Below, piece after piece: positions 1 through 64,000 of a stretch of DNA of 64,000 bases. The position numbers were made by a program, and so were the translations under genes. The notes beneath the pieces are model-generated. The model searched no databases. It saw nothing but the letters and a program-made list of their open reading frames with translations, and had not been told where the DNA came from. Each line of letters starts with the position of its first letter. Within the stretch, counting starts at the first letter, position 1. Where the stretch lies: sequence record SRR20825019_1453. One strand, given 5' to 3'.

Positions 1-2
1 AC

Positions 3-566
3 ACATCAAGTAACAATACGGCTACTTTCACTATTGCGGGAGGTGCGGCAAACGGATGTGATTCTTTGGTTTCGCTTGATTTAACTATCAATACTGTTTC
101 TGACGTGACTACAACTACAGTAGGTGTTATCATCACTGCAAACAATGCTTCGGCAACGTATCAGTGGCTTGACTGCAACAATAATTTTGCTGTCATTAAC
201 GGTGAAACTAGTGCGTCGTTCGAGCCAACAGCAAACGGAAGCTACGCTGTTCAGTTAACAGAAAATGGCTGTGTGGATACTTCTGCGTGTGTTGCAATTA
301 CAACCATAGGGATTGTTGAAAATAGCTTTGGAAATAATTTCATGGTATATCCAAACCCAACAAATGGCAATTTTACGGTTGACTTAGGTTCTTCGTTGGA
401 TAATGTGGAAATCCAAATCTTGGATATAACAGGTAAGATAATTCAATCTTCACAGTATCAAAACGCACAATCGATTCAGCTCAACCTAAACGAGCCAACA
501 GGAGTTTATCTTCTAAAAATTGAATCGGATACTCACCGAGCAATTGTTCGCTTAGTAAAAGAATAG
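3..566 (+). CDS. C-terminal part of a T9SS (type A CTD) secreted protein, 5'-truncated by the window
   Basis: Frame is open from base 3 (TSSNNTATFTIAGGAANGCDSLVSLDLTIN). It has a YQWLDC Ig-like module and a T9SS CTD (VYPNP...GVYLLKI...RLVKE). Confidence 0.9.
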   Translation, partial: TSSNNTATFTIAGGAANGCDSLVSLDLTINTVSDVTTTTVGVIITANNASATYQWLDCNNNFAVINGETSASFEPTANGSYAVQLTENGCVDTSACVAITTIGIVENSFGNNFMVYPNPTNGNFTVDLGSSLDNVEIQILDITGKIIQSSQYQNAQSIQLNLNEPTGVYLLKIESDTHRAIVRLVKE

Positions 567-607
567 TGCCTTTAAGCATTTGACCTTATCTTACGAAAAG
601 GAAAGTT

Positions 608-642
608 AAAAGCCAGTCTCATTTGAGGTTGGCTTTTTGTTT
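608..642 (+). terminator. Intrinsic terminator
   Basis: AAAAGCCAGTCTC-ATTT-GAGGTTGGCTTTTT hairpin followed by a T-tract, about 40 bp after the stop codon. Confidence 0.8.
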
Positions 643-1001
643 TAAATCTGAGTCTTGTCCTGATATGAATTCGTCAAGTCTGGTGGTGTCCAACTTAGTG
701 TGTCTGACGAACTAGAAGTTTTCAAATCACAGCCGACTCTCCAACTCCATTCTCAACAAATACAATTGCTCAATTTCTTTGATTTTGGGATTCGAAAGCG
801 CTCGCCCGTATTTAAGCATAGAATTCCATCGACTAGAAGTAGTTTTCTTTTATGAAATCATACAAAGGAATTCTGGCAATTGAGAAATAAGTGTCCACGC
901 ATAATCCTATGTCTTTCGATTAGCTGCCATGAATTGTTTATCTGACTCATAAATGATACTTTAGGTGTCAATACGAGTTGCACGTCATAAAGCAGAATAT
1001 A

Positions 1002-1529
1002 TTGAAGACTATATTTAAACTAGCGTTCCTTTTGATCATTCTTTTTCTTTATGCTTGTAAAAGTGATATGACGAGTGCATCAACTGGAGTAAGCCCTTTA
1101 GTCAATGTAACCGCCATTGAAACAAAACTTGCCAATCCAGATAACCTTGGGTTTAAATTCTCAACAGACACTTCATATCAACATATGAATGGCAAAATTG
1201 TGAACTTAAACTGTACTTTATATAACGGAAACGTCGATACCCTTTATTTCTATACGTACTCTTGTTTTGGTTGGGAGCAGAACTTTATTGTTGACACGAA
1301 TAACATTCAGATTTACAATTGGATTGATTGCAACGTGAGCAATCCAATTATTAAAAAAGTAGGTCCGAAAAGTAGTTTTGAATTTAATGGACACTTTTTT
1401 GTTAAAGATCTAAAACTGAAAAATATTCAAGTACAATATTTCATTTATCAGGTTGATTCGAATTTTGATATTAGGAATTCAGATTCAATTGGAAAACTAA
1501 AGAAAACAGTTATAGAAAATCACGTGTAG
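1002..1529 (+). CDS. Hypothetical lipoprotein
   Basis: ORF track gives 978..1529. The TTG at 1002 gives MKTIFKLAFLLIILFLYAC, which ends in a lipobox Cys. Start is uncertain. Confidence 0.65.
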   Translation: MKTIFKLAFLLIILFLYACKSDMTSASTGVSPLVNVTAIETKLANPDNLGFKFSTDTSYQHMNGKIVNLNCTLYNGNVDTLYFYTYSCFGWEQNFIVDTNNIQIYNWIDCNVSNPIIKKVGPKSSFEFNGHFFVKDLKLKNIQVQYFIYQVDSNFDIRNSDSIGKLKKTVIENHV

Positions 1530-1940
1530 CGCTTACTGATTGCCAGTGATGACGATTTTTAATTAAAATTACTATCCTACCAAGAAGACAATGGCTGATT
1601 AAATTCCAATTATGGAAGAGGATTTAATAAATAGTAAATTTAATTGAGCTTCAAACCTCCGTAATTCCATCTATACATAACTCCCAATTCAAGACAGAAT
1701 TGAGCCATGGCAAAAAGTATACATCAAGGAATATTTATATCTCTCCAAGTCTCTATTCCATAAGAGAGCTTCGTTCAAGATAAATCAAGGTTTTCAATGA
1801 GCGATTTTTTGTAGTTTAGTAATCTGTCCAAAATCAATTAGTTGTATACGTTTTTTGTCGGTTAGATGAACCTCGCAAAACAGAAAACGTGCTTGATAAT
1901 CGTTTTTTGATTATTCGGTTGCTATATAAAAGACAGTATT

Positions 1941-3371
1941 ATGAGCCTAAAACTTCTTGTTGCATCCTGTTTGATTCTATTTTCTTTTCTATCCTTAGCT
2001 CAGAAGAAATCATCTGATACAACGTACTTTTCCGTTTCTGAACTGAAGGAGGACTTCAATTATTGGAGAAGTCAGTTAGCGGATAAACATCCAGCAATCT
2101 ATCTGTATAATTCACCGCAGGAGTTCAATCATTATTTCGATAGTGTTTATCAGGAAATTGATCGTCCGATGACTAAATCTGATTTCTTTAAAATTATCGG
2201 GGCTACCTCGTCTTTCACTAAATGCGGTCACTCACAAGTCTACGCAGGCTCCGAAATTAATAGTCATATCATGGAAGATGAACATCTCATTCCAGTGAAT
2301 ATCGAATGGCTTAGAGATACTGCATACGTCACTTATAATTATACGGATGACACCAATTTATCTCCCGGAACGATTGTAACTGAAATAAATGGTGTTCCAA
2401 TTGAGGATATCTATCGCAAGTGCTTGAAAGTCATGCCAGATGATGGATACAGCAGAGCTTACGCAAAGTTTTGGGTCAATCGACAGTTTTACTATTACTA
2501 TCATCTTTTGTTTGGCTTATTCGAAGAATATGATTTTACAACGTTTTATAATGAAGGACTTTCAAAAAATGTGATCGTAAAGGGAAAGTCTGTGTCAGCG
2601 ATGGACAGCGTTGAATTAGTTAAACCTAGACTGGCACCCAAAATGTTTGATGGAATTGATCACTATTTCATCGATGAGTGCAATACCGCAGTACTAAGGG
2701 TTGGTTCGTTCTTTGATCAAGACTACAAAAGAGTGCACAAAAAGCGATATAAAAAGGTTGTTGATGAGCATGTCAGTGAAATTCTGAATTCTAATTGTAA
2801 ATACTTGGTAATCGACCTAAGAGGTAACGATGGTGGACAGCCAGCTAATCCCCTTTATTTGCTTAAATATCTAATGAATGATCCTTTTGAGTTCAAGCAT
2901 GAATTAAGAACTCTAAAGAATAAAAATGAGTCAGATTTCTTCAAAAGATCGAGAAAGACGATCATTCCAGACGGTGAGGTTGGAGTGTTTAAGCCGTTTA
3001 AATCTCACTTTGAAGGAAAAATTTACTTGATTGTAGACGGTGGCTCAACTTCTGCCACGGCTGAATTTACCAGTGTATTTCACCGTTATGATAGAGGTGA
3101 AGTCATAGGCACTGAAATCGGTGGAAATCCAATCATTCTTTCAGGTTTTGGAATGGGATCATCCAAAGAACTACCAAATACTAAATTGCCAATGAGCATT
3201 GGAAAAAGAACTACACTCATGAATGATCTTGAATTGGATAATGGTTATGGTCTAGTTCCTGATGTGGTAGTAAATCCTTCAATGACAGATTATTTTAAAG
3301 GAAATAATCCAGGGTTAGAATATATATTGAATGAAATTAAAGAATTTCAAAAAGGACAAATAGAAAGGTAA
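1941..3371 (+). CDS. S41 family peptidase (tail-specific protease-like), secreted
   Basis: Signal peptide; PDZ-like segment (GTIVTEINGVPI); LVIDLRGNDGG, STSATAEF and GLVPDV motifs. Confidence 0.85.
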   Translation: MSLKLLVASCLILFSFLSLAQKKSSDTTYFSVSELKEDFNYWRSQLADKHPAIYLYNSPQEFNHYFDSVYQEIDRPMTKSDFFKIIGATSSFTKCGHSQVYAGSEINSHIMEDEHLIPVNIEWLRDTAYVTYNYTDDTNLSPGTIVTEINGVPIEDIYRKCLKVMPDDGYSRAYAKFWVNRQFYYYYHLLFGLFEEYDFTTFYNEGLSKNVIVKGKSVSAMDSVELVKPRLAPKMFDGIDHYFIDECNTAVLRVGSFFDQDYKRVHKKRYKKVVDEHVSEILNSNCKYLVIDLRGNDGGQPANPLYLLKYLMNDPFEFKHELRTLKNKNESDFFKRSRKTIIPDGEVGVFKPFKSHFEGKIYLIVDGGSTSATAEFTSVFHRYDRGEVIGTEIGGNPIILSGFGMGSSKELPNTKLPMSIGKRTTLMNDLELDNGYGLVPDVVVNPSMTDYFKGNNPGLEYILNEIKEFQKGQIER

Positions 3372-3460
3372 ACGTGCCGATTTCTGAATTTCACACCGCA
3401 AAGATGTTTTTGATTACTACGATCGACCAACGCTGAGAAAATGGGGTTGAGCCAAGGGTA

Positions 3461-3877
3461 TTATTCGCGCATTTCAAATAAAGCATACATGTTTTGAATG
3501 AAAAGCGCTTTATCTGATTTGAATTTGGTAACGAACGGTTTCGCTCCATCTTTCAAATGGTCATTTAAGTTATTGTCACTCCATTCGGCAATTTCCAGAA
3601 CAATTGGAAGCAATTCTTTCCCCTTTTGTGTGAGACTGTAGATATTCGTTTTCTTGTTTCCTTCCTTTTTCGATTTATCAATGATTCCCAATTCTTCAAG
3701 CATCGAAAGTCTACTTGAAAGGATATTTGTTGCGATTTTTTCACTCGAATTACTAAAATCACTATAAGTTTTCTTCCCAGAGAACATCATATCTCTAATA
3801 ATTAAGAGTGACCATTTGTCTCCTATTATATCTAATGCTGAGCTGATTGGGCAGTTCGATCTGAATTTTTGTTGCAT
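3461..3877 (-). CDS. HxlR/DUF24 (MarR-type) winged-helix transcriptional regulator
   Basis: RSNCPISSALDIIGDKWSLLIIRD and YSLTQKG motifs. Start reassigned to the ATG at 3877 to avoid overlap with the divergent gene. Confidence 0.9.
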   Translation of the reverse strand: MQQKFRSNCPISSALDIIGDKWSLLIIRDMMFSGKKTYSDFSNSSEKIATNILSSRLSMLEELGIIDKSKKEGNKKTNIYSLTQKGKELLPIVLEIAEWSDNNLNDHLKDGAKPFVTKFKSDKALFIQNMYALFEMRE

Positions 3878-3890
3878 TGTTCTGAAATTA

Positions 3891-3944
3891 TAACTTGCAT
3901 TTTGAAAGTAATTATATACTTTTACTTGCAAAACAAAAGTAAAA
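3891..3944. promoter_or_regulatory. Two palindromic operator-like boxes (ACTT-N9-AAGT) in a divergent promoter
   Basis: ACTT GCATTTTGA AAGT (3893-3909) and TTTTACTT GCAAAACAA AAGTAAAA (3920-3944), offset by 31 bp. Confidence 0.65.
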
Positions 3945-3970
3945 TAAATTATAATAGGTACAAAGCGAAT

Positions 3971-5140
3971 ATGAAGCATTCCGAAATAGTAATACTTGGG
4001 GCGGGAGTTGGCGGATTAACGACTGCAATTGCACTTCGTCAAAAAGGATTCACAAATGTCACTATTTATGAGCGTAGAAAAACGTCAACAACAATTGGTG
4101 CAGGTCTTGTGCTATGGGCAAATGCAAGCGCAATACTCGACAAGCTTAACTTATTAGCCGAAGTTATAAAGGTAGGAGGTGAGTTAAGAGAAATGCAACG
4201 TTGGACTAAGAAAAATGAGTTTTTGGGAGCAATCAACATCAATGAAATTAATTCAAGCATTGGTTCAATAAGCTATTCCATTAGTAGAGTTGACTTCCAG
4301 AAAATTTTATTAGAAAAAGTAGAAGAGCTTAAGATTCCTATCCATTACGATTGCAGTGCCTCGGAGTTATCCAATATAGAAACCAGAACTTCCGTGATTT
4401 TTGAGAATGGCGCGACTATAACTGCAGACATAATCATAGGGGCAGATGGAAGAATGAACTCAATTGCTCGGCAATATGTGAATGGAAATAATGCGCCAGT
4501 TTATCAGAATTTTGTCAACTGGATTGGAATAGTGGAAAGTGACAAGCCTATTTTTTCGGAAATCAATGTATTGGATTTTTGGGGTTTTGGAGAACGATTT
4601 GGGATTGTTCCGATATCTAAATACAAAGGATATTGGGCAGGAGGGAAAAGCTTGCCACTAAACGATTCAATTAAAGAGAGAAACAACAAATCGCAACTAC
4701 TCGAATTATTTGAAACTTGGTCGCCGAAAATCAAGGAGGTCATACAGCTAACAAAAGAGGAAAACATCAAGTACATTGAAGTGTTTGACCATAATCCTAT
4801 CCCAAAATGGCATAAAGATAATGTGTGTTTATTGGGAGATTCGGCACATGCTGCGTTGCCAACTTCTGGACAGGGTGCGTGTCAAGCAATCGAGGATGCC
4901 TGGCATTTTGCCTCGATATTAAGCGTTACAGAAACAAAGGATGAGGCCTTTAGTGAATTTCACAAAGCAAGATTTGAAAAAACGACAATAATCACAATGG
5001 CAGGAAGGGATTTAGCAACATCATTGTTCAACGAAGATGCGACTTTTTGTATGCAGAGAAATGAAAATACCAAAAAAACGGACTATAGAGAAGCGAGTGA
5101 AAATATGGCAAAATTATGGTCCAAAAATTTACCGAAATAA
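3971..5140 (+). CDS. FAD-dependent monooxygenase (aromatic hydroxylase family)
   Basis: GAGVGG Rossmann motif, IIGADG and LLGDSAH...GQGACQAIEDA; ATG at 3971. Confidence 0.9.
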   Translation: MKHSEIVILGAGVGGLTTAIALRQKGFTNVTIYERRKTSTTIGAGLVLWANASAILDKLNLLAEVIKVGGELREMQRWTKKNEFLGAININEINSSIGSISYSISRVDFQKILLEKVEELKIPIHYDCSASELSNIETRTSVIFENGATITADIIIGADGRMNSIARQYVNGNNAPVYQNFVNWIGIVESDKPIFSEINVLDFWGFGERFGIVPISKYKGYWAGGKSLPLNDSIKERNNKSQLLELFETWSPKIKEVIQLTKEENIKYIEVFDHNPIPKWHKDNVCLLGDSAHAALPTSGQGACQAIEDAWHFASILSVTETKDEAFSEFHKARFEKTTIITMAGRDLATSLFNEDATFCMQRNENTKKTDYREASENMAKLWSKNLPK

Positions 5141-5152
5141 ATAAAATAAGAA

Positions 5153-5569
5153 ATGAAAAAATCGCAAAAGTACATCAACAGAATAGGACGAATTTTGTTC
5201 AGTCTCATATTCATCGCAAGTGGATTAAGTAAAATTGGAGATTGGGATAAAACCACCTCTTACATGGAGTCGCATAATATGGGGTTTGTGCCCTTTTTTT
5301 TGGTAATGGCAATCATCCTGCAAGTCGTTGGTGGATTGTCAATCATTACAGGCTATAAAACCAAGATAGGAACAATGCTCTTAATGATATTCATACTTCC
5401 AGCAACATTCATCTTCCATAATTTTTGGTCGTTACCATCTGGAACAGAGTTGGAAATGCTTGCTCAACAGTCTGAAATGGTGTCATTTCTAAAGAATATT
5501 ACAATTATGGGAGCATTACTGTTGATCTATAACAACGAGACTTCAGGAAAGCGCGAAACCAGTTCTTAA
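5153..5569 (+). CDS. DoxX family membrane protein
   Basis: GRILFSLIFIASGLSKI, FHNFW and FLKNITIMGALL motifs; four hydrophobic segments. Confidence 0.85.
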   Translation: MKKSQKYINRIGRILFSLIFIASGLSKIGDWDKTTSYMESHNMGFVPFFLVMAIILQVVGGLSIITGYKTKIGTMLLMIFILPATFIFHNFWSLPSGTELEMLAQQSEMVSFLKNITIMGALLLIYNNETSGKRETSS

Positions 5570-6092
5570 ACACATGGAATCGATCAGAAAAATAACACTT
5601 GGTTCATGGAAAGTTGCACATAAATGAATAATTACAGTCGTTTCCTCGGATCAACTTTGGAGAAGAAGCTTTACTAAATGTGTTTGTGTAATTGACGTTA
5701 AATTGGCAATCTAAACCTAGAAGTGCGAGTATAATCAACCGGAAGTATGAATATTCGAGGGCAATTATCCACACATTACTCCGCAAACGATACATTTTAC
5801 TAAAAGAGGGCTTGTTACTAAACAAGAAATACTAGTTTTATTGCGTTATTAGCATCATAGGAAAAGCTAAACTGTGAAAGGCCAGAAATGAAAGACTGAG
5901 TCGCAGATTACCAGATCAAGAATTGCATGAATATTTAACGAGTCAATTAAAGTACATTTTGTGAGTTACTTTTAAACGGTGCTAGGTTAACATTCGGTAA
6001 ATAGTCTCAATCGTCGGTAGATGTGAAATAAATTTTATTATTTTTGGCTTAATTTTAAACTTAGAATACGATTTAAATTAATCTTTGAGAAC

Positions 6093-6902
6093 ATGAAAAA
6101 AGTAATAAGTTCTTTATTAGTTGCTGCGGCAATGACTTTCGGGTTTGCGGGTCAAACTCTTGCACAAGATGATTCTACCGCTGCTGCGAATCCAGTAACT
6201 GAAGCGGCAACAACTGATGATGGAGCGGAAACGGCTGCAGCTGATGAGGCGCCAGTAGAAGATTTGACGTTTGTTCAAACGCTAAAGCAAAAGTATATTG
6301 AAGGAGATCCATTGTGGATGTCTCCAGTATTGTTGTGTTTGATTATTGGTTTAGCGCTTTCAATTGAGCGTATCGTATACTTAAACCTTTCTACGATCAA
6401 CTCTACAAAATTCTTAGATCAAGTAGAAACAGCGTTGAAAAACGGAGGTGTTGAAGCAGCTAAAGATGTTTGCCGTAACACTCGTGGGCCAATCGCTTCT
6501 ATTTTCTATCAAGGATTAGATCGATCCAATGAAGGAATTGAAATGGTAGAGAAATCTGTCGTAGCGTATGGTGGTGTGCAAATGGGATTGCTTGAAAAAG
6601 GTCTTTCTTGGTTGTCATTGTTTATCGCACTTGCTCCAATGCTTGGGTTCTTGGGAACGGTAATCGGGATGATTTTCGCCTTTGACCAAATTGTTGCGGA
6701 AGGACAAGTTGCTCCAACAACGGTTGCAGGTGGTATTAAAGTATCCCTATTGACAACAGTATTTGGTTTGATCGCAGCGATTATTCTTCAAGTATTTTAC
6801 AACTACATCGTTTCTAAAATAGATAGCCTCGTGAATGAAATGGAGGATGCTTCTATCTCTTTGGTAGATATGATGTTGAAGCACAATGTTGCTAAAGCGT
6901 AA
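6093..6902 (+). CDS. exbB: MotA/TolQ/ExbB proton channel protein
   Basis: APMLGFLGTVIGMI and GGIKVSLLTTVFGL motifs; N-terminal signal peptide as in Bacteroidota ExbB. Confidence 0.9.
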   Translation: MKKVISSLLVAAAMTFGFAGQTLAQDDSTAAANPVTEAATTDDGAETAAADEAPVEDLTFVQTLKQKYIEGDPLWMSPVLLCLIIGLALSIERIVYLNLSTINSTKFLDQVETALKNGGVEAAKDVCRNTRGPIASIFYQGLDRSNEGIEMVEKSVVAYGGVQMGLLEKGLSWLSLFIALAPMLGFLGTVIGMIFAFDQIVAEGQVAPTTVAGGIKVSLLTTVFGLIAAIILQVFYNYIVSKIDSLVNEMEDASISLVDMMLKHNVAKA

Positions 6903-6952
6903 TTAGAAGGAAATTCCTGCTTTAAGGATATCATCTTAAACTTAAAAAAGTT

Positions 6953-7432
6953 ATGGATTCAAAAAAATTAAACCTCGCACTTACCATCTTCAAGTATACC
7001 CTAGGTATTCTTGGTGTGATAGCATGTGCATTGGTAATCGTCGGGCCAAGTGGTGCTGGTGGTGCAGAGAAAGAATTGGTTGAAGAGTTTCGCGAAGGTG
7101 GAAGCATGTCATTCGCAGTTGGATTTACAGGTTTCATAATGTTTGCTTGTATCGCTTTGATTCTCGTTTTCTTCATTGTTCAACTTATCTCGAACCCAAA
7201 GAAAACAATCATGTCAATTGTAGGGATAATTGCAATGCTCGCATTGTACCTGATCTTATTGACTATGGGGTCATCCGATGTTGCGGAGGATCTTAAACTT
7301 CAAGTAGCTGAGCCAGTAAGCCAATCAACTGTTAATTCAACAACAGCTGGACTTTGGACTGCAATTATTGCAATTGGCGTTACAATACTAGCTGCGCTTT
7401 TAGGGCCTGTGTTATCAAGATTTAGAAAATAA
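6953..7432 (+). CDS. Hypothetical membrane protein of the exbB-exbD locus
   Basis: Four hydrophobic segments; lies between exbB and exbD. Confidence 0.75.
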   Translation: MDSKKLNLALTIFKYTLGILGVIACALVIVGPSGAGGAEKELVEEFREGGSMSFAVGFTGFIMFACIALILVFFIVQLISNPKKTIMSIVGIIAMLALYLILLTMGSSDVAEDLKLQVAEPVSQSTVNSTTAGLWTAIIAIGVTILAALLGPVLSRFRK

Positions 7433-7444
7433 TAGTTAGAAAGT

Positions 7445-8200
7445 ATGGCAAAGCGAGAAATACCCGAGATTAATGCTGGTTCGATGGCGGACATCGCTTT
7501 CCTATTGTTGATTTTCTTCCTCGTAACTACAACAATGGATCGTGATAAAGCTTATCCACGTGATATTCCTAAGAAGGTACTGGTTGAAACTGACCCGGTT
7601 CCCGTTGAAGAGAGAAATATATTGGCGATCCGCGCAAACGGTCAAAATCAATTGATGGTCCGCGATGAACTAATGAAAGATCCAAACGAGATTTCAGAGC
7701 GCATTCTAGAGTTCTATAGAACGAATGAGAAATCGAATGATCTAACAAGTCCATTTCCGCTTTATTCTAGAGCAACGAAGGATGATATTATTTCAAATAG
7801 AATCAGAGTGGAGGATGAATTGGAGGAATTGGAAGATACTCCGAACGTTATGCCAGACATGATTCAGTTTAAGGAAGCGCAATTGAAAGAATGGGAAAAG
7901 AAAGAACGTGCAATGAGATTGTATGGTAAACCAGAACTTCCTGAGATTCACTCAAAAGCGCACATTCGAATTGAAGTTCAAGCAAAAACTGGATACGGAT
8001 TGTTCGCAAAAATTCAATCTGAAATCGAAGAAGCGATCTTTGAGTTGAGAAACGATGCCGCGAATGATCTTTTTGGAGAAGGTTACGGAACAATTGTTAC
8101 ACGCTACAACTCTGATAGAGAGAATGTGGATTTGGAAAAAATGTCTTTATTGAAGATTTTGTATCCAGATCGTATCATTGAGGTGAAACCTAAAAACTAG
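7445..8200 (+). CDS. exbD: Biopolymer transporter ExbD/TolR family
   Basis: EINAGSMADIAFLLLIFFLVTT transmembrane motif with the conserved Asp. Confidence 0.9.
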   Translation: MAKREIPEINAGSMADIAFLLLIFFLVTTTMDRDKAYPRDIPKKVLVETDPVPVEERNILAIRANGQNQLMVRDELMKDPNEISERILEFYRTNEKSNDLTSPFPLYSRATKDDIISNRIRVEDELEELEDTPNVMPDMIQFKEAQLKEWEKKERAMRLYGKPELPEIHSKAHIRIEVQAKTGYGLFAKIQSEIEEAIFELRNDAANDLFGEGYGTIVTRYNSDRENVDLEKMSLLKILYPDRIIEVKPKN

Positions 8201-8208
8201 TAGAAGAG

Positions 8209-8727
8209 ATGTCAAAATTTAGAAAAGAAGGAAAAAAGGCAGCACCGGCGGTAAATACCTCTTCGCTTCCTGATATCGTATTCATGCTGTTGTTCTTCTT
8301 CATGGTTGCGACAACAACAAAAGATGCAGATCCATCGGTGAAGGTAACTCAACCAGAAGGAATCAGAGCGCAGGATATGACACCTTACAAACAAAAGTCT
8401 GAAATAGATTTCTTGTACTTGGGTGAGCCTAGAAATCCTGCTCGAAGAGAACAATTTAAGTTTGGTTACGCTTTGTTCTTGGACAATGTAGCACAGCCAG
8501 ATCCAAACGAGTTATACAACTCTAATGCGATCAAAAGCTGGAAACTAGATAAGTTCGATGAAAAGAAAGGAAAAGTTGGATTCAATGCTCAATTGCATGA
8601 AGTTTTTACATGTATTAAAGCAGATGAAAGCGCCCCAACTGGACTCATTTTTGATATCCGTAAGGAATTACAAGATATTGATGCGTTGAAAGTTGCCTAT
8701 GCGGTAAAAGACAACGGAAATTTATAA
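8209..8727 (+). CDS. exbD: Biopolymer transporter ExbD/TolR family (second copy)
   Basis: TSSLPDIVFMLLFFFMVAT and IKAD motifs. Confidence 0.88.
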   Translation: MSKFRKEGKKAAPAVNTSSLPDIVFMLLFFFMVATTTKDADPSVKVTQPEGIRAQDMTPYKQKSEIDFLYLGEPRNPARREQFKFGYALFLDNVAQPDPNELYNSNAIKSWKLDKFDEKKGKVGFNAQLHEVFTCIKADESAPTGLIFDIRKELQDIDALKVAYAVKDNGNL

Positions 8728-8745
8728 TCTAAGTTAAGTTTATTG

Positions 8746-8794
8746 AATCCCGTTCCGTCCCGATCACCATCGGGAATCGGAACGGGATTTTTTT
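8746..8794 (+). terminator. Intrinsic terminator with a nested palindrome
   Basis: 12-bp stem AATCCCGTTCCG/CGGAACGGGATT enclosing TCCCGAT-CACC-ATCGGGA, then a T-tract. Confidence 0.85.
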
Positions 8795-8806
8795 ATTTTA
8801 AATGTT

Positions 8807-9973
8807 ATGCTAAATTTTGAATATTACAATCCAACTAGAATCGTTTTTGGAAAAGATCAGTTGGGAAGGCTGCCAGAATTATTGAATCAATTCGGAGCAT
8901 CAAAAATCTTACTGACATTTGGTGGTGGGAGCATCCAAAAAACAGGTTTATACGATCAAATCATAAAAGTGCTCGCTGATTTTTCTGTCGTTCCGTTTGG
9001 TGGAATCGAAGCGAATCCTGAGTTTTCTACCTTAATGAAGGCAGTGGATGTTGCACGATCTGAGAAAATCGATTTTATTCTTGCAGTTGGAGGCGGATCA
9101 GTGATCGATGGATCGAAGTTCATTAGTGGTGCAATTCATTATTCGGGAGATCCATGGGATGTCTTGGATAAAAAAGAGGGATGTAATTTCGATAAAGCGG
9201 TTCCTTTTGGTTCTGTTCTTACTTTGCCTGCAACGGGTTCTGAGGCAAATTCTGGTGCCGTGGTAAGTAGATCTGAAATGGAGCAGAAAAGAGCCATGGG
9301 AGGACCACAATTTTTTCCAATGTTTTCGCTTTGTGATCCAACCCAAGTAGCAACACTTCCAGAAAGACAAATTGCGAATGGTATCGTTGATGCATACATG
9401 CACACGCTTGAGCAATATTTGACGTATCCTACAGGTAATTTGCTGCAGGAGAGACAAGCGGAAGGCATTTTGTCAACATTGCTTGAGATTGGACCTAAAG
9501 TGATGAAGAATCCATTCGATTATGTGTTAGCTTCGAATCTAATGTGGTGCGCTACTCATGCCTTGAATGGCGTCTTGCGCTGCGGGGTTCCAACCGACTG
9601 GACAACACACATGATTGGACATGAATTAACGGCCTTTTATGGAATCGATCATGCACGAACACTTGCAATTATTGCACCGAGATTGTACGAAAATTGCTTG
9701 GACGAAAAACGAGATAAGCTCGCACAGTATGGCGAACGAGTCCTTGGATTAACGGGAGATAAGGACGATATTGCTAAGAAGGCAATCGTACAGACAGAAC
9801 AATTTTTCCAATCGCTTGGAATAGATACCAAGGTCTCGGATTATACATCTTCGACAGAAAACTTGGCGAAGAGAATCAGAAAAGTATTTGAAGATAGAAA
9901 TTGGATTGGAATGGGAGAAAGAGGTTCCATTACACCAGATCGCGTAGAACAAATTGTGAATGCTGCACTATGA
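8807..9973 (+). CDS. Iron-containing alcohol dehydrogenase (YqhD/BdhA-like, probably NADPH-dependent)
   Basis: GGGS, AVGGGSVIDGSK and TLPATGSE motifs; metal-binding HMIGHE and DHARTLA. Confidence 0.92.
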   Translation: MLNFEYYNPTRIVFGKDQLGRLPELLNQFGASKILLTFGGGSIQKTGLYDQIIKVLADFSVVPFGGIEANPEFSTLMKAVDVARSEKIDFILAVGGGSVIDGSKFISGAIHYSGDPWDVLDKKEGCNFDKAVPFGSVLTLPATGSEANSGAVVSRSEMEQKRAMGGPQFFPMFSLCDPTQVATLPERQIANGIVDAYMHTLEQYLTYPTGNLLQERQAEGILSTLLEIGPKVMKNPFDYVLASNLMWCATHALNGVLRCGVPTDWTTHMIGHELTAFYGIDHARTLAIIAPRLYENCLDEKRDKLAQYGERVLGLTGDKDDIAKKAIVQTEQFFQSLGIDTKVSDYTSSTENLAKRIRKVFEDRNWIGMGERGSITPDRVEQIVNAAL

Positions 9974-10998
9974 CTCAATTGAGTAAATTCTTTCAGTTTA
10001 ATGAAAAGCCGACGGAAGAGATTATTCAATTATTGGAATCCGTAACATTAGGTACCGATGGTGCGCATTATAAGCATCTCGACACAAGAAACCGAGTCAA
10101 CGAGCTGGATAATCCCCTTTTTTTGAGTCTGGAGCGCAATGCTAAAGTTTACGGGAACATTACCTTCTGCCGACGCGGAGAGAACTGGTACATCCGTTAT
10201 TTTGCCTTCGATTCTCTTGTCCAATCGGGAGGAAAGAAAAAATCCAACGCGAAATCAGGTGGATTGCGCAAGGAGCTCAATAACTATTTTGATGCAGTTT
10301 TGTCCTCAAAGAGCAATGAAGGGGTTAATTCTTTCTACGCATATATCGATCCGAGAAATGCAAAAAGTGTTTGGATGAGTGAAAACTTCGGCTTCGAAAA
10401 GATTGGTGAATTGGCAACACAAACGTTTAGTCGAACATCGCCGAGAAATTCAACGCGCGTTTTCAAAACGGATGATTGGAAAGAGATTTCATCGCTCGTA
10501 GAGCGTTTTTTTTCGAAACAACGTTATTTTTTTTCGGATCAGACAAGTAAACCCCCATTTTATGTGTTAAAGGAGGATAATGGAAGGATTCTGGGGTTTG
10601 CAAAGGTCACGATAGCAAATTGGGAAATAAAGCGCTTGCCGGGGAAGTTTGGTGGAGTTTTAGTTCGATTAATTCGTTACCTCCCAATTATCCGCAAGTT
10701 GATTCAACCACAAAATCACTCGTTTGTTGTACCAGAGGGAGTTTATGTTCAAAACAATGACCCAGCGTTACTCCAAGAATTGTTCGAGGGGATTTTATCT
10801 CAGGAAAGGAAGAAACTGATTATTTGGTGGGTTGATGTTAATTCAACGTTGTATTCATCGATTCGGAAGAAAGTCAAATGGGGATTACTGCATAAAATTC
10901 TTGGGGTAAATGCCGTAAATGTGGTTTCGAAATCAGCGAAAAAAATAACGTCCAGCTCAAAAGAAGTATTCTACACGAGCGGATTCGATTTCATTTAA
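9970..10998 (+). CDS. Hypothetical protein, possible GNAT-like fold
   Basis: The ATG at 9970 overlaps the upstream TGA (ATGA). WYIRYFAF and N-x-KS...FGFEKIG resemble acetyltransferase motifs. Confidence 0.6.
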   Translation: MTQLSKFFQFNEKPTEEIIQLLESVTLGTDGAHYKHLDTRNRVNELDNPLFLSLERNAKVYGNITFCRRGENWYIRYFAFDSLVQSGGKKKSNAKSGGLRKELNNYFDAVLSSKSNEGVNSFYAYIDPRNAKSVWMSENFGFEKIGELATQTFSRTSPRNSTRVFKTDDWKEISSLVERFFSKQRYFFSDQTSKPPFYVLKEDNGRILGFAKVTIANWEIKRLPGKFGGVLVRLIRYLPIIRKLIQPQNHSFVVPEGVYVQNNDPALLQELFEGILSQERKKLIIWWVDVNSTLYSSIRKKVKWGLLHKILGVNAVNVVSKSAKKITSSSKEVFYTSGFDFI

Positions 10999-11016
10999 GG
11001 CAGTTCGAACTTTGGG

Positions 11017-11442
11017 TTAATCCAAAATATCCAAGACTTCTGGGTGTACTTCTACCGTGGCATCTACATACAATCGTTGAATAAAGGAATGGAAGAAGAT
11101 ACTATCGATTGCGAAATAGGCTAACATTACACCTAGAAGTGAGTACGTCTCGTTACCTAATCCGCCTTCAAAGACCATAAAACCAAGAAACACTAGAATA
11201 CTTCCAACAAAATGCATAAAAAAGGTACGCGTATGGAGTTCGTTTTTACTTGGTACTTTCTTCAAGTAGAAGTGTTGCAATACCAGAAACAAGACGATGA
11301 ATGGCAAGGAGCATAAAGCGGCCAACACGGTTGTAATTAGACCAATCCCAATTCCAAATAAACTACCGAAAATGAGTCCCGTAAGTAAAGTGAGTACCCA
11401 GCAAATGAAAAAGTGGTAAACTTTTAGTTTTTTGTTATTCAT
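11017..11442 (-). CDS. Hypothetical membrane protein
   Basis: 141-aa ORF with four hydrophobic segments. Confidence 0.7.
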   Translation of the reverse strand: MNNKKLKVYHFFICWVLTLLTGLIFGSLFGIGIGLITTVLAALCSLPFIVLFLVLQHFYLKKVPSKNELHTRTFFMHFVGSILVFLGFMVFEGGLGNETYSLLGVMLAYFAIDSIFFHSFIQRLYVDATVEVHPEVLDILD

Positions 11443-11577
11443 ACAGGAAAACTACAAAAATCCAACGATTCAAAATCCTTAGAAATGTTAAATCAGTTCA
11501 TATCAATGTTATGTCTGCACGGATCACTTTGATTTTAGCAACATTCTATTAAATTCGTAGGGAAAAGTGAAAATTGT

Positions 11578-12141
11578 ATGAAATATCTGATTGTTGGATT
11601 GGGAAATCCAGGTCTTCAGTACGAGAATACCAGGCACAATATTGGATTTAAGGTTGTCGAACATTTTGTAAAAGAACGAGCAGGAACTTTTTCTTCTGAT
11701 AAGCTTGCGGATGTATCAACGGTGAAGTTTAAAGGGCGGCAGATTGTTGTCATTAAACCAACAACTTACATGAATTTGTCTGGAAAAGCAGTCAATTATT
11801 GGATGCAAAAGGAAAAAATTTCCAGAGAGAATATACTTGTGATTACGGATGATATCGCACTTCCATTTGGTAAATTAAGAATGAAAGGCAAAGGCTCCGA
11901 TGGTGGACATAATGGTTTGAAAGATATTCATGCTACACTTGGAACGGTTGAATATACGCGACTTCGTTTCGGAGTTGGGAGTGAATTCAACCCTGGGCGC
12001 CAGTCAGACTATGTACTCGGCGAGTGGTCAAAGGAAGAAAATGACGAGCTCCAGGAAAGAACCGAAACAGCGAGTGAATTTATTAAGAGTTATGTTTCAG
12101 TGGGGCTGGAGTTAACGATGACAAACTGGAATAATCGATAA
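11578..12141 (+). CDS. pth: Peptidyl-tRNA hydrolase
   Basis: LIVGLGNPG, TRHNIGF, KPTTYMNLSG and GGHNGLK motifs. Confidence 0.97.
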   Translation: MKYLIVGLGNPGLQYENTRHNIGFKVVEHFVKERAGTFSSDKLADVSTVKFKGRQIVVIKPTTYMNLSGKAVNYWMQKEKISRENILVITDDIALPFGKLRMKGKGSDGGHNGLKDIHATLGTVEYTRLRFGVGSEFNPGRQSDYVLGEWSKEENDELQERTETASEFIKSYVSVGLELTMTNWNNR

Positions 12142-12418
12142 GGGTCAAATAACGATTTATTTTCTCGCACGAATTATTCGCCGTTTTGTTTTTCTGGAAA
12201 TTCATTTATCTCAGACTTGATGTGTGTCTTTTATTGTAACTTAATGTGATTTCTGATCCTAGACTAACATTAAATGTTTTACTGCTAACACGTTGCCGCA
12301 CCAAAAATGTTTAAGGTTACCAGTTTATGAAAGATACGATCGTTCTACGGTCGAAATTGGATTAATGTCAGATTCTTTTTAGAGTTGAATGTGTTCAGAT
12401 CATAGTTAAAAAGAGTAA

Positions 12419-12496
12419 ACGCTATCATGATTAGTGAAGTGCGGAAAATACCATTTTAGGATGCGCTAAACACCCTTTCTCAATTCGCTAAATACC
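12419..12496 (+). promoter_or_regulatory. Direct repeats phased at 22 bp upstream of the 12573 operon
   Basis: GCGGAAAATACC (12441), GCGCTAAACACC (12463), TCGCTAAATACC (12485), plus a partial ACGCTA (12419). Confidence 0.55.
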
Positions 12497-12572
12497 AGTT
12501 TTTTAGATGTGAATAGATTGGATTATGATTAAATTATATCTTATCTCATAATAATCATTAATTCACACGTAA

Positions 12573-15122
12573 ATGCCTCAATTGACCAAGCCCATTACTA
12601 CAAACTTGTTTAGTTTTAAAACATTTCGCTCACCGGATAAAATTGATTTCAACGAGAAGGAAGAATTCTTTATTCATCATCCTGATGTAACACTGAGTGC
12701 ATTTAATCAATGTCCAATTCCAAGAGAAGGCGAGGGTTCAACTGATCAGCTTGACACATTTATCAATGGCTTCCAACCTGCAAAGAACTATAAAGAAATA
12801 AGAGGCATACACCCTGAATTGTACGACTTCTCATGTTTGCTCATGCAGCAGAAGAGAAACGACACTACGAAAAGAGAACTTAATGCAGAACTGCCTGAAG
12901 CTCTAGATGATGAGGAAATTTTAAAAGTTTGGGATGAATTGTTTGTTCAGACGGCTACTCAAGCATCCAAAACTGTACGGCAGGCTTGTATTCAGTTGAT
13001 AATTGCGCAGCATTATGTACGAAATAATAAAACCCTCGAATTAAGCGATGTATCAAAATTAGTGGTTGTCATCCCAGACGTTGTAATCGCTTGTTTCAAA
13101 CCGTGGAGATATTCCAATTGTGGAGGAGAAATGTTCGGAGTTCAAAATCTTGGTGTCCAAGAGTACAGAAGAGTTGAACAAACGCTTTGCTGCTATGTAC
13201 CTGGTGAAGTTTCTCACATCGAGAATATCATGGCACGAGAATACAAGGAAAAAAGTACACGTAACTTATTACGAACCGAGTACACCACAGAGATTACCAA
13301 TGAAACCGAAATTGAAAATATCAATGATACAACAACAACAGAACGGCATGAGTTGAGTTCTGAGGCTGCAAAGGAATTACAAAAGGACAAATCATTTGAT
13401 ATTAGCGGTTCTGTTACTGTCTCGAAAGACTCAAAAGCATTTGGAAGTATTTCTGCGAATGTAAGTTCGGGTTACAACAGTAGCACTTCCTCTTCTCAAT
13501 CGAATACCGAGGCAAAGAATTATGCCAAGGAAATCACAGAAAGAGCACTTGAAAGAGTGGTTCAAAAAACGACTGAGAAGCGCACCTTCAAAATGATTAG
13601 GGAGTTTGAAGAGAATAACAAACACGGTTTTGATAACACAAAAGGTGTTCAGCACGTTACGGGAGTTTACCGTTGGGTCGACAAAGTGTATGATAATGAA
13701 CTCGTCAACTACGGCAGACGTTTGTTGTTTGAAATCAGTGTGCCGAGTCCAGCTGAGTTTTACAAAAAAGCAATGGCATGGCAGTCGAAAACAGCGGAAT
13801 CAGCTGCTGCTGTGCTTACACCTCCTAAAACATTGGCAAATTTTGGTTTAAACTCTTCATCTGATATAAAGAATGATATTATCACTGCTGCAAACCAAGA
13901 ATACGGTACATCAATAGAAACATATACTGCTGAAGTCCGATATCAGGATGTTAGTTTTGGCGCTGAAACCAATCATTATCATGCAACGAAAACAGATGTT
14001 CGAAGTGCCATTTCAATTGAACCAGGTTTTGTGGCAGATAGAATAGATGGTATTGGAAGTTTTCAACATAACGGAAGTGGCAACACCAAAGCCTATTTGA
14101 GAATAAACATTGCGAATGCACAAGTCTATCGCGGAGATTACCAATCAGGTTCTAAGCAAACGGATAATTTTAATATCAACATTGACCTCTCTCCAAATGT
14201 TGTGGGATCTGCCTCGTTCTCTATTTCATACAGAAAGGTCTATAATTACAGCGGTTCATTTAAGGTGAAACTGATTTCCGATCCTGTCTTATACACCGAA
14301 TGGCAAGAAGAAACATTCTTAGCTTTACAAGCCGCTTATCAAGATAAATTAGATGCGTACAACGACGAATTAGCACTCCAGCAAGCAGCACAACAAGCCG
14401 AAGCAGATCAGCAGGAAAATGATAACTACAGTAATCATGGGATGAATCGTTTGATTGAAGAGCGCGAATTGAAACGCTTGTGCATTGAAATGATGAGCAA
14501 GCCTTATTGCTACGACATGGGGAAAAGTTTCAACAAATGCAAAACGTATGCTTGCAGTTCAGATTGTGGCGAAGTTGAAAACCAAGTAACCGAAGTTATT
14601 CAAAACAGAGAATTGGAAAAATACGCTGAGTTTATCAAGTTCTTCGAAACGGCGTTCCATTGGGAGATCTTTAGCTATGTTTTCTATCCGTATTACTATG
14701 GCGCAAAATGCAATTGGTCCGAATTATTGCAAACCAAAAATGACGATCCAATTTTTGAAGCATTCTTGCAAAGTGGAATGGCAAAACTCCTAGTTCCTGT
14801 TCGCCCACAATTTGAAAAAGCAGTAATGTGGTACATTGAAACGGGTGAAATTTACACTGACGAAAACCTTGTTCCCGAAATTGAAGATGATCGTTATTTG
14901 TCATTGCTGAAAGAATTGCAAAATCAAGAAGATATCAGAGTTGAAGGAAAGTGGAAAACACGTGTGCCTTCTGCCCTTACGATTATTCAAGCGAAATCAA
15001 CGTATTTGGAAGATGCAAAAGGCTTACCTTGTTGTGATGATGAATCTGAAGCTTTTGGAAGTGATGGACGTTTGTTGGAGAATTTAGCAACTGAGACTGA
15101 CCCAGTAACTCAACCTGAATGA
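12573..15122 (+). CDS. Large hypothetical protein; possible pore-forming/translocon component
   Basis: 849-aa ORF with no signal peptide or T9SS CTD. It has a Ser/Thr-rich alternating segment (aa ~273-312), a coiled-coil-like LQAAYQDKLDAYNDELALQQ stretch and many Cys. The gene is secure; the function is inferred. Confidence 0.6.
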   Translation: MPQLTKPITTNLFSFKTFRSPDKIDFNEKEEFFIHHPDVTLSAFNQCPIPREGEGSTDQLDTFINGFQPAKNYKEIRGIHPELYDFSCLLMQQKRNDTTKRELNAELPEALDDEEILKVWDELFVQTATQASKTVRQACIQLIIAQHYVRNNKTLELSDVSKLVVVIPDVVIACFKPWRYSNCGGEMFGVQNLGVQEYRRVEQTLCCYVPGEVSHIENIMAREYKEKSTRNLLRTEYTTEITNETEIENINDTTTTERHELSSEAAKELQKDKSFDISGSVTVSKDSKAFGSISANVSSGYNSSTSSSQSNTEAKNYAKEITERALERVVQKTTEKRTFKMIREFEENNKHGFDNTKGVQHVTGVYRWVDKVYDNELVNYGRRLLFEISVPSPAEFYKKAMAWQSKTAESAAAVLTPPKTLANFGLNSSSDIKNDIITAANQEYGTSIETYTAEVRYQDVSFGAETNHYHATKTDVRSAISIEPGFVADRIDGIGSFQHNGSGNTKAYLRINIANAQVYRGDYQSGSKQTDNFNINIDLSPNVVGSASFSISYRKVYNYSGSFKVKLISDPVLYTEWQEETFLALQAAYQDKLDAYNDELALQQAAQQAEADQQENDNYSNHGMNRLIEERELKRLCIEMMSKPYCYDMGKSFNKCKTYACSSDCGEVENQVTEVIQNRELEKYAEFIKFFETAFHWEIFSYVFYPYYYGAKCNWSELLQTKNDDPIFEAFLQSGMAKLLVPVRPQFEKAVMWYIETGEIYTDENLVPEIEDDRYLSLLKELQNQEDIRVEGKWKTRVPSALTIIQAKSTYLEDAKGLPCCDDESEAFGSDGRLLENLATETDPVTQPE

Positions 15123-16276
15123 TTATGGGAAAGAGTATTTTTGAATTAACAGATAAAACAGGTTATAGCAGCCGATGGGAAGAGGATTGGGAGAAAACTG
15201 AGTTAAAAAGTAATAATTCTTCCAAAGAATCCGCTGCATCTGGTTCAACCAAAGTAGTAATTTTAACGGAAGAAAGAGTCTTTGCAGTAAAAACCGATAT
15301 TCTGCTAAGGTTTAAATTTTATGGTCCAGATAGCTGGTATAACACTCCCGATTCTACTGTTGATTTAACGTCTTCAGACTCTACAGTTGATATTAAGTCC
15401 CCAGCAAAGTGGACAGTTGAAAATGGATGGGTATTTCTTGCTGAAATATCTAAGGATGAACCAGCCAAGGTAAAATTATATATAGCAATTGATGGAATCC
15501 GCAAGCACACTTTTGATGTTGAGTTTAAAAAATCTAAAGATGTGTTTACATTAACCGAAATAGATCGATTAACCGGTGAGTACAGCTATGTTGCTCAGTT
15601 TAATAATTTAGATGAACCGCCTGTTGAATATGAAGGAAACTATTGTATGCAGGGAGCTGATCGCGCAATTGGGAAGCTACTGAATAACTACTCAGATTTT
15701 TATTCTGTCGAGCACGGAACTCATAAGGTTACAAACTCCATTGATTTTAGTGCTGGAACAGGAAACACTTATCAAAGAGCTGGAACCATGAACTCCAAAG
15801 GATTTATACATTCTTCCTACGCGATTGATAATAAATATTGGAACGTCGATCACAACGAAAGAGAGAAAATAAGCTCTAAATATCCTCCATATTCAAATGC
15901 TCGGACATATGCTATTTCTAAAATGTATGACATAGTGTGGGTATCCAAATCTAATGGAACTAACTTCTATCTTTGGTTAAAAAGTAAATGCGATAACACT
16001 GAACCTGGTTATCATGTATACTATCTATCTATTGTGGATGGATTTCATACACAGGTTTTAGTCATTAATAATTCCGATAGAAATAATCCTAAGTATGAAA
16101 TTTGGGATGACCATGGAATTACTTCATCAAAAGGCAAATTGAAGGATATTCCTGAAGGTATAAATATACAAACAAGTTCAATGTTTACCTCTTCATGTTT
16201 GATTCGATTAAAAAATAATACCTCAGATAAATGGGATAGTCAAAAGCTTAAAGTATGGAAAATCAAAAAAAAATAA
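15119..16276 (+). CDS. Hypothetical protein; candidate papain-like (Cys-His-Asp) effector
   Basis: ATGA overlap with the upstream stop. NYC(176)MQGA, GFH(310)TQVLVI and YEIWD(330)DHG motifs; no signal peptide. Confidence 0.55.
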   Translation: MIMGKSIFELTDKTGYSSRWEEDWEKTELKSNNSSKESAASGSTKVVILTEERVFAVKTDILLRFKFYGPDSWYNTPDSTVDLTSSDSTVDIKSPAKWTVENGWVFLAEISKDEPAKVKLYIAIDGIRKHTFDVEFKKSKDVFTLTEIDRLTGEYSYVAQFNNLDEPPVEYEGNYCMQGADRAIGKLLNNYSDFYSVEHGTHKVTNSIDFSAGTGNTYQRAGTMNSKGFIHSSYAIDNKYWNVDHNEREKISSKYPPYSNARTYAISKMYDIVWVSKSNGTNFYLWLKSKCDNTEPGYHVYYLSIVDGFHTQVLVINNSDRNNPKYEIWDDHGITSSKGKLKDIPEGINIQTSSMFTSSCLIRLKNNTSDKWDSQKLKVWKIKKK

Positions 16277-16977
16277 TTGGTTTTTTACTCATCATTTTAT
16301 TTTTAATGAGTTGTTCTAATGAGCCTACTAGGAAAAAGGATAAATCTTCTGTGGATAATAAAAACTCGTCCTTTTCTATAGAACGATATTTGGGTAGAAT
16401 TAAAAACAAAGACTCAAAACGAATTTTTGAAGTTCGATCCATAATCGCACCCGATTCAAAAGTTAATGGATATTTCTCTATCGAGGACAATGTTGCACAA
16501 TTTACCCATTTGATTAACCCATCTGGAGACACACTCAAAGTTCATGAGACAATTGACTCTCTTACTTTCAGGGTTGTTGGTCTATCCGCTGAAGAAAAAC
16601 GGAAAATTAGAAACCCCTATTTCTTTGATGGAAGAATGCGCTGTTACTATTACGATAAAACCAATTTCTACGCGTATCTTGACTTAGACTCCTCCGAATT
16701 CCGTCTACTCGGCAAAAAGAGTGAAGCAGAATTACTTGGAGGGCATTTTGTCCGTGTCGGGAACCAAATTTTTGTTCAGGGGGTTCCAATTGATTCAGCA
16801 GATATTAGCACATTTCACACAATGGAAGTTTTTTGGATGGAGAAGACTGAATGGTCTCGAACAATTGGACTAGATAATAACCATATTTACGTCTCAGAAA
16901 AAATCTTGACCAAAGAACGATTTGACAAATTGATTGCTCCAAATGACTCTTTAAGGAAAATCTACTTTCCAAAATAG
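16255..16977 (+). CDS. Lipoprotein with DKNYY-like C-terminal repeats; candidate immunity protein
   Basis: Lipobox FLMSC; YYDKTNFY, IDSADISTF and GLDNNHIY segments; overlaps the upstream gene by 22 bp. Confidence 0.6.
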   Translation: MENQKKIIGFLLIILFLMSCSNEPTRKKDKSSVDNKNSSFSIERYLGRIKNKDSKRIFEVRSIIAPDSKVNGYFSIEDNVAQFTHLINPSGDTLKVHETIDSLTFRVVGLSAEEKRKIRNPYFFDGRMRCYYYDKTNFYAYLDLDSSEFRLLGKKSEAELLGGHFVRVGNQIFVQGVPIDSADISTFHTMEVFWMEKTEWSRTIGLDNNHIYVSEKILTKERFDKLIAPNDSLRKIYFPK

Positions 16978-17110
16978 GTTGGCCGAACTAAAAAACTGAA
17001 TTAGATGAAACTTATATTCTTTCTCATGTCGGATATAGTTCTCCCATTTTGTAGGATAGCTTTTGTCAAAAATAAGATGATTAGGATACACTTTTCATTG
17101 ATTCAAAACA

Positions 17111-17295
17111 TTCTTGTTCGATCAATCGCAAAACGTGTTGACTGACAAATTATTCATGTTAGGGCAATCGTAGCCCTTGTTAACTGACAAAATATTCCTG
17201 TTGGAGCGATCATAACGATTGTAAAGCCAATCAAAGTTCATATAAGGGCAGTCGTAACATTTGTAATGTCAATCTACTTTTATGTTAAGTCAACT
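17111..17295. repeat. Degenerate tandem repeat, 42-bp unit (21-bp sub-period), about 4.4 copies
   Basis: Units start at 17111, 17153, 17195, 17237 and 17279 (TTCTTGTT, TTCATGTT, TTCCTGTT, TTCATATA, TTTATGTT). Confidence 0.75.
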
Positions 17296-17407
17296 ACACA
17301 CCCAAACAATTCTGGATTGATGTTATTCAATTGGCAATGAATAATCCCAAAGAGAATAAGTGATCTTGTGGCTTTTTCTTAATTTAGCTGCTTCAATAAT
17401 AAATCGA

Positions 17408-18847
17408 ATGAAAAGAGAGAAGATTGCTGCCATATTGGCGACTGCAGAAATTGGTAAGGAAGTAACGGTAAAAGGGTGGGTGAGAGCCAACAGAGGAAAT
17501 CGTTTTGTTCAAATCAATGACGGTTCAACCATTAATAATATTCAGGCGGTAATCGAATTTGAAAATTTTGATGAGGCAACGTTGAAACGCATTACCATTG
17601 GTTCTGCGATCTGTGTATCAGGTGAATTGGTGAAGTCTGAAGGAGCTGGTCAAGCTGTGGAGATTCAAGTGAAAACGGTTGAAATCATTGGTGATGCAAA
17701 TCCAGATGAAATCGCAAAAACGGTCATGCAACCAAAGCGTCACAGTTTAGAATATTTACGCGAACAAGCTCACTTGCGTTTTAGAACAAATACATTTGGA
17801 GCGGTGTTTAGAATTCGTCACGCAGTTGCTTACGCGATTCACAAGTACTTCAACGATGAAGGCTTTTTCTATTTACACACACCAATTATCACAGGTTCTG
17901 ATGCCGAGGGCGCAGGAGAAATGTTTCGCGTTTCTACCTTAGATCCAGCGAATCTGCCAAAAAACGAGGACGGAAGCATCGATTATAGTGAGGATTTCTT
18001 CGGAAAAGCAGTGAACTTAACGGTTTCTGGTCAGTTGGAAGCTGAGTTAGGAGCATTGGCACTTGGACAAGTATATACGTTTGGACCAACGTTCAGAGCG
18101 GAAAACTCAAATACTTCACGTCACCTTGCAGAATTTTGGATGATTGAACCCGAAGTTGCTTTCAATGATTTGACAGACAACATGGATCTCACAGAAGCAT
18201 TCTTGAAGTATATCTCTAATTACATTCTTACAAATTGTGGAGACGACCTCGCTTTCTTGAACGAACGTGAAATCAATGAGCAAAAATCAAAGCCGCAAGC
18301 AGAGCGAAATGAGCTTACGCTAGTCGAACGTTTGGAGTTCGTGCGTGACAATGATTTTAAACGATTGACCTATACAGAAGCGATTGAAGTATTGCAACAA
18401 TCGAAACCATATAAGAAAAAACAATTCAAATACGACGTGAAATGGGGAATTGATCTCCAAAGCGAACACGAGCGTTATTTGGTAGAAAAGGAATTTAAGT
18501 GCCCAGTAATCCTATCTGATTATCCGGCGGAGATCAAAGCATTCTACATGCGTCAAAATGATGATGGAAAAACTGTTGCAGCAATGGACGTTCTATTTCC
18601 TGGGATTGGAGAGATAGTTGGAGGGTCACAGCGGGAAGAGCGATTGGATATTTTAAAGAGAAAATGTGCAGACTTCAACGTTCCTGAAGAGAACATTTGG
18701 TGGTACTTGGAAACGCGTAAGTTTGGAACAGTTCCACACTCGGGATTTGGTCTTGGATTCGAAAGAATGGTCATGTTTGTTACAGGTATGACGAATATCC
18801 GAGACGTAATTCCTTTCCCAAGAACACCACAAAACGCAGAGTTTTAG
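17408..18847 (+). CDS. asnS: Asparagine--tRNA ligase
   Basis: OB-fold [30 protein letters not shown] and GFGLGFER motifs; ATG at 17408. Confidence 0.97.
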
Positions 18848-18904
18848 CGATTTTCCGATAATCATATTCATAAAAAATGTAACTTAATCAGATAAAAATA
18901 ATTC

Positions 18905-20353
18905 ATGGCATTAAAACAACATCTTGCACACAAACTAGAACAACGTCTCTCTCCTCAACAAATTCAGTTGATGAAGTTGTTGCAAGTGCCAACAATGGAA
19001 TTAGATCAACGGATTAAGCAAGAAATTGAAGAAAATCCCGCTTTGGAAGAAGGGGAGGACAAAGATGAGGATGAGTACGATGATGAAGAATTTGACAACA
19101 GTCAAGAGGAGACGAATTCAGAAGACGATTTTGATATAGACGACTATATCTCGGATGATGCGGATTATAAAACGCAAATCTCTAACAAGGGACGCGATGA
19201 AGAAGAAAAGGTAATTCCACTTTCGGGAGAACAAACATTTCAAGAGCGTCTTACGGAACAATTACATTTGCTTTATCTCAATGATCATGAGTTCATGATT
19301 GCTGATACGATTATCGGTAATCTTGATGAATCGGGCTACTTGAAACGAGAAGTGGAAGCAATTGTGGATGATTTGGCTTTCTCTGCAAATGTAATGACAA
19401 CCGAAGAGGAAGTAGAAAAAGTACTGGAAATTATTCAAGATCTCGACCCAGCGGGTGTTGGTGCACGTGATTTGAGAGAGTGTTTACTTCTTCAGATTAA
19501 TCGTAAACAGGATGGCGACATCACAAAGTTTACGGCAAAGAAAATATTAGAAAATCATTTCGAGGAATTCACGAAAAAGCACTATTCAAGGATTACAAAG
19601 AAGCTTGAGATTAGCGACGAAGACCTCAAAGAAGCAATAGACGAAATTGTTAGACTGAATCCAAAACCGGGTGGGTCTATGAAAGAATCAGCTGGGAATT
19701 TTCAACAAATTATTCCAGATTTCATGATTGTCGAAAATGAAGGGTTACTTCAGCTTACAATTAATGGAAGAAACGCGCCAGAATTAAAGGTGAGTAGAGA
19801 TTACAAGCAAATGCTTCAACGATATGCGGAAGGTGCCAAGCCAACTAAATCAGATAAAGAAGCATTGAGTTTTGTTCGTCAAAAATTGGATGGAGCAAAG
19901 TGGTTCATAGATGCGATAAAGCAACGTCAGAATACACTTTTGCTTACCATGGATGCCATCATGAACTATCAGAAAAGCTATTTTCTAACGGGAGATGAAA
20001 CGAACCTACGTCCTATGATCCTAAAGGATATTGCCGAGATCGTAAACTTGGATATTTCCACCATTTCGCGGGTAGCAAATAGCAAATATGTTCAAACGAC
20101 TAATGGAATCTTTTCTTTAAAATATTTCTTCTCGGAGTCGCTTTCAACGGATTCTGGAGAAGAGGTTTCAACGCGAGAAGTAAAGAAAATTTTATCCGAA
20201 GCAATTGAAAATGAAGCGAAACGAAAACCTCTTACGGACGAAAAACTCGCAGATTTATTGAAAGACAAAGGATACAATATCGCAAGAAGAACAGTCGCGA
20301 AATACCGAGAGCAATTGAATATTCCAGTTGCTCGATTAAGAAAAGAACTCTAG
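18905..20353 (+). CDS. rpoN: RNA polymerase sigma-54 factor
   Basis: Gln-rich region I, EENPALE, STISRV and the RpoN box ARRTVAKYRE. Confidence 0.97.
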   Translation: MALKQHLAHKLEQRLSPQQIQLMKLLQVPTMELDQRIKQEIEENPALEEGEDKDEDEYDDEEFDNSQEETNSEDDFDIDDYISDDADYKTQISNKGRDEEEKVIPLSGEQTFQERLTEQLHLLYLNDHEFMIADTIIGNLDESGYLKREVEAIVDDLAFSANVMTTEEEVEKVLEIIQDLDPAGVGARDLRECLLLQINRKQDGDITKFTAKKILENHFEEFTKKHYSRITKKLEISDEDLKEAIDEIVRLNPKPGGSMKESAGNFQQIIPDFMIVENEGLLQLTINGRNAPELKVSRDYKQMLQRYAEGAKPTKSDKEALSFVRQKLDGAKWFIDAIKQRQNTLLLTMDAIMNYQKSYFLTGDETNLRPMILKDIAEIVNLDISTISRVANSKYVQTTNGIFSLKYFFSESLSTDSGEEVSTREVKKILSEAIENEAKRKPLTDEKLADLLKDKGYNIARRTVAKYREQLNIPVARLRKEL

Positions 20354-21000
20354 TGGAAAAAGTAGCAAAACTAGTATCGTGGATTTTTCTGCCTTTGCTT
20401 ACGCCAGTTTTTGGAATTGCACTCGCGCTTTATTTGCCCTCTGAGCAGGATTATTTTTCGATCAACTCAGATTGCCTTTATACAATTCCGCACGAACGAA
20501 AATGGGCAATCTTACTGATGTTCTTCTTTTTTAGTGCGCTCACACCAGCAGTGATTTTCTATAATCTAAAAGTCCGTGGTAAAATCTCAACGATAGAAAT
20601 AGACGATCGAAGAGAACGGAACTTGCCGATTACAATTATGTTCTTGAGTTGCTTGGCACTCTTTTTGTCATTCATTTTCTTAGTAGGACATTTACCTGTT
20701 CCTAAATTCTTCTTTTCATATCCTTTGGCAGGGATGGTTTCTTCTTTAGCATTCTACTTTTTGACACAGTGGAAAAAAGTGAGTCTGCACACCGGAGGAA
20801 TTGGAATAATGACAGGGTTTCTGATCAGCTATGTCGCGCTAATGGAAAGTTCGTCTTTTTGGATAATTCCCGTAGCGATCATTATTTCGGGGTTGGTTGC
20901 ATCTGCGCGAATGTACCTTGGAAAGCATACGCTCCTTGAAGTAACGATTGGATGGTTTACAGGAACTTTTCTTACTTTTATGGTCAATTATTTTTACTAG
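20353..21000 (+). CDS. PAP2-superfamily-like membrane protein
   Basis: Multiple TM segments with KVSLH and SARMYLGKHT motifs; GTG start overlapping the rpoN stop. Confidence 0.75.
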   Translation: MEKVAKLVSWIFLPLLTPVFGIALALYLPSEQDYFSINSDCLYTIPHERKWAILLMFFFFSALTPAVIFYNLKVRGKISTIEIDDRRERNLPITIMFLSCLALFLSFIFLVGHLPVPKFFFSYPLAGMVSSLAFYFLTQWKKVSLHTGGIGIMTGFLISYVALMESSSFWIIPVAIIISGLVASARMYLGKHTLLEVTIGWFTGTFLTFMVNYFY

Positions 21001-21019
21001 AAATTAATTAAAATCAAAC

Positions 21020-21826
21020 ATGAGGAAGTTTAAAATAGCACTGGCATTAGCACTCGTTTCTGTTGCAGCAGCTTGTGGTGTGTTCAACGAAAAAAATAAA
21101 GGAAAAGGATTCAACCTGTTCACGGTTCAACAGGATAAAGATTTCGGAGCACAAGTAGCTACGGAAATTGACGGAAATCCAGCTGAATATCCATTGTTGG
21201 ATTCAGTTAAATATAAAGACGTTTACGCATACGTATACAACGTGAGAGACAAAATCTTGAACTCAGGAAAAGTCGATTTTAAAGATGATTTTCAATGGCG
21301 TTTGAGAGTAATTCACGATGACAGTACACTTAACGCATTTTGTACTCCTGGAGGATACATTTATATCTATACTGGAATCTTGAAATTCTTGGAATCAGAG
21401 GATGAATTTGCAGGTGTTTTGGGACATGAAATTGCACATGCTGACATGCGTCACTCAACACGTCAAATGACCCAAATGTTTGGTGTGCAAATGCTCGTGG
21501 ATGTTATTGCAGGAGACCGTGCAGCATTGAAGCAAGTTACTTCAGCACTGGTTGGATTAAAATTCTCTCGTAACCACGAAACGGAAGCGGATAAAAAATC
21601 AGTTGCTTACTTATGTCCAACAGACTATAACGCAGCTGGTGGAGCTGGGTTTTTCAAGAAAATACAGGAGTTAGGTGGAGGAAGAACACCAGAGTTTTTA
21701 AGCACACATCCAGACCCAGGAAATAGAATTGAGGACTTCGAAAATGAGAAGATAACAAACGGTTGCGCAGGAAATAAAACGTACCAAACGGAGTATGCTG
21801 CCATGATAGCCAAGCTTCCTAAGTAG
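21020..21826 (+). CDS. M48 family metalloprotease, lipoprotein
   Basis: Lipobox AAAC; NAFCTPGG, HEIAH zinc motif, ETEAD and STHP. Confidence 0.92.
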   Translation: MRKFKIALALALVSVAAACGVFNEKNKGKGFNLFTVQQDKDFGAQVATEIDGNPAEYPLLDSVKYKDVYAYVYNVRDKILNSGKVDFKDDFQWRLRVIHDDSTLNAFCTPGGYIYIYTGILKFLESEDEFAGVLGHEIAHADMRHSTRQMTQMFGVQMLVDVIAGDRAALKQVTSALVGLKFSRNHETEADKKSVAYLCPTDYNAAGGAGFFKKIQELGGGRTPEFLSTHPDPGNRIEDFENEKITNGCAGNKTYQTEYAAMIAKLPK

Positions 21827-21856
21827 TTTGATAATCATTCAACAATTAAATCTTTT

Positions 21857-21892
21857 AGAAGAAGTCGCTGATTTGGCGACTTTTTCTTATTT
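21857..21892 (+). terminator. Intrinsic terminator
   Basis: AGAAGAAGTCGC...GCGACTTTTTCT hairpin with T-tract. Confidence 0.7.
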
Positions 21893-21924
21893 TAGGTAAA
21901 ATCGTATCGCCGAAACATTCTATT

Positions 21925-22917
21925 ATGAAAACGAAAAGAACATCACTCAATGATATTGCTAAGGCACTTAACGTGTCAAAAGCGACCGTATCTTTTGTAC
22001 TAAATGACAAGGGTGATCAGTTCAATATCAGCAAGGAGAAACAGCGACTGATTAAGGAAAAAGCTAAGGAGTTATTGTACGTTCCTAATTTTTTCGCGAA
22101 GAGCTTGCGTCAAGGCGAAACTAATACGATTGGTTTAGTCCTTCCTGACATATCCAATGCGTTTTACGCCGAACTTTCTAAAACAATTCAAGAGAAATTG
22201 TATGCGGAAGGGTACAGCACTTTTATCGTGAACACAAACGATAATGAGGAAGTTGAGAAAATATTGATGAATGAGCTTATTCAACGAAGTATCGACGGAA
22301 TGATTATCGCTCCAAGTAATAACATTAACGAGTTAATTCCTATTCTTCATTCAACTCACATTCCTGTTGTTTTTGCTGATCGTCCGGGAGATGAAAATGC
22401 AGATTTTGTTGGTGTAGACAATAAGAAGGAAACAAGTTTACTCGTAGGGAAATTTTCTATTCAACCCAAGAAGTTGGCAGTTTTAGCACCTATTAAAAAC
22501 TCGGTAATCACCATTTTGAAACGCATTGAAGGAACTCAAATGGCGTGCGCTGAAGCTGGAATTCCTTTCTCTCAAGTAAATTTATCTGATAACGAAGACG
22601 AATTTGTCAAATTACTGAAAAAGGAAATCGACAATGGTGTAGATTCATTCATTGCCCTGAACAATCAATGTACATTAAGTGCATTGGCTGGGTTCAGAAA
22701 GCTTGGACTTCAACTTCCAAAAGATGTTCGTTTAATTTCATTTGATGATAGCTTAGCGTTCGAATACATGTATCCGCCAGTTTCTGCGCTCAGACAACCT
22801 GTAAACGATATTGGATTGAAGTCTGTAGCTCGTTTGTACGAACGAATCAAGGAAACCAAAGATCCAGGGAAACACTTTATGTTGGATTGTACATTTATCG
22901 CTAGAGAAACGCACTAA
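21925..22917 (+). CDS. LacI family transcriptional regulator
   Basis: SLNDIAKALNVSKATVSFVLN HTH; YVPNFFAKSL hinge; ISFDD. Confidence 0.93.
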   Translation: MKTKRTSLNDIAKALNVSKATVSFVLNDKGDQFNISKEKQRLIKEKAKELLYVPNFFAKSLRQGETNTIGLVLPDISNAFYAELSKTIQEKLYAEGYSTFIVNTNDNEEVEKILMNELIQRSIDGMIIAPSNNINELIPILHSTHIPVVFADRPGDENADFVGVDNKKETSLLVGKFSIQPKKLAVLAPIKNSVITILKRIEGTQMACAEAGIPFSQVNLSDNEDEFVKLLKKEIDNGVDSFIALNNQCTLSALAGFRKLGLQLPKDVRLISFDDSLAFEYMYPPVSALRQPVNDIGLKSVARLYERIKETKDPGKHFMLDCTFIARETH

Positions 22918-24719
22918 TTGCCTGAAACCATAAATCTTTTCGTTTCCATATTGCCTTTTGCACTCGTAAATCGAGCAATGTAAACACCTGAAGACAAGAA
23001 CGCGATTCGTAAACTTCTGTCGGAAATCAATTCCTCGGATTCATATACAACTTGCCCCATTTGGTTATACAAACTGAAAGATGAAGCCTCAGTTAATTCG
23101 GCATGGATTAAATCCTGAGTAACGCTAAAAGAAGAAATTAAAGATGTTTCAGAAGAACATATTTTTCCTTTGATTAACTCAGATGTCTCGAACGACCCAT
23201 CGAAATCGATAGCTCTAATTCGATAATAGCTGTCACTTTCCATAACGACATTTAGTGAATAAGCATTTGTTTCGTCCGATGTTCCAACGGCTTTTACCTC
23301 GCCAATTGGGTAGAAAGTAACTCCGTCAGCTGTTTTTTCTACAACGAAGTAGTCCAAATTTCTCTCTGATAATGTTTCCCATTGGAAGACTTGATTTTCT
23401 CCTTCGCAATTTGCTTCGAAGCGCGACATTTCGGTTGGAAGAATAATAACCGTTTCAGGACAAAAATATTGTTGGTTATTCAACGCTCCTGTGGATGCTG
23501 TTGCTCCCCAATAAACTAGACTGTTGCCTCCAAAAACATTCGTTACAAAATCATAACTACATGTCAAACGAAGCGCTCCATTAAAGTAAACGCTCAATTG
23601 CTGCAACGGTGCGTTCCATTGGATCATAACAGGATATGTATTTCCGTCATCTATGTTTGCTCCATTTGGTTTAGCTGTCACAGGTCCACAAAAGGGAGTT
23701 CCGTTGGCATGATCACCGTCAATTTCAATGGCGATGTGATCTGCGAGCATATCATAAACGTGTATAGGGAAATCATTATCGTAGGTATCAAACTCGATTG
23801 AAACAGCATTCGAAATACCTCCAGCACCCATGTGCTTCCCATTGTCTCCACAGGCAGTTGATGAACTGGATTGAAAGGTAAATGTTGAACCATCTGCTCC
23901 TAAAACAGATGCTCCAAAATAATATTCTAAAGACAAAGAAAACGAGCTTGCAAAATCAATTTGTTTTCCGCTCCAGGCACATCCGCCCTGACTGTTTTTT
24001 GCCGAAGTTAATTCAATGCAATCACGACCTGAAACATTGATATCGGTAGCAGTTCCGTTGAGTGTCCAACATCCGCCGATATATGCCGGAAGCGTAGCGC
24101 TTTGAATAGTAGATGTCCCGCATGCGGATGTGTATCGAATTGAATACGTTGCTCCATCAACACCATTGGTAATATTTCCTGTGGTTGTATTCAATACAGA
24201 ACCATCACTAGGGTTAGATGGATACCAAGAAAATGTTCCACCTGGTGTACCTGTAATGGTTGTAATTACTCCGTTACAAACTGCATCCATATAGAAAGTA
24301 GGTGAGGTTTGTCCTCCACGACGGTATGCCATAGTCCCTTGGTAAGATCCAGAGGTTCCACAACCCGCATCTGTAATTAAAACGCGAATTGTTCCCGTGA
24401 GATTTGCAGTCCATGAGATTTGAGAACATCCCGATGAATACCCTGCAAAAGCTAGTTGGGAAGTGCCATTTGAATTAAGGATGGTGATTTCTGGATAAAG
24501 ATTTCCACTAGAACCTCCATTTGAGCAGAAAGTAAAATCATACGTTCTACCGCATTGAACATTAATTGTGTAGTAGCGACCGTCTCTAACGGACTGAGTT
24601 TGGAAATTGCTTGAAGGGTAGAGATTTCCGTAGGAACTTCCACCGGTGCATGCGTTCGAAAAATTGGAAATAATTAGGGTAATCCAAATAATGGAAAGGC
24701 TTTTCAGGAGAGTGTGCAT
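22914..24719 (-). CDS. T9SS-secreted protein with a legume (L-type) lectin domain
   Basis: Signal peptide; GADGSTF, SIEFDTY, DHIAI and YWGATASTG lectin motifs; ILPTEMSRF linker and a CTD (LYNQMGQ...GVYIARF). Confidence 0.85.
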   Translation of the reverse strand: MHTLLKSLSIIWITLIISNFSNACTGGSSYGNLYPSSNFQTQSVRDGRYYTINVQCGRTYDFTFCSNGGSSGNLYPEITILNSNGTSQLAFAGYSSGCSQISWTANLTGTIRVLITDAGCGTSGSYQGTMAYRRGGQTSPTFYMDAVCNGVITTITGTPGGTFSWYPSNPSDGSVLNTTTGNITNGVDGATYSIRYTSACGTSTIQSATLPAYIGGCWTLNGTATDINVSGRDCIELTSAKNSQGGCAWSGKQIDFASSFSLSLEYYFGASVLGADGSTFTFQSSSSTACGDNGKHMGAGGISNAVSIEFDTYDNDFPIHVYDMLADHIAIEIDGDHANGTPFCGPVTAKPNGANIDDGNTYPVMIQWNAPLQQLSVYFNGALRLTCSYDFVTNVFGGNSLVYWGATASTGALNNQQYFCPETVIILPTEMSRFEANCEGENQVFQWETLSERNLDYFVVEKTADGVTFYPIGEVKAVGTSDETNAYSLNVVMESDSYYRIRAIDFDGSFETSELIKGKICSSETSLISSFSVTQDLIHAELTEASSFSLYNQMGQVVYESEELISDRSLRIAFLSSGVYIARFTSAKGNMETKRFMVSGN

Positions 24720-24735
24720 TCTAGTAAATTTTCTG

Positions 24736-24743
24736 CAAAGGTA
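24736..24743 (-). promoter_or_regulatory. Bacteroidota sigma-A -7 element for the lectin gene
   Basis: TACCTTTG on the minus strand, 16 bp upstream of the ATG; matches TAnnTTTG. Confidence 0.6.
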
Positions 24744-24944
24744 GAGATACTATAGATTAATTCACACTTTTAACCGTTAAATGTATTTTTTTAACGTTTC
24801 AGGGTATGATCTTTTATGGAGATATTTACTGTAAATCGAATGGATACAAGTAGTTACCTGTTCTTCTTTTACATTGTTTGTAATTTGGAATCGAGCTGTT
24901 CTATTATAGTTGCATTTTAGTTCGATCAATGTAAAATGCTATGG

Positions 24945-24980
24945 AATAAACAAAAGGGAGCGAAATGATATCCGCTCCCT
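24945..24980 (-). terminator. Intrinsic terminator of lysS
   Basis: AGGGAGCG/CGCTCCCT stem followed by TTTGTTTATT on the minus strand. Confidence 0.8.
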
Positions 24981-25005
24981 ATATATTATACTGAGTATTC
25001 GATTT

Positions 25006-26718
25006 TTAATTTACAATTTCAACGATTAGGTTGTCTCCTGTCTTCGTAACTTGTGTTAGACCATGTTTTGCTAATCCTTTCACAGCCACATCCCATTGCT
25101 TATTACTCAATGCGGCTTGTTCTTTCAAAACCATTAAATCCATCGAGGTTTCCTTAGAAAGAAGGTTAAAAATTAATTTTTCGTTTTCCGTCAATTCGAC
25201 TTTTTTCTCGGCTTTTTTCTCTGGTCGCATTTGAGGGAAGAACAATACTTCCTGAATAGACTGATTGTTTGTTAGAAACATAATCAAGCGATCCATTCCG
25301 ATTCCTAAACCAGATGTTGGCGGCATTCCATATTCGAGTGCACGCAAGAAATCTTGATCAATTAATCCATTTGCTTCGTCATCGCCTTTTTCTGCTAGTC
25401 GAACTTGCTCCTCAAAACGCTCGCGCTGATCGATAGGATCGTTCAACTCCGAATAGGCATTTGCGATTTCTTTTCCGCAGACCATTAACTCAAAACGCTC
25501 CGTCAAACTTGGATCATCTCTGTGTTCTTTACACAACGGTGACATTTCCTTTGGATAATCTGTAATGAACGTCGGTTGGATATAATTTCCTTCACATTTC
25601 TCACCGAACATTTCGTCGATCAGCTTTCCTTTCCCCATCGTTTCATCGACGGAAATTCCCATGCCTTTAGCTGCAGCGCGCAATTCATCTTCCGATTTAT
25701 CTTTGATGTCGTAACCTGTGAAATCAATGATTGCTTGGCGCATAGTAACGCGTTTGTACGGTGCTTTGAAATCGATCTTATGCTCACCAAATGTAGTTTC
25801 GCTCGTTCCATTAACGGCAATTGCACAATGCTCCAACAAACTTTCGGTGAATTCCATCATCCAATTGTAATCCTTGTAAGAAACATAGATTTCCATTGCC
25901 GTAAACTCTGGATTGTGCGTTCTGTCCATTCCTTCATTTCTGAAGTTCTTAGAAAACTCATACACGCCGTCAAATCCACCGCAAATCAATCGTTTCAAGT
26001 ACAATTCATTCGCAATTCGCATGTATAATGGGATATCCAGAGCATTATGATGCGTAATGAAAGGTCTTGCAGATGCTCCACCAGCAATTGCTTGTAAAAT
26101 CGGAGTCTCGACTTCCATATAACCAGCGTCATTGAAGAAATTCCGCATGGCAGAAAACAATTTTGTTCGCTTTGCAAATACTTCTTTCACGTGAGGATTT
26201 ACCACTAAATCCGCATAGCGCTGACGGTATCTCATTTCTGGATCAGTGAACGCATCGTGCACTTTTCCATCTTTATCTGTTTTTGGCAACGGAAGTGGTT
26301 TGAGCGATTTACTCAACAACTCAAATTCCGACACATTAATAGAAATCTCTCCTACTTGTGTTTTGAAAAGTGTTCCTTTCACACCTATAAAATCACCCAA
26401 GTCGAGTAATTTCTTGAAGACGTCATTGTAAAGCGATTTATCTTCTCCAGGACAAATTTCATCTCTGTTAAAGTACACTTGCAATCTGCCCGAACTATCT
26501 TGAATTTCTGTAAACGATGCTTTTCCCATTACACGCTGACTCATCATTCTACCAGCAATGCATACCTGTTTACCTTCCTCGAACTTCTCCTTTATTTCCT
26601 TTGTCAAAATAGACACAGGATACAATGCGGCAGGGTAAGGGTTGATTCCCATTTCCCGCAATTTCGTCAGCTTTTCTCTCCGCTGAATCTCTTGATCGGA
26701 TAATTCGATAGAACTCAT
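25006..26718 (-). CDS. lysS: Lysine--tRNA ligase (class II) with a C-terminal extension
   Basis: MGKASF, YRQRYADL, FRNEGMDRTHNPEF and GLGIGMDR motifs. Confidence 0.97.
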   Translation of the reverse strand: MSSIELSDQEIQRREKLTKLREMGINPYPAALYPVSILTKEIKEKFEEGKQVCIAGRMMSQRVMGKASFTEIQDSSGRLQVYFNRDEICPGEDKSLYNDVFKKLLDLGDFIGVKGTLFKTQVGEISINVSEFELLSKSLKPLPLPKTDKDGKVHDAFTDPEMRYRQRYADLVVNPHVKEVFAKRTKLFSAMRNFFNDAGYMEVETPILQAIAGGASARPFITHHNALDIPLYMRIANELYLKRLICGGFDGVYEFSKNFRNEGMDRTHNPEFTAMEIYVSYKDYNWMMEFTESLLEHCAIAVNGTSETTFGEHKIDFKAPYKRVTMRQAIIDFTGYDIKDKSEDELRAAAKGMGISVDETMGKGKLIDEMFGEKCEGNYIQPTFITDYPKEMSPLCKEHRDDPSLTERFELMVCGKEIANAYSELNDPIDQRERFEEQVRLAEKGDDEANGLIDQDFLRALEYGMPPTSGLGIGMDRLIMFLTNNQSIQEVLFFPQMRPEKKAEKKVELTENEKLIFNLLSKETSMDLMVLKEQAALSNKQWDVAVKGLAKHGLTQVTKTGDNLIVEIVN

Positions 26719-26757
26719 TTTGTAATTTTTGTTTTTTTTATCTCAAAAATAAGGCTG

Positions 26758-26765
26758 CAAAGATA
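26758..26765 (-). promoter_or_regulatory. -7 element for lysS
   Basis: TATCTTTG on the minus strand, followed by CAGCC. Confidence 0.65.
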
Positions 26766-26886
26766 AGTATTATTCGATGGATTAAAGGTTTAGAGAGAGT
26801 GCACTATTTGTGAAATTCACAACATCCACTGCATAAATGTGTGTTGATCGATCTCTTATCCTCAATATTCCAAGTATCTTTGAAAA

Positions 26887-27435
26887 ATGGACGTGAACGT
26901 AATTAAGGCATTGCACATCATTTTTGTGGTAAGTTGGTTCGCTGGGCTATTTTATATAGTGCGATTATTTATTTATCACACTGAAGCGCAAGAGAGAATC
27001 GAAACGGAAAGAAAAGTGCTTTCTGATCAATTCGAAATCATGGAATCAAAGTTATGGTGGATTATTACGACTCCCGCGATGATCTTAACATTTGTTTTCG
27101 GAATTTGGATGCTCATTCTCAATTGGGGTTATTACTTTAGCGGTGCACCGTCTGCCCGATGGATGCACATTAAGTTGGCATTCGTTGGAGTATTGCTGAT
27201 TTACCATTTTGTGTGTCAAAAAATTATGTTTGACCTGAAAAAAGGTAAGTTTAATTGGAAATCAAATGGTTTACGCATGTGGAACGAAGTGGCAACGCTC
27301 GCTTTGGTTGCAATTGTGTTTTTGGTGACCCTTAAAAATACAATGACGTGGTGGAAAGGAACATTGGGCTTTTTCGCAGTAGCAATTGGACTAATGATTT
27401 TAATTAAGATCTATAAACGAATAAGAACAAAATAA
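26887..27435 (+). CDS. hemJ: Protoporphyrinogen oxidase HemJ (CopD-like family)
   Basis: KALHIIFVVSWFAGLFYIVRLFIYH, WMHIKL and RMWNEV motifs. Confidence 0.88.
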   Translation: MDVNVIKALHIIFVVSWFAGLFYIVRLFIYHTEAQERIETERKVLSDQFEIMESKLWWIITTPAMILTFVFGIWMLILNWGYYFSGAPSARWMHIKLAFVGVLLIYHFVCQKIMFDLKKGKFNWKSNGLRMWNEVATLALVAIVFLVTLKNTMTWWKGTLGFFAVAIGLMILIKIYKRIRTK

Positions 27436-27444
27436 TTTAGAGAT

Positions 27445-28221
27445 ATGTACACAAATATCCTTGTTGAAAACAACAATAAAATTGCACGAGTAACGATCAA
27501 TCGCCCGAATCAGTTGAATGCGTTGAACAAAGAAACAATCGCTGAGTTACACACTGCTTTGAACAGCGCGAATGAAGATTCAAGTGTTGGGGTAATCATC
27601 TTGACGGGTTCTGGAGAAAAATCGTTTGTTGCTGGAGCAGATATCAAAGAATTTGCAGATTTTTCGATCGCTCAAGGTGGAGAATTGGCACAAAATGGTC
27701 AAGAAACATTATTTAGCTTCATTGAGAATCTTTCTAAACCAGTAATCGCAGCTGTGAACGGATTTGCATTGGGTGGAGGATTGGAGTTGGCGATGGCTTC
27801 GCACATTAGAGTGGCTTCTTCAAACGCGCGCATGGGACTTCCAGAAGTGAGCTTGGGTGTAATTCCGGGTTACGGTGGAACGCAAAGACTAACTCAATTG
27901 GTTGGTAAAGGAAAAGCGAACGAGATGGTATTCACTGCAGGAATGATTAAGGCTGACGAAGCGCTTCAGTGGGGATTAGTAAACTACGTGGTTGAGCAAG
28001 AAGAATTGTTGACAAAAGCGGAAGAAATCGCAGGAAAGATTCTGAACAATTCTCCAATGGCTATTTCTTCAGCAATTCGCGCAATCAACGCTAATTTTGA
28101 AGACGGAGTAAACGGTTTCAATGTGGAAATTGAAGAATTCGGAAAATGTTTTGGAACAAAGGATTTCACAGAAGGAACAACTGCATTCTTAGAGAAACGC
28201 AAACCTAATTTTCGCGACTAA
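27445..28221 (+). CDS. Enoyl-CoA hydratase/isomerase (crotonase family)
   Basis: FVAGADI, NGFALGGGLELA and PEVSLGVIPGYGGTQRL motifs. Confidence 0.93.
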   Translation: MYTNILVENNNKIARVTINRPNQLNALNKETIAELHTALNSANEDSSVGVIILTGSGEKSFVAGADIKEFADFSIAQGGELAQNGQETLFSFIENLSKPVIAAVNGFALGGGLELAMASHIRVASSNARMGLPEVSLGVIPGYGGTQRLTQLVGKGKANEMVFTAGMIKADEALQWGLVNYVVEQEELLTKAEEIAGKILNNSPMAISSAIRAINANFEDGVNGFNVEIEEFGKCFGTKDFTEGTTAFLEKRKPNFRD

Positions 28222-29700
28222 TTGAATCCGATTAAAAGTTTATTGGGGCAGACAGCCGTTTATGGGTTGCCGACTATCGTTGGTCGTCTCCTCAATTACT
28301 TTTTAGTACCACTCTACACGAGTGAGGACGTTTTTAAAAATCCAGCGGATTACGGCGTTGTTTCAGAGTTGTATGCGTGGGTTGCGTTTTTGATCATCTT
28401 GCTTCCATTGGGAATGGAAACTGCTTTTTTTAAGTTTTTGCACGATAAACCTGATCGAGACGAAGTGTTTCGAAGTAGTTTTTTAACGGTTATCGGATTT
28501 AATGCATTCTTTTTCATTCTGCTTCTTTTTGGCAGTCAGGGAATTGCGGATTTGATGATGTACTCTGAGCATCCTGAGTTCATTGTGTTACTGGGTGCCA
28601 TTGTTTGTGTCGACGCTATCGCAGCACTGCCAATGGCGAAATTGAGGGCTGAGAACAATGCGGTGAAGTTTACAACCATCCATTTCTCTGCTATTGTGGT
28701 GAATATTGGATTGAATTTATTCCTCATGTTGGTGGTGTTCAATCCAGATGAACCCATGGAGGGAGTATTATTCATTCTTATAGCTAACTTGCTCGCATCG
28801 TGCGTGAAGTTGGTTGGGACGTATAAGGATTTTCTCAATATTAAATGGAAGATCAATAAGCCACTTATTTTAGAAATGTTGACTTATTCTTTCCCGTTGG
28901 TAATTGCTGGTTTTGCTGGAATTATTAATGAAACCTTGGATAGAATCATGATGAAGCCACTTCTGATTGGTTCGGGAAACTCCAATGAACAAGCGCTTTT
29001 ACAAGTGGGGATTTACAGCGCGTGCTACAAATTGGCGATGATCGTCACGATCTTTCTTCAAGCGTATCGCTATGCGGCAGAACCATTTTTCTTTGCGCAG
29101 GCAAAAAATCAAGACAGAAATAAGATCTATGTGAAAGTCATGAACTACTTCGTGGCAGCCGTGTGTTTAGTCTTTTTGGGAGTTTCACTGAACATTGATA
29201 TTTTCAAATATTTCATTCAAAGTCCTAAGTATTGGATAGGATTGGGAGTTGTACCTATTCTTCTAATCGCAAATGTTTTTCTAGGTATTTATTACAATCA
29301 ATCTATTTGGTACAAACTCAGTGGACAAACACGTTTTGGAGCTTTTATCGCGATTGGCGGAGCAATAATAACAGTGCTTGTAAATATTGTTTTTATCCCT
29401 CTCTACGGTTTCTGGGCGAGTGCTTGGGCAACATTAGTTGTTTATGGATTGCAGATGGTTGCGTCGTATCTGCTCGGACAGAAATACTATCCAATTAAGT
29501 ATAACTTGCGAAAGTTTGGACTCTACTTCGGCCTTGCCATGTTTCTTTATTTGATCACTCTATTGTTTAATTTTGAAGTGTACGAAGAAGGTCTTAATTG
29601 GTCAAAGTTCTTTGTGCATAATTTCCTGATTGCGCTCTATGTATTCGTTGTTTGGTTTATTGAGAAGCCAAGTTTTAAAAGAGCGGCTACAATTGAGTAG
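28222..29700 (+). CDS. Polysaccharide biosynthesis protein / MOP-family flippase
   Basis: TTG start; many TM segments; GQTAVYG, GMETAFF and GIYSACYK motifs. Confidence 0.85.
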   Translation: MNPIKSLLGQTAVYGLPTIVGRLLNYFLVPLYTSEDVFKNPADYGVVSELYAWVAFLIILLPLGMETAFFKFLHDKPDRDEVFRSSFLTVIGFNAFFFILLLFGSQGIADLMMYSEHPEFIVLLGAIVCVDAIAALPMAKLRAENNAVKFTTIHFSAIVVNIGLNLFLMLVVFNPDEPMEGVLFILIANLLASCVKLVGTYKDFLNIKWKINKPLILEMLTYSFPLVIAGFAGIINETLDRIMMKPLLIGSGNSNEQALLQVGIYSACYKLAMIVTIFLQAYRYAAEPFFFAQAKNQDRNKIYVKVMNYFVAAVCLVFLGVSLNIDIFKYFIQSPKYWIGLGVVPILLIANVFLGIYYNQSIWYKLSGQTRFGAFIAIGGAIITVLVNIVFIPLYGFWASAWATLVVYGLQMVASYLLGQKYYPIKYNLRKFGLYFGLAMFLYLITLLFNFEVYEEGLNWSKFFVHNFLIALYVFVVWFIEKPSFKRAATIE

Positions 29701-29831
29701 AAATCTCTTCGAACAAATTCGTTTTAGTAGGCTCGTGAACACCAATGCGTTAGTAACTTGTGTGCATCAAGTTGATTTTAGAGCCTGTGAAAGCTGCCTT
29801 TTTAGTACTTTTGATAGAATAAACTGTCCGA

Positions 29832-30266
29832 ATGAAAGTTAACATCATTAATCATTCAAAACATCCGTTGCCGAGCTATGAAACAATTGCTTCCGCAGGT
29901 CTAGATGTTAGAGCGAACCTTGAATCATCCATTGAACTTAAACCTTTTGAAAGAATCCTCGTTAAAACGGGACTTTTCATGGAAATTCCTGTGGGATTTG
30001 AATGTCAAGTTAGACCTAGAAGCGGACTGGCTCTCAAGAAAGGGATTACCGTTCTAAATTCTCCGGGGACAATCGACGCAGATTATCGCGGTGAAGTCGG
30101 AGTAATTTTGATTAACTTATCACAAGAAATTTTTGTCATCGAAGACGGTGAACGAATTGCGCAATTGGTCTTCGCAAGTGTTGAGCAAGCGCAATGGAAT
30201 GAAGTAAATGAATTAACTGAAACTGAACGCGGTGCGGGTGGTTTCGGCAGTACAGGAGTGAAATAA
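29832..30266 (+). CDS. dut: dUTP diphosphatase
   Basis: [23 protein letters not shown] and [10 protein letters not shown] motifs; TACTTTTG -7 element at 29806-29813. Confidence 0.97.
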
Positions 30267-30332
30267 ACGATGCGGAAGTATCAACACATATTATACGGTA
30301 GTTTCGTCTATCGTTCGTAAAAATTGAACCAA

Positions 30333-31343
30333 ATGAAAGTAATCGTTCCAATGGCAGGAAGAGGAAGTCGCCTGCGTCCACATACATTAACCATCCCAAA
30401 ACCGTTAGTTCCAGTTGGGGGGAAACCAATTGTGCATCGATTAGTGGAAGATATCGCAGCGGTGTGCACAGAGAAAATTGAAGAAATTGCTTTCGTAATT
30501 GGTGATTTCGGTGATGAGGTGGAAAAAGAATTGATTCAAGTAGCAGAAAGTCTTGGAGCGAAGGGGTCAATCCACTATCAAGATAAACCGCTTGGAACAG
30601 CACATGCCGTTTTATGTGCGAAGGAAAAACTGGATGGGCCTGTTGTTGTAGCATTTGCAGACACACTGTTTAAAGCTGATTTCAAAATCGATTCTTCGGT
30701 AGATGGAATTCTTTGGGTGAAGCAAATTGAAGATCCAAGCGCTTTTGGTGTGGTAAAAATGAATGAAGCCGGAGAAATTATTGATTTCGTTGAAAAACCA
30801 AAGGAGTTCGTTTCAGATCTTGCCATGATTGGAATTTACTACTTCCGAGATGGTGCTGCGCTCAGACGCGAACTAGAATATTTGATCGACAATGATGTGA
30901 TCAAAGGTGGAGAATATCAATTGCCAGATGGACTCAGAAGATTGACAGAAGCCGGATACAAATTCAAACCAGGAGAAGTGACAGAATGGTTAGACTGCGG
31001 AAACAAAGAGGTTACTGTTCACACCAATCAGCGTGTATTGGAATATGATTTGGAGAGAGGACTCGAAACAGTTCACTCTTCTGTGAAAAATAGAAACTCT
31101 GTAATTATTCCTCCGTGTTTTATTGGGGAGAATGTAACAATTACGAATTCGGTAATTGGACCGCATGTATCCATTGGTGCAGGGTCTTCAGTAGAATCGA
31201 GCGTGATTGTAAATTCTAACATTCAGGGAAATACACACATAGAACATACGAATTTAAAGAACTCCATGATTGGATCGAATGCTTCCTACAAAGGTTTGGC
31301 GCGAGATTTGAGTCTTGGGGATTATTCAACGATACATGAATAG
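30333..31343 (+). CDS. Sugar-phosphate nucleotidyltransferase
   Basis: MAGRGSRLRPHT...PKPL, VEKP and WLDCG motifs; C-terminal hexapeptide repeats. Confidence 0.92.
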   Translation: MKVIVPMAGRGSRLRPHTLTIPKPLVPVGGKPIVHRLVEDIAAVCTEKIEEIAFVIGDFGDEVEKELIQVAESLGAKGSIHYQDKPLGTAHAVLCAKEKLDGPVVVAFADTLFKADFKIDSSVDGILWVKQIEDPSAFGVVKMNEAGEIIDFVEKPKEFVSDLAMIGIYYFRDGAALRRELEYLIDNDVIKGGEYQLPDGLRRLTEAGYKFKPGEVTEWLDCGNKEVTVHTNQRVLEYDLERGLETVHSSVKNRNSVIIPPCFIGENVTITNSVIGPHVSIGAGSSVESSVIVNSNIQGNTHIEHTNLKNSMIGSNASYKGLARDLSLGDYSTIHE

Positions 31344-33045
31344 ATTTTTAGCCTATTTCTTTTTAATCATCCTTTTAGCGAGCTGCGGCTCAGGAAAGGA
31401 GATCGTACCCGCTCAAAAAACAATTGGGAAAGCGGATTATCCTTACATTGAATTATTTCACCAAGGTTTGAGGCTGAAAGCTCAAGGTCGGGTGCCCGAA
31501 GCGATTGAAAAACTAGAAAAATGTTTAGTTGTTCGGCAAAATGATGATGCTGTTTTCTACGCACTTTCTCAGCTAGAATTGATGCGAAACAATCCGCAAT
31601 TGTCCGCAGAATATATTAAAAAAGCGGCGGCAATTGATCCAAAGAATATTTGGTACGCTCAGGAATTAGCATACATGTATTATGAGCAAGGAAATTTTGC
31701 TGAATCTGTGGCAAATTTTAAGCGTTTGGTAGAACGTGAACCTTCCAACGTAGATTGGTTATTTGGTTATTCTGAATCGCTTGTGAAAACGGGGGATGTT
31801 TCAAAAGCAATTGAAGTATTGAACAATGCAGAGGATCAAGTTGGAGTAAATCCGCAACTTTCTGTACATAAGTATGGATTGTTCATGTCGATTAAAAAGG
31901 AAAAGGAAGCGATTGAAGAATTGAACAAGGGAAGAAAAGAGTTCCCGAAAGATCCTCAATTAATCGCAACGCTTGTAGACCATTATTTTAGAAACGGAAA
32001 TGAAACGAAAGCGACAGAAATGTTGCTCCAGCTAATTGATGCAGATCCTGAAAATGGTCGAGCACGCTTGGCGCTGGCAGAATTATACCGTAAAAAAGGC
32101 AAAAAGGCAGAAGCGTATAAAGAATTGTTGGTTGCATTTAAGTCGGAAGATTTAGACCTCGATACGAAAATGCAAATCTTGATTGGGATTCAAGAGGCTA
32201 GCTACAAAGTGGATCCAGAAGCAATCGAATTAGCAGAATTGATGGTGATTCAGTACCCAAAAGAGGCAAAGGCGCACTCAATTTATGCAGATTTCATGCT
32301 CAGTCAAGGAAACGAAACTGAAGCATTAAAATCGTATCGACAAGCGTTAAAATTCGACAAATCGCAATATCCAATCTGGAATCAGGTATTGATCATGGAA
32401 TATCAAATGGGTGATTATGAGGCCTTGTATGCTGATAGTAAAGAATGTCTTGAATTTTTCCCAACCATCGCAACGGTTTATTTACTCAATGGTGTTGCCG
32501 GAAATCAAACTAAGAGATTTCAAGAAGCTTCGGAAAGTTTAGCGATTGGAAAAGAAATGGTGATAAATGACAAGCCCATTTTGGGCGAGTTTTATGGTCA
32601 ATTGGGTGATGCGAACTTTGGTTTGAAGAACAATGCTGAAGGAAAGAAATATTATCAGAAAGCCATTGAAACCGATCCAAGCAGTACGCTGCTTAAAAAC
32701 AATTTTGCCTATCGTTTGGCAACAAGCAAGGATGATCTAGAACTAGCAGAGTCAATGATTCAAAAGGCACTTGCCGGAGCACCGAACCAACCAAGTTTCC
32801 TAGATACTTATGGCTGGGTTCTGTTCCAAAAAGGAAAGTTTACCGAAGCGAAAAGCAAATTTGAGTTAGCTTATTCATTGGACGCTGAGGATGCAATGAT
32901 TGTTGAGCACTTGGGTGATATTCACTTTAAACTGGCAGACGTTCCAAGTGCACTCGAGTGGTGGACAAAGGCATTAGCCATGAAAGAAAACAATCCAATT
33001 CTCGATAAGAAAATTAAAGAAAAGAAATATTATGCGCCTGAATAA
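31336..33045 (+). CDS. Tetratricopeptide-repeat lipoprotein
   Basis: Lipobox LLASC; TPR helices including NNFAY...LDTYGWVLF. Confidence 0.88.
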   Translation: MNRFLAYFFLIILLASCGSGKEIVPAQKTIGKADYPYIELFHQGLRLKAQGRVPEAIEKLEKCLVVRQNDDAVFYALSQLELMRNNPQLSAEYIKKAAAIDPKNIWYAQELAYMYYEQGNFAESVANFKRLVEREPSNVDWLFGYSESLVKTGDVSKAIEVLNNAEDQVGVNPQLSVHKYGLFMSIKKEKEAIEELNKGRKEFPKDPQLIATLVDHYFRNGNETKATEMLLQLIDADPENGRARLALAELYRKKGKKAEAYKELLVAFKSEDLDLDTKMQILIGIQEASYKVDPEAIELAELMVIQYPKEAKAHSIYADFMLSQGNETEALKSYRQALKFDKSQYPIWNQVLIMEYQMGDYEALYADSKECLEFFPTIATVYLLNGVAGNQTKRFQEASESLAIGKEMVINDKPILGEFYGQLGDANFGLKNNAEGKKYYQKAIETDPSSTLLKNNFAYRLATSKDDLELAESMIQKALAGAPNQPSFLDTYGWVLFQKGKFTEAKSKFELAYSLDAEDAMIVEHLGDIHFKLADVPSALEWWTKALAMKENNPILDKKIKEKKYYAPE

Positions 33046-33841
33046 AGTATATCTAGTAGTGATAGGGATGATGCTTTTTCTGGTGTCGTGTTCTCCAAAA
33101 GTTGCAGAAGTTTTGGAAAAATTGCCGCGTGTCAAGGACAGTGATTTGGCTGTTTCTCTAGATTCGATGGCGAATCAGCATTTCGGATCATTCTACGCTA
33201 AACTCTCGACCAATTATCAGGATTCATCTCAGAATGTGAAGTTCAAAACGTCGATTAGAATTAAGGAAGATAGTGTTGTGAATGCACTCATAACGTACGC
33301 TACAATTCCTATTTTCAACACGTTAATCACTACTGATTCTATTAAACTAACTGATAAACGAGAGAAATGCTATCAAATGCAGAGTCTTGATTTTATCAAG
33401 GAGAATTTCGGAGTTGATTTTACCTACCGAAACATCGAAGAGTTGTTTTTAGGAATGCCTCTCGCGTACGATTCTACGAGTAAGTATTTTAGAGTCAAAG
33501 ATCCTTACACATATACCGTTTGCTCACATAGAAAAAAGCAAGTAAACCGAATTGAACGTAAGGACGAAGATGTAGTGGTACTTTATTATGTACTTTCTGA
33601 GGATAGAAGAGATTTATTGTCAACAATTGTCGAAAGTCCACAGGATACGACTTCAATACAAATTGATTACTTAAATCGCATGGAAGCTAACGGTTATCGA
33701 ATCCCTAAAGATGTGACCATACTTGTAAAGACTCCGCGCAAAGTGATTAGAATTGCGATGGAATACAACAAAGCAGAAGTTGGTGTCAAAGAAGATATTT
33801 ATTTTGTAATCCCTGAAGGCTATGAAGAATGTTCTAATTAA
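33032..33841 (+). CDS. DUF4292-like lipoprotein
   Basis: Lipobox LVSC; IRIKEDS, LITTDSI and FVIPEGY; lies between the TPR and EnvC genes. Confidence 0.75.
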   Translation: MRLNKVYLVVIGMMLFLVSCSPKVAEVLEKLPRVKDSDLAVSLDSMANQHFGSFYAKLSTNYQDSSQNVKFKTSIRIKEDSVVNALITYATIPIFNTLITTDSIKLTDKREKCYQMQSLDFIKENFGVDFTYRNIEELFLGMPLAYDSTSKYFRVKDPYTYTVCSHRKKQVNRIERKDEDVVVLYYVLSEDRRDLLSTIVESPQDTTSIQIDYLNRMEANGYRIPKDVTILVKTPRKVIRIAMEYNKAEVGVKEDIYFVIPEGYEECSN

Positions 33842-35147
33842 ACCTTGGTTTATTATTGCGGCATGGTGTTTTATTTCTTTAGGAAGTTGGGCTCAATCGA
33901 GTGATAAGCTAAAGAAGGAACAAGATCAACTAGAGAAGAAGATTGCCGTTACAAAATCGTTACTGGATAAAACCAAAACCAATACGGCGAGCTCGCTAAA
34001 TGAGTTGAAGGTGATCCAAAATCAAATTTCTTTCAGAGAACGTTTGTTGAAGAACTACGATGATCAAATTCGTGGAGCAGAGTTAACTGTTCGCGAGAAA
34101 GATGCGGTAATCATCAAGTTGAAAGAGAAGGTGGAAGCGCTCAAAGTGCAGTATAAAAAATTGCTCATTTATGCCTACAAACACCGAAATAAGTACGGGA
34201 AAGTGATGTATATTTTTGCTTCAGACAGTTACAACGAGGCAAGAAAACGGAATAAATACTTGAAACGAATAGCGGCGCTTCAACAAAAGCAGTTTCTGGT
34301 AATTCGCCAGAATCAAAAGCTCATAAAGGAAGAAATTGCTAAAATTCAAGATGAAAAGCAGCAAAAAATCGTAGTGCTCTCTGAAAAGAAAAAAGAGAGG
34401 GTGGAGATCGAAAAAGACCGAGAAAAAAAGGAAGAGGTTTATCAAAAGTTCCGAGAGGAAGAGGAGAAATTACTCGCTAAACTCAGGCAGGAAGAAAAAG
34501 AGAAAGAGGTTCTAAGAAGTAGAATAAACACTGCGATTCAAAAGGAGATTGCCGAGGCAGAAGCTAGGAGAAAAAAAGAAGAGGCGGCCGCATTGGCTGC
34601 TGCAAAAGCACGTGAAGATAAGGCCGCGAAGGAATCTACCGTCGCAAGCGATCCGAAAACGAATCCGACAACTTCAACACCATCCATCGTTTTAGAAGAA
34701 ACCAAGGAAGCTGCCTTATTGAGTAAAAGCTTTGAAGGAAACAAAGGAAAATTGCCGTGGCCAGTCGCAACGGGAACAATAACGGAGAACTTTGGTACGA
34801 ACGCACACCCTACGCTTAAAAATGTATCAACGAATAATCGAGGAATTGATATCAGTGCAGGCAAGAATGCGCAAGTTAGAGCTGTTTTTGACGGTGAAGT
34901 AACGAGTGTTCTTAATATTCCAGGTGCTGGAAAAGTGGTGATTATTAAACACGGGAATTACCGAACTGTTTATAGTAATCTTCAAGATACCTATGTTTCA
35001 ATTGGGATGAAGGTGACGACTAAGAAGATCATCGGGTCACTTTTAGCAAAACCAAATGAATCGTTTTCTGTTGCTCACTTTGAAATTCATAAAGTAGAAG
35101 GAAGTAACGTTACTTGTCTGAATCCAACTCTTTGGGTGGCGCAGTAG
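33822..35147 (+). CDS. EnvC-like murein hydrolase activator (coiled coil + M23/LytM domain)
   Basis: Long coiled coil; KGKLPWPV, NRGIDI, IIKHGNYRTVYSNL and HFEI (degenerate metal ligands). Confidence 0.88.
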   Translation: MKNVLIKPWFIIAAWCFISLGSWAQSSDKLKKEQDQLEKKIAVTKSLLDKTKTNTASSLNELKVIQNQISFRERLLKNYDDQIRGAELTVREKDAVIIKLKEKVEALKVQYKKLLIYAYKHRNKYGKVMYIFASDSYNEARKRNKYLKRIAALQQKQFLVIRQNQKLIKEEIAKIQDEKQQKIVVLSEKKKERVEIEKDREKKEEVYQKFREEEEKLLAKLRQEEKEKEVLRSRINTAIQKEIAEAEARRKKEEAAALAAAKAREDKAAKESTVASDPKTNPTTSTPSIVLEETKEAALLSKSFEGNKGKLPWPVATGTITENFGTNAHPTLKNVSTNNRGIDISAGKNAQVRAVFDGEVTSVLNIPGAGKVVIIKHGNYRTVYSNLQDTYVSIGMKVTTKKIIGSLLAKPNESFSVAHFEIHKVEGSNVTCLNPTLWVAQ

Positions 35148-36564
35148 CTAACGAATATTCTAAAGCGATAAACGCTGCACAGAATCCCCAAATTGGAACA
35201 GCCGCTTTGTCTGTATCCAGATAGTTGTTCAATACTCCATGAACGAAGTAGGTAACAAGTGCTAAGATCATTGTGAGGATGAGCGTTTTCATCTCTTTAT
35301 CTTGCTCAGGCCATTTGTTGTACAACGTAATTCCTTTATAGAAAATCGCCGTAACGATGAAAAGCATTGCTAGTAAGCCAAACACTCCCATTTCAGCAAG
35401 TGGACCGAGGTATTCGCTATGTGCATTTCCTAAATCACCAAAGTTGGTTGAGATAATTGTTAGATTGTCTGGATGCTGAAAACGAGCATATTCGAAAGCA
35501 TACGTTCCAGGTCCAAACCCAAAAAACGGGCGTTCTTGAAACATGTCTATTGCACACGACCAACGATTCAATCGCTCTAAGTTAGATGCATCAGTGGTAA
35601 CATTCACGGCACTTGAGAACTTCTCCCCAAATTCTTCCGTGGTGTGCTCGGATTTGACCCGTCCCATTTCCATTTTGATCTTGTCGAAAGTGAAAAGAAG
35701 AACAATTCCTGCAAGAGCTGTTACACCCGCAATCCAAGCAAAGCGAATTTTCATTTTAATCACCACGAGTACACCAACGGCAGCGATCACACTCAACCAT
35801 GCTGCTCGTGTGTATGAGAAGTACAATCCAATTAAAACAATGCCGATTAAGCCGATAATTACAACCTGCATGAGCGGTGTATGTTTCTTGGCAAAATAGA
35901 GCCCAAAAATAAGTGGCGTTGTAAAGGCTACTGCCGCACCGTAAATCGTGTGGTCCTTAAAGAATGGCCACATTACCCAATGTCCTTCTTTCTCTCCGAA
36001 ATTGTAGCTCGCGTGCATCACGAGGGTATAACAAATAGCTATCACCATTCCGAGGCAGAGTAACCAAACAAAGCGCGAAACGTTTTCGGTTTTCTTAAAC
36101 ACAGTTGGTCCTAAAAAGAGCATCGGTACAATAAACCAGAGCTTTGCCAGTAAAAATTTAAAGGAAGTCAACGGGTGTTCACTTGATAGCGAGGTGATAA
36201 AAACCCAAACGAGGTAAAAAACAGCGGCCCAAACAATCTGGTTTCTCCAGATATGCGAAGCAATGATTTTCTGACCGTTCAATTGTTGCATTACAATGAG
36301 AATCAATAACCCAAAAAGCAATGGTTCCGTAGGAAGAAACAAACCAAAACTTTCGGTGTATTCCTCAATATTAATCGAAAGTGGAGTCAAGAAAGCCAAG
36401 CTGAGATAGGTCCATTCTGTATAAAAAACGGCGAAGTAAACAGCGATCAATCCAATTGAGGCAAGTGAAAGAAATGCTTGATCGAGCCACACGAGGTAAC
36501 AAGCCAGTGCAATATAGAGCGCACTGAAAAGAAAAATAAAGCTATGTTGACGAACAAATTGCAC
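35110..36564 (-). CDS. O-antigen ligase / Wzy-family membrane protein
   Basis: Many TM segments; SYTRAAW, SNLER, PFFGFGPG and AHSEYL motifs. Confidence 0.85.
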   Translation of the reverse strand: MQFVRQHSFIFLFSALYIALACYLVWLDQAFLSLASIGLIAVYFAVFYTEWTYLSLAFLTPLSINIEEYTESFGLFLPTEPLLFGLLILIVMQQLNGQKIIASHIWRNQIVWAAVFYLVWVFITSLSSEHPLTSFKFLLAKLWFIVPMLFLGPTVFKKTENVSRFVWLLCLGMVIAICYTLVMHASYNFGEKEGHWVMWPFFKDHTIYGAAVAFTTPLIFGLYFAKKHTPLMQVVIIGLIGIVLIGLYFSYTRAAWLSVIAAVGVLVVIKMKIRFAWIAGVTALAGIVLLFTFDKIKMEMGRVKSEHTTEEFGEKFSSAVNVTTDASNLERLNRWSCAIDMFQERPFFGFGPGTYAFEYARFQHPDNLTIISTNFGDLGNAHSEYLGPLAEMGVFGLLAMLFIVTAIFYKGITLYNKWPEQDKEMKTLILTMILALVTYFVHGVLNNYLDTDKAAVPIWGFCAAFIALEYSLATAPPKELDSDK

Positions 36565-37560
36565 CTAAGCCAGTTTTCGTAACTCAGTAAGACGATCCTT
36601 AACGAGCAATGCGAAAATGACAAAGAAAAATGTTCCAAGGGTCGCCAAAAGAACAATAATCATTCTTTTTGGCTTATCTTTTTTATCTGCTACAACCGCC
36701 CCTTCAACAACAAATTTGTGATTGAATTCTGCGTTAGCATCTGATTCAGCTTGTTCGTAAGAATCTTCAAAATTGGTGAGTTTCACAATCTTTTCGTCAC
36801 GAAGCATCTCTAAACCGTCAAACTTAGCACCGTAAAGAAGGTTAACGTCAATTTGTTTCTTGAAGAAATCTCTATCCGCTTGGTTTTTAGATTCGTTGTA
36901 TGCTGAAAACAAGTTTGCACGTCCCTCAATGGACACAACACCCATGCGAGAAAGACTGTCCATCTCTGTTAAAATGGCTTCTTTTTCCGTCTCCAGTTGT
37001 TCCTTCTTTCGTAAGTTAATTTGGAATGCAGGAATCGTTCTTTCCTTAACCATGTCGTTCTTAACTGTATCGATCAAGTCAACAATTTTATTGGCAATAA
37101 CGGCCGCTAATTCTCTGTCACGATCTGAAACATCGATTATAATTGAACCGTAACGCGTTCTAGAAAATTGAATATGACTGTCGTATTCATTCGCGAGTTT
37201 AAAGTTTTTGTTGGGATCATCTTGCTTAATTTCATAGTGGTCAAACAAGTTAAAGCGCTCAACAATTCGGTTTCGAATCCGCGACGATTGTAAAATTTGA
37301 AGTAATTGTTCTGCCTGCTCTTCTTCTCCAAAATCCATAGACGATGCTTTTGCATTTCTTTGTTCCGAGAAAGATACAGTACTTGTTGCCGTAGGGAATA
37401 CGATTGCTGTTGATTTGAACATTTCGGTCATAAACAGCGACACAACGATGGAAGCGGCAAAGGCAATTCCAGTAACAATCATTATAATAACGCGTTTTCG
37501 CCAAATGAACAAAAGAAGATTTTGACTTTCCTTTTGGAGTTCATCAGTGTTTTCACTCAT
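36565..37560 (-). CDS. Wzz-type chain-length determinant
   Basis: Two terminal TM helices around a coiled-coil periplasmic region; KDKPKR motif; TAACTTTG -7 element at 37583-37590. Confidence 0.85.
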   Translation of the reverse strand: MSENTDELQKESQNLLLFIWRKRVIIMIVTGIAFAASIVVSLFMTEMFKSTAIVFPTATSTVSFSEQRNAKASSMDFGEEEQAEQLLQILQSSRIRNRIVERFNLFDHYEIKQDDPNKNFKLANEYDSHIQFSRTRYGSIIIDVSDRDRELAAVIANKIVDLIDTVKNDMVKERTIPAFQINLRKKEQLETEKEAILTEMDSLSRMGVVSIEGRANLFSAYNESKNQADRDFFKKQIDVNLLYGAKFDGLEMLRDEKIVKLTNFEDSYEQAESDANAEFNHKFVVEGAVVADKKDKPKRMIIVLLATLGTFFFVIFALLVKDRLTELRKLA

Positions 37561-37640
37561 AAGTTCCGTTTTTTTAGTAGCGCAAAGTTAACTTTTCTAG
37601 TTGAGTCTAATAACTGTTAAAAAGGCATTTTATTTTATCC

Positions 37641-39089
37641 TCAGGAGATTTCTTTTTCGACGGGGGTGATCAAGTTCGCTTTCAGTTCTTTAAGGTCAAT
37701 TAAGCGAAAAGCAAAAAGGCAAATCGCCATGAGTAAAAGAAGGAGTATGAACCATCCGTTAGAAGAAACGGGGAAAAATATACCAAGGAGAATCATCGCG
37801 GTGACGAATCCTGAAAACTGGATAATAATCCGTGAATTGGGGCGCATGTTGAAATGATACATGCAATAAATAATCTGCACCAACGAAACAACACTTTGCG
37901 TTGATAATGTCGCAAATGCAGCTCCAGCGGCACCATAGATAGGAATGAGAAAAATGTTCAAGCCAATGTTAACACAAATCCCAACGAGTGCCGTGCTATT
38001 CAGAAAGCGCAATGATCCATTTGCGGTGAGCAATGTTCCAAAAATGAGACTGCTACACATTCCTACAAACGCAAACATGATGAGTTGAAAAGACTCGATA
38101 CTGGAAATCCCATAGTCATCATAAATCCAGCCAAGAATTCGATCCGCGTGGAAGTAACAAAGAATACTTATTCCAAACGCTCCTCCAATAAGTAGTTTTC
38201 CAGCAGTAGTTAGCAAGGGAACAATATTGGATTTTTCGCTGAACATTTTCGAGAAAATGGGGAAAAGTAGATTCGAGAAAATCATCGCAAGCATAAAGAA
38301 AGCATCGAGCAATCGAAAGCCTTGTGCATAATATCCCGCTTCCGACTTTCCATTCGGGTGCAAGCGTTCAATCATTACAGAATCGATGCGCGTGTAAATC
38401 ATCATTAACAAAATCAACAATGCATACGGAAAGCTTCGCTTGATAATTGCATACGAAAAGAGCTGATTGTGCTTGACTTTCGGAAGTCCAATTTTCTTCA
38501 ATAAAATAACGTAAGCAATAATAAGCGTGAAGCCATAACAAACCGTTTGAATCCATACAAACCACTCAATTTTGAATGGTGTATTGTTCAAAGGAAAATA
38601 TAGAATTGTACCGCAGAATACAATTAGTAAAAATCGATCAAGTACGCTAATGAGCGCTTCGGTGCGAAACATCATAAGTCCGCCAAAATGACTTCGGGCA
38701 TACGCAATTAGCGTAACGAAAAGTTGATTGATGACTAAAAAAATCAAAAGCGAAAGTTCTACATTGCCCCAACCGATTACAAAGCCAAAAGAAAAGGTGA
38801 TAACCGCATAAAGCAAAAAGAGCATGATTCTCAGAGAAAGAATCTTTCCGATGTAGGTGGTAGCAGCATTTGGATACTGTGCAACGCTCTTCGTGGTGAA
38901 ATTGTTAATTCCAAAATCCATCAAAATATTGAACAGAAAAGAAAAGTTGAGCAAGGAAAAATACATTCCATAGTCTTCAGACCCAACGCGATTTTGTATT
39001 TCCGCATCAATTCCAAAAATGGCCGCCGGCTTGACGAGCAAATTCAGAACAATCATCAATATTAGGTTCGAGATAAACTTTTGTTGCAT
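37641..39089 (-). CDS. Oligosaccharide flippase (Wzx family)
   Basis: 12-14 TM segments; YGMY, DFGI, RIDSVM, GYYAQG and YGAAGAA motifs. Confidence 0.85.
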   Translation of the reverse strand: MQQKFISNLILMIVLNLLVKPAAIFGIDAEIQNRVGSEDYGMYFSLLNFSFLFNILMDFGINNFTTKSVAQYPNAATTYIGKILSLRIMLFLLYAVITFSFGFVIGWGNVELSLLIFLVINQLFVTLIAYARSHFGGLMMFRTEALISVLDRFLLIVFCGTILYFPLNNTPFKIEWFVWIQTVCYGFTLIIAYVILLKKIGLPKVKHNQLFSYAIIKRSFPYALLILLMMIYTRIDSVMIERLHPNGKSEAGYYAQGFRLLDAFFMLAMIFSNLLFPIFSKMFSEKSNIVPLLTTAGKLLIGGAFGISILCYFHADRILGWIYDDYGISSIESFQLIMFAFVGMCSSLIFGTLLTANGSLRFLNSTALVGICVNIGLNIFLIPIYGAAGAAFATLSTQSVVSLVQIIYCMYHFNMRPNSRIIIQFSGFVTAMILLGIFFPVSSNGWFILLLLLMAICLFAFRLIDLKELKANLITPVEKEIS

Positions 39090-39116
39090 ACTTCGTATTA
39101 ACGCAGAATGGTCTGG

Positions 39117-39848
39117 TTAATTTCTCGTAAAGATAAAGTTTTGAGTAAGATGAATTTCCGAATTGAATGGCACAAGATGGTTTTGAGAAGCGACGTTAAT
39201 CGAATAGCCCAATTTCGTTAGGAAATCAAAGCATTTCTGACGGTTTTCGTTATCCCAAAGTTCGGTGTAAATAATAGGGTGAAATTTCTCAATAATGGAC
39301 TGTCCTCCTTTTAAAACAAAGTATTCGAAGTTTTCAACATCCATTTTAATTCCTTGGATTGCTGTCTCAGAAGCGCATAAGTTATCTAAAGTCGTCATCG
39401 GAACTTCAAATTCTTCTCCTTCGTTCCATTCAGTAATTGTTTCATGCTTAACATGACTCAATCCTTGCATTTTCGCGCCAGCTTTCGTAGGAAGAATCAT
39501 CTTCACCGTTCCTTCGGATTCGCCCAAAGCAACCTCATGAAAAACGACATTCTTCAAGTTGAATTTCGAGATGATTTTCTTGAAGATAGAACGATTGTCG
39601 GGCATCGGTTCGATAGCGATTATGCTCGAGTTAGGAAGTTTTTGTGCCAAATGAACCGTCATGATTCCTAAGTTCGCGCCAATGTCCAAGACACTTCCGT
39701 TTCCATCTTTAAGCATTCCAAGAAAGGTAAAGAAATCGTTCTCCTTCGAATCGTTTTTGAGTGTTCTGATTTTATACTTCGCGAAAAAATAGAGGTAAGA
39801 TCTAAACCCCAATGTGCGTTGTAAGATATATTTAATCGAATTTTTCAC
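39117..39848 (-). CDS. FkbM family SAM-dependent methyltransferase
   Basis: VLDIGANLG, IEP and IKMDVENFE motifs. Start reassigned to the GTG at 39848, downstream of a TACTTTTG -7 element (39862-39869). Confidence 0.88.
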   Translation of the reverse strand: MKNSIKYILQRTLGFRSYLYFFAKYKIRTLKNDSKENDFFTFLGMLKDGNGSVLDIGANLGIMTVHLAQKLPNSSIIAIEPMPDNRSIFKKIISKFNLKNVVFHEVALGESEGTVKMILPTKAGAKMQGLSHVKHETITEWNEGEEFEVPMTTLDNLCASETAIQGIKMDVENFEYFVLKGGQSIIEKFHPIIYTELWDNENRQKCFDFLTKLGYSINVASQNHLVPFNSEIHLTQNFIFTRN

Positions 39849-39920
39849 CCAAATAAGGGTGCAAAAGTAACAAAAACAATGAAGATTAGCGTTACGAGAG
39901 AAAGGATTGCATTTTACGTT

Positions 39921-40053
39921 GGCTTCGATAGCCGCAGTCCACAAGATATGCGTTGAAAAATGGAGAATTCCAGCATCTTTTTAGAACTTGAATCCATCAA
40001 AGCTGTTCATTGAAAATAGAATCGATCCGCGGGCTGAGGCTCTCGAAGCCCGC
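39921..40053. repeat. Inverted pair of REP-like elements
   Basis: GGCTTCGATAGCCGCAGTCC (39921-39940) matches the reverse complement of GGGCTGAGGCTCTCGAAGCC (40031-40050) at 17/20 positions. Confidence 0.65.
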
Positions 40054-40059
40054 AGTGGT

Positions 40060-40758
40060 TCAGTCTTCCTTCACAATTAATTTAAAGCCTTTACCGTGAA
40101 CATTCATAATTTCTATGTTCTCGTCTTCGCGGAGTGCTTTTCTTAGTTTGGCGATGTAAACATCCATACTTCTCCCGTTGAAATAGTTGTCATCGCCCCA
40201 AATAGCGCGCAAAGCCGCTTGTCTATCTAAGATTTCATTTTCGTTTTTAACCAATAACGAAAGAAGTTGATTCTCTTTTGTCGTTAGTTTCTTCTTTTCA
40301 TCTGCCAAGTGAAGTACACGAAGCTCTGGCTCATATTTAATTTTACCTATGAACTGCTCAACTCTCTCGCCTTTTTCCTTTTCTGATCGACGAAGAATCG
40401 CAGTAATCCGAGCAACCAACTCTTCCATGGAAAATGGTTTCGTAAGGTAATCGTCGGCACCAATAGCAAAACCAGCCAGTTTGTCTTCTTGCATCGATTT
40501 AGCTGTAAGGAAAAGAATAGGAATCTTTCGGTCGAGTTCTCGAATTTCTTTTGCGAGCGTAAATCCATCCATTTCTGGCATCATCACGTCGAAAATGCAG
40601 AAATCAAATGTCTTTTCGTTAAAACGCTCAAATGCAATTTTACCATTTTGAGCAAGTGATACATCGAATCCTTTGGATCGCAGAAAGGTTTGTAATAGTT
40701 GTCCCAGGTTCAGATCATCTTCTGCAAGGAGTATAGCCGTTTTGTTTTCCATAGTCAT
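40060..40758 (-). CDS. rprY: OmpR-family response regulator (RprY-like)
   Basis: AEDD, DVMMP and DDYLTKPF receiver motifs; IWGDDNYFNGRSMDVYI winged helix. Confidence 0.85.
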   Translation of the reverse strand: MTMENKTAILLAEDDLNLGQLLQTFLRSKGFDVSLAQNGKIAFERFNEKTFDFCIFDVMMPEMDGFTLAKEIRELDRKIPILFLTAKSMQEDKLAGFAIGADDYLTKPFSMEELVARITAILRRSEKEKGERVEQFIGKIKYEPELRVLHLADEKKKLTTKENQLLSLLVKNENEILDRQAALRAIWGDDNYFNGRSMDVYIAKLRKALREDENIEIMNVHGKGFKLIVKED

Positions 40759-42371
40759 TCTTTAATCGTGAGTGTAAATTCAGTACCGATCCCATATTTG
40801 CTTTTTACTTGAATCTGCCAATCATGTATTTCAGCGATTGCTTTAACATAACTTAGACCAAGACCAAAGCCTTTAACATTATGAACGTTTCCAGTAGGAA
40901 TACGATACAACTTGTCAAATATTTTAGACAGGTGCTCTTTTTTTATTCCAATGCCCTTATCAGCTACTGTAAGATAGACTTTTTTATGTTCATATTTTAA
41001 GGCTACAGAAACGTCTGGTTCGCCATTACTATACTTTACAGCGTTGTCTACAAGGTTGGAAATTAGGTTTGTAATATGCATTCTATCTCCAGTAACTTCA
41101 ATCGCATCGGGAGGCAAATCCAGATGTATTGATCCACCAGAGCCAGTGATTCTAAATTTGGCATTGTTAACCACATTGTTAATTACTTCAGTGAGATTTA
41201 CTTTTTCTTGTTGAAGTTTTATATCGCCACGGTCTAAGGTTGCGCTTTGCAGAATTCGTTCTACTAGAAGACTTAACCGTTGATTTTCGTCATTAATCAT
41301 GTTCACATACGGCTGCGTTGTACTGGATTCAGACTTTCCAACCATGTCGCTGTCGTTCATTGCTTGACACGCTAATGAAATTGTAGAGATTGGAGTTTTG
41401 AACTCGTGCGTCATATTTGAGATGAAATCGTTTTTCATTTCCGAGAGCTTTTTCTGAGTAAGAATAGTCTTGAACATGAATAGAAGTGCCACAAATATGA
41501 GAAGCATTAATGCTAGGTTAACAGCCAATGGCGCCCACATCTCTCCATACAAAAAGCTCTTTTGCTTGGGAAATGACAGGAAGAGGTATAAATCTTCATC
41601 GAGCGAATTACTTGGGAAAAGTAAGGTTGAATGACTATTCGCAGTATCAATTTCGAGGTTGTAATTTGACGGAGCATTTTTAAACGAGATCGGATTTTGA
41701 TACTCATCCGTAATTACAAATTGATAGGTGTTCGGGAGCTTATCGTCATTCAGCTCTGTACGAAGAACGGAATCCAAAAAGCGTAAATCAACCCGCTGTT
41801 CTGGATTTTTGTAAATGTTGCTTTTAAACGCCTCGAGCATCATTTCATTTACAAATTGTGCTTTCTTGAAGATTTCCTGAACAACTCGTTGATCCAATTG
41901 AATGGCAAGATCAATTGAATCCTGTGGAACTTTAGAAGGTTCGTTTTGAAATAAATCACGCAGTTTACGAACATCTCTCGCCAATACTTCTTGGGAGGCG
42001 CTCAATCCTGAAATTGAATCGTAAGTCTTTCCTTTTATTACTAGGTAATTTTGAAGTTCACCAGCTCGGAAAATTGCCGTGTCTCGAATGGAAATGGATT
42101 CTTTTGCAGAAAGCATGTTCTGAAACTCTTCCTTCAAGATGTCTTTATAACGACCACTAAAGTTTTTGTCTGCAACATTCATGTATCTACGAATGTCTTC
42201 TGCTTTTTCATGCCTAAGAGCAATTCGCTCCATAGAAGTTGAGAATCGTTTAGCGAATTCACTCGATTTTCTGTCGTAAAGTTGGGAAGTTTGAAACGCT
42301 TGAATAAATAGCAACGCGACCATTGCGACAACTACCAACACTAAAATAAAATGAACTCGTATCCTCTTCAC
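40755..42371 (-). CDS. rprX: Sensor histidine kinase (RprX-like)
   Basis: Two TM segments; H-box NMTHEFKTP; NLVDNAVKY, DKGIG and GFGLGL. Confidence 0.82.
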   Translation of the reverse strand: MKRIRVHFILVLVVVAMVALLFIQAFQTSQLYDRKSSEFAKRFSTSMERIALRHEKAEDIRRYMNVADKNFSGRYKDILKEEFQNMLSAKESISIRDTAIFRAGELQNYLVIKGKTYDSISGLSASQEVLARDVRKLRDLFQNEPSKVPQDSIDLAIQLDQRVVQEIFKKAQFVNEMMLEAFKSNIYKNPEQRVDLRFLDSVLRTELNDDKLPNTYQFVITDEYQNPISFKNAPSNYNLEIDTANSHSTLLFPSNSLDEDLYLFLSFPKQKSFLYGEMWAPLAVNLALMLLIFVALLFMFKTILTQKKLSEMKNDFISNMTHEFKTPISTISLACQAMNDSDMVGKSESSTTQPYVNMINDENQRLSLLVERILQSATLDRGDIKLQQEKVNLTEVINNVVNNAKFRITGSGGSIHLDLPPDAIEVTGDRMHITNLISNLVDNAVKYSNGEPDVSVALKYEHKKVYLTVADKGIGIKKEHLSKIFDKLYRIPTGNVHNVKGFGLGLSYVKAIAEIHDWQIQVKSKYGIGTEFTLTIKE

Positions 42372-42542
42372 TAACTCAGATTTGCAAACTAATGTAGTCG
42401 AAACACGTGTTCTTGCGCTAGAGCTTAACTTTTTTTAACTAAGGTGTAAACACGGAAGTTGCGTCTATGGAGTTTAATCAGATGACCCAAACAAGGATAA
42501 ATCAAACTCAATAAAGGTTCATAAGTTGTTTTGAGATGAGGT

Positions 42543-43064
42543 CTAAAAAAGTCTTCTTACTTGATGGAAGCGTTGCGCATACCAAGGAGAATCTAGAGAA
42601 GAAATGACCACACCACCGTTTTTTCTGGAACTCGAGCAATGGATGAATTTAATTCCCTCAGCACCATTTTCGATTACTATTCCAACATGACCAATGGTCT
42701 TACTTCCTTTGGTTGTTCCAACGAATAAAATACAATCGCCGACTTGTGCTTCTTTGCGATCTACAAATTCACCTATGTCAGCATATCCTCTTGAAGTACG
42801 ACATTTTGTAACGTCAAAATTGCTGTACACATAAGAAGTAAACCCTGAACAGTCAAAGCTGACATTCGGATTACTGGTAGCATATCGATAAGGTGTTCCT
42901 AGCTGTTTTTTGGCGAACTCAATGATTGAATCTGCCTTTAACTGACGAGAGTTAATCTCCGTATTGAGAGCGGTAACAACACTGTCGTTGTTTGCTTTAA
43001 GGGAATCTTGAGCTTGTAACCCCCAGGAAATTAATGCAAGAAAAGAAATGAGGAGGATTTTCAT
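42543..43064 (-). CDS. NlpC/P60 (C40) cell-wall peptidase
   Basis: Signal peptide; LGTPY, FDCSGF, HVGI and FIH motifs. Confidence 0.92.
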   Translation of the reverse strand: MKILLISFLALISWGLQAQDSLKANNDSVVTALNTEINSRQLKADSIIEFAKKQLGTPYRYATSNPNVSFDCSGFTSYVYSNFDVTKCRTSRGYADIGEFVDRKEAQVGDCILFVGTTKGSKTIGHVGIVIENGAEGIKFIHCSSSRKNGGVVISSLDSPWYAQRFHQVRRLF

Positions 43065-43195
43065 GATGCAAAATTAGACTATTTATTTCTGACGCTGAGA
43101 AATTTAACTTCTTTTTGAATATTTATAACTCAAGAGAGATCTTTCTGTTACACTGAACACGATTTTTCTCCTTTGAACGTTGTACTTTCGTGAAG

Positions 43196-46100
43196 ATGTC
43201 TTGGCTTCGGCGATTTTTGTTGATGATTCTACTATTGATCATTCCTTATTTTGGGATGAGTCAACTTTCGAACTTGAGAGAGAAAACCGTCGCGTGGAAC
43301 GATACGATTCAGCTCGATACCTTGACGATTTACCCAAATTCATTTGAGATTTCTTGTGGCAATGTGGTGATGGATGCGGCCAGTTACAAGCTCGATTACG
43401 CCAGAGCACGTCTGCTTTTACTCGAAAAATGCACGGATTCGATAAATGTGCGCTATCGAGTTTTACCGATGGATTTGTCGCACAAGTACTTTTTACGCGA
43501 CACTTCGCTAATTTACACAAGAGATAAGGGAATCCGAGATCGTTTTTTAATTGCTGGAGGAACCCAAACTACGGATATCTTCGGTGGAACGGGACTTACT
43601 AAATCTGGTAGTATTTCGCGAGGAATCTCGTTTGGAAATAATCAAGACTTGGGTGTAAACTCTACGCTAAACCTAGAGCTATCGGGACAAATCGCGCCAA
43701 ACCTAAAGTTACTAGCTTCGGTTTCGGATGATAATTTACCGATTCAACCACAAGGAAACACAAATACTTTACGTGAGTTTGACCAAGTATTTATCCAAGT
43801 TTACAATGATCAGTTGAAGCTAATAGCGGGAGATTTTTGGCTTTATAAACCGTCTGGTTACTTTATGGTGTATAAAAAGCGCGCACAAGGATTAACGGTC
43901 AACTATGCGTGGCAGGCAGATTCGAATCGCGTATGGAAAACCCAAGCGAGTGGAGCATTATCGCGAGGTAAATTTCAGCGACAAATTATCCAGGGAGTGG
44001 AAGGAAATCAAGGTCCATATCGATTACAAGGAGCGCAAAACGAACAGTTCATTATTGTCCTCTCAGGAACTGAACGGGTGTATATTGACGGAAGACTTGT
44101 TGAACGTGGGCAGGAGTTTGATTATGTGATCGACTACAATACTTCAGAAGTAACATTCACTGCTCGAAATCAAATTACCAAGGATTCGAGAATCGTGATT
44201 GAGTTTCAGTATTCTGATCAGAATTACGCGCGTTCTTTGATGCAATCTTCGACAACCTTCGAATCTAAGCGACTGAAATTCTGGATCAATGGTTATTCTG
44301 AACAAGATGCGAAGAATCAAACGCTGCAGCAAGAATTGTCTTTGAGTCAACGGAAACGACTTTCGGAAATTGGTGATTCAGTGGACTTAGCGAGAATTTC
44401 AAGCATCGATTCAATTGGCTATTTTGAAAATCAGAACCTCTACAAATTAATCGATTCGTTGGGTGTGGACTCCGTTCTTGTACATTCCGTAAATCCTGAT
44501 TCAGCGTTTTATCGGGCAACGTTCCAGTTTGTTGGACAAGGAAAGGGTGATTATGTCTTTAGCAATTTTAACGCGCTTGGAAAAGTATTCAAATGGGTGG
44601 CGCCAGTTGCTGGAATTCCCCAAGGAGATTACGAACCTTCACGATTAATAGTTACTCCACAGCAAAGACAAATGGTGACGTCAGGTGTAGAAATTCGCTT
44701 ATCGAAAGTGCTAAAATTGGAAACGGAATTGGCGTATTCGAAGCTTGATCTAAATACATTTTCACCTTTTGATCGAAAAGATGATAAAAGCTTTGGAGCG
44801 ATTAGTAGGTTGATCGGCGATATTCCATTGTCACGAGATTCTTTACCCAATTGGAAGTTGAGAACAAAAGTAGAGATTGAAGCACGAGACCGGTTCTTTT
44901 CACCGATTGAACAATACCGATCCGTAGAGTTTGATCGCGATTGGAATGTTAGAAATAAAGGATACACGGGAAATCAGGTAGCCTCAGTTCTCGGAACCAA
45001 TTTCATTCACCGAAAATATGGGAATTTGAATCTTGAAGGACAACATTATGTAATTGGTGGCGATTATCAGGGAATGCGTGCTGCAAGTGATGGGAAATGG
45101 AAGCAGAAGGGATTTTCAGCGAGTTGGGATGGAAGTTTTTTGTCCAGTAAAACCGCAGAACTTAATGAGTATTTACGACATCGGGCAGAAATCTCCCAAC
45201 AAGTCGGTTGGTTTAAGTTTGGATACAAAGACGATCACGAGTTAAATAAATTCCGAACAACACTTCTTCAACCTTCGAGTTATCAGTTTTTTGATTACCA
45301 ATTTTTTGTTGCCAATAGTGATTCTATTAAAAATAATTACAAGCTGTTTTACCGCGAACGATATGATCAACGCTCTGATAGCAGCTCACTTGTCAATGTT
45401 GCAAAAGCGACTTCGATTGGTGGTGAAGTGAGTTTCACAGAATGGAAAAATCAACGACTTACCGTTTTGTCGAGTTACCGTGAACTGAAAATTCTGGACA
45501 ATCAATTAATTAATCAAACTCCAGAAAATACATTGTTGGGTCGAATAGAATATGAATTGAGAGCCTTTAAAAGTGCCATAACGGTGAATAATTTTTACGA
45601 AGTTGGATCAGGTCTTGAGTTGAAACGAGAATTTCTCTACGTTAAAGTTAACGACGGTCAGGGAGTGTACACTTGGATAGATTACAACGGAGATGGAATA
45701 AAAGATTTGAATGAATTTGAGATCGCTCAGTTTGTGGACCAAGCGAGTTATATCCGCGTGTTTACGCCAAGTAACGAATACGTTCAAACTTATTCAAATG
45801 AGTTTAATCAGTCTGTTTATTGGAGGCCAGAACGATTGTGGGCGAACAAAAAAGGAGCGTTGGGTGTAGTTGCTCGTTTTTCAGATCAGGCGCGACTTCG
45901 CGTAAACAGAAAAACAAATCTGTTCAATGTAAACGAGGCGTTCAATCCATTTTCTGGCGTCATAGAAGATTCTAACTTGATTGCCACAAATTCAAACATT
46001 AGGAATACGCTCTTTTTTAATCGAACGTCGAGCATTGTTAACGCGGAATATACATTTCAAAATACAGTCGGAAAAACACTCTTGGCGAATGGATTCGATT

Positions 46101-46633
46101 CCCGATTTGAGCAATTCAATGAAATCGCCGTTCGATGGAACATTAAAAGAAAATTTACCATTGAAACGACAATTAAGGATGGCGTAAAGAATGCAGAGGC
46201 CGATTACACATCAGGAAGAAACTTTAGGTTGTCATATTCTTCGTTAGAGCCTAGCTTTATTTATCAGCCATCAACGGTTTTTAGAATTACGTTAGACGCT
46301 CGACTTTCGGAAAAATCAAACGCAGAAGAACTCGGTGGGGAAGTGGCAAAAGTTTCCGAATTGGGTTCAACGTTTAAATACAACCAAGCTCAAAAAGGAA
46401 GTTTGCAAGGAGGTTTCAAAATGATTTCTATCGATTATGATGGTGTGCAAAATTCAGCATTGGGTTTCGAAATGCTTGAAGCACTGAAACCTGGAGTGAA
46501 TTTCACTTGGAATGTGGGGTATCAGCGCTCACTTTCGAATAGCTTACAATTGTCGATTTTATACAACGGTAGAAAATCCGAAGCAAGTAGATTCATTCAT
46601 TCAGGAGGAATGGAAATCAGAGCATTTTTTTAA
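43196..46633 (+). CDS. Large hypothetical outer-membrane beta-barrel-like protein
   Basis: Signal peptide; extensive alternating beta pattern; C-terminal Phe (MEIRAFF). ORF track starts at 43190; the ATG at 43196 is preferred. Confidence 0.75.
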   Translation: MSWLRRFLLMILLLIIPYFGMSQLSNLREKTVAWNDTIQLDTLTIYPNSFEISCGNVVMDAASYKLDYARARLLLLEKCTDSINVRYRVLPMDLSHKYFLRDTSLIYTRDKGIRDRFLIAGGTQTTDIFGGTGLTKSGSISRGISFGNNQDLGVNSTLNLELSGQIAPNLKLLASVSDDNLPIQPQGNTNTLREFDQVFIQVYNDQLKLIAGDFWLYKPSGYFMVYKKRAQGLTVNYAWQADSNRVWKTQASGALSRGKFQRQIIQGVEGNQGPYRLQGAQNEQFIIVLSGTERVYIDGRLVERGQEFDYVIDYNTSEVTFTARNQITKDSRIVIEFQYSDQNYARSLMQSSTTFESKRLKFWINGYSEQDAKNQTLQQELSLSQRKRLSEIGDSVDLARISSIDSIGYFENQNLYKLIDSLGVDSVLVHSVNPDSAFYRATFQFVGQGKGDYVFSNFNALGKVFKWVAPVAGIPQGDYEPSRLIVTPQQRQMVTSGVEIRLSKVLKLETELAYSKLDLNTFSPFDRKDDKSFGAISRLIGDIPLSRDSLPNWKLRTKVEIEARDRFFSPIEQYRSVEFDRDWNVRNKGYTGNQVASVLGTNFIHRKYGNLNLEGQHYVIGGDYQGMRAASDGKWKQKGFSASWDGSFLSSKTAELNEYLRHRAEISQQVGWFKFGYKDDHELNKFRTTLLQPSSYQFFDYQFFVANSDSIKNNYKLFYRERYDQRSDSSSLVNVAKATSIGGEVSFTEWKNQRLTVLSSYRELKILDNQLINQTPENTLLGRIEYELRAFKSAITVNNFYEVGSGLELKREFLYVKVNDGQGVYTWIDYNGDGIKDLNEFEIAQFVDQASYIRVFTPSNEYVQTYSNEFNQSVYWRPERLWANKKGALGVVARFSDQARLRVNRKTNLFNVNEAFNPFSGVIEDSNLIATNSNIRNTLFFNRTSSIVNAEYTFQNTVGKTLLANGFDSRFEQFNEIAVRWNIKRKFTIETTIKDGVKNAEADYTSGRNFRLSYSSLEPSFIYQPSTVFRITLDARLSEKSNAEELGGEVAKVSELGSTFKYNQAQKGSLQGGFKMISIDYDGVQNSALGFEMLEALKPGVNFTWNVGYQRSLSNSLQLSILYNGRKSEASRFIHSGGMEIRAFF

Positions 46634-46729
46634 TGACGACCTCTTCTTAATTGCTTATTTTAGCATCTGCTTAAGTGACTGCACTATATCAATTTCGAGA
46701 ATTGAGCCTCTCCGAGATATATGCTTACT

Positions 46730-48814
46730 ATGAAACGACGGTCGATAATCATTTTATTTTTTTCACTTTTTAGTTCACTCTGCGAGCTAAACGCGCAAGA
46801 TGTGCTTGTTGTAGATGAGTCGCAAAGTAATCTTGGAAAAACGATCGCCAATCAATTTTCCATTTATGAGGTAACGGATAATTCCATGACACCTCGGGAA
46901 TTTCTAAAGAAAAAGTCCAGTTTAACAGCCAGAAAGATAATTCGACCATTAGAGAATTTAGATTTCACGTCTTCGTCATTCTTTATTTATTTCTCTGTCG
47001 AAAACAAATCATTGGACGAACTATCGCTTATTTTAGAGACAGCTCGACCGATAACAAACGAGGTGATTCTTTACAACGTAGAATCGGGACAGAGCTTGTA
47101 TTCTGGTGATGAAATCCCTTTTAACAGAAAGGTAATTCAGTCCAATTATAGTGCTCTGCCGCTTTCAATTGGACCTCAAAGCAAGAATGATTATGTTCTA
47201 AAGATCACGAGTGATGGGGAAAGTGTTCAACTTCCGATAATTTTTTATGCAGCGGATGCTTTTTATGAACGTTCTAGATTGAGCCAATTGCTCTTTGGAA
47301 TATTTATTGGATTTTTTGCCTTCACGATTCTAATTTATACTTCGTTCTACGCGTTATTGAGAGAAATCTTGTTTTTAAAGTACGTGCTTTACGTATTCTT
47401 CACTGGATTTTTGCAATTCTCGCTGGAAGGCTACTTGCATCAATTTATATTTAAAAATGGCGGTTATTTCACGCAACACAGTATTATTCTAGTCGCAGGA
47501 ATGGCGGTGTTGTTAGCGCTTTATTATGGTTCGTCCTACTTGAAACTGCAAGGAACAAAACGTCGAATCGCACGAGGAATATCTATCGGCGTAGGAATCG
47601 TGATGCTCATTTCTTTATTCGACGGTGCGCTCTATGAACTAGCGTTCCCTTTGATTAACCTACTGAGCTTTATCGGAATGGTTTTCATCTTATCCGTAGC
47701 AATCGTATTGCGTAAAAAGCAAGAAGTGGATCAACTCTTTATCATTGGCTTGAGTTGTTTGGTAACTGGTGGTCTCATTTTTGTTCTTGGAAATGTTGGG
47801 GTGATCAATTCTCCTAAATTTACTCAGCCCGCTTTGAATGTTGGGACACTTACCGAAATTATTTGCTTGTCCATTTTGATGGTCTACCAATATAAAAGGT
47901 TGCAAGCCGACAAAGAAGAAGCACAACAGCAATTGGTTGTTCAACTCGAGCAAACGAATGAATTGTTGGAGTTAGAAGTGGTAGAAAGAACGAAAGAGTT
48001 GAATGAACAACGACTACTGTTGAAGCAGAGAAATGAAGATTTTGTGGCAAGTGTAACGTATGCACAACGAATTCAACGAGCGGTGCTTTCGGATGAAGGG
48101 AAACTTCAGGACTTCCTTCCAGAATCATTTGTTTTCTTTCGACCAAAGGACATTGTAAGTGGTGACTTCTTTTGGATAGATAAAATTCCAGCAACGGAGA
48201 GATGGCCAAAAGGCTTAATTATTTATGCAACAGTCGATTGTACGGGACATGGAGTTCCTGGTGCCTTTGTGAGTATTATTGGGAATCACCTTCTCGAAAT
48301 GTGTAAGATCAATGTAGATGTTCAAAATCCAGGAGAAGCACTCGATTTCCTAAATAGAGAAATAAATAAAAGTCTCAACTCTAAGTATGGCTTCGAAAAA
48401 TTAAGAGACGGAATGGATTTGACGCTGTGTGCACTTGATCTTCATGCGATGAAATTGTACTTCGCGGGAGCAAAAAATGCTGCGTACGTGGTTCGTAACA
48501 AAGAACTCATTGAACTCAAAGGAGATCGAAAACCGATCGGATTTGACGATAACGAAGTAACCTCAGGGTTCAGAACTACAGAATTGACTATTGAAAAAGG
48601 AGACATGATTTATACGTTTAGCGACGGATATGCCGATCAATTCGGTGGACCATTGTCTAAAAAATTCATGGTGAAACAACTCAAAGAACTCCTCAAGGAG
48701 CAATCCGAAGATAAAGTCTCAAACCAAATGTTGACAATTGAATCAGCATTTGATACCTGGAAAGGCGACAATGATCAAATTGATGACGTTTTACTCATTG
48801 GAGTGAGGGTCTGA
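46730..48814 (+). CDS. 7TM-DISM receptor fused to a SpoIIE/PP2C-type phosphatase
   Basis: Periplasmic domain, seven TM segments and a coiled coil, then VSGDFFW, DCTGHGVPGA, DGMD, SDGYADQ and DD motifs. Confidence 0.9.
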   Translation: MKRRSIIILFFSLFSSLCELNAQDVLVVDESQSNLGKTIANQFSIYEVTDNSMTPREFLKKKSSLTARKIIRPLENLDFTSSSFFIYFSVENKSLDELSLILETARPITNEVILYNVESGQSLYSGDEIPFNRKVIQSNYSALPLSIGPQSKNDYVLKITSDGESVQLPIIFYAADAFYERSRLSQLLFGIFIGFFAFTILIYTSFYALLREILFLKYVLYVFFTGFLQFSLEGYLHQFIFKNGGYFTQHSIILVAGMAVLLALYYGSSYLKLQGTKRRIARGISIGVGIVMLISLFDGALYELAFPLINLLSFIGMVFILSVAIVLRKKQEVDQLFIIGLSCLVTGGLIFVLGNVGVINSPKFTQPALNVGTLTEIICLSILMVYQYKRLQADKEEAQQQLVVQLEQTNELLELEVVERTKELNEQRLLLKQRNEDFVASVTYAQRIQRAVLSDEGKLQDFLPESFVFFRPKDIVSGDFFWIDKIPATERWPKGLIIYATVDCTGHGVPGAFVSIIGNHLLEMCKINVDVQNPGEALDFLNREINKSLNSKYGFEKLRDGMDLTLCALDLHAMKLYFAGAKNAAYVVRNKELIELKGDRKPIGFDDNEVTSGFRTTELTIEKGDMIYTFSDGYADQFGGPLSKKFMVKQLKELLKEQSEDKVSNQMLTIESAFDTWKGDNDQIDDVLLIGVRV

Positions 48815-48892
48815 ACGATTTAATCAATTAATTGTACAATAGATTGTTCTGCCTAGCAGAATGCCTAAATTTGAGTACAATAAAAAAGCGCG

Positions 48893-51800
48893 ATGATGGT
48901 AAAATGGTTGAGTATTATAATTATACTGCTTACAACGGGATGGGCAATGAGTCAGAATTCTAGACAAGAAGTTCTTGAGCTTTACGACTTCAACAAGGAT
49001 TGGAAAACCGTCGATTCATTAGAAAATGAAGGGCTTTATCGTCAGGCTTTGGAAAAAGTCAATCAAATTTTCGATCGAGCTTGTGCAGAAGGACAACATC
49101 CGCAGATAATAAAATCTACGCTTTTCAACCTTAAATACAATTCCAACCTAGAGGAAGAAGATGTTGTGAACAGCATTATTCGTTTGGAAAAAATGATCGG
49201 TGACGCGCCTTCACCATCTAAAGAAATCTTGCATTCGCTCACGGGAGAAGTGCTTTGGAGTTATTACAATCAGCACCGTTGGAAATTTGAGGAAAGAACG
49301 TACGTTGCAGACGCAAACAATACAGATATTAGAACTTGGGATCTCAAACGAATTGTTGAACGCGTAATTTTCCATTATACAAAATCCGTAGCCAATGGAT
49401 CTTTTCTAACTCAGTACAATCTAGCGGATTATACTGAGATTCTTGATGAGGACTTTTCTCCAGAAACATTTCATTCTAGACCGTCGATTTACCATTTTCT
49501 CGCGTACCGAGCAATCGATTTTTATAAGTCAGCTTCTTTTGAAATCCCTGGAGCGGCAGAAACAAAAGCATTAGATGATCCGGCCTTTTTTGGAACTTCA
49601 TCGGAATTCTTGAAATTAGAGATTTCCGGATACCAAGATTCGCTGAATCCAACATTTAAAGCTCTGCAAATTTTCCAGCTTTTGTCGAAGTTACATGAGA
49701 ATGAAAAGAGCAATCAAGCAAAATTTTCAGCAGAATTGGAACGAGTTCTTTTTGTAAATGCAAAAGGCGTAATGTCGAATAAAGACGACTTGTACTATGC
49801 TGCACTCGTGAGAATTGAAAATGAAAACAAGCAAAAAGATTACTCAACCGAGGCGACGTACTTTCGCGCATCTTACCATGCTCAATTGGCGAGTAATTAT
49901 AGCTATATGGACGATACAACCCATCAATGGGAGTATGTAGAAGCGTTAAGATTATGTGACCTTGCGATAAGTACACACAAAGAATCATTTGGAGCAAGAC
50001 AATGTGCGTTTTTAAAAAATGGAATTCTTGCAAAATCATTATCTGTGAGAGGGGTTGAAGCAATTGCTCCTAAAACGCCAACAACGGTTTTCATTGAGTA
50101 CCGAAACACCGACAAGCTTTACATGAAAATAGTTCCGTTTGATCACACACGAAAATTAAGTGGTGAGTTACTCATTCAGGAACTTGAAAAAGCAGATGGA
50201 ATTGTGTCAAAAACGGTTGAACTAAATCTTCCAAATGATCATCAAGTACACTCGACGGAAGTATTATTAGAACCATTGAAAAGTCAATTTTACTATGTGG
50301 TTGTATGCACAGATCCGTCATTTAACATAGAAGGAACAGGGTTTTCTTACATTCCGTTATGGGTGAGTAATATTACCTATCAATCTCGAAGAACAGACGA
50401 TGATCAGAAAATTCTGGTTTCAGATCGAACAAGTGGCGCGCCAATTAAGGGTGCAGAGGTGAGTGTATGGTATACGAAGTATAATTATCTAACGCAGTCC
50501 TATACAGATAAACTTCTCGGGAAATATAAAACAGATGAAAAGGGACTAACATCGTTCAAACCAACAAGTGATGGTAATTCTTACACTGTTTCCGTAAAAG
50601 CAAATGGGGAGGAATATGCACCGTTTTCAGCGTTATATGCATACAGATACAAACACAATCAGAAAAAATCAGAAATTACAACGCTTTTTACAGATCGTAA
50701 AATTTATCGTCCTGGACAATCAATTTACTTCAAAGGAATTATAATTGAGTATGATGGAGACGAAAGAACGCTCGTTAAAAATGCGAAACGAACCGTACAA
50801 TTTTTAGATAATAATTCTCAAGAGATTGGAAAGTTGGAAGTTACATCCAATGATTTTGGATCCTTCGAAGGGACGTTTGAAGCTCCAGTTGGCGTATTGA
50901 CAGGGCACATGAGAATCAGAACGGAAACAGGAAGTACGTATTTTAATGTAGAAGAATACAAACGTCCAAAGTTTTCGGCTGAGATGCTTCCAATTCAGGG
51001 AGAATTCAACTTTTCGGATACCATTCACGCAAAGGGAAGCGCAAAAGCGTATGCAGGAAACGCCATTGATGGAGCTGAAGTATCCTACCGTGTAACAAGA
51101 ACCGTTTCGTACCCAAGATATTATTATTGGTGTGTTTGGTATGGAAATTTTAGTGAGGATGAAATCATTTCTGGGACCACAATCACAAAAGAAGACGGAA
51201 CCTTTGAAATCAATTTTCCAGCGTTGCCAGATGTTACGATCTTGAAAGAACGATCTCCGATGTTTAATTATACCATTTATGCCGATGTAACAGACATTAA
51301 TGGTGAAACGCATTCTACAAGTTCTGTGGTGACTGTTGGATATAAAAGCCTTCAACTTTCAAATAATATCGGAGAGGAGTTGTCTGCGAGCGATGACTTT
51401 ACGCTACGAGTTTACACGACAAACTTGAGTGGAGAATCCGTTAAAGCGAAAGGAAAGCTTACCATTGAGAAACTAGTTTCAAACAACAGAGTTCTTTACG
51501 AACGTTTTTGGCAAGCTCCAGATTTACCACTATTGTCTGAGACTGATTTCAAGAAACAGTTCCCAACTATTCAATTCGGAAATGAGAATGATTGGCATTA
51601 CTGGAAATCAGAAAAGAAGGTTTTCTCAACAGAATTTAATACAGACAAAACAGATTCTATTTTCATCGAAGGATTGAAAAAATGGTCTCCAGGTGTATAT
51701 CGTTACCAAGCAACAGCGATTGATAAAAACGGCGAGGAAGTACTTGATGAGAAGTATTTTGTAGTGTATGACGCTGCTGCGAAAGTAATTCCTGTGAGCG

Positions 51801-54800
51801 AAGTGCTTTGGGTAAAACCATTGAAAGAAATGGCAGAACCGGGAGAAATGGTCGAATTCCTTATCGGAACAGCAGAAGAAAACGTTTCGGTGATGTACGA
51901 TTTTGTCGTAAAAAACAAAATAGTGGAAAGCAGAATTATCAAGCTATCGAAAGAGCAGAAAACGCTTTGTTTTAAAGTAAGCGAGGAGCATCGTGGAAAC
52001 GTTTCGTTGGAATTTTCTGTGGTGAAAAACAATCATCAGTTCAACCAATCACGCGTTATCTATGTCCCGCATTCAAATAAGCAATTGGACTTAGAATTTA
52101 CTTCTTTCAGAAATAAGTTACTGCCGGGACAACAAGAAGAATGGACAATCAAGATCAACAATAAAAAGGGCGAGAAGGAAAATGCAGAAATGCTAGCAAC
52201 ACTGTATGATGCGAGTTTAGACGCGCTTTATAGTCCAAATTCATTCTATCTAAATATTTACAATTCTTATTACGGAGTTGGCTCATGGGGAGCAGCTGAG
52301 GGCGCTAATTCAACATATGGATCTAATTATGATCGAAATTGGAATGCGTACCTCGAATTGCCCCAGAGAATATTCCCAAGTTTGAATTACCACAATTATT
52401 ATATCTATAGTTATTTCGGTTACAATACATACTATTTTTCATCTGCAAGTGGCGAACAAGAATACAGGTACGACGCAGATGGTGCAGGAGTTGGAGGTGT
52501 TTCAAATAATCAACAAAAATTCAAAACAGGGACGCTAGAAATGGCGGAATCCTATAATAATGCAATACCTCCTCCCCCAAGTACAATTGACGGAGTGTAT
52601 GTTTCTCAGCTCAAGTTAGATAAAGATGAGCTGTCGTCGATCGATGGTAAAAGTGCCAACAAATTTTCAGGAGTTCAGCCAAGAACTAATTTTAATGAAA
52701 CGGCGTTTTTCTTTCCTCAGTTGCATACAGACGCCGAGGGAACAATCAGCATCAAATTTACCATTCCAGAATCGTTGACTAAATGGCGTTTTACTGCGTT
52801 GGCGCATACGAAAGATTTGAAAATTGGAACCTTATCCAATGAGGTGATTACACAGAAGGATTTGATGGTAGTTCCAAATGTTCCACGATTCCTAAGAGAA
52901 GGTGATAACATGGAAATTTCTACGAAGATTTCGAATGTCTCAGAGAAAGACCTTGCTGGAAATGTTCAATTGGAATTGATTAACCCTGAAACTGATGAGG
53001 TAATTAGTACATCGTTCAATCTTACGAATGCTTCAAAATCTTTCGAAGCAAAAGCAGGAAGAAGTTCAGTTGTTAGCTGGAATATTGTTGTTCCCATGGG
53101 AATTTCGATTGTAAAATACCGCATTGTGGCTTCGGCAGGTAACTTCTCCGACGGTGAAGAAAATGTATTGCCTATTCTTTCCAATCGAATGCTCGTTACA
53201 GAATCTCTTCCAATGCCAATCCGAGGAAAAGGAACTACGAGCTTTTCATTCGATAAATTGAAAAATTCAGAGAAAAGTAAAAGTTTGGTCAATCACCAAT
53301 TCAGTATAGAGTTTACTTCGAATCCAGCATGGTACGCAATTCAAGCGATGCCATATATGATGGAATTTCCGCATGAGTGCGCGGAGCAAGTTTTTACGCG
53401 TTATTATTCAAATACAATCGCAACGCATATCATGAATTCGAATCCTAAAATTCGTGAGGTAATTGAGAAATGGGGAGCTGAATCTCCAGAGGCATTTTTA
53501 TCAAACTTGCAGAAAAATGAAGAGTTAAAATCGGTTTTATTGCAAGAAACACCTTGGGTACTTGACGCAAAAAGTGAAGAGCAATCGAAGAAGAATTTGT
53601 CGATTTTGTTGGACATGCACAGAATGGCAAAAGAGCAGAAAAAGGCACTTGCGAAAACAATCAAAAGTCAATCTCCAAACGGTGGTTGGCCTTGGTTTCC
53701 AGGGATGAAAGAAAATCGTTACATCAGTCAGCATATTTTGACGGGAATGGGACATTTGAATCATTTGGGAATGCTCGAAATTAAAGAAGACAGAGGGTTA
53801 GCTGAAATGATCGAACGAGGAGTTGCGTATCTCGACCAAGAAATAGTGCGTGATTTCAACAATGTGAAGAAATACGATCCAAACTACTTGAAGAATAAGC
53901 ACATTGGTTATAGTGAGATCCAATACTTGTATGCGCGTTCTTATTTCATGGATTTGGAGATGGATGAGCAAACTAAAGTGGCTGTTAATTATTACAAACA
54001 ACAGGCGAATAGTTATTGGAAAGATTTTTCAATCGCAGGAGAAGGAATGCTGGCACTTGCTGCACATCGTCTTGAAATGCCTGAACTTGCAACTAAAATT
54101 GTTAAGTCGCTTAAAGACCGTTCAATCACGCATAAGGAATTCGGAATGTACTGGAAAGAATACCAAGATGGATATTACTGGTATCAAGCGCCAATTGAAA
54201 CGCAAGCACTGATGATCGAATTATTTGACGAGGTTGCAAACGATGAAAAAGCGATTGAAGAATTGAAAATTTGGTTACTCAAGCAAAAACAAACTACCAA
54301 TTGGAAAACGACCAAGCAAACTACAGAAGCGGTATATGCTCTTTTATTAAGAGGGACTGATTTATTGGCTTCGGATGAGTTGGTAAGCGTGAAAGTGGGT
54401 GGACAAAACTTGGAGTATGTGGAAACGGAAGATGGAAATCCATACCACGTTGTTTCAGAAGCTGGAACGGGTTATTTCAAGACCGCATGGACCGCAAACG
54501 AAGTAAAACCATCTATGGGAGATGTTCAAGTAACAAAAACGACCGATGGCGTTGCTTGGGGAGCTGCTTATTGGCAATATTTTGAAGATTTGGACAAGAT
54601 TACATTCGCAGAAACAAATCTTAAATTGAATAAGAAACTCTATAAAGTTGTGATCACAACGGAAGGTGAGCAACTCCAGCTGATTGATAACGCGAATACA
54701 TTGAAAGTAGGCGATAAAGTGCGAGTTCGAATAGAACTGCGATCTGATCGAAACTTGGAGTATGTCCACATGAAGGATATGCGCGCTGCAGGATTTGAAC

Positions 54801-55036
54801 CAATCGATGTATTGTCGACTTATCATTACCAAGATGGATTAGGATACTATCAGGCAACGAAAGATGCTTCAACGAACTTCTTCTTCGATTATATTCCAAA
54901 AGGAACTTACGTGTTCGAATACGATCTCCGTGTTCAGCACAAGGGTGATTTCTCGAATGGAATTTCAACGATTCAGTGCATGTATGCACCTGAGTTTACT
55001 TCGCATTCTGAAGGAGTTCGGGTGGAGGTGAAGTAG
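48893..55036 (+). CDS. Bacterial alpha-2-macroglobulin family protein
   Basis: TDRKIYRPGQ, VEEYKRP, RTNFNETAFF, PESLTKW and PRFLREGD motifs; thioester CAEQ at 53378-53389; CMYAPE. Confidence 0.93.
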   Translation: MMVKWLSIIIILLTTGWAMSQNSRQEVLELYDFNKDWKTVDSLENEGLYRQALEKVNQIFDRACAEGQHPQIIKSTLFNLKYNSNLEEEDVVNSIIRLEKMIGDAPSPSKEILHSLTGEVLWSYYNQHRWKFEERTYVADANNTDIRTWDLKRIVERVIFHYTKSVANGSFLTQYNLADYTEILDEDFSPETFHSRPSIYHFLAYRAIDFYKSASFEIPGAAETKALDDPAFFGTSSEFLKLEISGYQDSLNPTFKALQIFQLLSKLHENEKSNQAKFSAELERVLFVNAKGVMSNKDDLYYAALVRIENENKQKDYSTEATYFRASYHAQLASNYSYMDDTTHQWEYVEALRLCDLAISTHKESFGARQCAFLKNGILAKSLSVRGVEAIAPKTPTTVFIEYRNTDKLYMKIVPFDHTRKLSGELLIQELEKADGIVSKTVELNLPNDHQVHSTEVLLEPLKSQFYYVVVCTDPSFNIEGTGFSYIPLWVSNITYQSRRTDDDQKILVSDRTSGAPIKGAEVSVWYTKYNYLTQSYTDKLLGKYKTDEKGLTSFKPTSDGNSYTVSVKANGEEYAPFSALYAYRYKHNQKKSEITTLFTDRKIYRPGQSIYFKGIIIEYDGDERTLVKNAKRTVQFLDNNSQEIGKLEVTSNDFGSFEGTFEAPVGVLTGHMRIRTETGSTYFNVEEYKRPKFSAEMLPIQGEFNFSDTIHAKGSAKAYAGNAIDGAEVSYRVTRTVSYPRYYYWCVWYGNFSEDEIISGTTITKEDGTFEINFPALPDVTILKERSPMFNYTIYADVTDINGETHSTSSVVTVGYKSLQLSNNIGEELSASDDFTLRVYTTNLSGESVKAKGKLTIEKLVSNNRVLYERFWQAPDLPLLSETDFKKQFPTIQFGNENDWHYWKSEKKVFSTEFNTDKTDSIFIEGLKKWSPGVYRYQATAIDKNGEEVLDEKYFVVYDAAAKVIPVSEVLWVKPLKEMAEPGEMVEFLIGTAEENVSVMYDFVVKNKIVESRIIKLSKEQKTLCFKVSEEHRGNVSLEFSVVKNNHQFNQSRVIYVPHSNKQLDLEFTSFRNKLLPGQQEEWTIKINNKKGEKENAEMLATLYDASLDALYSPNSFYLNIYNSYYGVGSWGAAEGANSTYGSNYDRNWNAYLELPQRIFPSLNYHNYYIYSYFGYNTYYFSSASGEQEYRYDADGAGVGGVSNNQQKFKTGTLEMAESYNNAIPPPPSTIDGVYVSQLKLDKDELSSIDGKSANKFSGVQPRTNFNETAFFFPQLHTDAEGTISIKFTIPESLTKWRFTALAHTKDLKIGTLSNEVITQKDLMVVPNVPRFLREGDNMEISTKISNVSEKDLAGNVQLELINPETDEVISTSFNLTNASKSFEAKAGRSSVVSWNIVVPMGISIVKYRIVASAGNFSDGEENVLPILSNRMLVTESLPMPIRGKGTTSFSFDKLKNSEKSKSLVNHQFSIEFTSNPAWYAIQAMPYMMEFPHECAEQVFTRYYSNTIATHIMNSNPKIREVIEKWGAESPEAFLSNLQKNEELKSVLLQETPWVLDAKSEEQSKKNLSILLDMHRMAKEQKKALAKTIKSQSPNGGWPWFPGMKENRYISQHILTGMGHLNHLGMLEIKEDRGLAEMIERGVAYLDQEIVRDFNNVKKYDPNYLKNKHIGYSEIQYLYARSYFMDLEMDEQTKVAVNYYKQQANSYWKDFSIAGEGMLALAAHRLEMPELATKIVKSLKDRSITHKEFGMYWKEYQDGYYWYQAPIETQALMIELFDEVANDEKAIEELKIWLLKQKQTTNWKTTKQTTEAVYALLLRGTDLLASDELVSVKVGGQNLEYVETEDGNPYHVVSEAGTGYFKTAWTANEVKPSMGDVQVTKTTDGVAWGAAYWQYFEDLDKITFAETNLKLNKKLYKVVITTEGEQLQLIDNANTLKVGDKVRVRIELRSDRNLEYVHMKDMRAAGFEPIDVLSTYHYQDGLGYYQATKDASTNFFFDYIPKGTYVFEYDLRVQHKGDFSNGISTIQCMYAPEFTSHSEGVRVEVK

Positions 55037-55038
55037 GA

Positions 55039-55223
55039 AACTCTGTCTTCGGCTCCGCTCATACGTCGTTGCTTCGGTTGGTGGTTAGTTTTCGTAACTC
55101 TGTCTTCGGCTCCGCTCAGACATCGTTTTGCTTCGGTTGGGGATTATTTTGCCCGCGAGCAAAGTACTTCGGCATTGAGTGAATAATTACGGCCACTGAA
55201 CGGAGCCGAAGTGCCGTAATTAT
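55039..55223. repeat. Cluster of REP-like elements between convergent genes
   Basis: Direct repeat AACTCTGTCTTCGGCTCCGCTCA...GCTTCGGTTGG at 55039 and 55096; an inverted copy CTGAACGGAGCCGAAG lies inside the stem ATAATTACGGC/GCCGTAATTAT (55183-55223). Confidence 0.85.
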
Positions 55224-55226
55224 GAA

Positions 55227-55763
55227 TTAAAACGTGTACCTCAACGAGAATGCGAGCCCATAACCGATGCCGTTGTCGCCACCAATAAATTCCCACATTG
55301 GTCGTACGTCTAATCCCATCTGAAGCGGTGCACCGATAGAGTTAAAGTCATACTCAATTCCAATTTGACCGCCAACAGCCAATGAAGGACCATTTTTATG
55401 ATAACCCTCATCGTATGATGAATAGAATCCTAATTGTCCACCAACACCAGCGAACCAGTTAAAACCACCTTCTATGTTCCAGACCCAGTGATATACACCA
55501 GTAATTGCTACTCTGGTCATACTATAATGGTTTCCATTGTATTTATGTTTGTGTTTCCAACCATGTCCATATCTGCGATACCTCCAACCGAGGTCTAATT
55601 CCAAACGATTCATATCGCCCATCCCATGTTGATAGGAAATTTCACCACCAGAACCGTAATTACCAAAAAGTCCACGAACTCCAATGGCATGTGGGTTAAC
55701 TTGAGCTTGACCGAAATGTGAGGCAGCAAGCATCATAAAAGCAAAAACGAAGCAATTTTTCAT
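55227..55763 (-). CDS. Small outer-membrane beta-barrel protein
   Basis: Signal peptide; AIGVR, RLELDLG, GIEYDF and LDVRP; C-terminal RYTF. Confidence 0.82.
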   Translation of the reverse strand: MKNCFVFAFMMLAASHFGQAQVNPHAIGVRGLFGNYGSGGEISYQHGMGDMNRLELDLGWRYRRYGHGWKHKHKYNGNHYSMTRVAITGVYHWVWNIEGGFNWFAGVGGQLGFYSSYDEGYHKNGPSLAVGGQIGIEYDFNSIGAPLQMGLDVRPMWEFIGGDNGIGYGLAFSLRYTF

Positions 55764-55783
55764 AACGCGTAAATAAGTTAAGT

Positions 55784-56665
55784 TTAAGAGATATGATTTA
55801 AATACATATTATAAACCATTCCATCGGCTAATCCAATTTTTGGAACGATTATTTCGTCGCATTTCAATGTTTTGAGGATGTAAAGGTAAATGTCCAATGC
55901 AGGGACAATAACATCCGCACGGTCTGGGCGAAGTTGATACCGGTGAATTCGTGCTGCGAATGACAAACTTGCGAGTTCATCTCTGAGTTCTTGAATTGCA
56001 CTGAATGCTATAGGCTCAAGATTTTTTGCTCCCAGAATTTTGTGGGTTTTATTAATGTTCCCTCCTGTCGCATAAATTTGATGTACTTCATTCAAATTGA
56101 CGTGCGTAGATAACCAATCATGAATTTCTGTCCAGATATTTTGATCAATTTTCTCCTTTAGTATTCTTAGAGTTCCAATCAGAAATGAACGCGAAGCAAC
56201 CCGTTCACCATTTTCAAAAACACTTACTTCCGTACTTCCTCCACCAACGTCAACAACGATATATGGGGTTGCTTCATCAATGTTTAAAAGTGCGAAGGTT
56301 GAGAAAATGAGTTCAGCTTCAGCATCTCCAGAAATAATTTCGATATCTACTCCCGTTGAGTCTAAAATCAACTGGCGGACCTCTTCTCCATTACTAGCTT
56401 CACGCATCGCGGATGTGGCACAGGCACGTAATTGCTTTACTTCAAAAATATCAGCAACAAGTTTAAATGCTTGCACTGTTTTTACAAAATCGATTGCTTT
56501 TTTAGGTCCAATTTCTCCAAGTTCGAAAACATTTTCACCCAGTCGCAAAGGCAAACGAGTATAGGAAATTTTCTGAACGAAAGATGAATTATCATCATTT
56601 TGAATGACCTCTCCCACGAGAAGTCGAGCGGCGTTTGTACCAATATCTATAGCTCCAAATTTCAT
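55784..56665 (-). CDS. ppx: Ppx/GppA family exopolyphosphatase
   Basis: AIDIGTNA, ATSAMREA, EA, DVGGGSTE, RADVI and GLADG motifs. Confidence 0.9.
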   Translation of the reverse strand: MKFGAIDIGTNAARLLVGEVIQNDDNSSFVQKISYTRLPLRLGENVFELGEIGPKKAIDFVKTVQAFKLVADIFEVKQLRACATSAMREASNGEEVRQLILDSTGVDIEIISGDAEAELIFSTFALLNIDEATPYIVVDVGGGSTEVSVFENGERVASRSFLIGTLRILKEKIDQNIWTEIHDWLSTHVNLNEVHQIYATGGNINKTHKILGAKNLEPIAFSAIQELRDELASLSFAARIHRYQLRPDRADVIVPALDIYLYILKTLKCDEIIVPKIGLADGMVYNMYLNHIS

Positions 56666-56778
56666 TGGTTTAAAGTTAGTAGATTTAAAGAACGTAGGAG
56701 TTGGGAGAGGAAGGAATTATTCACAGGAACTGAATAAAACGGATAATTTCTTACCTTGAAAAGGATATTTTGACTTTT

Positions 56779-57396
56779 ATGAGATTCTTTCAAGTGTTGT
56801 TGTTTTTTACGCTCATCTTTCCTCTGAGAAGTTTGGCTCAAAGCGATAGTTCTGTACATCTTCTTGAAATTGATTTTGAATATGGCTCTCGGCCGAAAAG
56901 AAGTTGTAAACCGAAAGAAACACACTATTTCGGTGGATTACACGGTGGACATGTCTCGGTTATTTTGGATGGGAAATCGTATGGTTTTATGCCTACGTCA
57001 TCGCCGGTTCATATTTTTCCAAAGAAAAAAAGGGCTTCCATTTTTACGTTTCAACATGAGAAAAAAGGGGATAGAGAGCAAACAGTTGGCGTGAAAACGT
57101 TGACGATAAAAATTCCGCTAACTGATGCTGAGTTCAGTCAGTTGGATTCAATTGTAAAGCATTATGTGGATTCAGTACCTTATGATTATGCCTTTTTTGG
57201 AATGCGCTGCGCCTCTTCTACTAGGGAAATAATCGGGCACATGGGAATTCTGAAACGCAGAAAAAACGCTAGCTATGTTTTGGGTAATTTCTATCCAAAG
57301 CGATTCCGAAAGAAAATGATTCGTTTAGCAAAAGAGAGAAAATATCAAACGGTCGCAACAAATGGTCGTGACTGCCGAAAATGGGAAAAAGATTAA
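56779..57396 (+). CDS. Secreted hypothetical protein, possible permuted papain-like (His...Cys) enzyme
   Basis: Signal peptide; GGHVSV and YDYAFFGMRCASS. Confidence 0.6.
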   Translation: MRFFQVLLFFTLIFPLRSLAQSDSSVHLLEIDFEYGSRPKRSCKPKETHYFGGLHGGHVSVILDGKSYGFMPTSSPVHIFPKKKRASIFTFQHEKKGDREQTVGVKTLTIKIPLTDAEFSQLDSIVKHYVDSVPYDYAFFGMRCASSTREIIGHMGILKRRKNASYVLGNFYPKRFRKKMIRLAKERKYQTVATNGRDCRKWEKD

Positions 57397-58707
57397 TTAT
57401 TTCTTTCTAAAGAAAATCTTAATTGGAACTCCCTGGAAGTTAAACTTCTCACGGAGTCTATTCTCAACAAATCGTTTGTAACCATCACCGATATACTGCG
57501 GAAGATTACAGAAGAAAGCAAATGCAGGCGCGTGTGTTGGCAACTGCTGAACGTATTTAATCTTAATGTATTTTCCTTTCAATGATGGAGGTGGAGTTGC
57601 CTGAACAATTTCCAACATCACATCATTCAACGTGGAAGTTGGGATTTTTTGAATTCTATTGTTGAACACTTCCATCGCCGTTTCCAAAGTCTTGTGGATT
57701 CTTTGCTTCGTGATCGTTGATGTAAAAATAATCGGAACGTCTTTGAAAGGCGCTAAATCTTCTCTGATTTGTTCTTCAAATTCCAGCATCGTTTTATGAT
57801 CTTTGTCGACCAAATCCCACTTGTTTACAACAACAACAACACCTTTTGAGTTCTTCTCGATCACATAGAAAATGTTCAAATCTTGCTTCTGAATCCCTTC
57901 TGTTGCGTCGATCATAAAAATACACACGTCGGAAGTTTCAATCGCTCTTACTGAACGCAGTACCGAATAGTACTCAATATCTTCCGTCACTTTCGCCTTC
58001 TTTCTAATTCCAGCTGTATCTACCAACATGAAATCAAATCCAAAAGCATTATATCGCGAGTTGATCGCATCTCTCGTTGTTCCAGAAACGTTGGTAACGA
58101 TGTTACGCTCTTTTCCCGTTAGCGCGTTGACTAACGAAGATTTTCCTACGTTTGGTTTTCCTACAACTGCGAAATGCGGTAGGGCATCTTCCTCGCGTTG
58201 TGAATCGAAATCTTTGTCAAATTCCTTCACCATATCGTCAAGCAATTCTCCTGTTCCACTTCCATTGGTAGCAGAAAGATCGTACACATCTCCTAGTCCA
58301 AGCGACCAAAATTCGGAGGACAAACCAACGCGATCATTACTGTCTACTTTATTCGCAACGATATAGACTTTCTTTTTCGCCTTGCGAAGCAATAAAGCAA
58401 CAACTTCATCTAAATCTACGATGCCCGTCATTACGTCCACCATAAAGATGATTGCATTTGCTTCATCAATCGCTAATTCTACTTGTTTTCGGATTTCTCC
58501 TTCGAAAATATCATCCGAACCTTTTACGTAACCACCTGTATCGATCACCGAAAACTCGATGCCGTTCCATTGACCGTGACCATAAATCCGATCGCGAGTA
58601 ACTCCGCTTACTTCTTTTACAATGGCTTGATTTGATTCTGTGAGTCGGTTAAAAAGGGTAGATTTTCCCACATTTGGGCGACCTACGATTGCGATAATAT
58701 TTCCCAT
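57397..58707 (-). CDS. der: Ribosome biogenesis GTPase Der (EngA)
   Basis: Two GTPase domains (GRPNVGKS/DTGG/NKVD and GKPNVGKS/DTAG/NKWD). Confidence 0.97.
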   Translation of the reverse strand: MGNIIAIVGRPNVGKSTLFNRLTESNQAIVKEVSGVTRDRIYGHGQWNGIEFSVIDTGGYVKGSDDIFEGEIRKQVELAIDEANAIIFMVDVMTGIVDLDEVVALLLRKAKKKVYIVANKVDSNDRVGLSSEFWSLGLGDVYDLSATNGSGTGELLDDMVKEFDKDFDSQREEDALPHFAVVGKPNVGKSSLVNALTGKERNIVTNVSGTTRDAINSRYNAFGFDFMLVDTAGIRKKAKVTEDIEYYSVLRSVRAIETSDVCIFMIDATEGIQKQDLNIFYVIEKNSKGVVVVVNKWDLVDKDHKTMLEFEEQIREDLAPFKDVPIIFTSTITKQRIHKTLETAMEVFNNRIQKIPTSTLNDVMLEIVQATPPPSLKGKYIKIKYVQQLPTHAPAFAFFCNLPQYIGDGYKRFVENRLREKFNFQGVPIKIFFRKK

Positions 58708-58745
58708 AATTTTTTAGATAATCCTACTAAGTGCGTTTGTGCGAC

Positions 58746-59621
58746 CTAGTATCCGTATTTTTTTAGTTTTTGTTCTGAACCTCTCCAGTCTTTATCCACT
58801 TTTACAAATGTTTCAAGGAACACTTTACTGTCGATGAATTTTTCAATTTCTATTCGTGCTTCTCTACCGATTCGTTTCAACATTTCACCACCTTGACCGA
58901 TCACAATTCCCTTTTGAGAATCTCGTTCAACGATGATCAAAGCACGAATTCGTGTGATGGTATCTTCCTCGAGGTATTCCTCAATTTCAACTTGACATGA
59001 ATAAGGAATTTCCTTTTGGCAATGGATGAAGATTTTTTCACGAATGATTTCCGATACAAAAAAGCGCATTGGTCGATCTGAAATCGCTTCTTTATCAAAG
59101 TAAGGCGGGTTTTCAGGAATTCCATGTAGAATTTCTTCCCAAACACCATCAACATTAAACTTATGCAAGGCCGAAACGGGAAAAACATTCGCATTTGGAA
59201 GTCTTTCTTGCCAGTATTCAACACGTTCTCTAATCGCTTCTTGATCTGAAAGATCCATTTTGTTTATCAAACACAACACTGGAACTTTTAATCGTTGAAT
59301 GCGCTCAAGTGTCGCCTGATGATTCATTTCGCTCTCTTTTGGATCGGTTACGAAAATCACCACGTCAGCATCTTTGATGGACATGTTCACGGAATTCATC
59401 ATGTTCTCATGCAGCTTGTACGCTGCGTTTACTACTCCAGGAGTATCTGAAAAAACGATTTGATAATCGTCATTGTTTACGATCCCAAGAATCCGATGTC
59501 TAGTCGTTTGTGCCTTTGAAGTAACGATGGATAATTTCTCTCCAACGAGGCAATTCATCAAGGTTGACTTCCCAACATTGGGACTTCCTACGATACTAAC
59601 AAAACCTGATTTATGCGCCAT
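58746..59621 (-). CDS. era: GTPase Era
   Basis: GSPNVGKS, QTTR, DTPG and NKMD motifs; KH domain VIGQGGEMLK. Confidence 0.97.
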   Translation of the reverse strand: MAHKSGFVSIVGSPNVGKSTLMNCLVGEKLSIVTSKAQTTRHRILGIVNNDDYQIVFSDTPGVVNAAYKLHENMMNSVNMSIKDADVVIFVTDPKESEMNHQATLERIQRLKVPVLCLINKMDLSDQEAIRERVEYWQERLPNANVFPVSALHKFNVDGVWEEILHGIPENPPYFDKEAISDRPMRFFVSEIIREKIFIHCQKEIPYSCQVEIEEYLEEDTITRIRALIIVERDSQKGIVIGQGGEMLKRIGREARIEIEKFIDSKVFLETFVKVDKDWRGSEQKLKKYGY

Positions 59622-59665
59622 TTCTGCTTAATTTAGTGCAAAGAAACGGATTTTTTAGCAGAGCG

Positions 59666-60034
59666 TTATCCTACTTTCTTTAAATACAGTCGTTCAGACC
59701 TATCAGATTTCTGTTTTGAGGGTGCCAAAATCATCTTTTTGCTGTTTATTTTGATGATCTCCATGGCATCTGCATCTCTACCAGGACGTACTTCGATATA
59801 GATAGTCTTGGTCGATTCGTCGTAAACGTATTTTGCTTTTTTAGAATTACCACTTTCTGAAAATTCCTTAATGACTAACGTTTCGTCTGTTCCAAAAGTC
59901 AACTGAATTTTAGGAATTTTTTTCGTTTTGCCTGTTATTTTATAAATCTCCCATGTTCCCACAATCTTTTCCTGGGTCGTTGCTGAAATTAAAATAAAAG
60001 CGAGAAAGAGGAAAATTAGCTGTCGTGTTCTCAT
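59666..60034 (-). CDS. Small secreted lipocalin-like hypothetical protein
   Basis: Signal peptide; IVGTW motif; beta-rich; ATGA overlap with the upstream stop. Confidence 0.65.
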   Translation of the reverse strand: MRTRQLIFLFLAFILISATTQEKIVGTWEIYKITGKTKKIPKIQLTFGTDETLVIKEFSESGNSKKAKYVYDESTKTIYIEVRPGRDADAMEIIKINSKKMILAPSKQKSDRSERLYLKKVG

Positions 60035-62187
60035 TTTTTGATTCCTTCTAAGTCGAGAATAAATGCATATTCTAGCGCAACTTCCTTGTATCGTTCAAAT
60101 CTTCCTGAGGCACCACCGTGACCAACTTTCATATTACAATGCATCATGAGTTTGTTGGAGTCGGTTTTGTATTCTCGCAATTTGGCGATCCATTTAGCAG
60201 GTTCCCAATACTGTACTTGGCTGTCCCAGTAACCTGTCGTAATTAGTAAGTTTGGATATTCCTTTTTCTCAATATTGTCATACGGAGAGTATGATTTAAT
60301 GTATTCGTAGTACGTTTTATCTTTTGGATTTCCCCATTCGTCAAACTCTCCTGTAGTCAAGGGAATCGATTCATCCAACATGGTAGAAACGACATCCACA
60401 AATGGAACTTGAGCAATAACGCCATTCCATAATTTTGGTTCAATATTGATAATTGCTCCCATCAATAATCCACCAGCACTTCCACCTTGGGCATACAAAT
60501 GCTCCGAAGAAGTAAAATTGTTTTTAATCAAGTGTTTTCCACAATCTATGAAATCATAAAAGGTATTTTTCTTTTTCAAGAGTTTCCCGTTTTCGTACCA
60601 TTCACGTCCCATTTCTTGACCTCCACGAATATGTGCAATGGCAAAAGCAAATCCTCGATCGAGTAAACTCAAACGAACAGAACTAAAATATGGATCCATC
60701 GTTGCACCGTAAGAACCGTATCCATAAAGCAAGAGAGGTGATTTTCCGTCTTTTTTATATCCTTTTTTGTAAACGATAGAAATAGGAACTTTTACTCCGT
60801 CTCGCGATGTTGCGAAGATGCGCTCTGAAACATAATTCTCAGAAGAGAACTTTCCTCCAAGAACTTCTTGTTGTTTGAGTTGTGTGCGTTTTTTGGTTTT
60901 CAGGTTGTAATCGTAAACGGTATGTGGAGTCGTTAACGACGTGTAATTGAATCGCAATACATCTGTAGCAAATTCTGGATTGTCAAAAGTACCCGCAGAA
61001 TATGTTGGGTCATTAAAAGAAATGTAATGTTCAGAATTGTCAGCCCATTTAATTACGCGCAATTGGTTTAATCCATCTTTACGCTCTGAAACAACCAAGT
61101 AATCTTTGAAAATGTCAATTCCTTCGAGTAGAACATTTGAACGGTGTGCGATCACTTCAGTCCAGTTGTCCTTCGATGTTTTTGCAACGGGTGTTTTCAT
61201 CAAACGGAAATTCTTCGCTTTATGATTTGTAACGATATAGAAATCATCCCCATAATGATCTACGGAATATTCCAAATCTCTTTCACGAGGCTGAATGACC
61301 TTCCAAGTTCCCTCTGGATTGTCAGCATCTAAGTAGCGATATTCCGTTGAAAGCGTTTGGTATGAAGCAATCATTAGGAATTTGCGCGATTTAGTTTTGA
61401 AAACCGTACATCCGAATGTCTCATCCTTTTCTTCAAAAACGACTACATCGGCATTTTGATCCGTTCCCAATGTATGTCTGTAAATTCGGTAAGATCGCAA
61501 AGTGATAGGATCTTTCTTTGAATAGAAAAAGCTCTTGTTATCATTCGCCCAAGTGATTCGCCCTTCTGTATTTTCAATTTTGTCGCTCAGTGTTTTTCCT
61601 GTCTTCAAATTCTTCACGTGGATGGTATATTGTCTGCGTGAAACGAGATCCAAGCTATATGCGAGTAATTCATTATTCTCACTCACTGATTGATCACCCA
61701 CGGCAAAATAACTCTTTCCTTTAGCCATTTTAGGACAATCCAGCATGATTTCTTCTTTCCCCGATTCTGAACCTTCTTTTCTACAGTAGAAAGGATAATC
61801 TTGACCTTCGGCATAGCGACTATAATACACGTAGCCGTTCACTTTCACAGGAACCGACTCATCATCTTGCTTGATGCGCCCAACAATTTCATCGTAAAGC
61901 GATTTTTGTAAAGGCTCAGTATGCTTCATTACTTGCGACAGGTAATCGTTCTCTGCGTTGAGATAATCTAGAACGTCCTTTGTTTGAGCATCTGGAGTTG
62001 TGGCATTCTTTTGCTCGTCAGAAAGTCGCATCCAGAAGTAGTTATCTATACGCTCATCCCCATGAGTCGTTATTTTCTCTTCAATTTTTTTTGCCTGTGG
62101 AGGTGTAATCATATTTTGTGGTGTATCTGATGTAGATGAACAACTCGCAATAATACTGAGAATGCTTAAATGAACGATTTTTTTCAT
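60031..62187 (-). CDS. ptrB: Oligopeptidase B (S9A), lipoprotein signal
   Basis: DNYFW, YGYGSYG, GGSAGG nucleophile, DSQV and GHGG motifs; lipobox IASC. Confidence 0.92.
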   Translation of the reverse strand: MKKIVHLSILSIIASCSSTSDTPQNMITPPQAKKIEEKITTHGDERIDNYFWMRLSDEQKNATTPDAQTKDVLDYLNAENDYLSQVMKHTEPLQKSLYDEIVGRIKQDDESVPVKVNGYVYYSRYAEGQDYPFYCRKEGSESGKEEIMLDCPKMAKGKSYFAVGDQSVSENNELLAYSLDLVSRRQYTIHVKNLKTGKTLSDKIENTEGRITWANDNKSFFYSKKDPITLRSYRIYRHTLGTDQNADVVVFEEKDETFGCTVFKTKSRKFLMIASYQTLSTEYRYLDADNPEGTWKVIQPRERDLEYSVDHYGDDFYIVTNHKAKNFRLMKTPVAKTSKDNWTEVIAHRSNVLLEGIDIFKDYLVVSERKDGLNQLRVIKWADNSEHYISFNDPTYSAGTFDNPEFATDVLRFNYTSLTTPHTVYDYNLKTKKRTQLKQQEVLGGKFSSENYVSERIFATSRDGVKVPISIVYKKGYKKDGKSPLLLYGYGSYGATMDPYFSSVRLSLLDRGFAFAIAHIRGGQEMGREWYENGKLLKKKNTFYDFIDCGKHLIKNNFTSSEHLYAQGGSAGGLLMGAIINIEPKLWNGVIAQVPFVDVVSTMLDESIPLTTGEFDEWGNPKDKTYYEYIKSYSPYDNIEKKEYPNLLITTGYWDSQVQYWEPAKWIAKLREYKTDSNKLMMHCNMKVGHGGASGRFERYKEVALEYAFILDLEGIKK

Positions 62188-62288
62188 GGAGATTAAATTT
62201 CGGAGATCAAGTTAATTAAATTTCGAATTAGATGATTGAATTTTAACATCGTTTGTTTGATTGTTCCTTGTAATCTGATACTTACATC

Positions 62289-62389
62289 GGTTCAGAGGGG
62301 TGTTTTTCACTTTTTTGAGTTTGGATAGGAAAATGAGATGTTTAAACCCTTTTAGACCTGAAAATCATCCAAATGAATGAGGCGGAATT
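62289..62389 (+). ncRNA. TPP-riboswitch-like structured leader (divergent variant)
   Basis: Motif order GGGGTG...TGAGA...ACCC...ACCTGA...AGG with pairable P2, P3, P4 and P5; L5 and J5/4 deviate from consensus. Confidence 0.5.
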
Positions 62390-62475
62390 CACCAGAATGT
62401 TGTTAAATTGTGATAAGTCAGCAGTTAAGGCAAAGTGTCTGATGATAATTGTTGATGTAACCTAAATGAATCATT

Positions 62476-64000
62476 ATGAGATTTTTAAAAAACAAAAGCT
62501 TTTGGCGTCTAGTTTCTTTTGGCGCTTTATGTATCCCTTTTTCGGGTAAGCTTAACGCTCAAAACAATTTCCCCATTCTATTAAGTTCCAATGGAGCCGA
62601 TGTACACATTGAATCAATGGATGTAGATGCTGGTGGGGACATTTATGTAACAGGTAGAATAGGCTCGTACAATCAATTTACATTTGCTCCTGGAACATGC
62701 GGTTGGAATGTAAATGCTAGTCCGGGGTCGTATCCACCTCCTTTTACTGGTTCGCACAACGATTTTTTCGCGGCGCGTTTTCATCCTGATCCATCGATGT
62801 CATCAAATAAACTGGTTTGGATGGTAGTAGGAAGAAGTACAATCAGTACAACATCACCATTTTCCTCTGGTAAGGATATCGAAGTGGACAGTGGTGAAAA
62901 TGCTTATGTAGTTGGTTCCACTGAGGGTTCCGTTGAAATTAAGCGTGTATATCCGGGGCCACTTTACCCATCTATTCCAATGTGCCCAGGAACAACAGCG
63001 AGTAGATTTTTTGTCTTGAAAATAGATGCAAACGGAGTCCCGAATTGGGTTGCTGATATGCGCGCTGAAACGTGGGGAATCTCTCACGGAGAAGCAGTTG
63101 CACTTGATGAAGAGAATAACCGATTGTTTGTAGGAGGTTACACGATGGTGAATGGTTCGGCGCAAGTAATGACGATGAGAAATGCGGATTGCACGGATCA
63201 GTGTTCTTTTTTAGCCACACCAACATCTACTGGAAATCAAGGGTTTATTGCAGAATATACCATGGGCGGGGTGAATATGCGTGGAGATACGCTTGGCGAG
63301 CGAGTAATGGCACTTGCGGTTGACAAAACAGATCACGAACACGTTTGGGCAACTGGCGGGATTATTGGAACTGACCTGAATGTGATGCTTGCTGATGTCT
63401 TTATGGATGTTGTGGATGATCCTTGTATTAATTTCTCCGCTTCATTTGTGCCTATCTGGGGAGTGGGTGATGACCTTGGAATGGACATTGCTTTTACCAA
63501 TAACAACGTTGTTATGCTTACTGGCGCGTTTACGCATCAACTGATCTGGACAACAGGATCTCTTCCTCCAATTGGTTCAACGAACACAGACATTTTTGTC
63601 GGGAGGTATGATATTGGATTGACTAACTTCCGAACAACTTCTTCCATTCCTTTTGGTTTAGCTTCTACCGTAAACTCTACACCATACTACTTGCGAACAA
63701 GTTGTATAGGCTCAGATGACATAAATGTTGGAAGTAATCGCGTTTTAATCGGTTATGATGCCGCACCTTATGGAGTGCTAGAGTCGCAAGAAATTAATTC
63801 TTCGTTAGGTTTTATATCTACAGTTTCAACGATTACTCCAAGTGGATCAGCAGATAAAGCACGCGCTATGGAAATTGATTACTCTATTTTAGGAGCAGCT
63901 GGAGAACGTTATTTCGCTGGAGATTTTCTAGCGTCATCAGGAGGAGGAATGTTCGATTTCAACATTTGTACAATGGGATCATCATCTACATTTAAGGAAG
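62476..64000 (+). CDS. Secreted beta-propeller (SBBP-like repeat) protein, 3'-truncated by the window
   Basis: Absent from the ORF track because it has no stop; I read it open from ATG 62476 to the window end. Signal peptide MRFLKNKSFW...LNAQ; blades MDVDAGGDIYVTG, IEVDSGENAYVVG and VALDEENNRLFVGG. Confidence 0.82.
   Translation, partial: MRFLKNKSFWRLVSFGALCIPFSGKLNAQNNFPILLSSNGADVHIESMDVDAGGDIYVTGRIGSYNQFTFAPGTCGWNVNASPGSYPPPFTGSHNDFFAARFHPDPSMSSNKLVWMVVGRSTISTTSPFSSGKDIEVDSGENAYVVGSTEGSVEIKRVYPGPLYPSIPMCPGTTASRFFVLKIDANGVPNWVADMRAETWGISHGEAVALDEENNRLFVGGYTMVNGSAQVMTMRNADCTDQCSFLATPTSTGNQGFIAEYTMGGVNMRGDTLGERVMALAVDKTDHEHVWATGGIIGTDLNVMLADVFMDVVDDPCINFSASFVPIWGVGDDLGMDIAFTNNNVVMLTGAFTHQLIWTTGSLPPIGSTNTDIFVGRYDIGLTNFRTTSSIPFGLASTVNSTPYYLRTSCIGSDDINVGSNRVLIGYDAAPYGVLESQEINSSLGFISTVSTITPSGSADKARAMEIDYSILGAAGERYFAGDFLASSGGGMFDFNICTMGSSSTFKE

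Follow-up and report, generated by a model that had tools for sequence, protein, structure and literature searches.

A three-gene island that probably encodes a polymorphic toxin-immunity system of Bacteroidota with a dedicated conserved partner protein

The three overlapping genes described here, which occupy part of a 64,000-nucleotide stretch of sequence record SRR20825019_1453 (the window), probably constitute a polymorphic toxin-immunity system of Bacteroidota with a dedicated, target-specifying partner protein. The island belongs to a large uncharacterized family, and its genomic association, its modularity, the leader carried by its cargo proteins, the immunity-type neighbors and the hypervariable module of the partner protein are established features. 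Judged from sequence, gene 1 encodes a soluble, acidic, conserved partner that is a putative carrier or targeting subunit, gene 2 a cargo and putative toxin, and gene 3 a lipoprotein that is the putative cognate immunity protein of gene 2.

The open reading frame (ORF) call bears out the coordinates of the original prediction exactly. On the + strand, gene 1 (849 aa) spans 12573-15122, gene 2 (385 aa) 15119-16276 and gene 3 (240 aa) 16255-16977. The ATGA junction proposed for genes 1 and 2 is present at 15119-15122, and the 22-nt overlap proposed for genes 2 and 3 extends from the gene 3 ATG at 16255 to the gene 2 TAA at 16274-16276; the same -22 overlap recurs in loci L016 and L007. Gene 2 more likely starts at a second ATG, at 15125, because homologues begin MGKSIF, and this start leaves a 2-nt spacer in place of the 4-nt overlap obtained from 15119; genes 1 and 2 are tightly coupled whichever start is used. 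Pfam matches identify the expected flanking genes: pth occupies 11578-12141, and a class II aaRS (asnS-like) begins at 17360. The flanking gaps had been put at about 430 bp; the upstream non-coding gap (12142-12572), the presumed promoter site of the island, measures 431 nt, and the downstream gap measures 382 nt with the aaRS starting at 17360, or 430 nt if that gene begins at the in-frame ATG at 17408. The 431-nt upstream gap contains no Rfam family and no excess of sigma-70-type sites over the shuffled expectation, and comparison with relatives found no conserved element in it save a short stretch common to L001. All three genes are real as judged from their relatives, because genes 1 and 2 have homologues and relatives of gene 3 follow relatives of gene 2.

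When gene 1 homologues are tabulated with their neighbors, the check originally proposed, the next genes downstream encode variable enzymes with a common N-terminal leader or N-domain, and in the window's own clade (the short clade) small secreted proteins or lipoproteins, themselves variable, come next. This recurrence upholds the reading of the island as a toxin-immunity system of the polymorphic kind, with a dedicated conserved partner, that cannot be assigned to a named secretion class. At 66 of 74 gene 1 homologue loci the next gene lies on the same strand and encodes a variable protein; the gap between gene 1 and the cargo has a median of 12 nt in the short clade, and that between the cargo and the following gene a median of -4 nt. 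C-terminal toxin or cell-wall-hydrolase families were recognized in 22 of the 66 first-downstream proteins (Tox-MPTase4 in 7; EndoU, WHH/Colicin-DNase, deaminases, Het-C, DUF3289, C39-like and GH19 in 2 each; Amidase_2 in 1), and 39 of the 66 had no recognizable domain. Relatives of the cargo share a leader, N-domain or body and diverge at their tips, which is the pattern of exchangeable tips. The cargo and the gene following it are exchanged together as diverse cassettes, several of which can follow one gene 1 (L005, L006 and L014), and in L049 and L052 gene 1 is followed by immunity-type genes without a toxin.

The gene 2 product is built in modules: a short leader at the N-terminus, an N-domain that other cargoes reuse, and an exchangeable C-terminal part that is putatively an enzyme. 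Gene 2 has 14 homologues in a small family (90 clusters among 1.84 billion representatives, none larger than 586 aa), and it matches nothing in Pfam or the PDB and no known effector family. The leader of about 20 aa (MGKSIFELTDKTGYSS..., 15125-15184, + strand) is common to the cargo proteins, and gene 2 is the only match to the leader HMM in the whole window. In 808,241 aa of frames from both strands, this HMM matched 27 ORFs at E<1e-3, all 27 of them on the strand of gene 1 and 24 of them starting 3-240 nt past the gene 1 stop; 6 of the 27 were not seeds. Leader types A, B and C switch between related gene 1 proteins, and no region of gene 1 co-varies with leader type. The shared N-domain (about aa 45-145, 15251-15553, + strand) is reused by cargoes with other enzyme domains, as some relatives match profile positions 1-140 only, and 5 of 12 such N-domain-only relatives carry a GH19, C39-like, polysaccharide deacetylase, Amidase_2 or muramidase domain. 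The C-terminal domain (about aa 150-385, 15566-16273, + strand) has Cys176, His299 and His310, which are invariant in an alignment of 16 sequences, and it is these residues, with the analogy to its siblings, that make gene 2 a putative Cys/His hydrolase; the putative toxin probably attacks the cell wall. No profile similarity was found between gene 2 and either the window's NlpC/P60 protein or a C39-like cargo.

Gene 3 has the features of the lipoprotein it was predicted to be, with hydrophobic residues 7-19, the sequence ...LFLMSC and a lipoprotein-like Cys20. It matches DKNYY weakly (24.4 bits against a cut-off of 25), and its counterpart in L016 passes that cut-off at 27.3 bits; homologues of gene 3 come after homologues of gene 2 in both L016 and L014. 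The second gene is secreted or a lipoprotein in 15 of 24 short-clade loci, whereas this is so in 0 of 39 loci of the sister (long) clade, where the small coupled genes encode SUKH-type immunity proteins. Of 150 downstream proteins, 20 are SUKH-type. Orphan WHH tips occur among the genes downstream of gene 1 homologues, and in Tenacibaculum pairs the identity of the toxin tip follows that of the next gene and not that of gene 1 or of the toxin body (66/87/25/21% for L045/L059 and 63/80/96/98% for L045/L048). This co-variation of tip and next gene, together with the SUKH families, is what polymorphic-toxin immunity would look like at the level of sequence. Relatives also carry orphan toxin cassettes or immunity arrays; the window has none, and asnS comes after gene 3.

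The sister clade differs from the short clade in its accessory genes. Of 43 sister-clade loci, 31 have a divergent Peptidase_S24 (LexA-like) repressor, and of 38 such loci, 22 have a holin, paired with a CHAP protein that is itself present in 23. Short-clade loci have neither (0 of 16 for the holin, 0 of 24 for S24), and homologues of the S24, CHAP and holin proteins are also absent from the window. Among long-clade cargoes of 500 aa or more, 23 of 35 have hydrophobic segments, as against 0 of 17 short-clade cargoes below 500 aa, and the named domains of these larger long-clade cargoes are mainly nucleases, deaminases and metallopeptidases. The CHAP-holin pair raises the idea that the island is a self-release device, akin to holin/endolysin-type (type 10) secretion, in which gene 2 would open the producer's own wall, gene 1 would be the payload and gene 3 a regulator or spanin-like lipoprotein, and the muramidase, amidase, GH19 and deacetylase domains of gene 2 siblings would suit such a device, as would a gene 1 product with no export signal. 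We consider this very unlikely, given that a holin is missing from the window and from all 16 short-clade loci compared, that cargo and next gene are swapped jointly, with several such cassettes per gene 1, and that the nuclease and deaminase cargoes of the sister clade, with their SUKH immunity, would play no part in self-release. In colicins and S-type pyocins, which are protein bacteriocins, the receptor-binding and killing modules can be swapped and an immunity gene lies downstream; they are damage-induced and released by lysis, and the LexA-like repressor and CHAP-holin pair of the sister clade resemble this arrangement. The searches found no sequence similarity of the island to these bacteriocins, however, and in the window's clade neither a repressor nor a lysis gene lies close by; moreover, colicins combine targeting, translocation and killing in one polypeptide, whereas the variable module and the toxin of the island are on two proteins.

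The gene 1 family has more than 1,087 members, all of which, where named, are annotated as "hypothetical", and its full-length homologues are 39-91% identical. Gene 1 has no match in Pfam, NCBIfam, PADLOC or the PDB, and sequence analysis found no transmembrane segment, signal peptide or amphipathic or pore-like feature in it. Its N-terminal domain (aa 1-150, 12573-13022, + strand) contains a near-invariant motif around F13, F15, R19 and P21 that recurs in Bacillus thuringiensis, Streptomyces, Sinorhizobium and Chryseobacterium plasmid homologues, and immediately after this domain the long forms of gene 1 have an insert of about 380 aa, which in some cases contains fn3 domains. Core block 1 (aa 186-400, 13128-13772, + strand) is the most conserved part of the family, with a mean identity to the window protein of 0.57-0.91 per 25-aa bin; homologues in other phyla retain about 30% identity here, and core block 2 (aa 576-825, 14298-15047, + strand) is likewise conserved across phyla. 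The conserved core is common to modules in Bacillus, actinomycetes, rhizobia and a haloarchaeon, and since core homologues are found in monoderm bacteria and one archaeon, beside unrelated downstream genes, the function of the core cannot be one peculiar to outer-membrane crossing.

Between the two core blocks of gene 1 lies a hypervariable, swappable module (aa 426-575, 13848-14297, + strand), which is a candidate specificity or receptor-binding domain. In this region identity falls to 19-38% between proteins whose cores are about 90-93% identical, about 20 module types occur among 117 proteins, and module type is independent of cargo type; long-clade gene 1 proteins show the same module exchange on near-identical backbones. 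The swappable module favors a targeting role for gene 1, as far as sequence can indicate. Large sensors with variable modules, and exchangeable effectors (nuclease, protease or patatin), are also typical of defense systems, and the island could be read as an intracellular anti-phage or abortive-infection system, with gene 1 as a sensor bearing a variable recognition module, gene 2 as effector and gene 3 as an accessory. An archaeal plasmid homologue of gene 1 that is followed by a patatin gene, and a Bacillus thuringiensis copy that sits among helicase and DUF genes, would agree with this. That reading is nonetheless very unlikely: PADLOC gave no match, peptidoglycan-directed enzymes with secreted or lipoprotein partners and SUKH arrays with orphan tips are the marks of intercellular toxins, and membrane-inserting segments are confined to the larger long-clade cargoes (500 aa or more), among which the nuclease, deaminase and metallopeptidase domains are found.

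Genes 1 and 2 were predicted to lack a Sec signal and a T9SS CTD, and in agreement with this neither has an N-terminal hydrophobic stretch or a CTD match, though the same library finds a CTD in the window's first ORF. The predicted absence of secretion genes was also borne out, as a scan of 45 other ORFs of the window turned up no VgrG, PAAR, Rhs, Hcp, sheath or CdiB. A scan of 21 recurrent neighbor clusters found no T6SS or contractile-system family, no trafficking family (Pfam, NCBIfam, PHROG) was recognized in the products of genes 1 and 2 or in the toxin bodies of the long clade, and no encapsulin or contractile-system family was matched. Cell-wall effectors with lipoprotein immunity are the classic T6SS pattern, as in the Tae/Tai and Tge/Tgi pairs, in which a signal-less cell-wall enzyme is followed by an overlapping gene for a periplasmic or lipoprotein immunity protein, and the island resembles these in its putative cell-wall enzyme without a signal peptide and its overlapping lipoprotein gene. 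It differs from T6SS effectors in that the 64-kb window has no VgrG, Hcp or PAAR, gene 2 falls outside known effector families, and a conserved 849-aa partner stands in place of the spike. The terminal cargo-loading peptides of encapsulins and the N-terminal packaging signals that contractile-system cargo can bear are short conserved peptides on unrelated cargoes encoded beside the structural gene, and the leader is similar to them in its place on cargoes encoded next to gene 1, but no family of these systems matched and the neighborhood contains no shell, sheath or tube genes.

Gene 1 might instead be a cytoplasmic adaptor or loader for a T6SS (Bacteroidota type) or contractile system encoded elsewhere, with genes 2 and 3 as its effector-immunity pair. 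The lack of an export signal on both gene 1 and gene 2 would follow from such a role, and an Aureispira MAG (L018) carries the module; passages of an ixotrophy preprint state that an effector which degrades peptidoglycan, as yet unidentified, may complement the T6SS of Aureispira. We think the adaptor role unlikely, since no T6SS or contractile family occurs among the 45 window ORFs or the 21 recurrent neighbor clusters scanned, a cytoplasmic adaptor has no obvious need of a cassette-like hypervariable module or fn3 inserts, and the sister clade has its own repressor and CHAP-holin pair.

A polymorphic toxin with a separate partner has partial precedents. Binary AB toxins, of which anthrax PA with LF/EF is an example, have a separate component for cell binding or translocation that serves several enzymes with a common N-terminal docking region, and the island has a like layout of separate partner and cargo, as the original prediction had proposed, but gene 1 has at the sequence level no homology to known B components, no signal peptide and no pore feature, and the predicted targets of the island are bacteria. 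The excerpted text of the polymorphic toxin catalogue of Zhang et al. 2012 (PMC3482391) names T2SS, T3SS, T5SS, T6SS, T7SS, PVC, TcdB/TcaC, PrsW, MuF and PyocinS as export routes, none of which matches the island. As in the toxins described there, the N-terminal part stays constant in the island's relatives while the C-terminal toxin domains, of which several come from the same families, are exchanged; an immunity gene (SUKH among them) follows directly, and relatives have orphan tips and immunity arrays. Unlike in those toxins, as they are presented there, the constant element of the island is mostly a separate upstream 849-aa protein, to which the toxin adds a leader of only about 20 aa, and this separate protein is itself polymorphic in one module. 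The Streptomyces umbrella toxin particles, as described in excerpts of two reports (PMC11062931, PMC13274773), are similarly multi-protein antibacterial complexes of a polymorphic toxin with separate diversified targeting proteins, but the proteins are unrelated to those of the island.

Binding, release, targeting and toxicity are what we infer beyond these comparisons, as is the delivery role of gene 1. In the proposed mechanism, gene 1 and its leader-tagged cargo would be made together through translational coupling and would then associate, and the complex would exit the producer, in the sister clade by induced lysis. The swappable central module of gene 1 would pick the target cell, and its conserved core would take the cargo to or across the outer membrane of that target, where the Cys/His hydrolase of gene 2 would most likely attack the cell wall, while the gene 3 lipoprotein would shield the periplasm of the producer and its kin. 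We advance tentatively, as a possibility, that the gene 1 family forms the core of an unrecognized, secretion-system-independent mode of intercellular protein delivery, which would load any leader-bearing cargo and use a cassette-like module to pick the target. If this were true, gene 1, as a single self-sufficient protein, might act as an oligomeric translocator or cage.

That the island belongs to a large polymorphic toxin–immunity system, organised around a dedicated, uncharacterised partner protein, is well supported. Its three open reading frames were re-called at the coordinates given in the original prediction, all on the plus strand: gene 1, the 849-aa partner protein (12573-15122), gene 2, the 385-aa cargo and putative toxin (15119-16276), and gene 3, a 240-aa lipoprotein (16255-16977). 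The ATGA proposed to couple genes 1 and 2 is present at 15119-15122, but the 4-nt overlap probably gives way to a 2-nt spacer, with the ATG at 15125 the likelier start of gene 2 because its homologues begin MGKSIF. The 22-nt overlap of genes 2 and 3 was verified in the sequence, and a cargo/next-gene overlap recurs identically, again 22 nt, in two loci holding gene 1 relatives (L007 and L016). A family scan places pth on one side of the island and a class II aaRS gene followed by rpoN on the other, in agreement with the housekeeping flanks first described; the flanking gaps, put at about 430 bp, measure 431 nt on one side but 382 nt on the other. Conserved synteny with pth was considered and dropped, as pth lies near a gene 1 copy only in Taishania (L007).

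The export features of the three proteins also read as they did from the sequence alone. The products of genes 1 and 2 have neither a hydrophobic N-terminus nor a match to a T9SS C-terminal domain, with a domain library that does detect such a domain in the first ORF of the window, and the N-terminus of gene 3, with Cys20, resembles that of a lipoprotein. Among the 45 other window ORFs scanned there is no component of a T6SS, Rhs, CDI or contractile system, so the reported absence of a secretion apparatus nearby stands. No regulatory element of the island emerged from Rfam, promoter and terminator scans or from aligning upstream regions. Between gene 3 and the aaRS gene, at 17104-17264, a 42-nt unit is repeated head to tail in four degenerate copies; the unit has no further copy in the window and matches no Rfam family. 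Elsewhere, the window has a 1,147-aa ORF without a Pfam match next to genes for a 7TMR-DISM/SpoIIE signalling protein and a bacterial alpha-2-macroglobulin of 2,047 aa (43190-46630 and 48893-55036), and a 601-aa protein encoded on the minus strand (22917-24719) carries a beta-barrel domain of the legume-lectin type, seldom seen in bacteria.

Genes 1 and 2 have no match in Pfam, NCBIfam, PADLOC or PHROGs, and none in the PDB with either single sequences or profiles; PDB searches with a long-form gene 1 relative, the toxin bodies, gene 3 and two downstream proteins from other phyla returned only noise or compositionally biased helical designs. The gene 1 family is very large, with 1,087 proteins at E≤1e-3 among 8,000 candidates. 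Among the 120 matches listed, relatives are 39-91% identical, 116 are 800-900 aa in length, and every name given by the source is "hypothetical protein". The genome scan gave 80 loci from many Bacteroidota genera, and the family occurs in marine, freshwater, soil and rumen organisms. Complete genomes with the module include Olleya sp. R77988 (NZ_CP138988.1) and a Chitinophagaceae chromosome (OZ241334.1). Two loci come from metagenome-assembled genomes labelled Ignavibacteriae and Planctomycetota (L011 and L069), of which L011 is likely mis-binned, its protein being all but identical to the one from a Flavobacteriales MAG (L015). No description of the family was found in full-text searches of literature largely outside the subscription journals. 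In a tree of 71 gene 1 proteins, the forms of ~840 aa, including that of the window, make up a single clade of 24 with support of 100 (the short clade), nested among forms of ~1,150-1,250 aa (the long clade). The long forms have an insert of ~380 aa that separates the N-domain from the core, and in some still longer forms the insert includes fn3 domains.

The original prediction proposed tabulating the genes downstream of gene 1 homologues, and variable toxin or hydrolase genes with coupled small genes indeed recur there. Neighbourhoods of 8 kb either side of each relative were used, with genes and signal peptides called by simple heuristics. Gene 1 was present in 74 loci and was followed by a same-strand gene in 66 (greedy gene call). 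Known toxin or cell-wall-hydrolase C-terminal domains were found in 22 of these 66 first-downstream proteins, a tally that includes a few scores just below the curated cut-off: Tox-MPTase4 (seven), EndoU, WHH/Colicin-DNase, deaminase, Het-C, DUF3289, C39-like and GH19 (two each), and Amidase_2 (one). The others comprise two SUKH-family immunity proteins, three unrelated matches and 39 proteins with no match. An all-against-all comparison shows that the first-downstream proteins have N-terminal parts in common and C-terminal ends that diverge. A scan of 150 further downstream proteins, from 63 second genes and 87 of 137 more distal ones, identified 20 SUKH-type immunity proteins and four WHH nuclease ORFs that lack the toxin body.

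The two clades differ in their cargoes. Short-clade cargoes are small and follow gene 1 at a median gap of 12 nt, and the gene after the cargo was flagged heuristically as secreted or a lipoprotein in 15 of 24 cases, ten with a lipobox; the same heuristic flagged none of 39 as secreted in the long clade. Long-clade cargoes are 600-900 aa and combine a common body with nuclease, deaminase or metallopeptidase tips. Of 35 long-clade bodies of ≥500 aa, 23 contain strongly hydrophobic segments, compared with none of 17 short-clade cargoes of <500 aa. Between members of Tenacibaculum pairs, the toxin tip varies in step with the next gene and not with gene 1 or the body. Such a split between periplasmic and cytoplasmic targets, with immunity to match, is what would be predicted of toxins directed at other cells. 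Homology between gene 1 and the long-clade toxin bodies was also considered, and profile comparison showed none. The immunity arrays of nine long-clade loci (L044:8403-8900, L051:14590-15087 and seven others) include a conserved ORF of ~166 aa with a partial match to Endonuclease V, which in L044 follows a deaminase toxin and might provide repair-type protection against such toxins.

The long clade also has genes for regulation and release. A divergent Peptidase_S24 (LexA/CI-like) gene lies upstream in 31 of the 43 loci with enough sequence, and at the far end of the array 22 of 38 loci encode a holin and 23 of 38 a CHAP protein, an arrangement with bacteriocin-like logic. The terminal proteins of L043, L045, L048, L058 and other loci (for example L044:9201-10071) are a CHAP protein of ~143 aa and a Phage_holin_4_1 protein of ~142 aa. 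In the short clade Peptidase_S24 was found in none of 24 loci and holin or CHAP genes in none of 16, and the window has no homologue of the sister-clade repressor, CHAP or holin proteins.

The gene 2 family is rarer than that of gene 1, with 14 relatives in the first search and, by profile search, 90 clusters among 1.84 billion representatives, none longer than 586 aa; plasmids and phage genomes contained no relative. Cys176, His299 and His310 are among 36 columns invariant across 16 relatives, and profile comparisons gave no family assignment. Five of 12 scanned proteins that share only the first ~140 residues of gene 2 carry other enzyme domains (GH19, C39-like, polysaccharide deacetylase, Amidase_2 and muramidase). 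From these siblings and the lipoprotein partner, we infer that gene 2 may be a cell-wall-directed Cys/His hydrolase. Gene 3 has only a sub-threshold match to DKNYY, and its relatives come after those of gene 2 in L014 and L016, the two other loci that were accessible.

Cargoes of both clades begin with a leader of ~20 residues of the type SIFEFADKFGYESPF, for which there are two alternative types. A leader HMM built from 21 examples and run on 808,241 residues in stop-to-stop frames, covering both strands of the 80 loci and the whole window, matched 27 ORFs at E<1e-3, six of them non-seeds. All 27 share the strand of gene 1, 24 begin 3-240 nt past its stop codon, and gene 2 is the sole match in the window. 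Strict leader patterns gave 41 matches in 39 loci among 1,074 called genes, all downstream and on the same strand; two loci had two leader-bearing genes by these patterns, and two were recognised by eye among the cargo genes of L014. Leader type was not seen to co-vary with any region of gene 1. A likeness between the leader and the N-terminal motif of gene 1 was dropped because the leader HMM gives no gene 1 match. That motif, of the type LFxFxxxRxP, lies within the first ~20 residues (12573-12640).

The gene 1 core (residues ~190-815) has relatives with 25-35% identity on 15 of 72,556 plasmids, all annotated as hypothetical, in Bacillus thuringiensis, Streptomyces, Tsukamurella, Sinorhizobium/Ensifer, Cupriavidus, a Chryseobacterium and the archaeon Natronorubrum; phage genomes contained no gene 1 relative. 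The extreme N-terminal motif is common to the homologues from these other phyla, being kept from Bacteroidota to Bacillus, Streptomyces and Sinorhizobium, with the N-termini of plasmid loci L081-L083 and L085 included. A same-strand gene follows the plasmid homologue in all six annotated contexts inspected, the Cupriavidus record having no annotation there, and encodes a patatin in Natronorubrum and hypothetical proteins in the other five. In the Natronorubrum bangense plasmid (L084, 6399-11454), the gene 1 homologue is apparently split near its C-terminus, because the next ORF (71 aa) aligns to the end of other homologues, and the patatin-like phospholipase gene comes after it. In the Chryseobacterium plasmid NZ_CP044508.1 (L085, 10218-14497), the ORFs after the toxin carry a 99-aa junction segment again, at 90% identity, and diverge past it; they resemble orphan toxin cassettes ready to recombine.

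Gene 1 has a variable part of its own. Residues 426-575 are only 19-38% identical to the window protein in relatives whose conserved blocks are ~90-94% identical, and among 117 short-form proteins, which have ~20 types of this module, 63% of the 463 pairs with ≥85% core identity fall below 40% within it. Module type is independent of cargo, since cargoes of the gene 2 type are found with three types of module, and a single module type is paired with eight cargo types. The pattern is the same in the long clade, where L049 and L052 share 94% identity over the core against 26% over the module; in both of these loci SUKH immunity genes come directly after gene 1, with no toxin gene between. A crude secondary-structure sketch makes the module strand-leaning with helical flanks. 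Judged from these alignments, residues 426-575 behave as an exchangeable cassette, and a hypervariable domain of this kind would be expected where a specificity determinant faces an external partner that itself varies. This domain is the main ground for favouring a targeting or carrier role for gene 1 over that of a cytoplasmic adaptor, a more modest reading which would still give many effectors their missing partner and loading signal. That the gene 1 protein delivers and aims the toxin is the best-supported mechanism, though one that we infer.

If gene 1 is the delivery and targeting component, more than 1,000 "hypothetical" genes of Bacteroidota would join a toxin-delivery route outside the numbered secretion systems. 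This route would have three independently exchangeable parts, one selecting the target, one acting as toxin and one giving immunity, and its cargo would be marked out by a simple leader tag. Such a system would explain many orphan toxin–immunity pairs in Bacteroidota, and it would bear on competition among gliding and marine flavobacteria.

Follow-up and report, generated by a model that had tools for sequence, protein, structure and literature searches.

The element at positions 62289–62389 of the sequence record SRR20825019_1453, in a stretch of 64,000 nucleotides that was analyzed at its full length (hereafter the window), is not a member of the TPP riboswitch class, because it falls outside the class in every respect that was tested: score, pyrophosphate sensor, P3 closing pair, fold, conservation, and context. 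It is very probably not a working riboswitch, and we infer that sensor function is absent. Its resemblance to a TPP aptamer is tentatively ascribed to chance, an explanation that stands slightly ahead of that of a decayed remnant; the data do not separate the two, since the likeness is still unusual (about 0.002–0.014 per window).

Motifs and Drawable Layout

In a first-pass annotation, the element had been described as a TPP-riboswitch-like RNA with an altered pyrophosphate sensor, and the letters on which this description was built are all present: the P2 strands AGAGGGGT (62294–62301) and ACCCTTTT (62346–62353), the P3 strands TTTTTC (62303–62308) and GGAAAA, an intact TGAGA, ACCTGA (62356–62361), the P5 letters TCAT, CCAA, and ATGA (62365–62376), AGG (62380–62382), and a weak P1, in which GGUUC (62289–62293) faces GAAUU (62385–62389) with two G-U pairs. 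A full P1–P5 layout can be drawn, with AGGGGU/ACCCUU as P2, UUUUUC/GGAAAA as P3, CCU/AGG as P4, and UCAU-CCAA-AUGA as P5. The pyrimidine sensor is arranged as in TPP aptamers, that is, UGAGA is flanked by the P2 strands GGGGU (62297–62301) and ACCC (62346–62349). In an alignment of 12 family aptamers, the columns G12–T16 are invariant and A11 and G17 are conserved at 90 % or more; CCTGAA, as found in the candidate, is also read in two of these 12 real aptamers. The features of the locus are collected in Table 1.

Table 1. Features of the look-alike and of its genomic surroundings (positions of the window).
Feature	Position	Strand	Remark
TPP-aptamer look-alike, whole	62289–62389	+	P1-like GGUUC through GAAUU
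AGGGGTG	62296–62302	+	matches the family-invariant P2 5' strand and the first P3 base
P3-like stretch	62303–62333	+	T-run 62303–62308 can pair with GGAAAA 62328–62333
TGAGA	62334–62338	+	identical to the pyrimidine-sensor motif of J3/2
ACCCTTT	62346–62352	+	matches the P2 3' strand
ACCTGAA	62356–62362	+	matches the P4 start and J4-5
Degenerate P5-like hairpin TCAT-CCAA-ATGA, then ATG and AGG	62365–62382	+	
30-codon open frame, start in the P5-like hairpin	62373–62465	+	read by eye
Spacer between divergent genes, containing the look-alike	62188–62475		288 nt; from ORFs; GC 0.32
S9 prolyl oligopeptidase gene	60031–62187	−	Peptidase_S9_N 3.2e-109, Peptidase_S9 1.8e-64; reads away from the spacer
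SBBP-like beta-propeller gene, truncated by the window end	62476–63999	+	weak Pfam/NCBIfam matches; signal-like N-terminus

The 30-codon frame begins at an ATG within the P5-like hairpin, and 10 nt separate its end from the start codon of the propeller gene. A search of NCBIfam with this frame gave no match, and nothing indicates that it is a gene.

Genomic Setting and Host

The promoters of both divergent genes are presumably located in the spacer that holds the element. A scan for sigma-70 promoters returned nothing on the + strand. The −7 box of Bacteroidetes is TAnnTTTG; the spacer contains no exact match to it, only one-mismatch boxes at 62194, 62217, 62252, and 62316 (+) as well as at 62377 (−). 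No further copy of the spacer was found in the 64-kb window. Among 80 loci with S9 peptidases, the best relatives of the S9 peptidase were found in a Crocinitomicaceae MAG (78 % identity) and a Fluviicola MAG (74 %), and the host, a freshwater flavobacterium, is therefore assigned to the Crocinitomicaceae (Flavobacteriales); the collections contain no close relative of it. Upstream of the peptidase operon, two adjoining GTPase genes (57397–59621, −) were observed, the first encoding two GTPase domains and an EngA-type KH-like domain (Der-like) and the second a GTPase and a KH_2 domain (Era-like), and a small lipocalin-like frame (59666–60034) lies between them and the peptidase gene.

The gene downstream of the element, with its start codon at 62476, is a non-thiamine gene, as had been stated in the annotation. 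Its designation as a secreted beta-propeller is retained in a weaker form: the propeller assignment derives from weak SBBP matches only (in Pfam with E 0.0015, which falls short of the cut-off, and in NCBIfam with 26.6 bits where the cut-off is 400), and secretion is a reading of the hydrophobic N-terminus. Neither a PDB relative nor, in the genome-contig and metagenome-contig collections, any other relative of the protein was found, and of five related genomes only two gave weak matches (26 %). On these comparisons, the propeller gene appears to be lineage-specific. The look-alike lies 86 nt before its start codon, on the coding strand; for real switches, this distance amounts to 34–119 nt in 11 out of 12 cases. 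The annotation had also seen no terminator-type expression platform, in agreement with a terminator scan, which found no terminator-like site.

Departures from Family Aptamers

Directly before UGAGA, P3 is closed by a G-C pair in 16 and by an A-U pair in two of 18 real aptamers; the candidate has G62302 opposite A62333 and hence no closed P3 next to UGAGA. The linker between UGAGA and ACCC comprises 7 nt in the candidate as compared to 3–4 nt in all 18 real aptamers, and J2/4 comprises 4 nt as compared to 1–3 nt. In published TPP structures, the J5/4 CG and the bases of GGGA contact pyrophosphate-Mg. All 18 real aptamers have the CG of J5/4; in the candidate, AUG is immediately followed by AGG, the GGGA that follows P4 is changed to GGCG, the loop of P5 is CCAA, and the P5/L5 consensus is absent. 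All three parts of the pyrophosphate sensor (P4–P5 arm, J5/4 CG, and GGGA) accordingly deviate from the family. The altered P4/P5 arm was thus correctly recognized in the annotation, the missing J5/4 CG included.

Predicted Folding

Freely folded, 62286–62389 has a z-score of −0.02 relative to shuffled sequences and adopts a predicted structure different from the TPP-like one; for the whole spacer, z is −0.69. The TPP-like fold is predicted at −14.2 kcal/mol against an optimum of −22.3 kcal/mol, which corresponds to a penalty of 8.1 kcal/mol. In 12 real aptamers, the TPP-constrained fold is 0–3.4 kcal/mol from the optimum and equal to it in seven, so that the candidate, unlike the family, lacks an aptamer fold at or near the optimum. 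The pair probabilities, which, like the fold energies, are predictions for the ligand-free RNA, amount to 0.00 (P1), 0.09 (P2), 0.001 (P3), 0.003 (P4), and 0.014 (P5) for the candidate, and the medians of 18 real aptamers are 0.62 (P2), 0.53 (P3), 0.88 (P4), and 0.96 (P5). For P1, the median of the real aptamers is 0.06, partly because the P1 columns misfit six receptor-type aptamers. The TPP-like helices of the candidate can be drawn, yet according to these models they are not predicted to form.

Covariance-Model Scores

The search suggested along with the annotation, cmsearch with the Rfam TPP model (RF00059), did return a match, albeit at a permissive threshold only: on 62150–62500, scanned at E ≤10, the model scored 13.9 bits (E 3.5) at 62286–62374. 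This E-value refers to 351 bases, both strands, and 4227 families; rescaled, it corresponds by our own arithmetic to about 0.15 expected matches per 64-kb window for one family. The alignment keeps P1, P2, P3, and UGAGA, and the P4/P5 arm is deleted (28 model positions versus 1 base). With a gathering score of 54.3 bits for RF00059, the candidate remains 40 bits short of membership. No Rfam family reached its gathering score anywhere in the 64-kb window, nor did the Rfam scans yield a credible match to any other family, other riboswitch classes included. Real TPP aptamers are common in the family, as 36 of 41 Crocinitomicaceae genomes have a match over the cut-off, and the 47 family TPP matches listed all score 50.4–76.6 bits, with none lower at E ≤0.001.

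A family model (R1), built from a MAFFT alignment of 12 family aptamers, gave the candidate 12.1 bits (E 1.9) at 62284–62401 with filters off and ranked it second among 12 matches in the window, behind a match of 12.4 bits at 3913. R1 models P3 and UGAGA poorly, and the test is biased against the candidate because MAFFT misaligned precisely these parts. In 715 kb of unrelated S9 loci, R1 produced five background matches of 14–21 bits, none of them a real switch. An nhmmer search with a profile of 18 real aptamers left the candidate unreported, since no ungapped seed passed; short, split blocks are poorly suited to this method.

How Unusual Is the Likeness?

Five block PSSMs were derived from 18 real aptamers, on the basis of the columns conserved in their anchored alignment, and were chained with wide gap ranges. 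The test was designed after the candidate had been seen, although the blocks themselves stem from the family alignment. The candidate reached a block-chain score of 26.7 bits at 62292–62388, as compared to 16.7 bits for the next site of the window on either strand and 50–74 bits for real aptamers. Of 400 first-order Markov windows, three reached 26.7 bits (Gumbel p 0.014), and the best unselected site in 772 kb of real background scored 19.9 bits. When a three-pair P3 term was included, the candidate obtained 30.3 bits versus 16.4 bits for the next site, and one of 220 third-order Markov windows reached 30.3 bits (Gumbel p 0.002). The likeness is an outlier for a single window; at about one chance occurrence per 100–500 windows, it is not rare over many. 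Whether it exceeds chance is borderline and depends on the measure: between a relaxed measure for a relic and a covariance model, the apparent significance differs by one to two orders of magnitude. A naive product of block frequencies (about 1e-8 per window) was dropped as post hoc, the simulated null giving 0.002–0.014.

Other TPP-aptamer-like fragments were observed in the same window at 15083–15118 (+), 14130–14156 (−), 11555–11572 (+), and 13549–13615 (+), for example, CTGAGA..ACCC..AACCTGA, with nhmmer E-values of 0.5–2 and block-chain scores of 16–17 bits. Partial TPP matches therefore arise readily. In five related genomes, the sole sub-threshold Rfam TPP match (15.2 bits; 1501–1589, −, of the extracted locus L111) coincides in part with the end of a 296-aa open frame, and this chance match has about the strength of the candidate.

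Search for Relatives and Context of Real Switches

Homologous leaders with covariation had been named in the annotation as a means of verification; none was found in 80 S9 loci, in sets of 201 and 401 family genomes, or in metagenomes. In the 80 loci with S9 peptidases, no counterpart of the element was present (spacer matches of 12–18 nt only), the propeller gene was beside the peptidase in none, and in those from other genomes no TPP switch stood beside the peptidase, the best R1 match being 21 bits. In 201 family genomes, the best spacer matches covered 18–52 nt, with E-values per genome down to 2.2e-4, and no match spanned the look-alike. Recurrent short BLAST matches to 62354–62385 were rejected as word coincidences, mostly with unrelated reading frames, after 13 loci had been re-examined. 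Across 401 family genomes, the pattern AGGGGTG-N12-42-TGAGA-N2-9-ACCCTTT was found at 60 sites and its reversed form, used as a control, at none. As read from the listing, 57 of these sites are canonical aptamers and three are inside long open reading frames, none of the latter three continuing with ACCTGA; a non-canonical match in a spacer was not found in any of the 401 family genomes. Likewise, a four-block pattern with the geometry of the candidate had no match in the metagenome collection. Conservation with covariation is hence lacking in these collections, which do not include the closest relatives of the organism. In public runs, the stretch was found as identical sequence only, and no RNA run is among those listed for it. 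Of four runs compared, all of them contigs, none offered a leader from a different strain: two match the window exactly over the part that they share with it, one reaches no further than about 100 bases of the peptidase gene, and one freshwater metagenome contains only parts of the propeller gene, at 95–97 % likeness. The contig of one run extends about 30 kb beyond the window end.

Of the 12 aligned real aptamers, ten precede a ThiS-like frame of 67–69 aa at a distance of 34–119 nt, one precedes a 227-aa frame that was read as ThiE-like, and one is atypical. In the closest genomes, switches stand before thiS-thiC or TonB-dependent receptors (Pfam ThiS, ThiC, and Plug domains). A tblastn search of the 64-kb window with seven proteins from the switch loci of relatives (ThiS, two ThiC-like proteins, the ThiE-like frame and its neighbor, and two receptors) gave nothing at E ≤1e-3, and no ThiS remnant was found 3' of the motif (best match, E 0.047). 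Within the 64-kb window, an association with thiamine genes is therefore absent. Among the aligned aptamers, the one in locus L090 (1501–1595, +; 70.5 bits) contrasts with the other 11 in that the first downstream frame of at least 60 aa is 307 nt away and encodes 118 aa unlike ThiS.

Competing Explanations

The explanation that we tentatively prefer is a chance look-alike of a TPP aptamer. An AT-rich spacer with the promoters and leaders for a divergent gene pair would host a sequence in which the signature blocks of the aptamer 5' half (AGGGGTG, TGAGA, ACCCTTT, and ACCTGA) happen to follow each other in the right order; the features needed for TPP aptamer function would be absent, a different fold is predicted, and no ligand would be sensed. 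Such a coincidence agrees with the scores (Rfam, 13.9 versus 54.3 bits, with 50.4–76.6 bits in the family; R1, 12.1 bits and rank 2 of 12), with a TPP fold 8.1 kcal/mol off the optimum and helix probabilities of at most 0.09, with the loss of both the P3 closing pair and the J5/4 CG, neither of which is missing from any of the 18 real aptamers, and with the singleton status of the element in the searched loci, genomes, and metagenomes. Comparable matches do occur, namely the three coding-region sites, the 15.2-bit match, and the fragments of the window, and the window is devoid of a ThiS remnant and of relatives of the queried thiamine-pathway or receptor proteins. Chance accounts less easily for the lead of 10–14 bits over the next window site in the block-chain test and for the location in a spacer, on the coding strand and 86 nt from a start codon, a position that chance does not favor; moreover, all three chance matches in the 401 genomes are inside genes and none is in a spacer. 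Alternatively, though with slightly less probability, the element would be what decay has left of a real TPP switch of the thiS or receptor type, a pseudo-riboswitch that no longer regulates. An original or copied-in switch would have lost its gene, or had it replaced by the propeller gene, whereupon P4/P5 eroded and the G/C-rich blocks of the 5' half survived. The block-chain significance of about 0.002–0.014 per window, the correct position and strand relative to the gene, the drawable P1–P5 order, and a propeller gene that has no counterpart in related genomes, as would follow from a recent change of genes at this site, are all consistent with such a history; against it stand the 80 S9 loci without a TPP switch by the peptidase, the missing remnant of a downstream thiamine gene, the E-values of both covariance models at chance level, and the 401 genomes without a non-canonical spacer match, so that remnants are not demonstrably commoner than chance matches. 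Of the suggestion in the first-pass annotation that the element is a decaying or repurposed TPP switch, decay is thus only slightly less probable than a chance look-alike, from which the data do not separate it.

The other suggestion made there, a variant riboswitch with changed specificity, found no support, and the lack of covarying homologs is an outcome that the annotation itself had set against it. A working variant derived from a TPP switch, with an intact pyrimidine sensor and a remodeled pyrophosphate arm, would respond to thiamine, HMP, or a compound akin to them and regulate either the propeller gene or the 30-codon frame. That UGAGA and both P2 strands are intact, that the start codon follows at a distance usual for real switches, and that TPP variants with a mutated core are mentioned in the relevant passages of McCown et al. 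(2017, PMC5473149) speaks for this scenario; it is nevertheless unlikely, as the element is a singleton with no homologue found in loci, family genomes, and metagenomes, the required fold is 8 kcal/mol over the optimum and has almost no share in the predicted ensemble, the pair that should close P3 next to the pyrimidine pocket is broken, no terminator or other expression platform is visible, and the gene context has no thiamine link. Its more specific form, a lineage-specific working TPP descendant through which a non-phosphorylated thiamine fragment would act on a secreted propeller gene with no known thiamine link, is more doubtful still. An ordinary working TPP riboswitch under-scored by the models would share only the motifs of the 5' half with the family, and a deficit of 40 bits to the gathering score, the absence of both the J5/4 CG and the P5/L5 consensus, and a disfavored fold make it exceedingly improbable. 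All in all, the chance look-alike is retained as the preferred explanation.

Relation to Known Riboswitches

The candidate is like the thiS-type TPP switches of Crocinitomicaceae (RF00059, THI element) in the order and sequence of AGGGGUG, UGAGA, ACCCUUU, and ACCUGA, in the position of P3, and in its placement before a start codon on the coding strand; it is unlike them in that it is not conserved and in that the downstream gene is neither part of thiS-thiC nor a TonB-dependent receptor gene. TPP variants whose pyrophosphate-binding core is mutated and whose ligand appears to be thiamin were referred to, as work in preparation, in the section of McCown et al. (2017, PMC5473149) that deals with them. 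An intact pyrimidine sensor combined with an altered P4–P5 arm makes the candidate similar in idea to the variants outlined in that section; those, however, form a large recurring collection and the candidate is a singleton, a comparison made by description and not by consensus. Because mutated-core variants have already been mentioned there, even the optimistic reading would add a new member to a known idea. In the literature from 2018 on, no publication on thiamin-sensing TPP variants was found.

A thiamine precursor, the kind of ligand proposed for the candidate, is recognized by the HMP-PP riboswitch (thiS motif), which is characterized in the pertinent part of Atilho et al. (2019, PMC6478431) as a small aptamer within an intrinsic terminator and associated with thiS. 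Unlike this riboswitch, the candidate has neither a terminator nor thiS and thus is outside the class, which, going by the same part of the paper, is architecturally unrelated to it. If the candidate did work, it would represent a thiamine-type sensor tied to a secreted protein of unknown role and a natural change of specificity. As a caution, an RNA that fails the tests of fold, score, and conservation can still carry several exact signature blocks, correctly ordered and placed.

A Hairpin Shared by Two Family Genomes

A hairpin that resembles 62365–62383 of the window was observed in two family genomes (loci L098, 1501–1525, −, and L118, 501–525, −). Both share TCATCC-AAAT-GGATGA, followed by GGCC and a T-run, with no long open frame over the stretch, which may be a small conserved element or a terminator.
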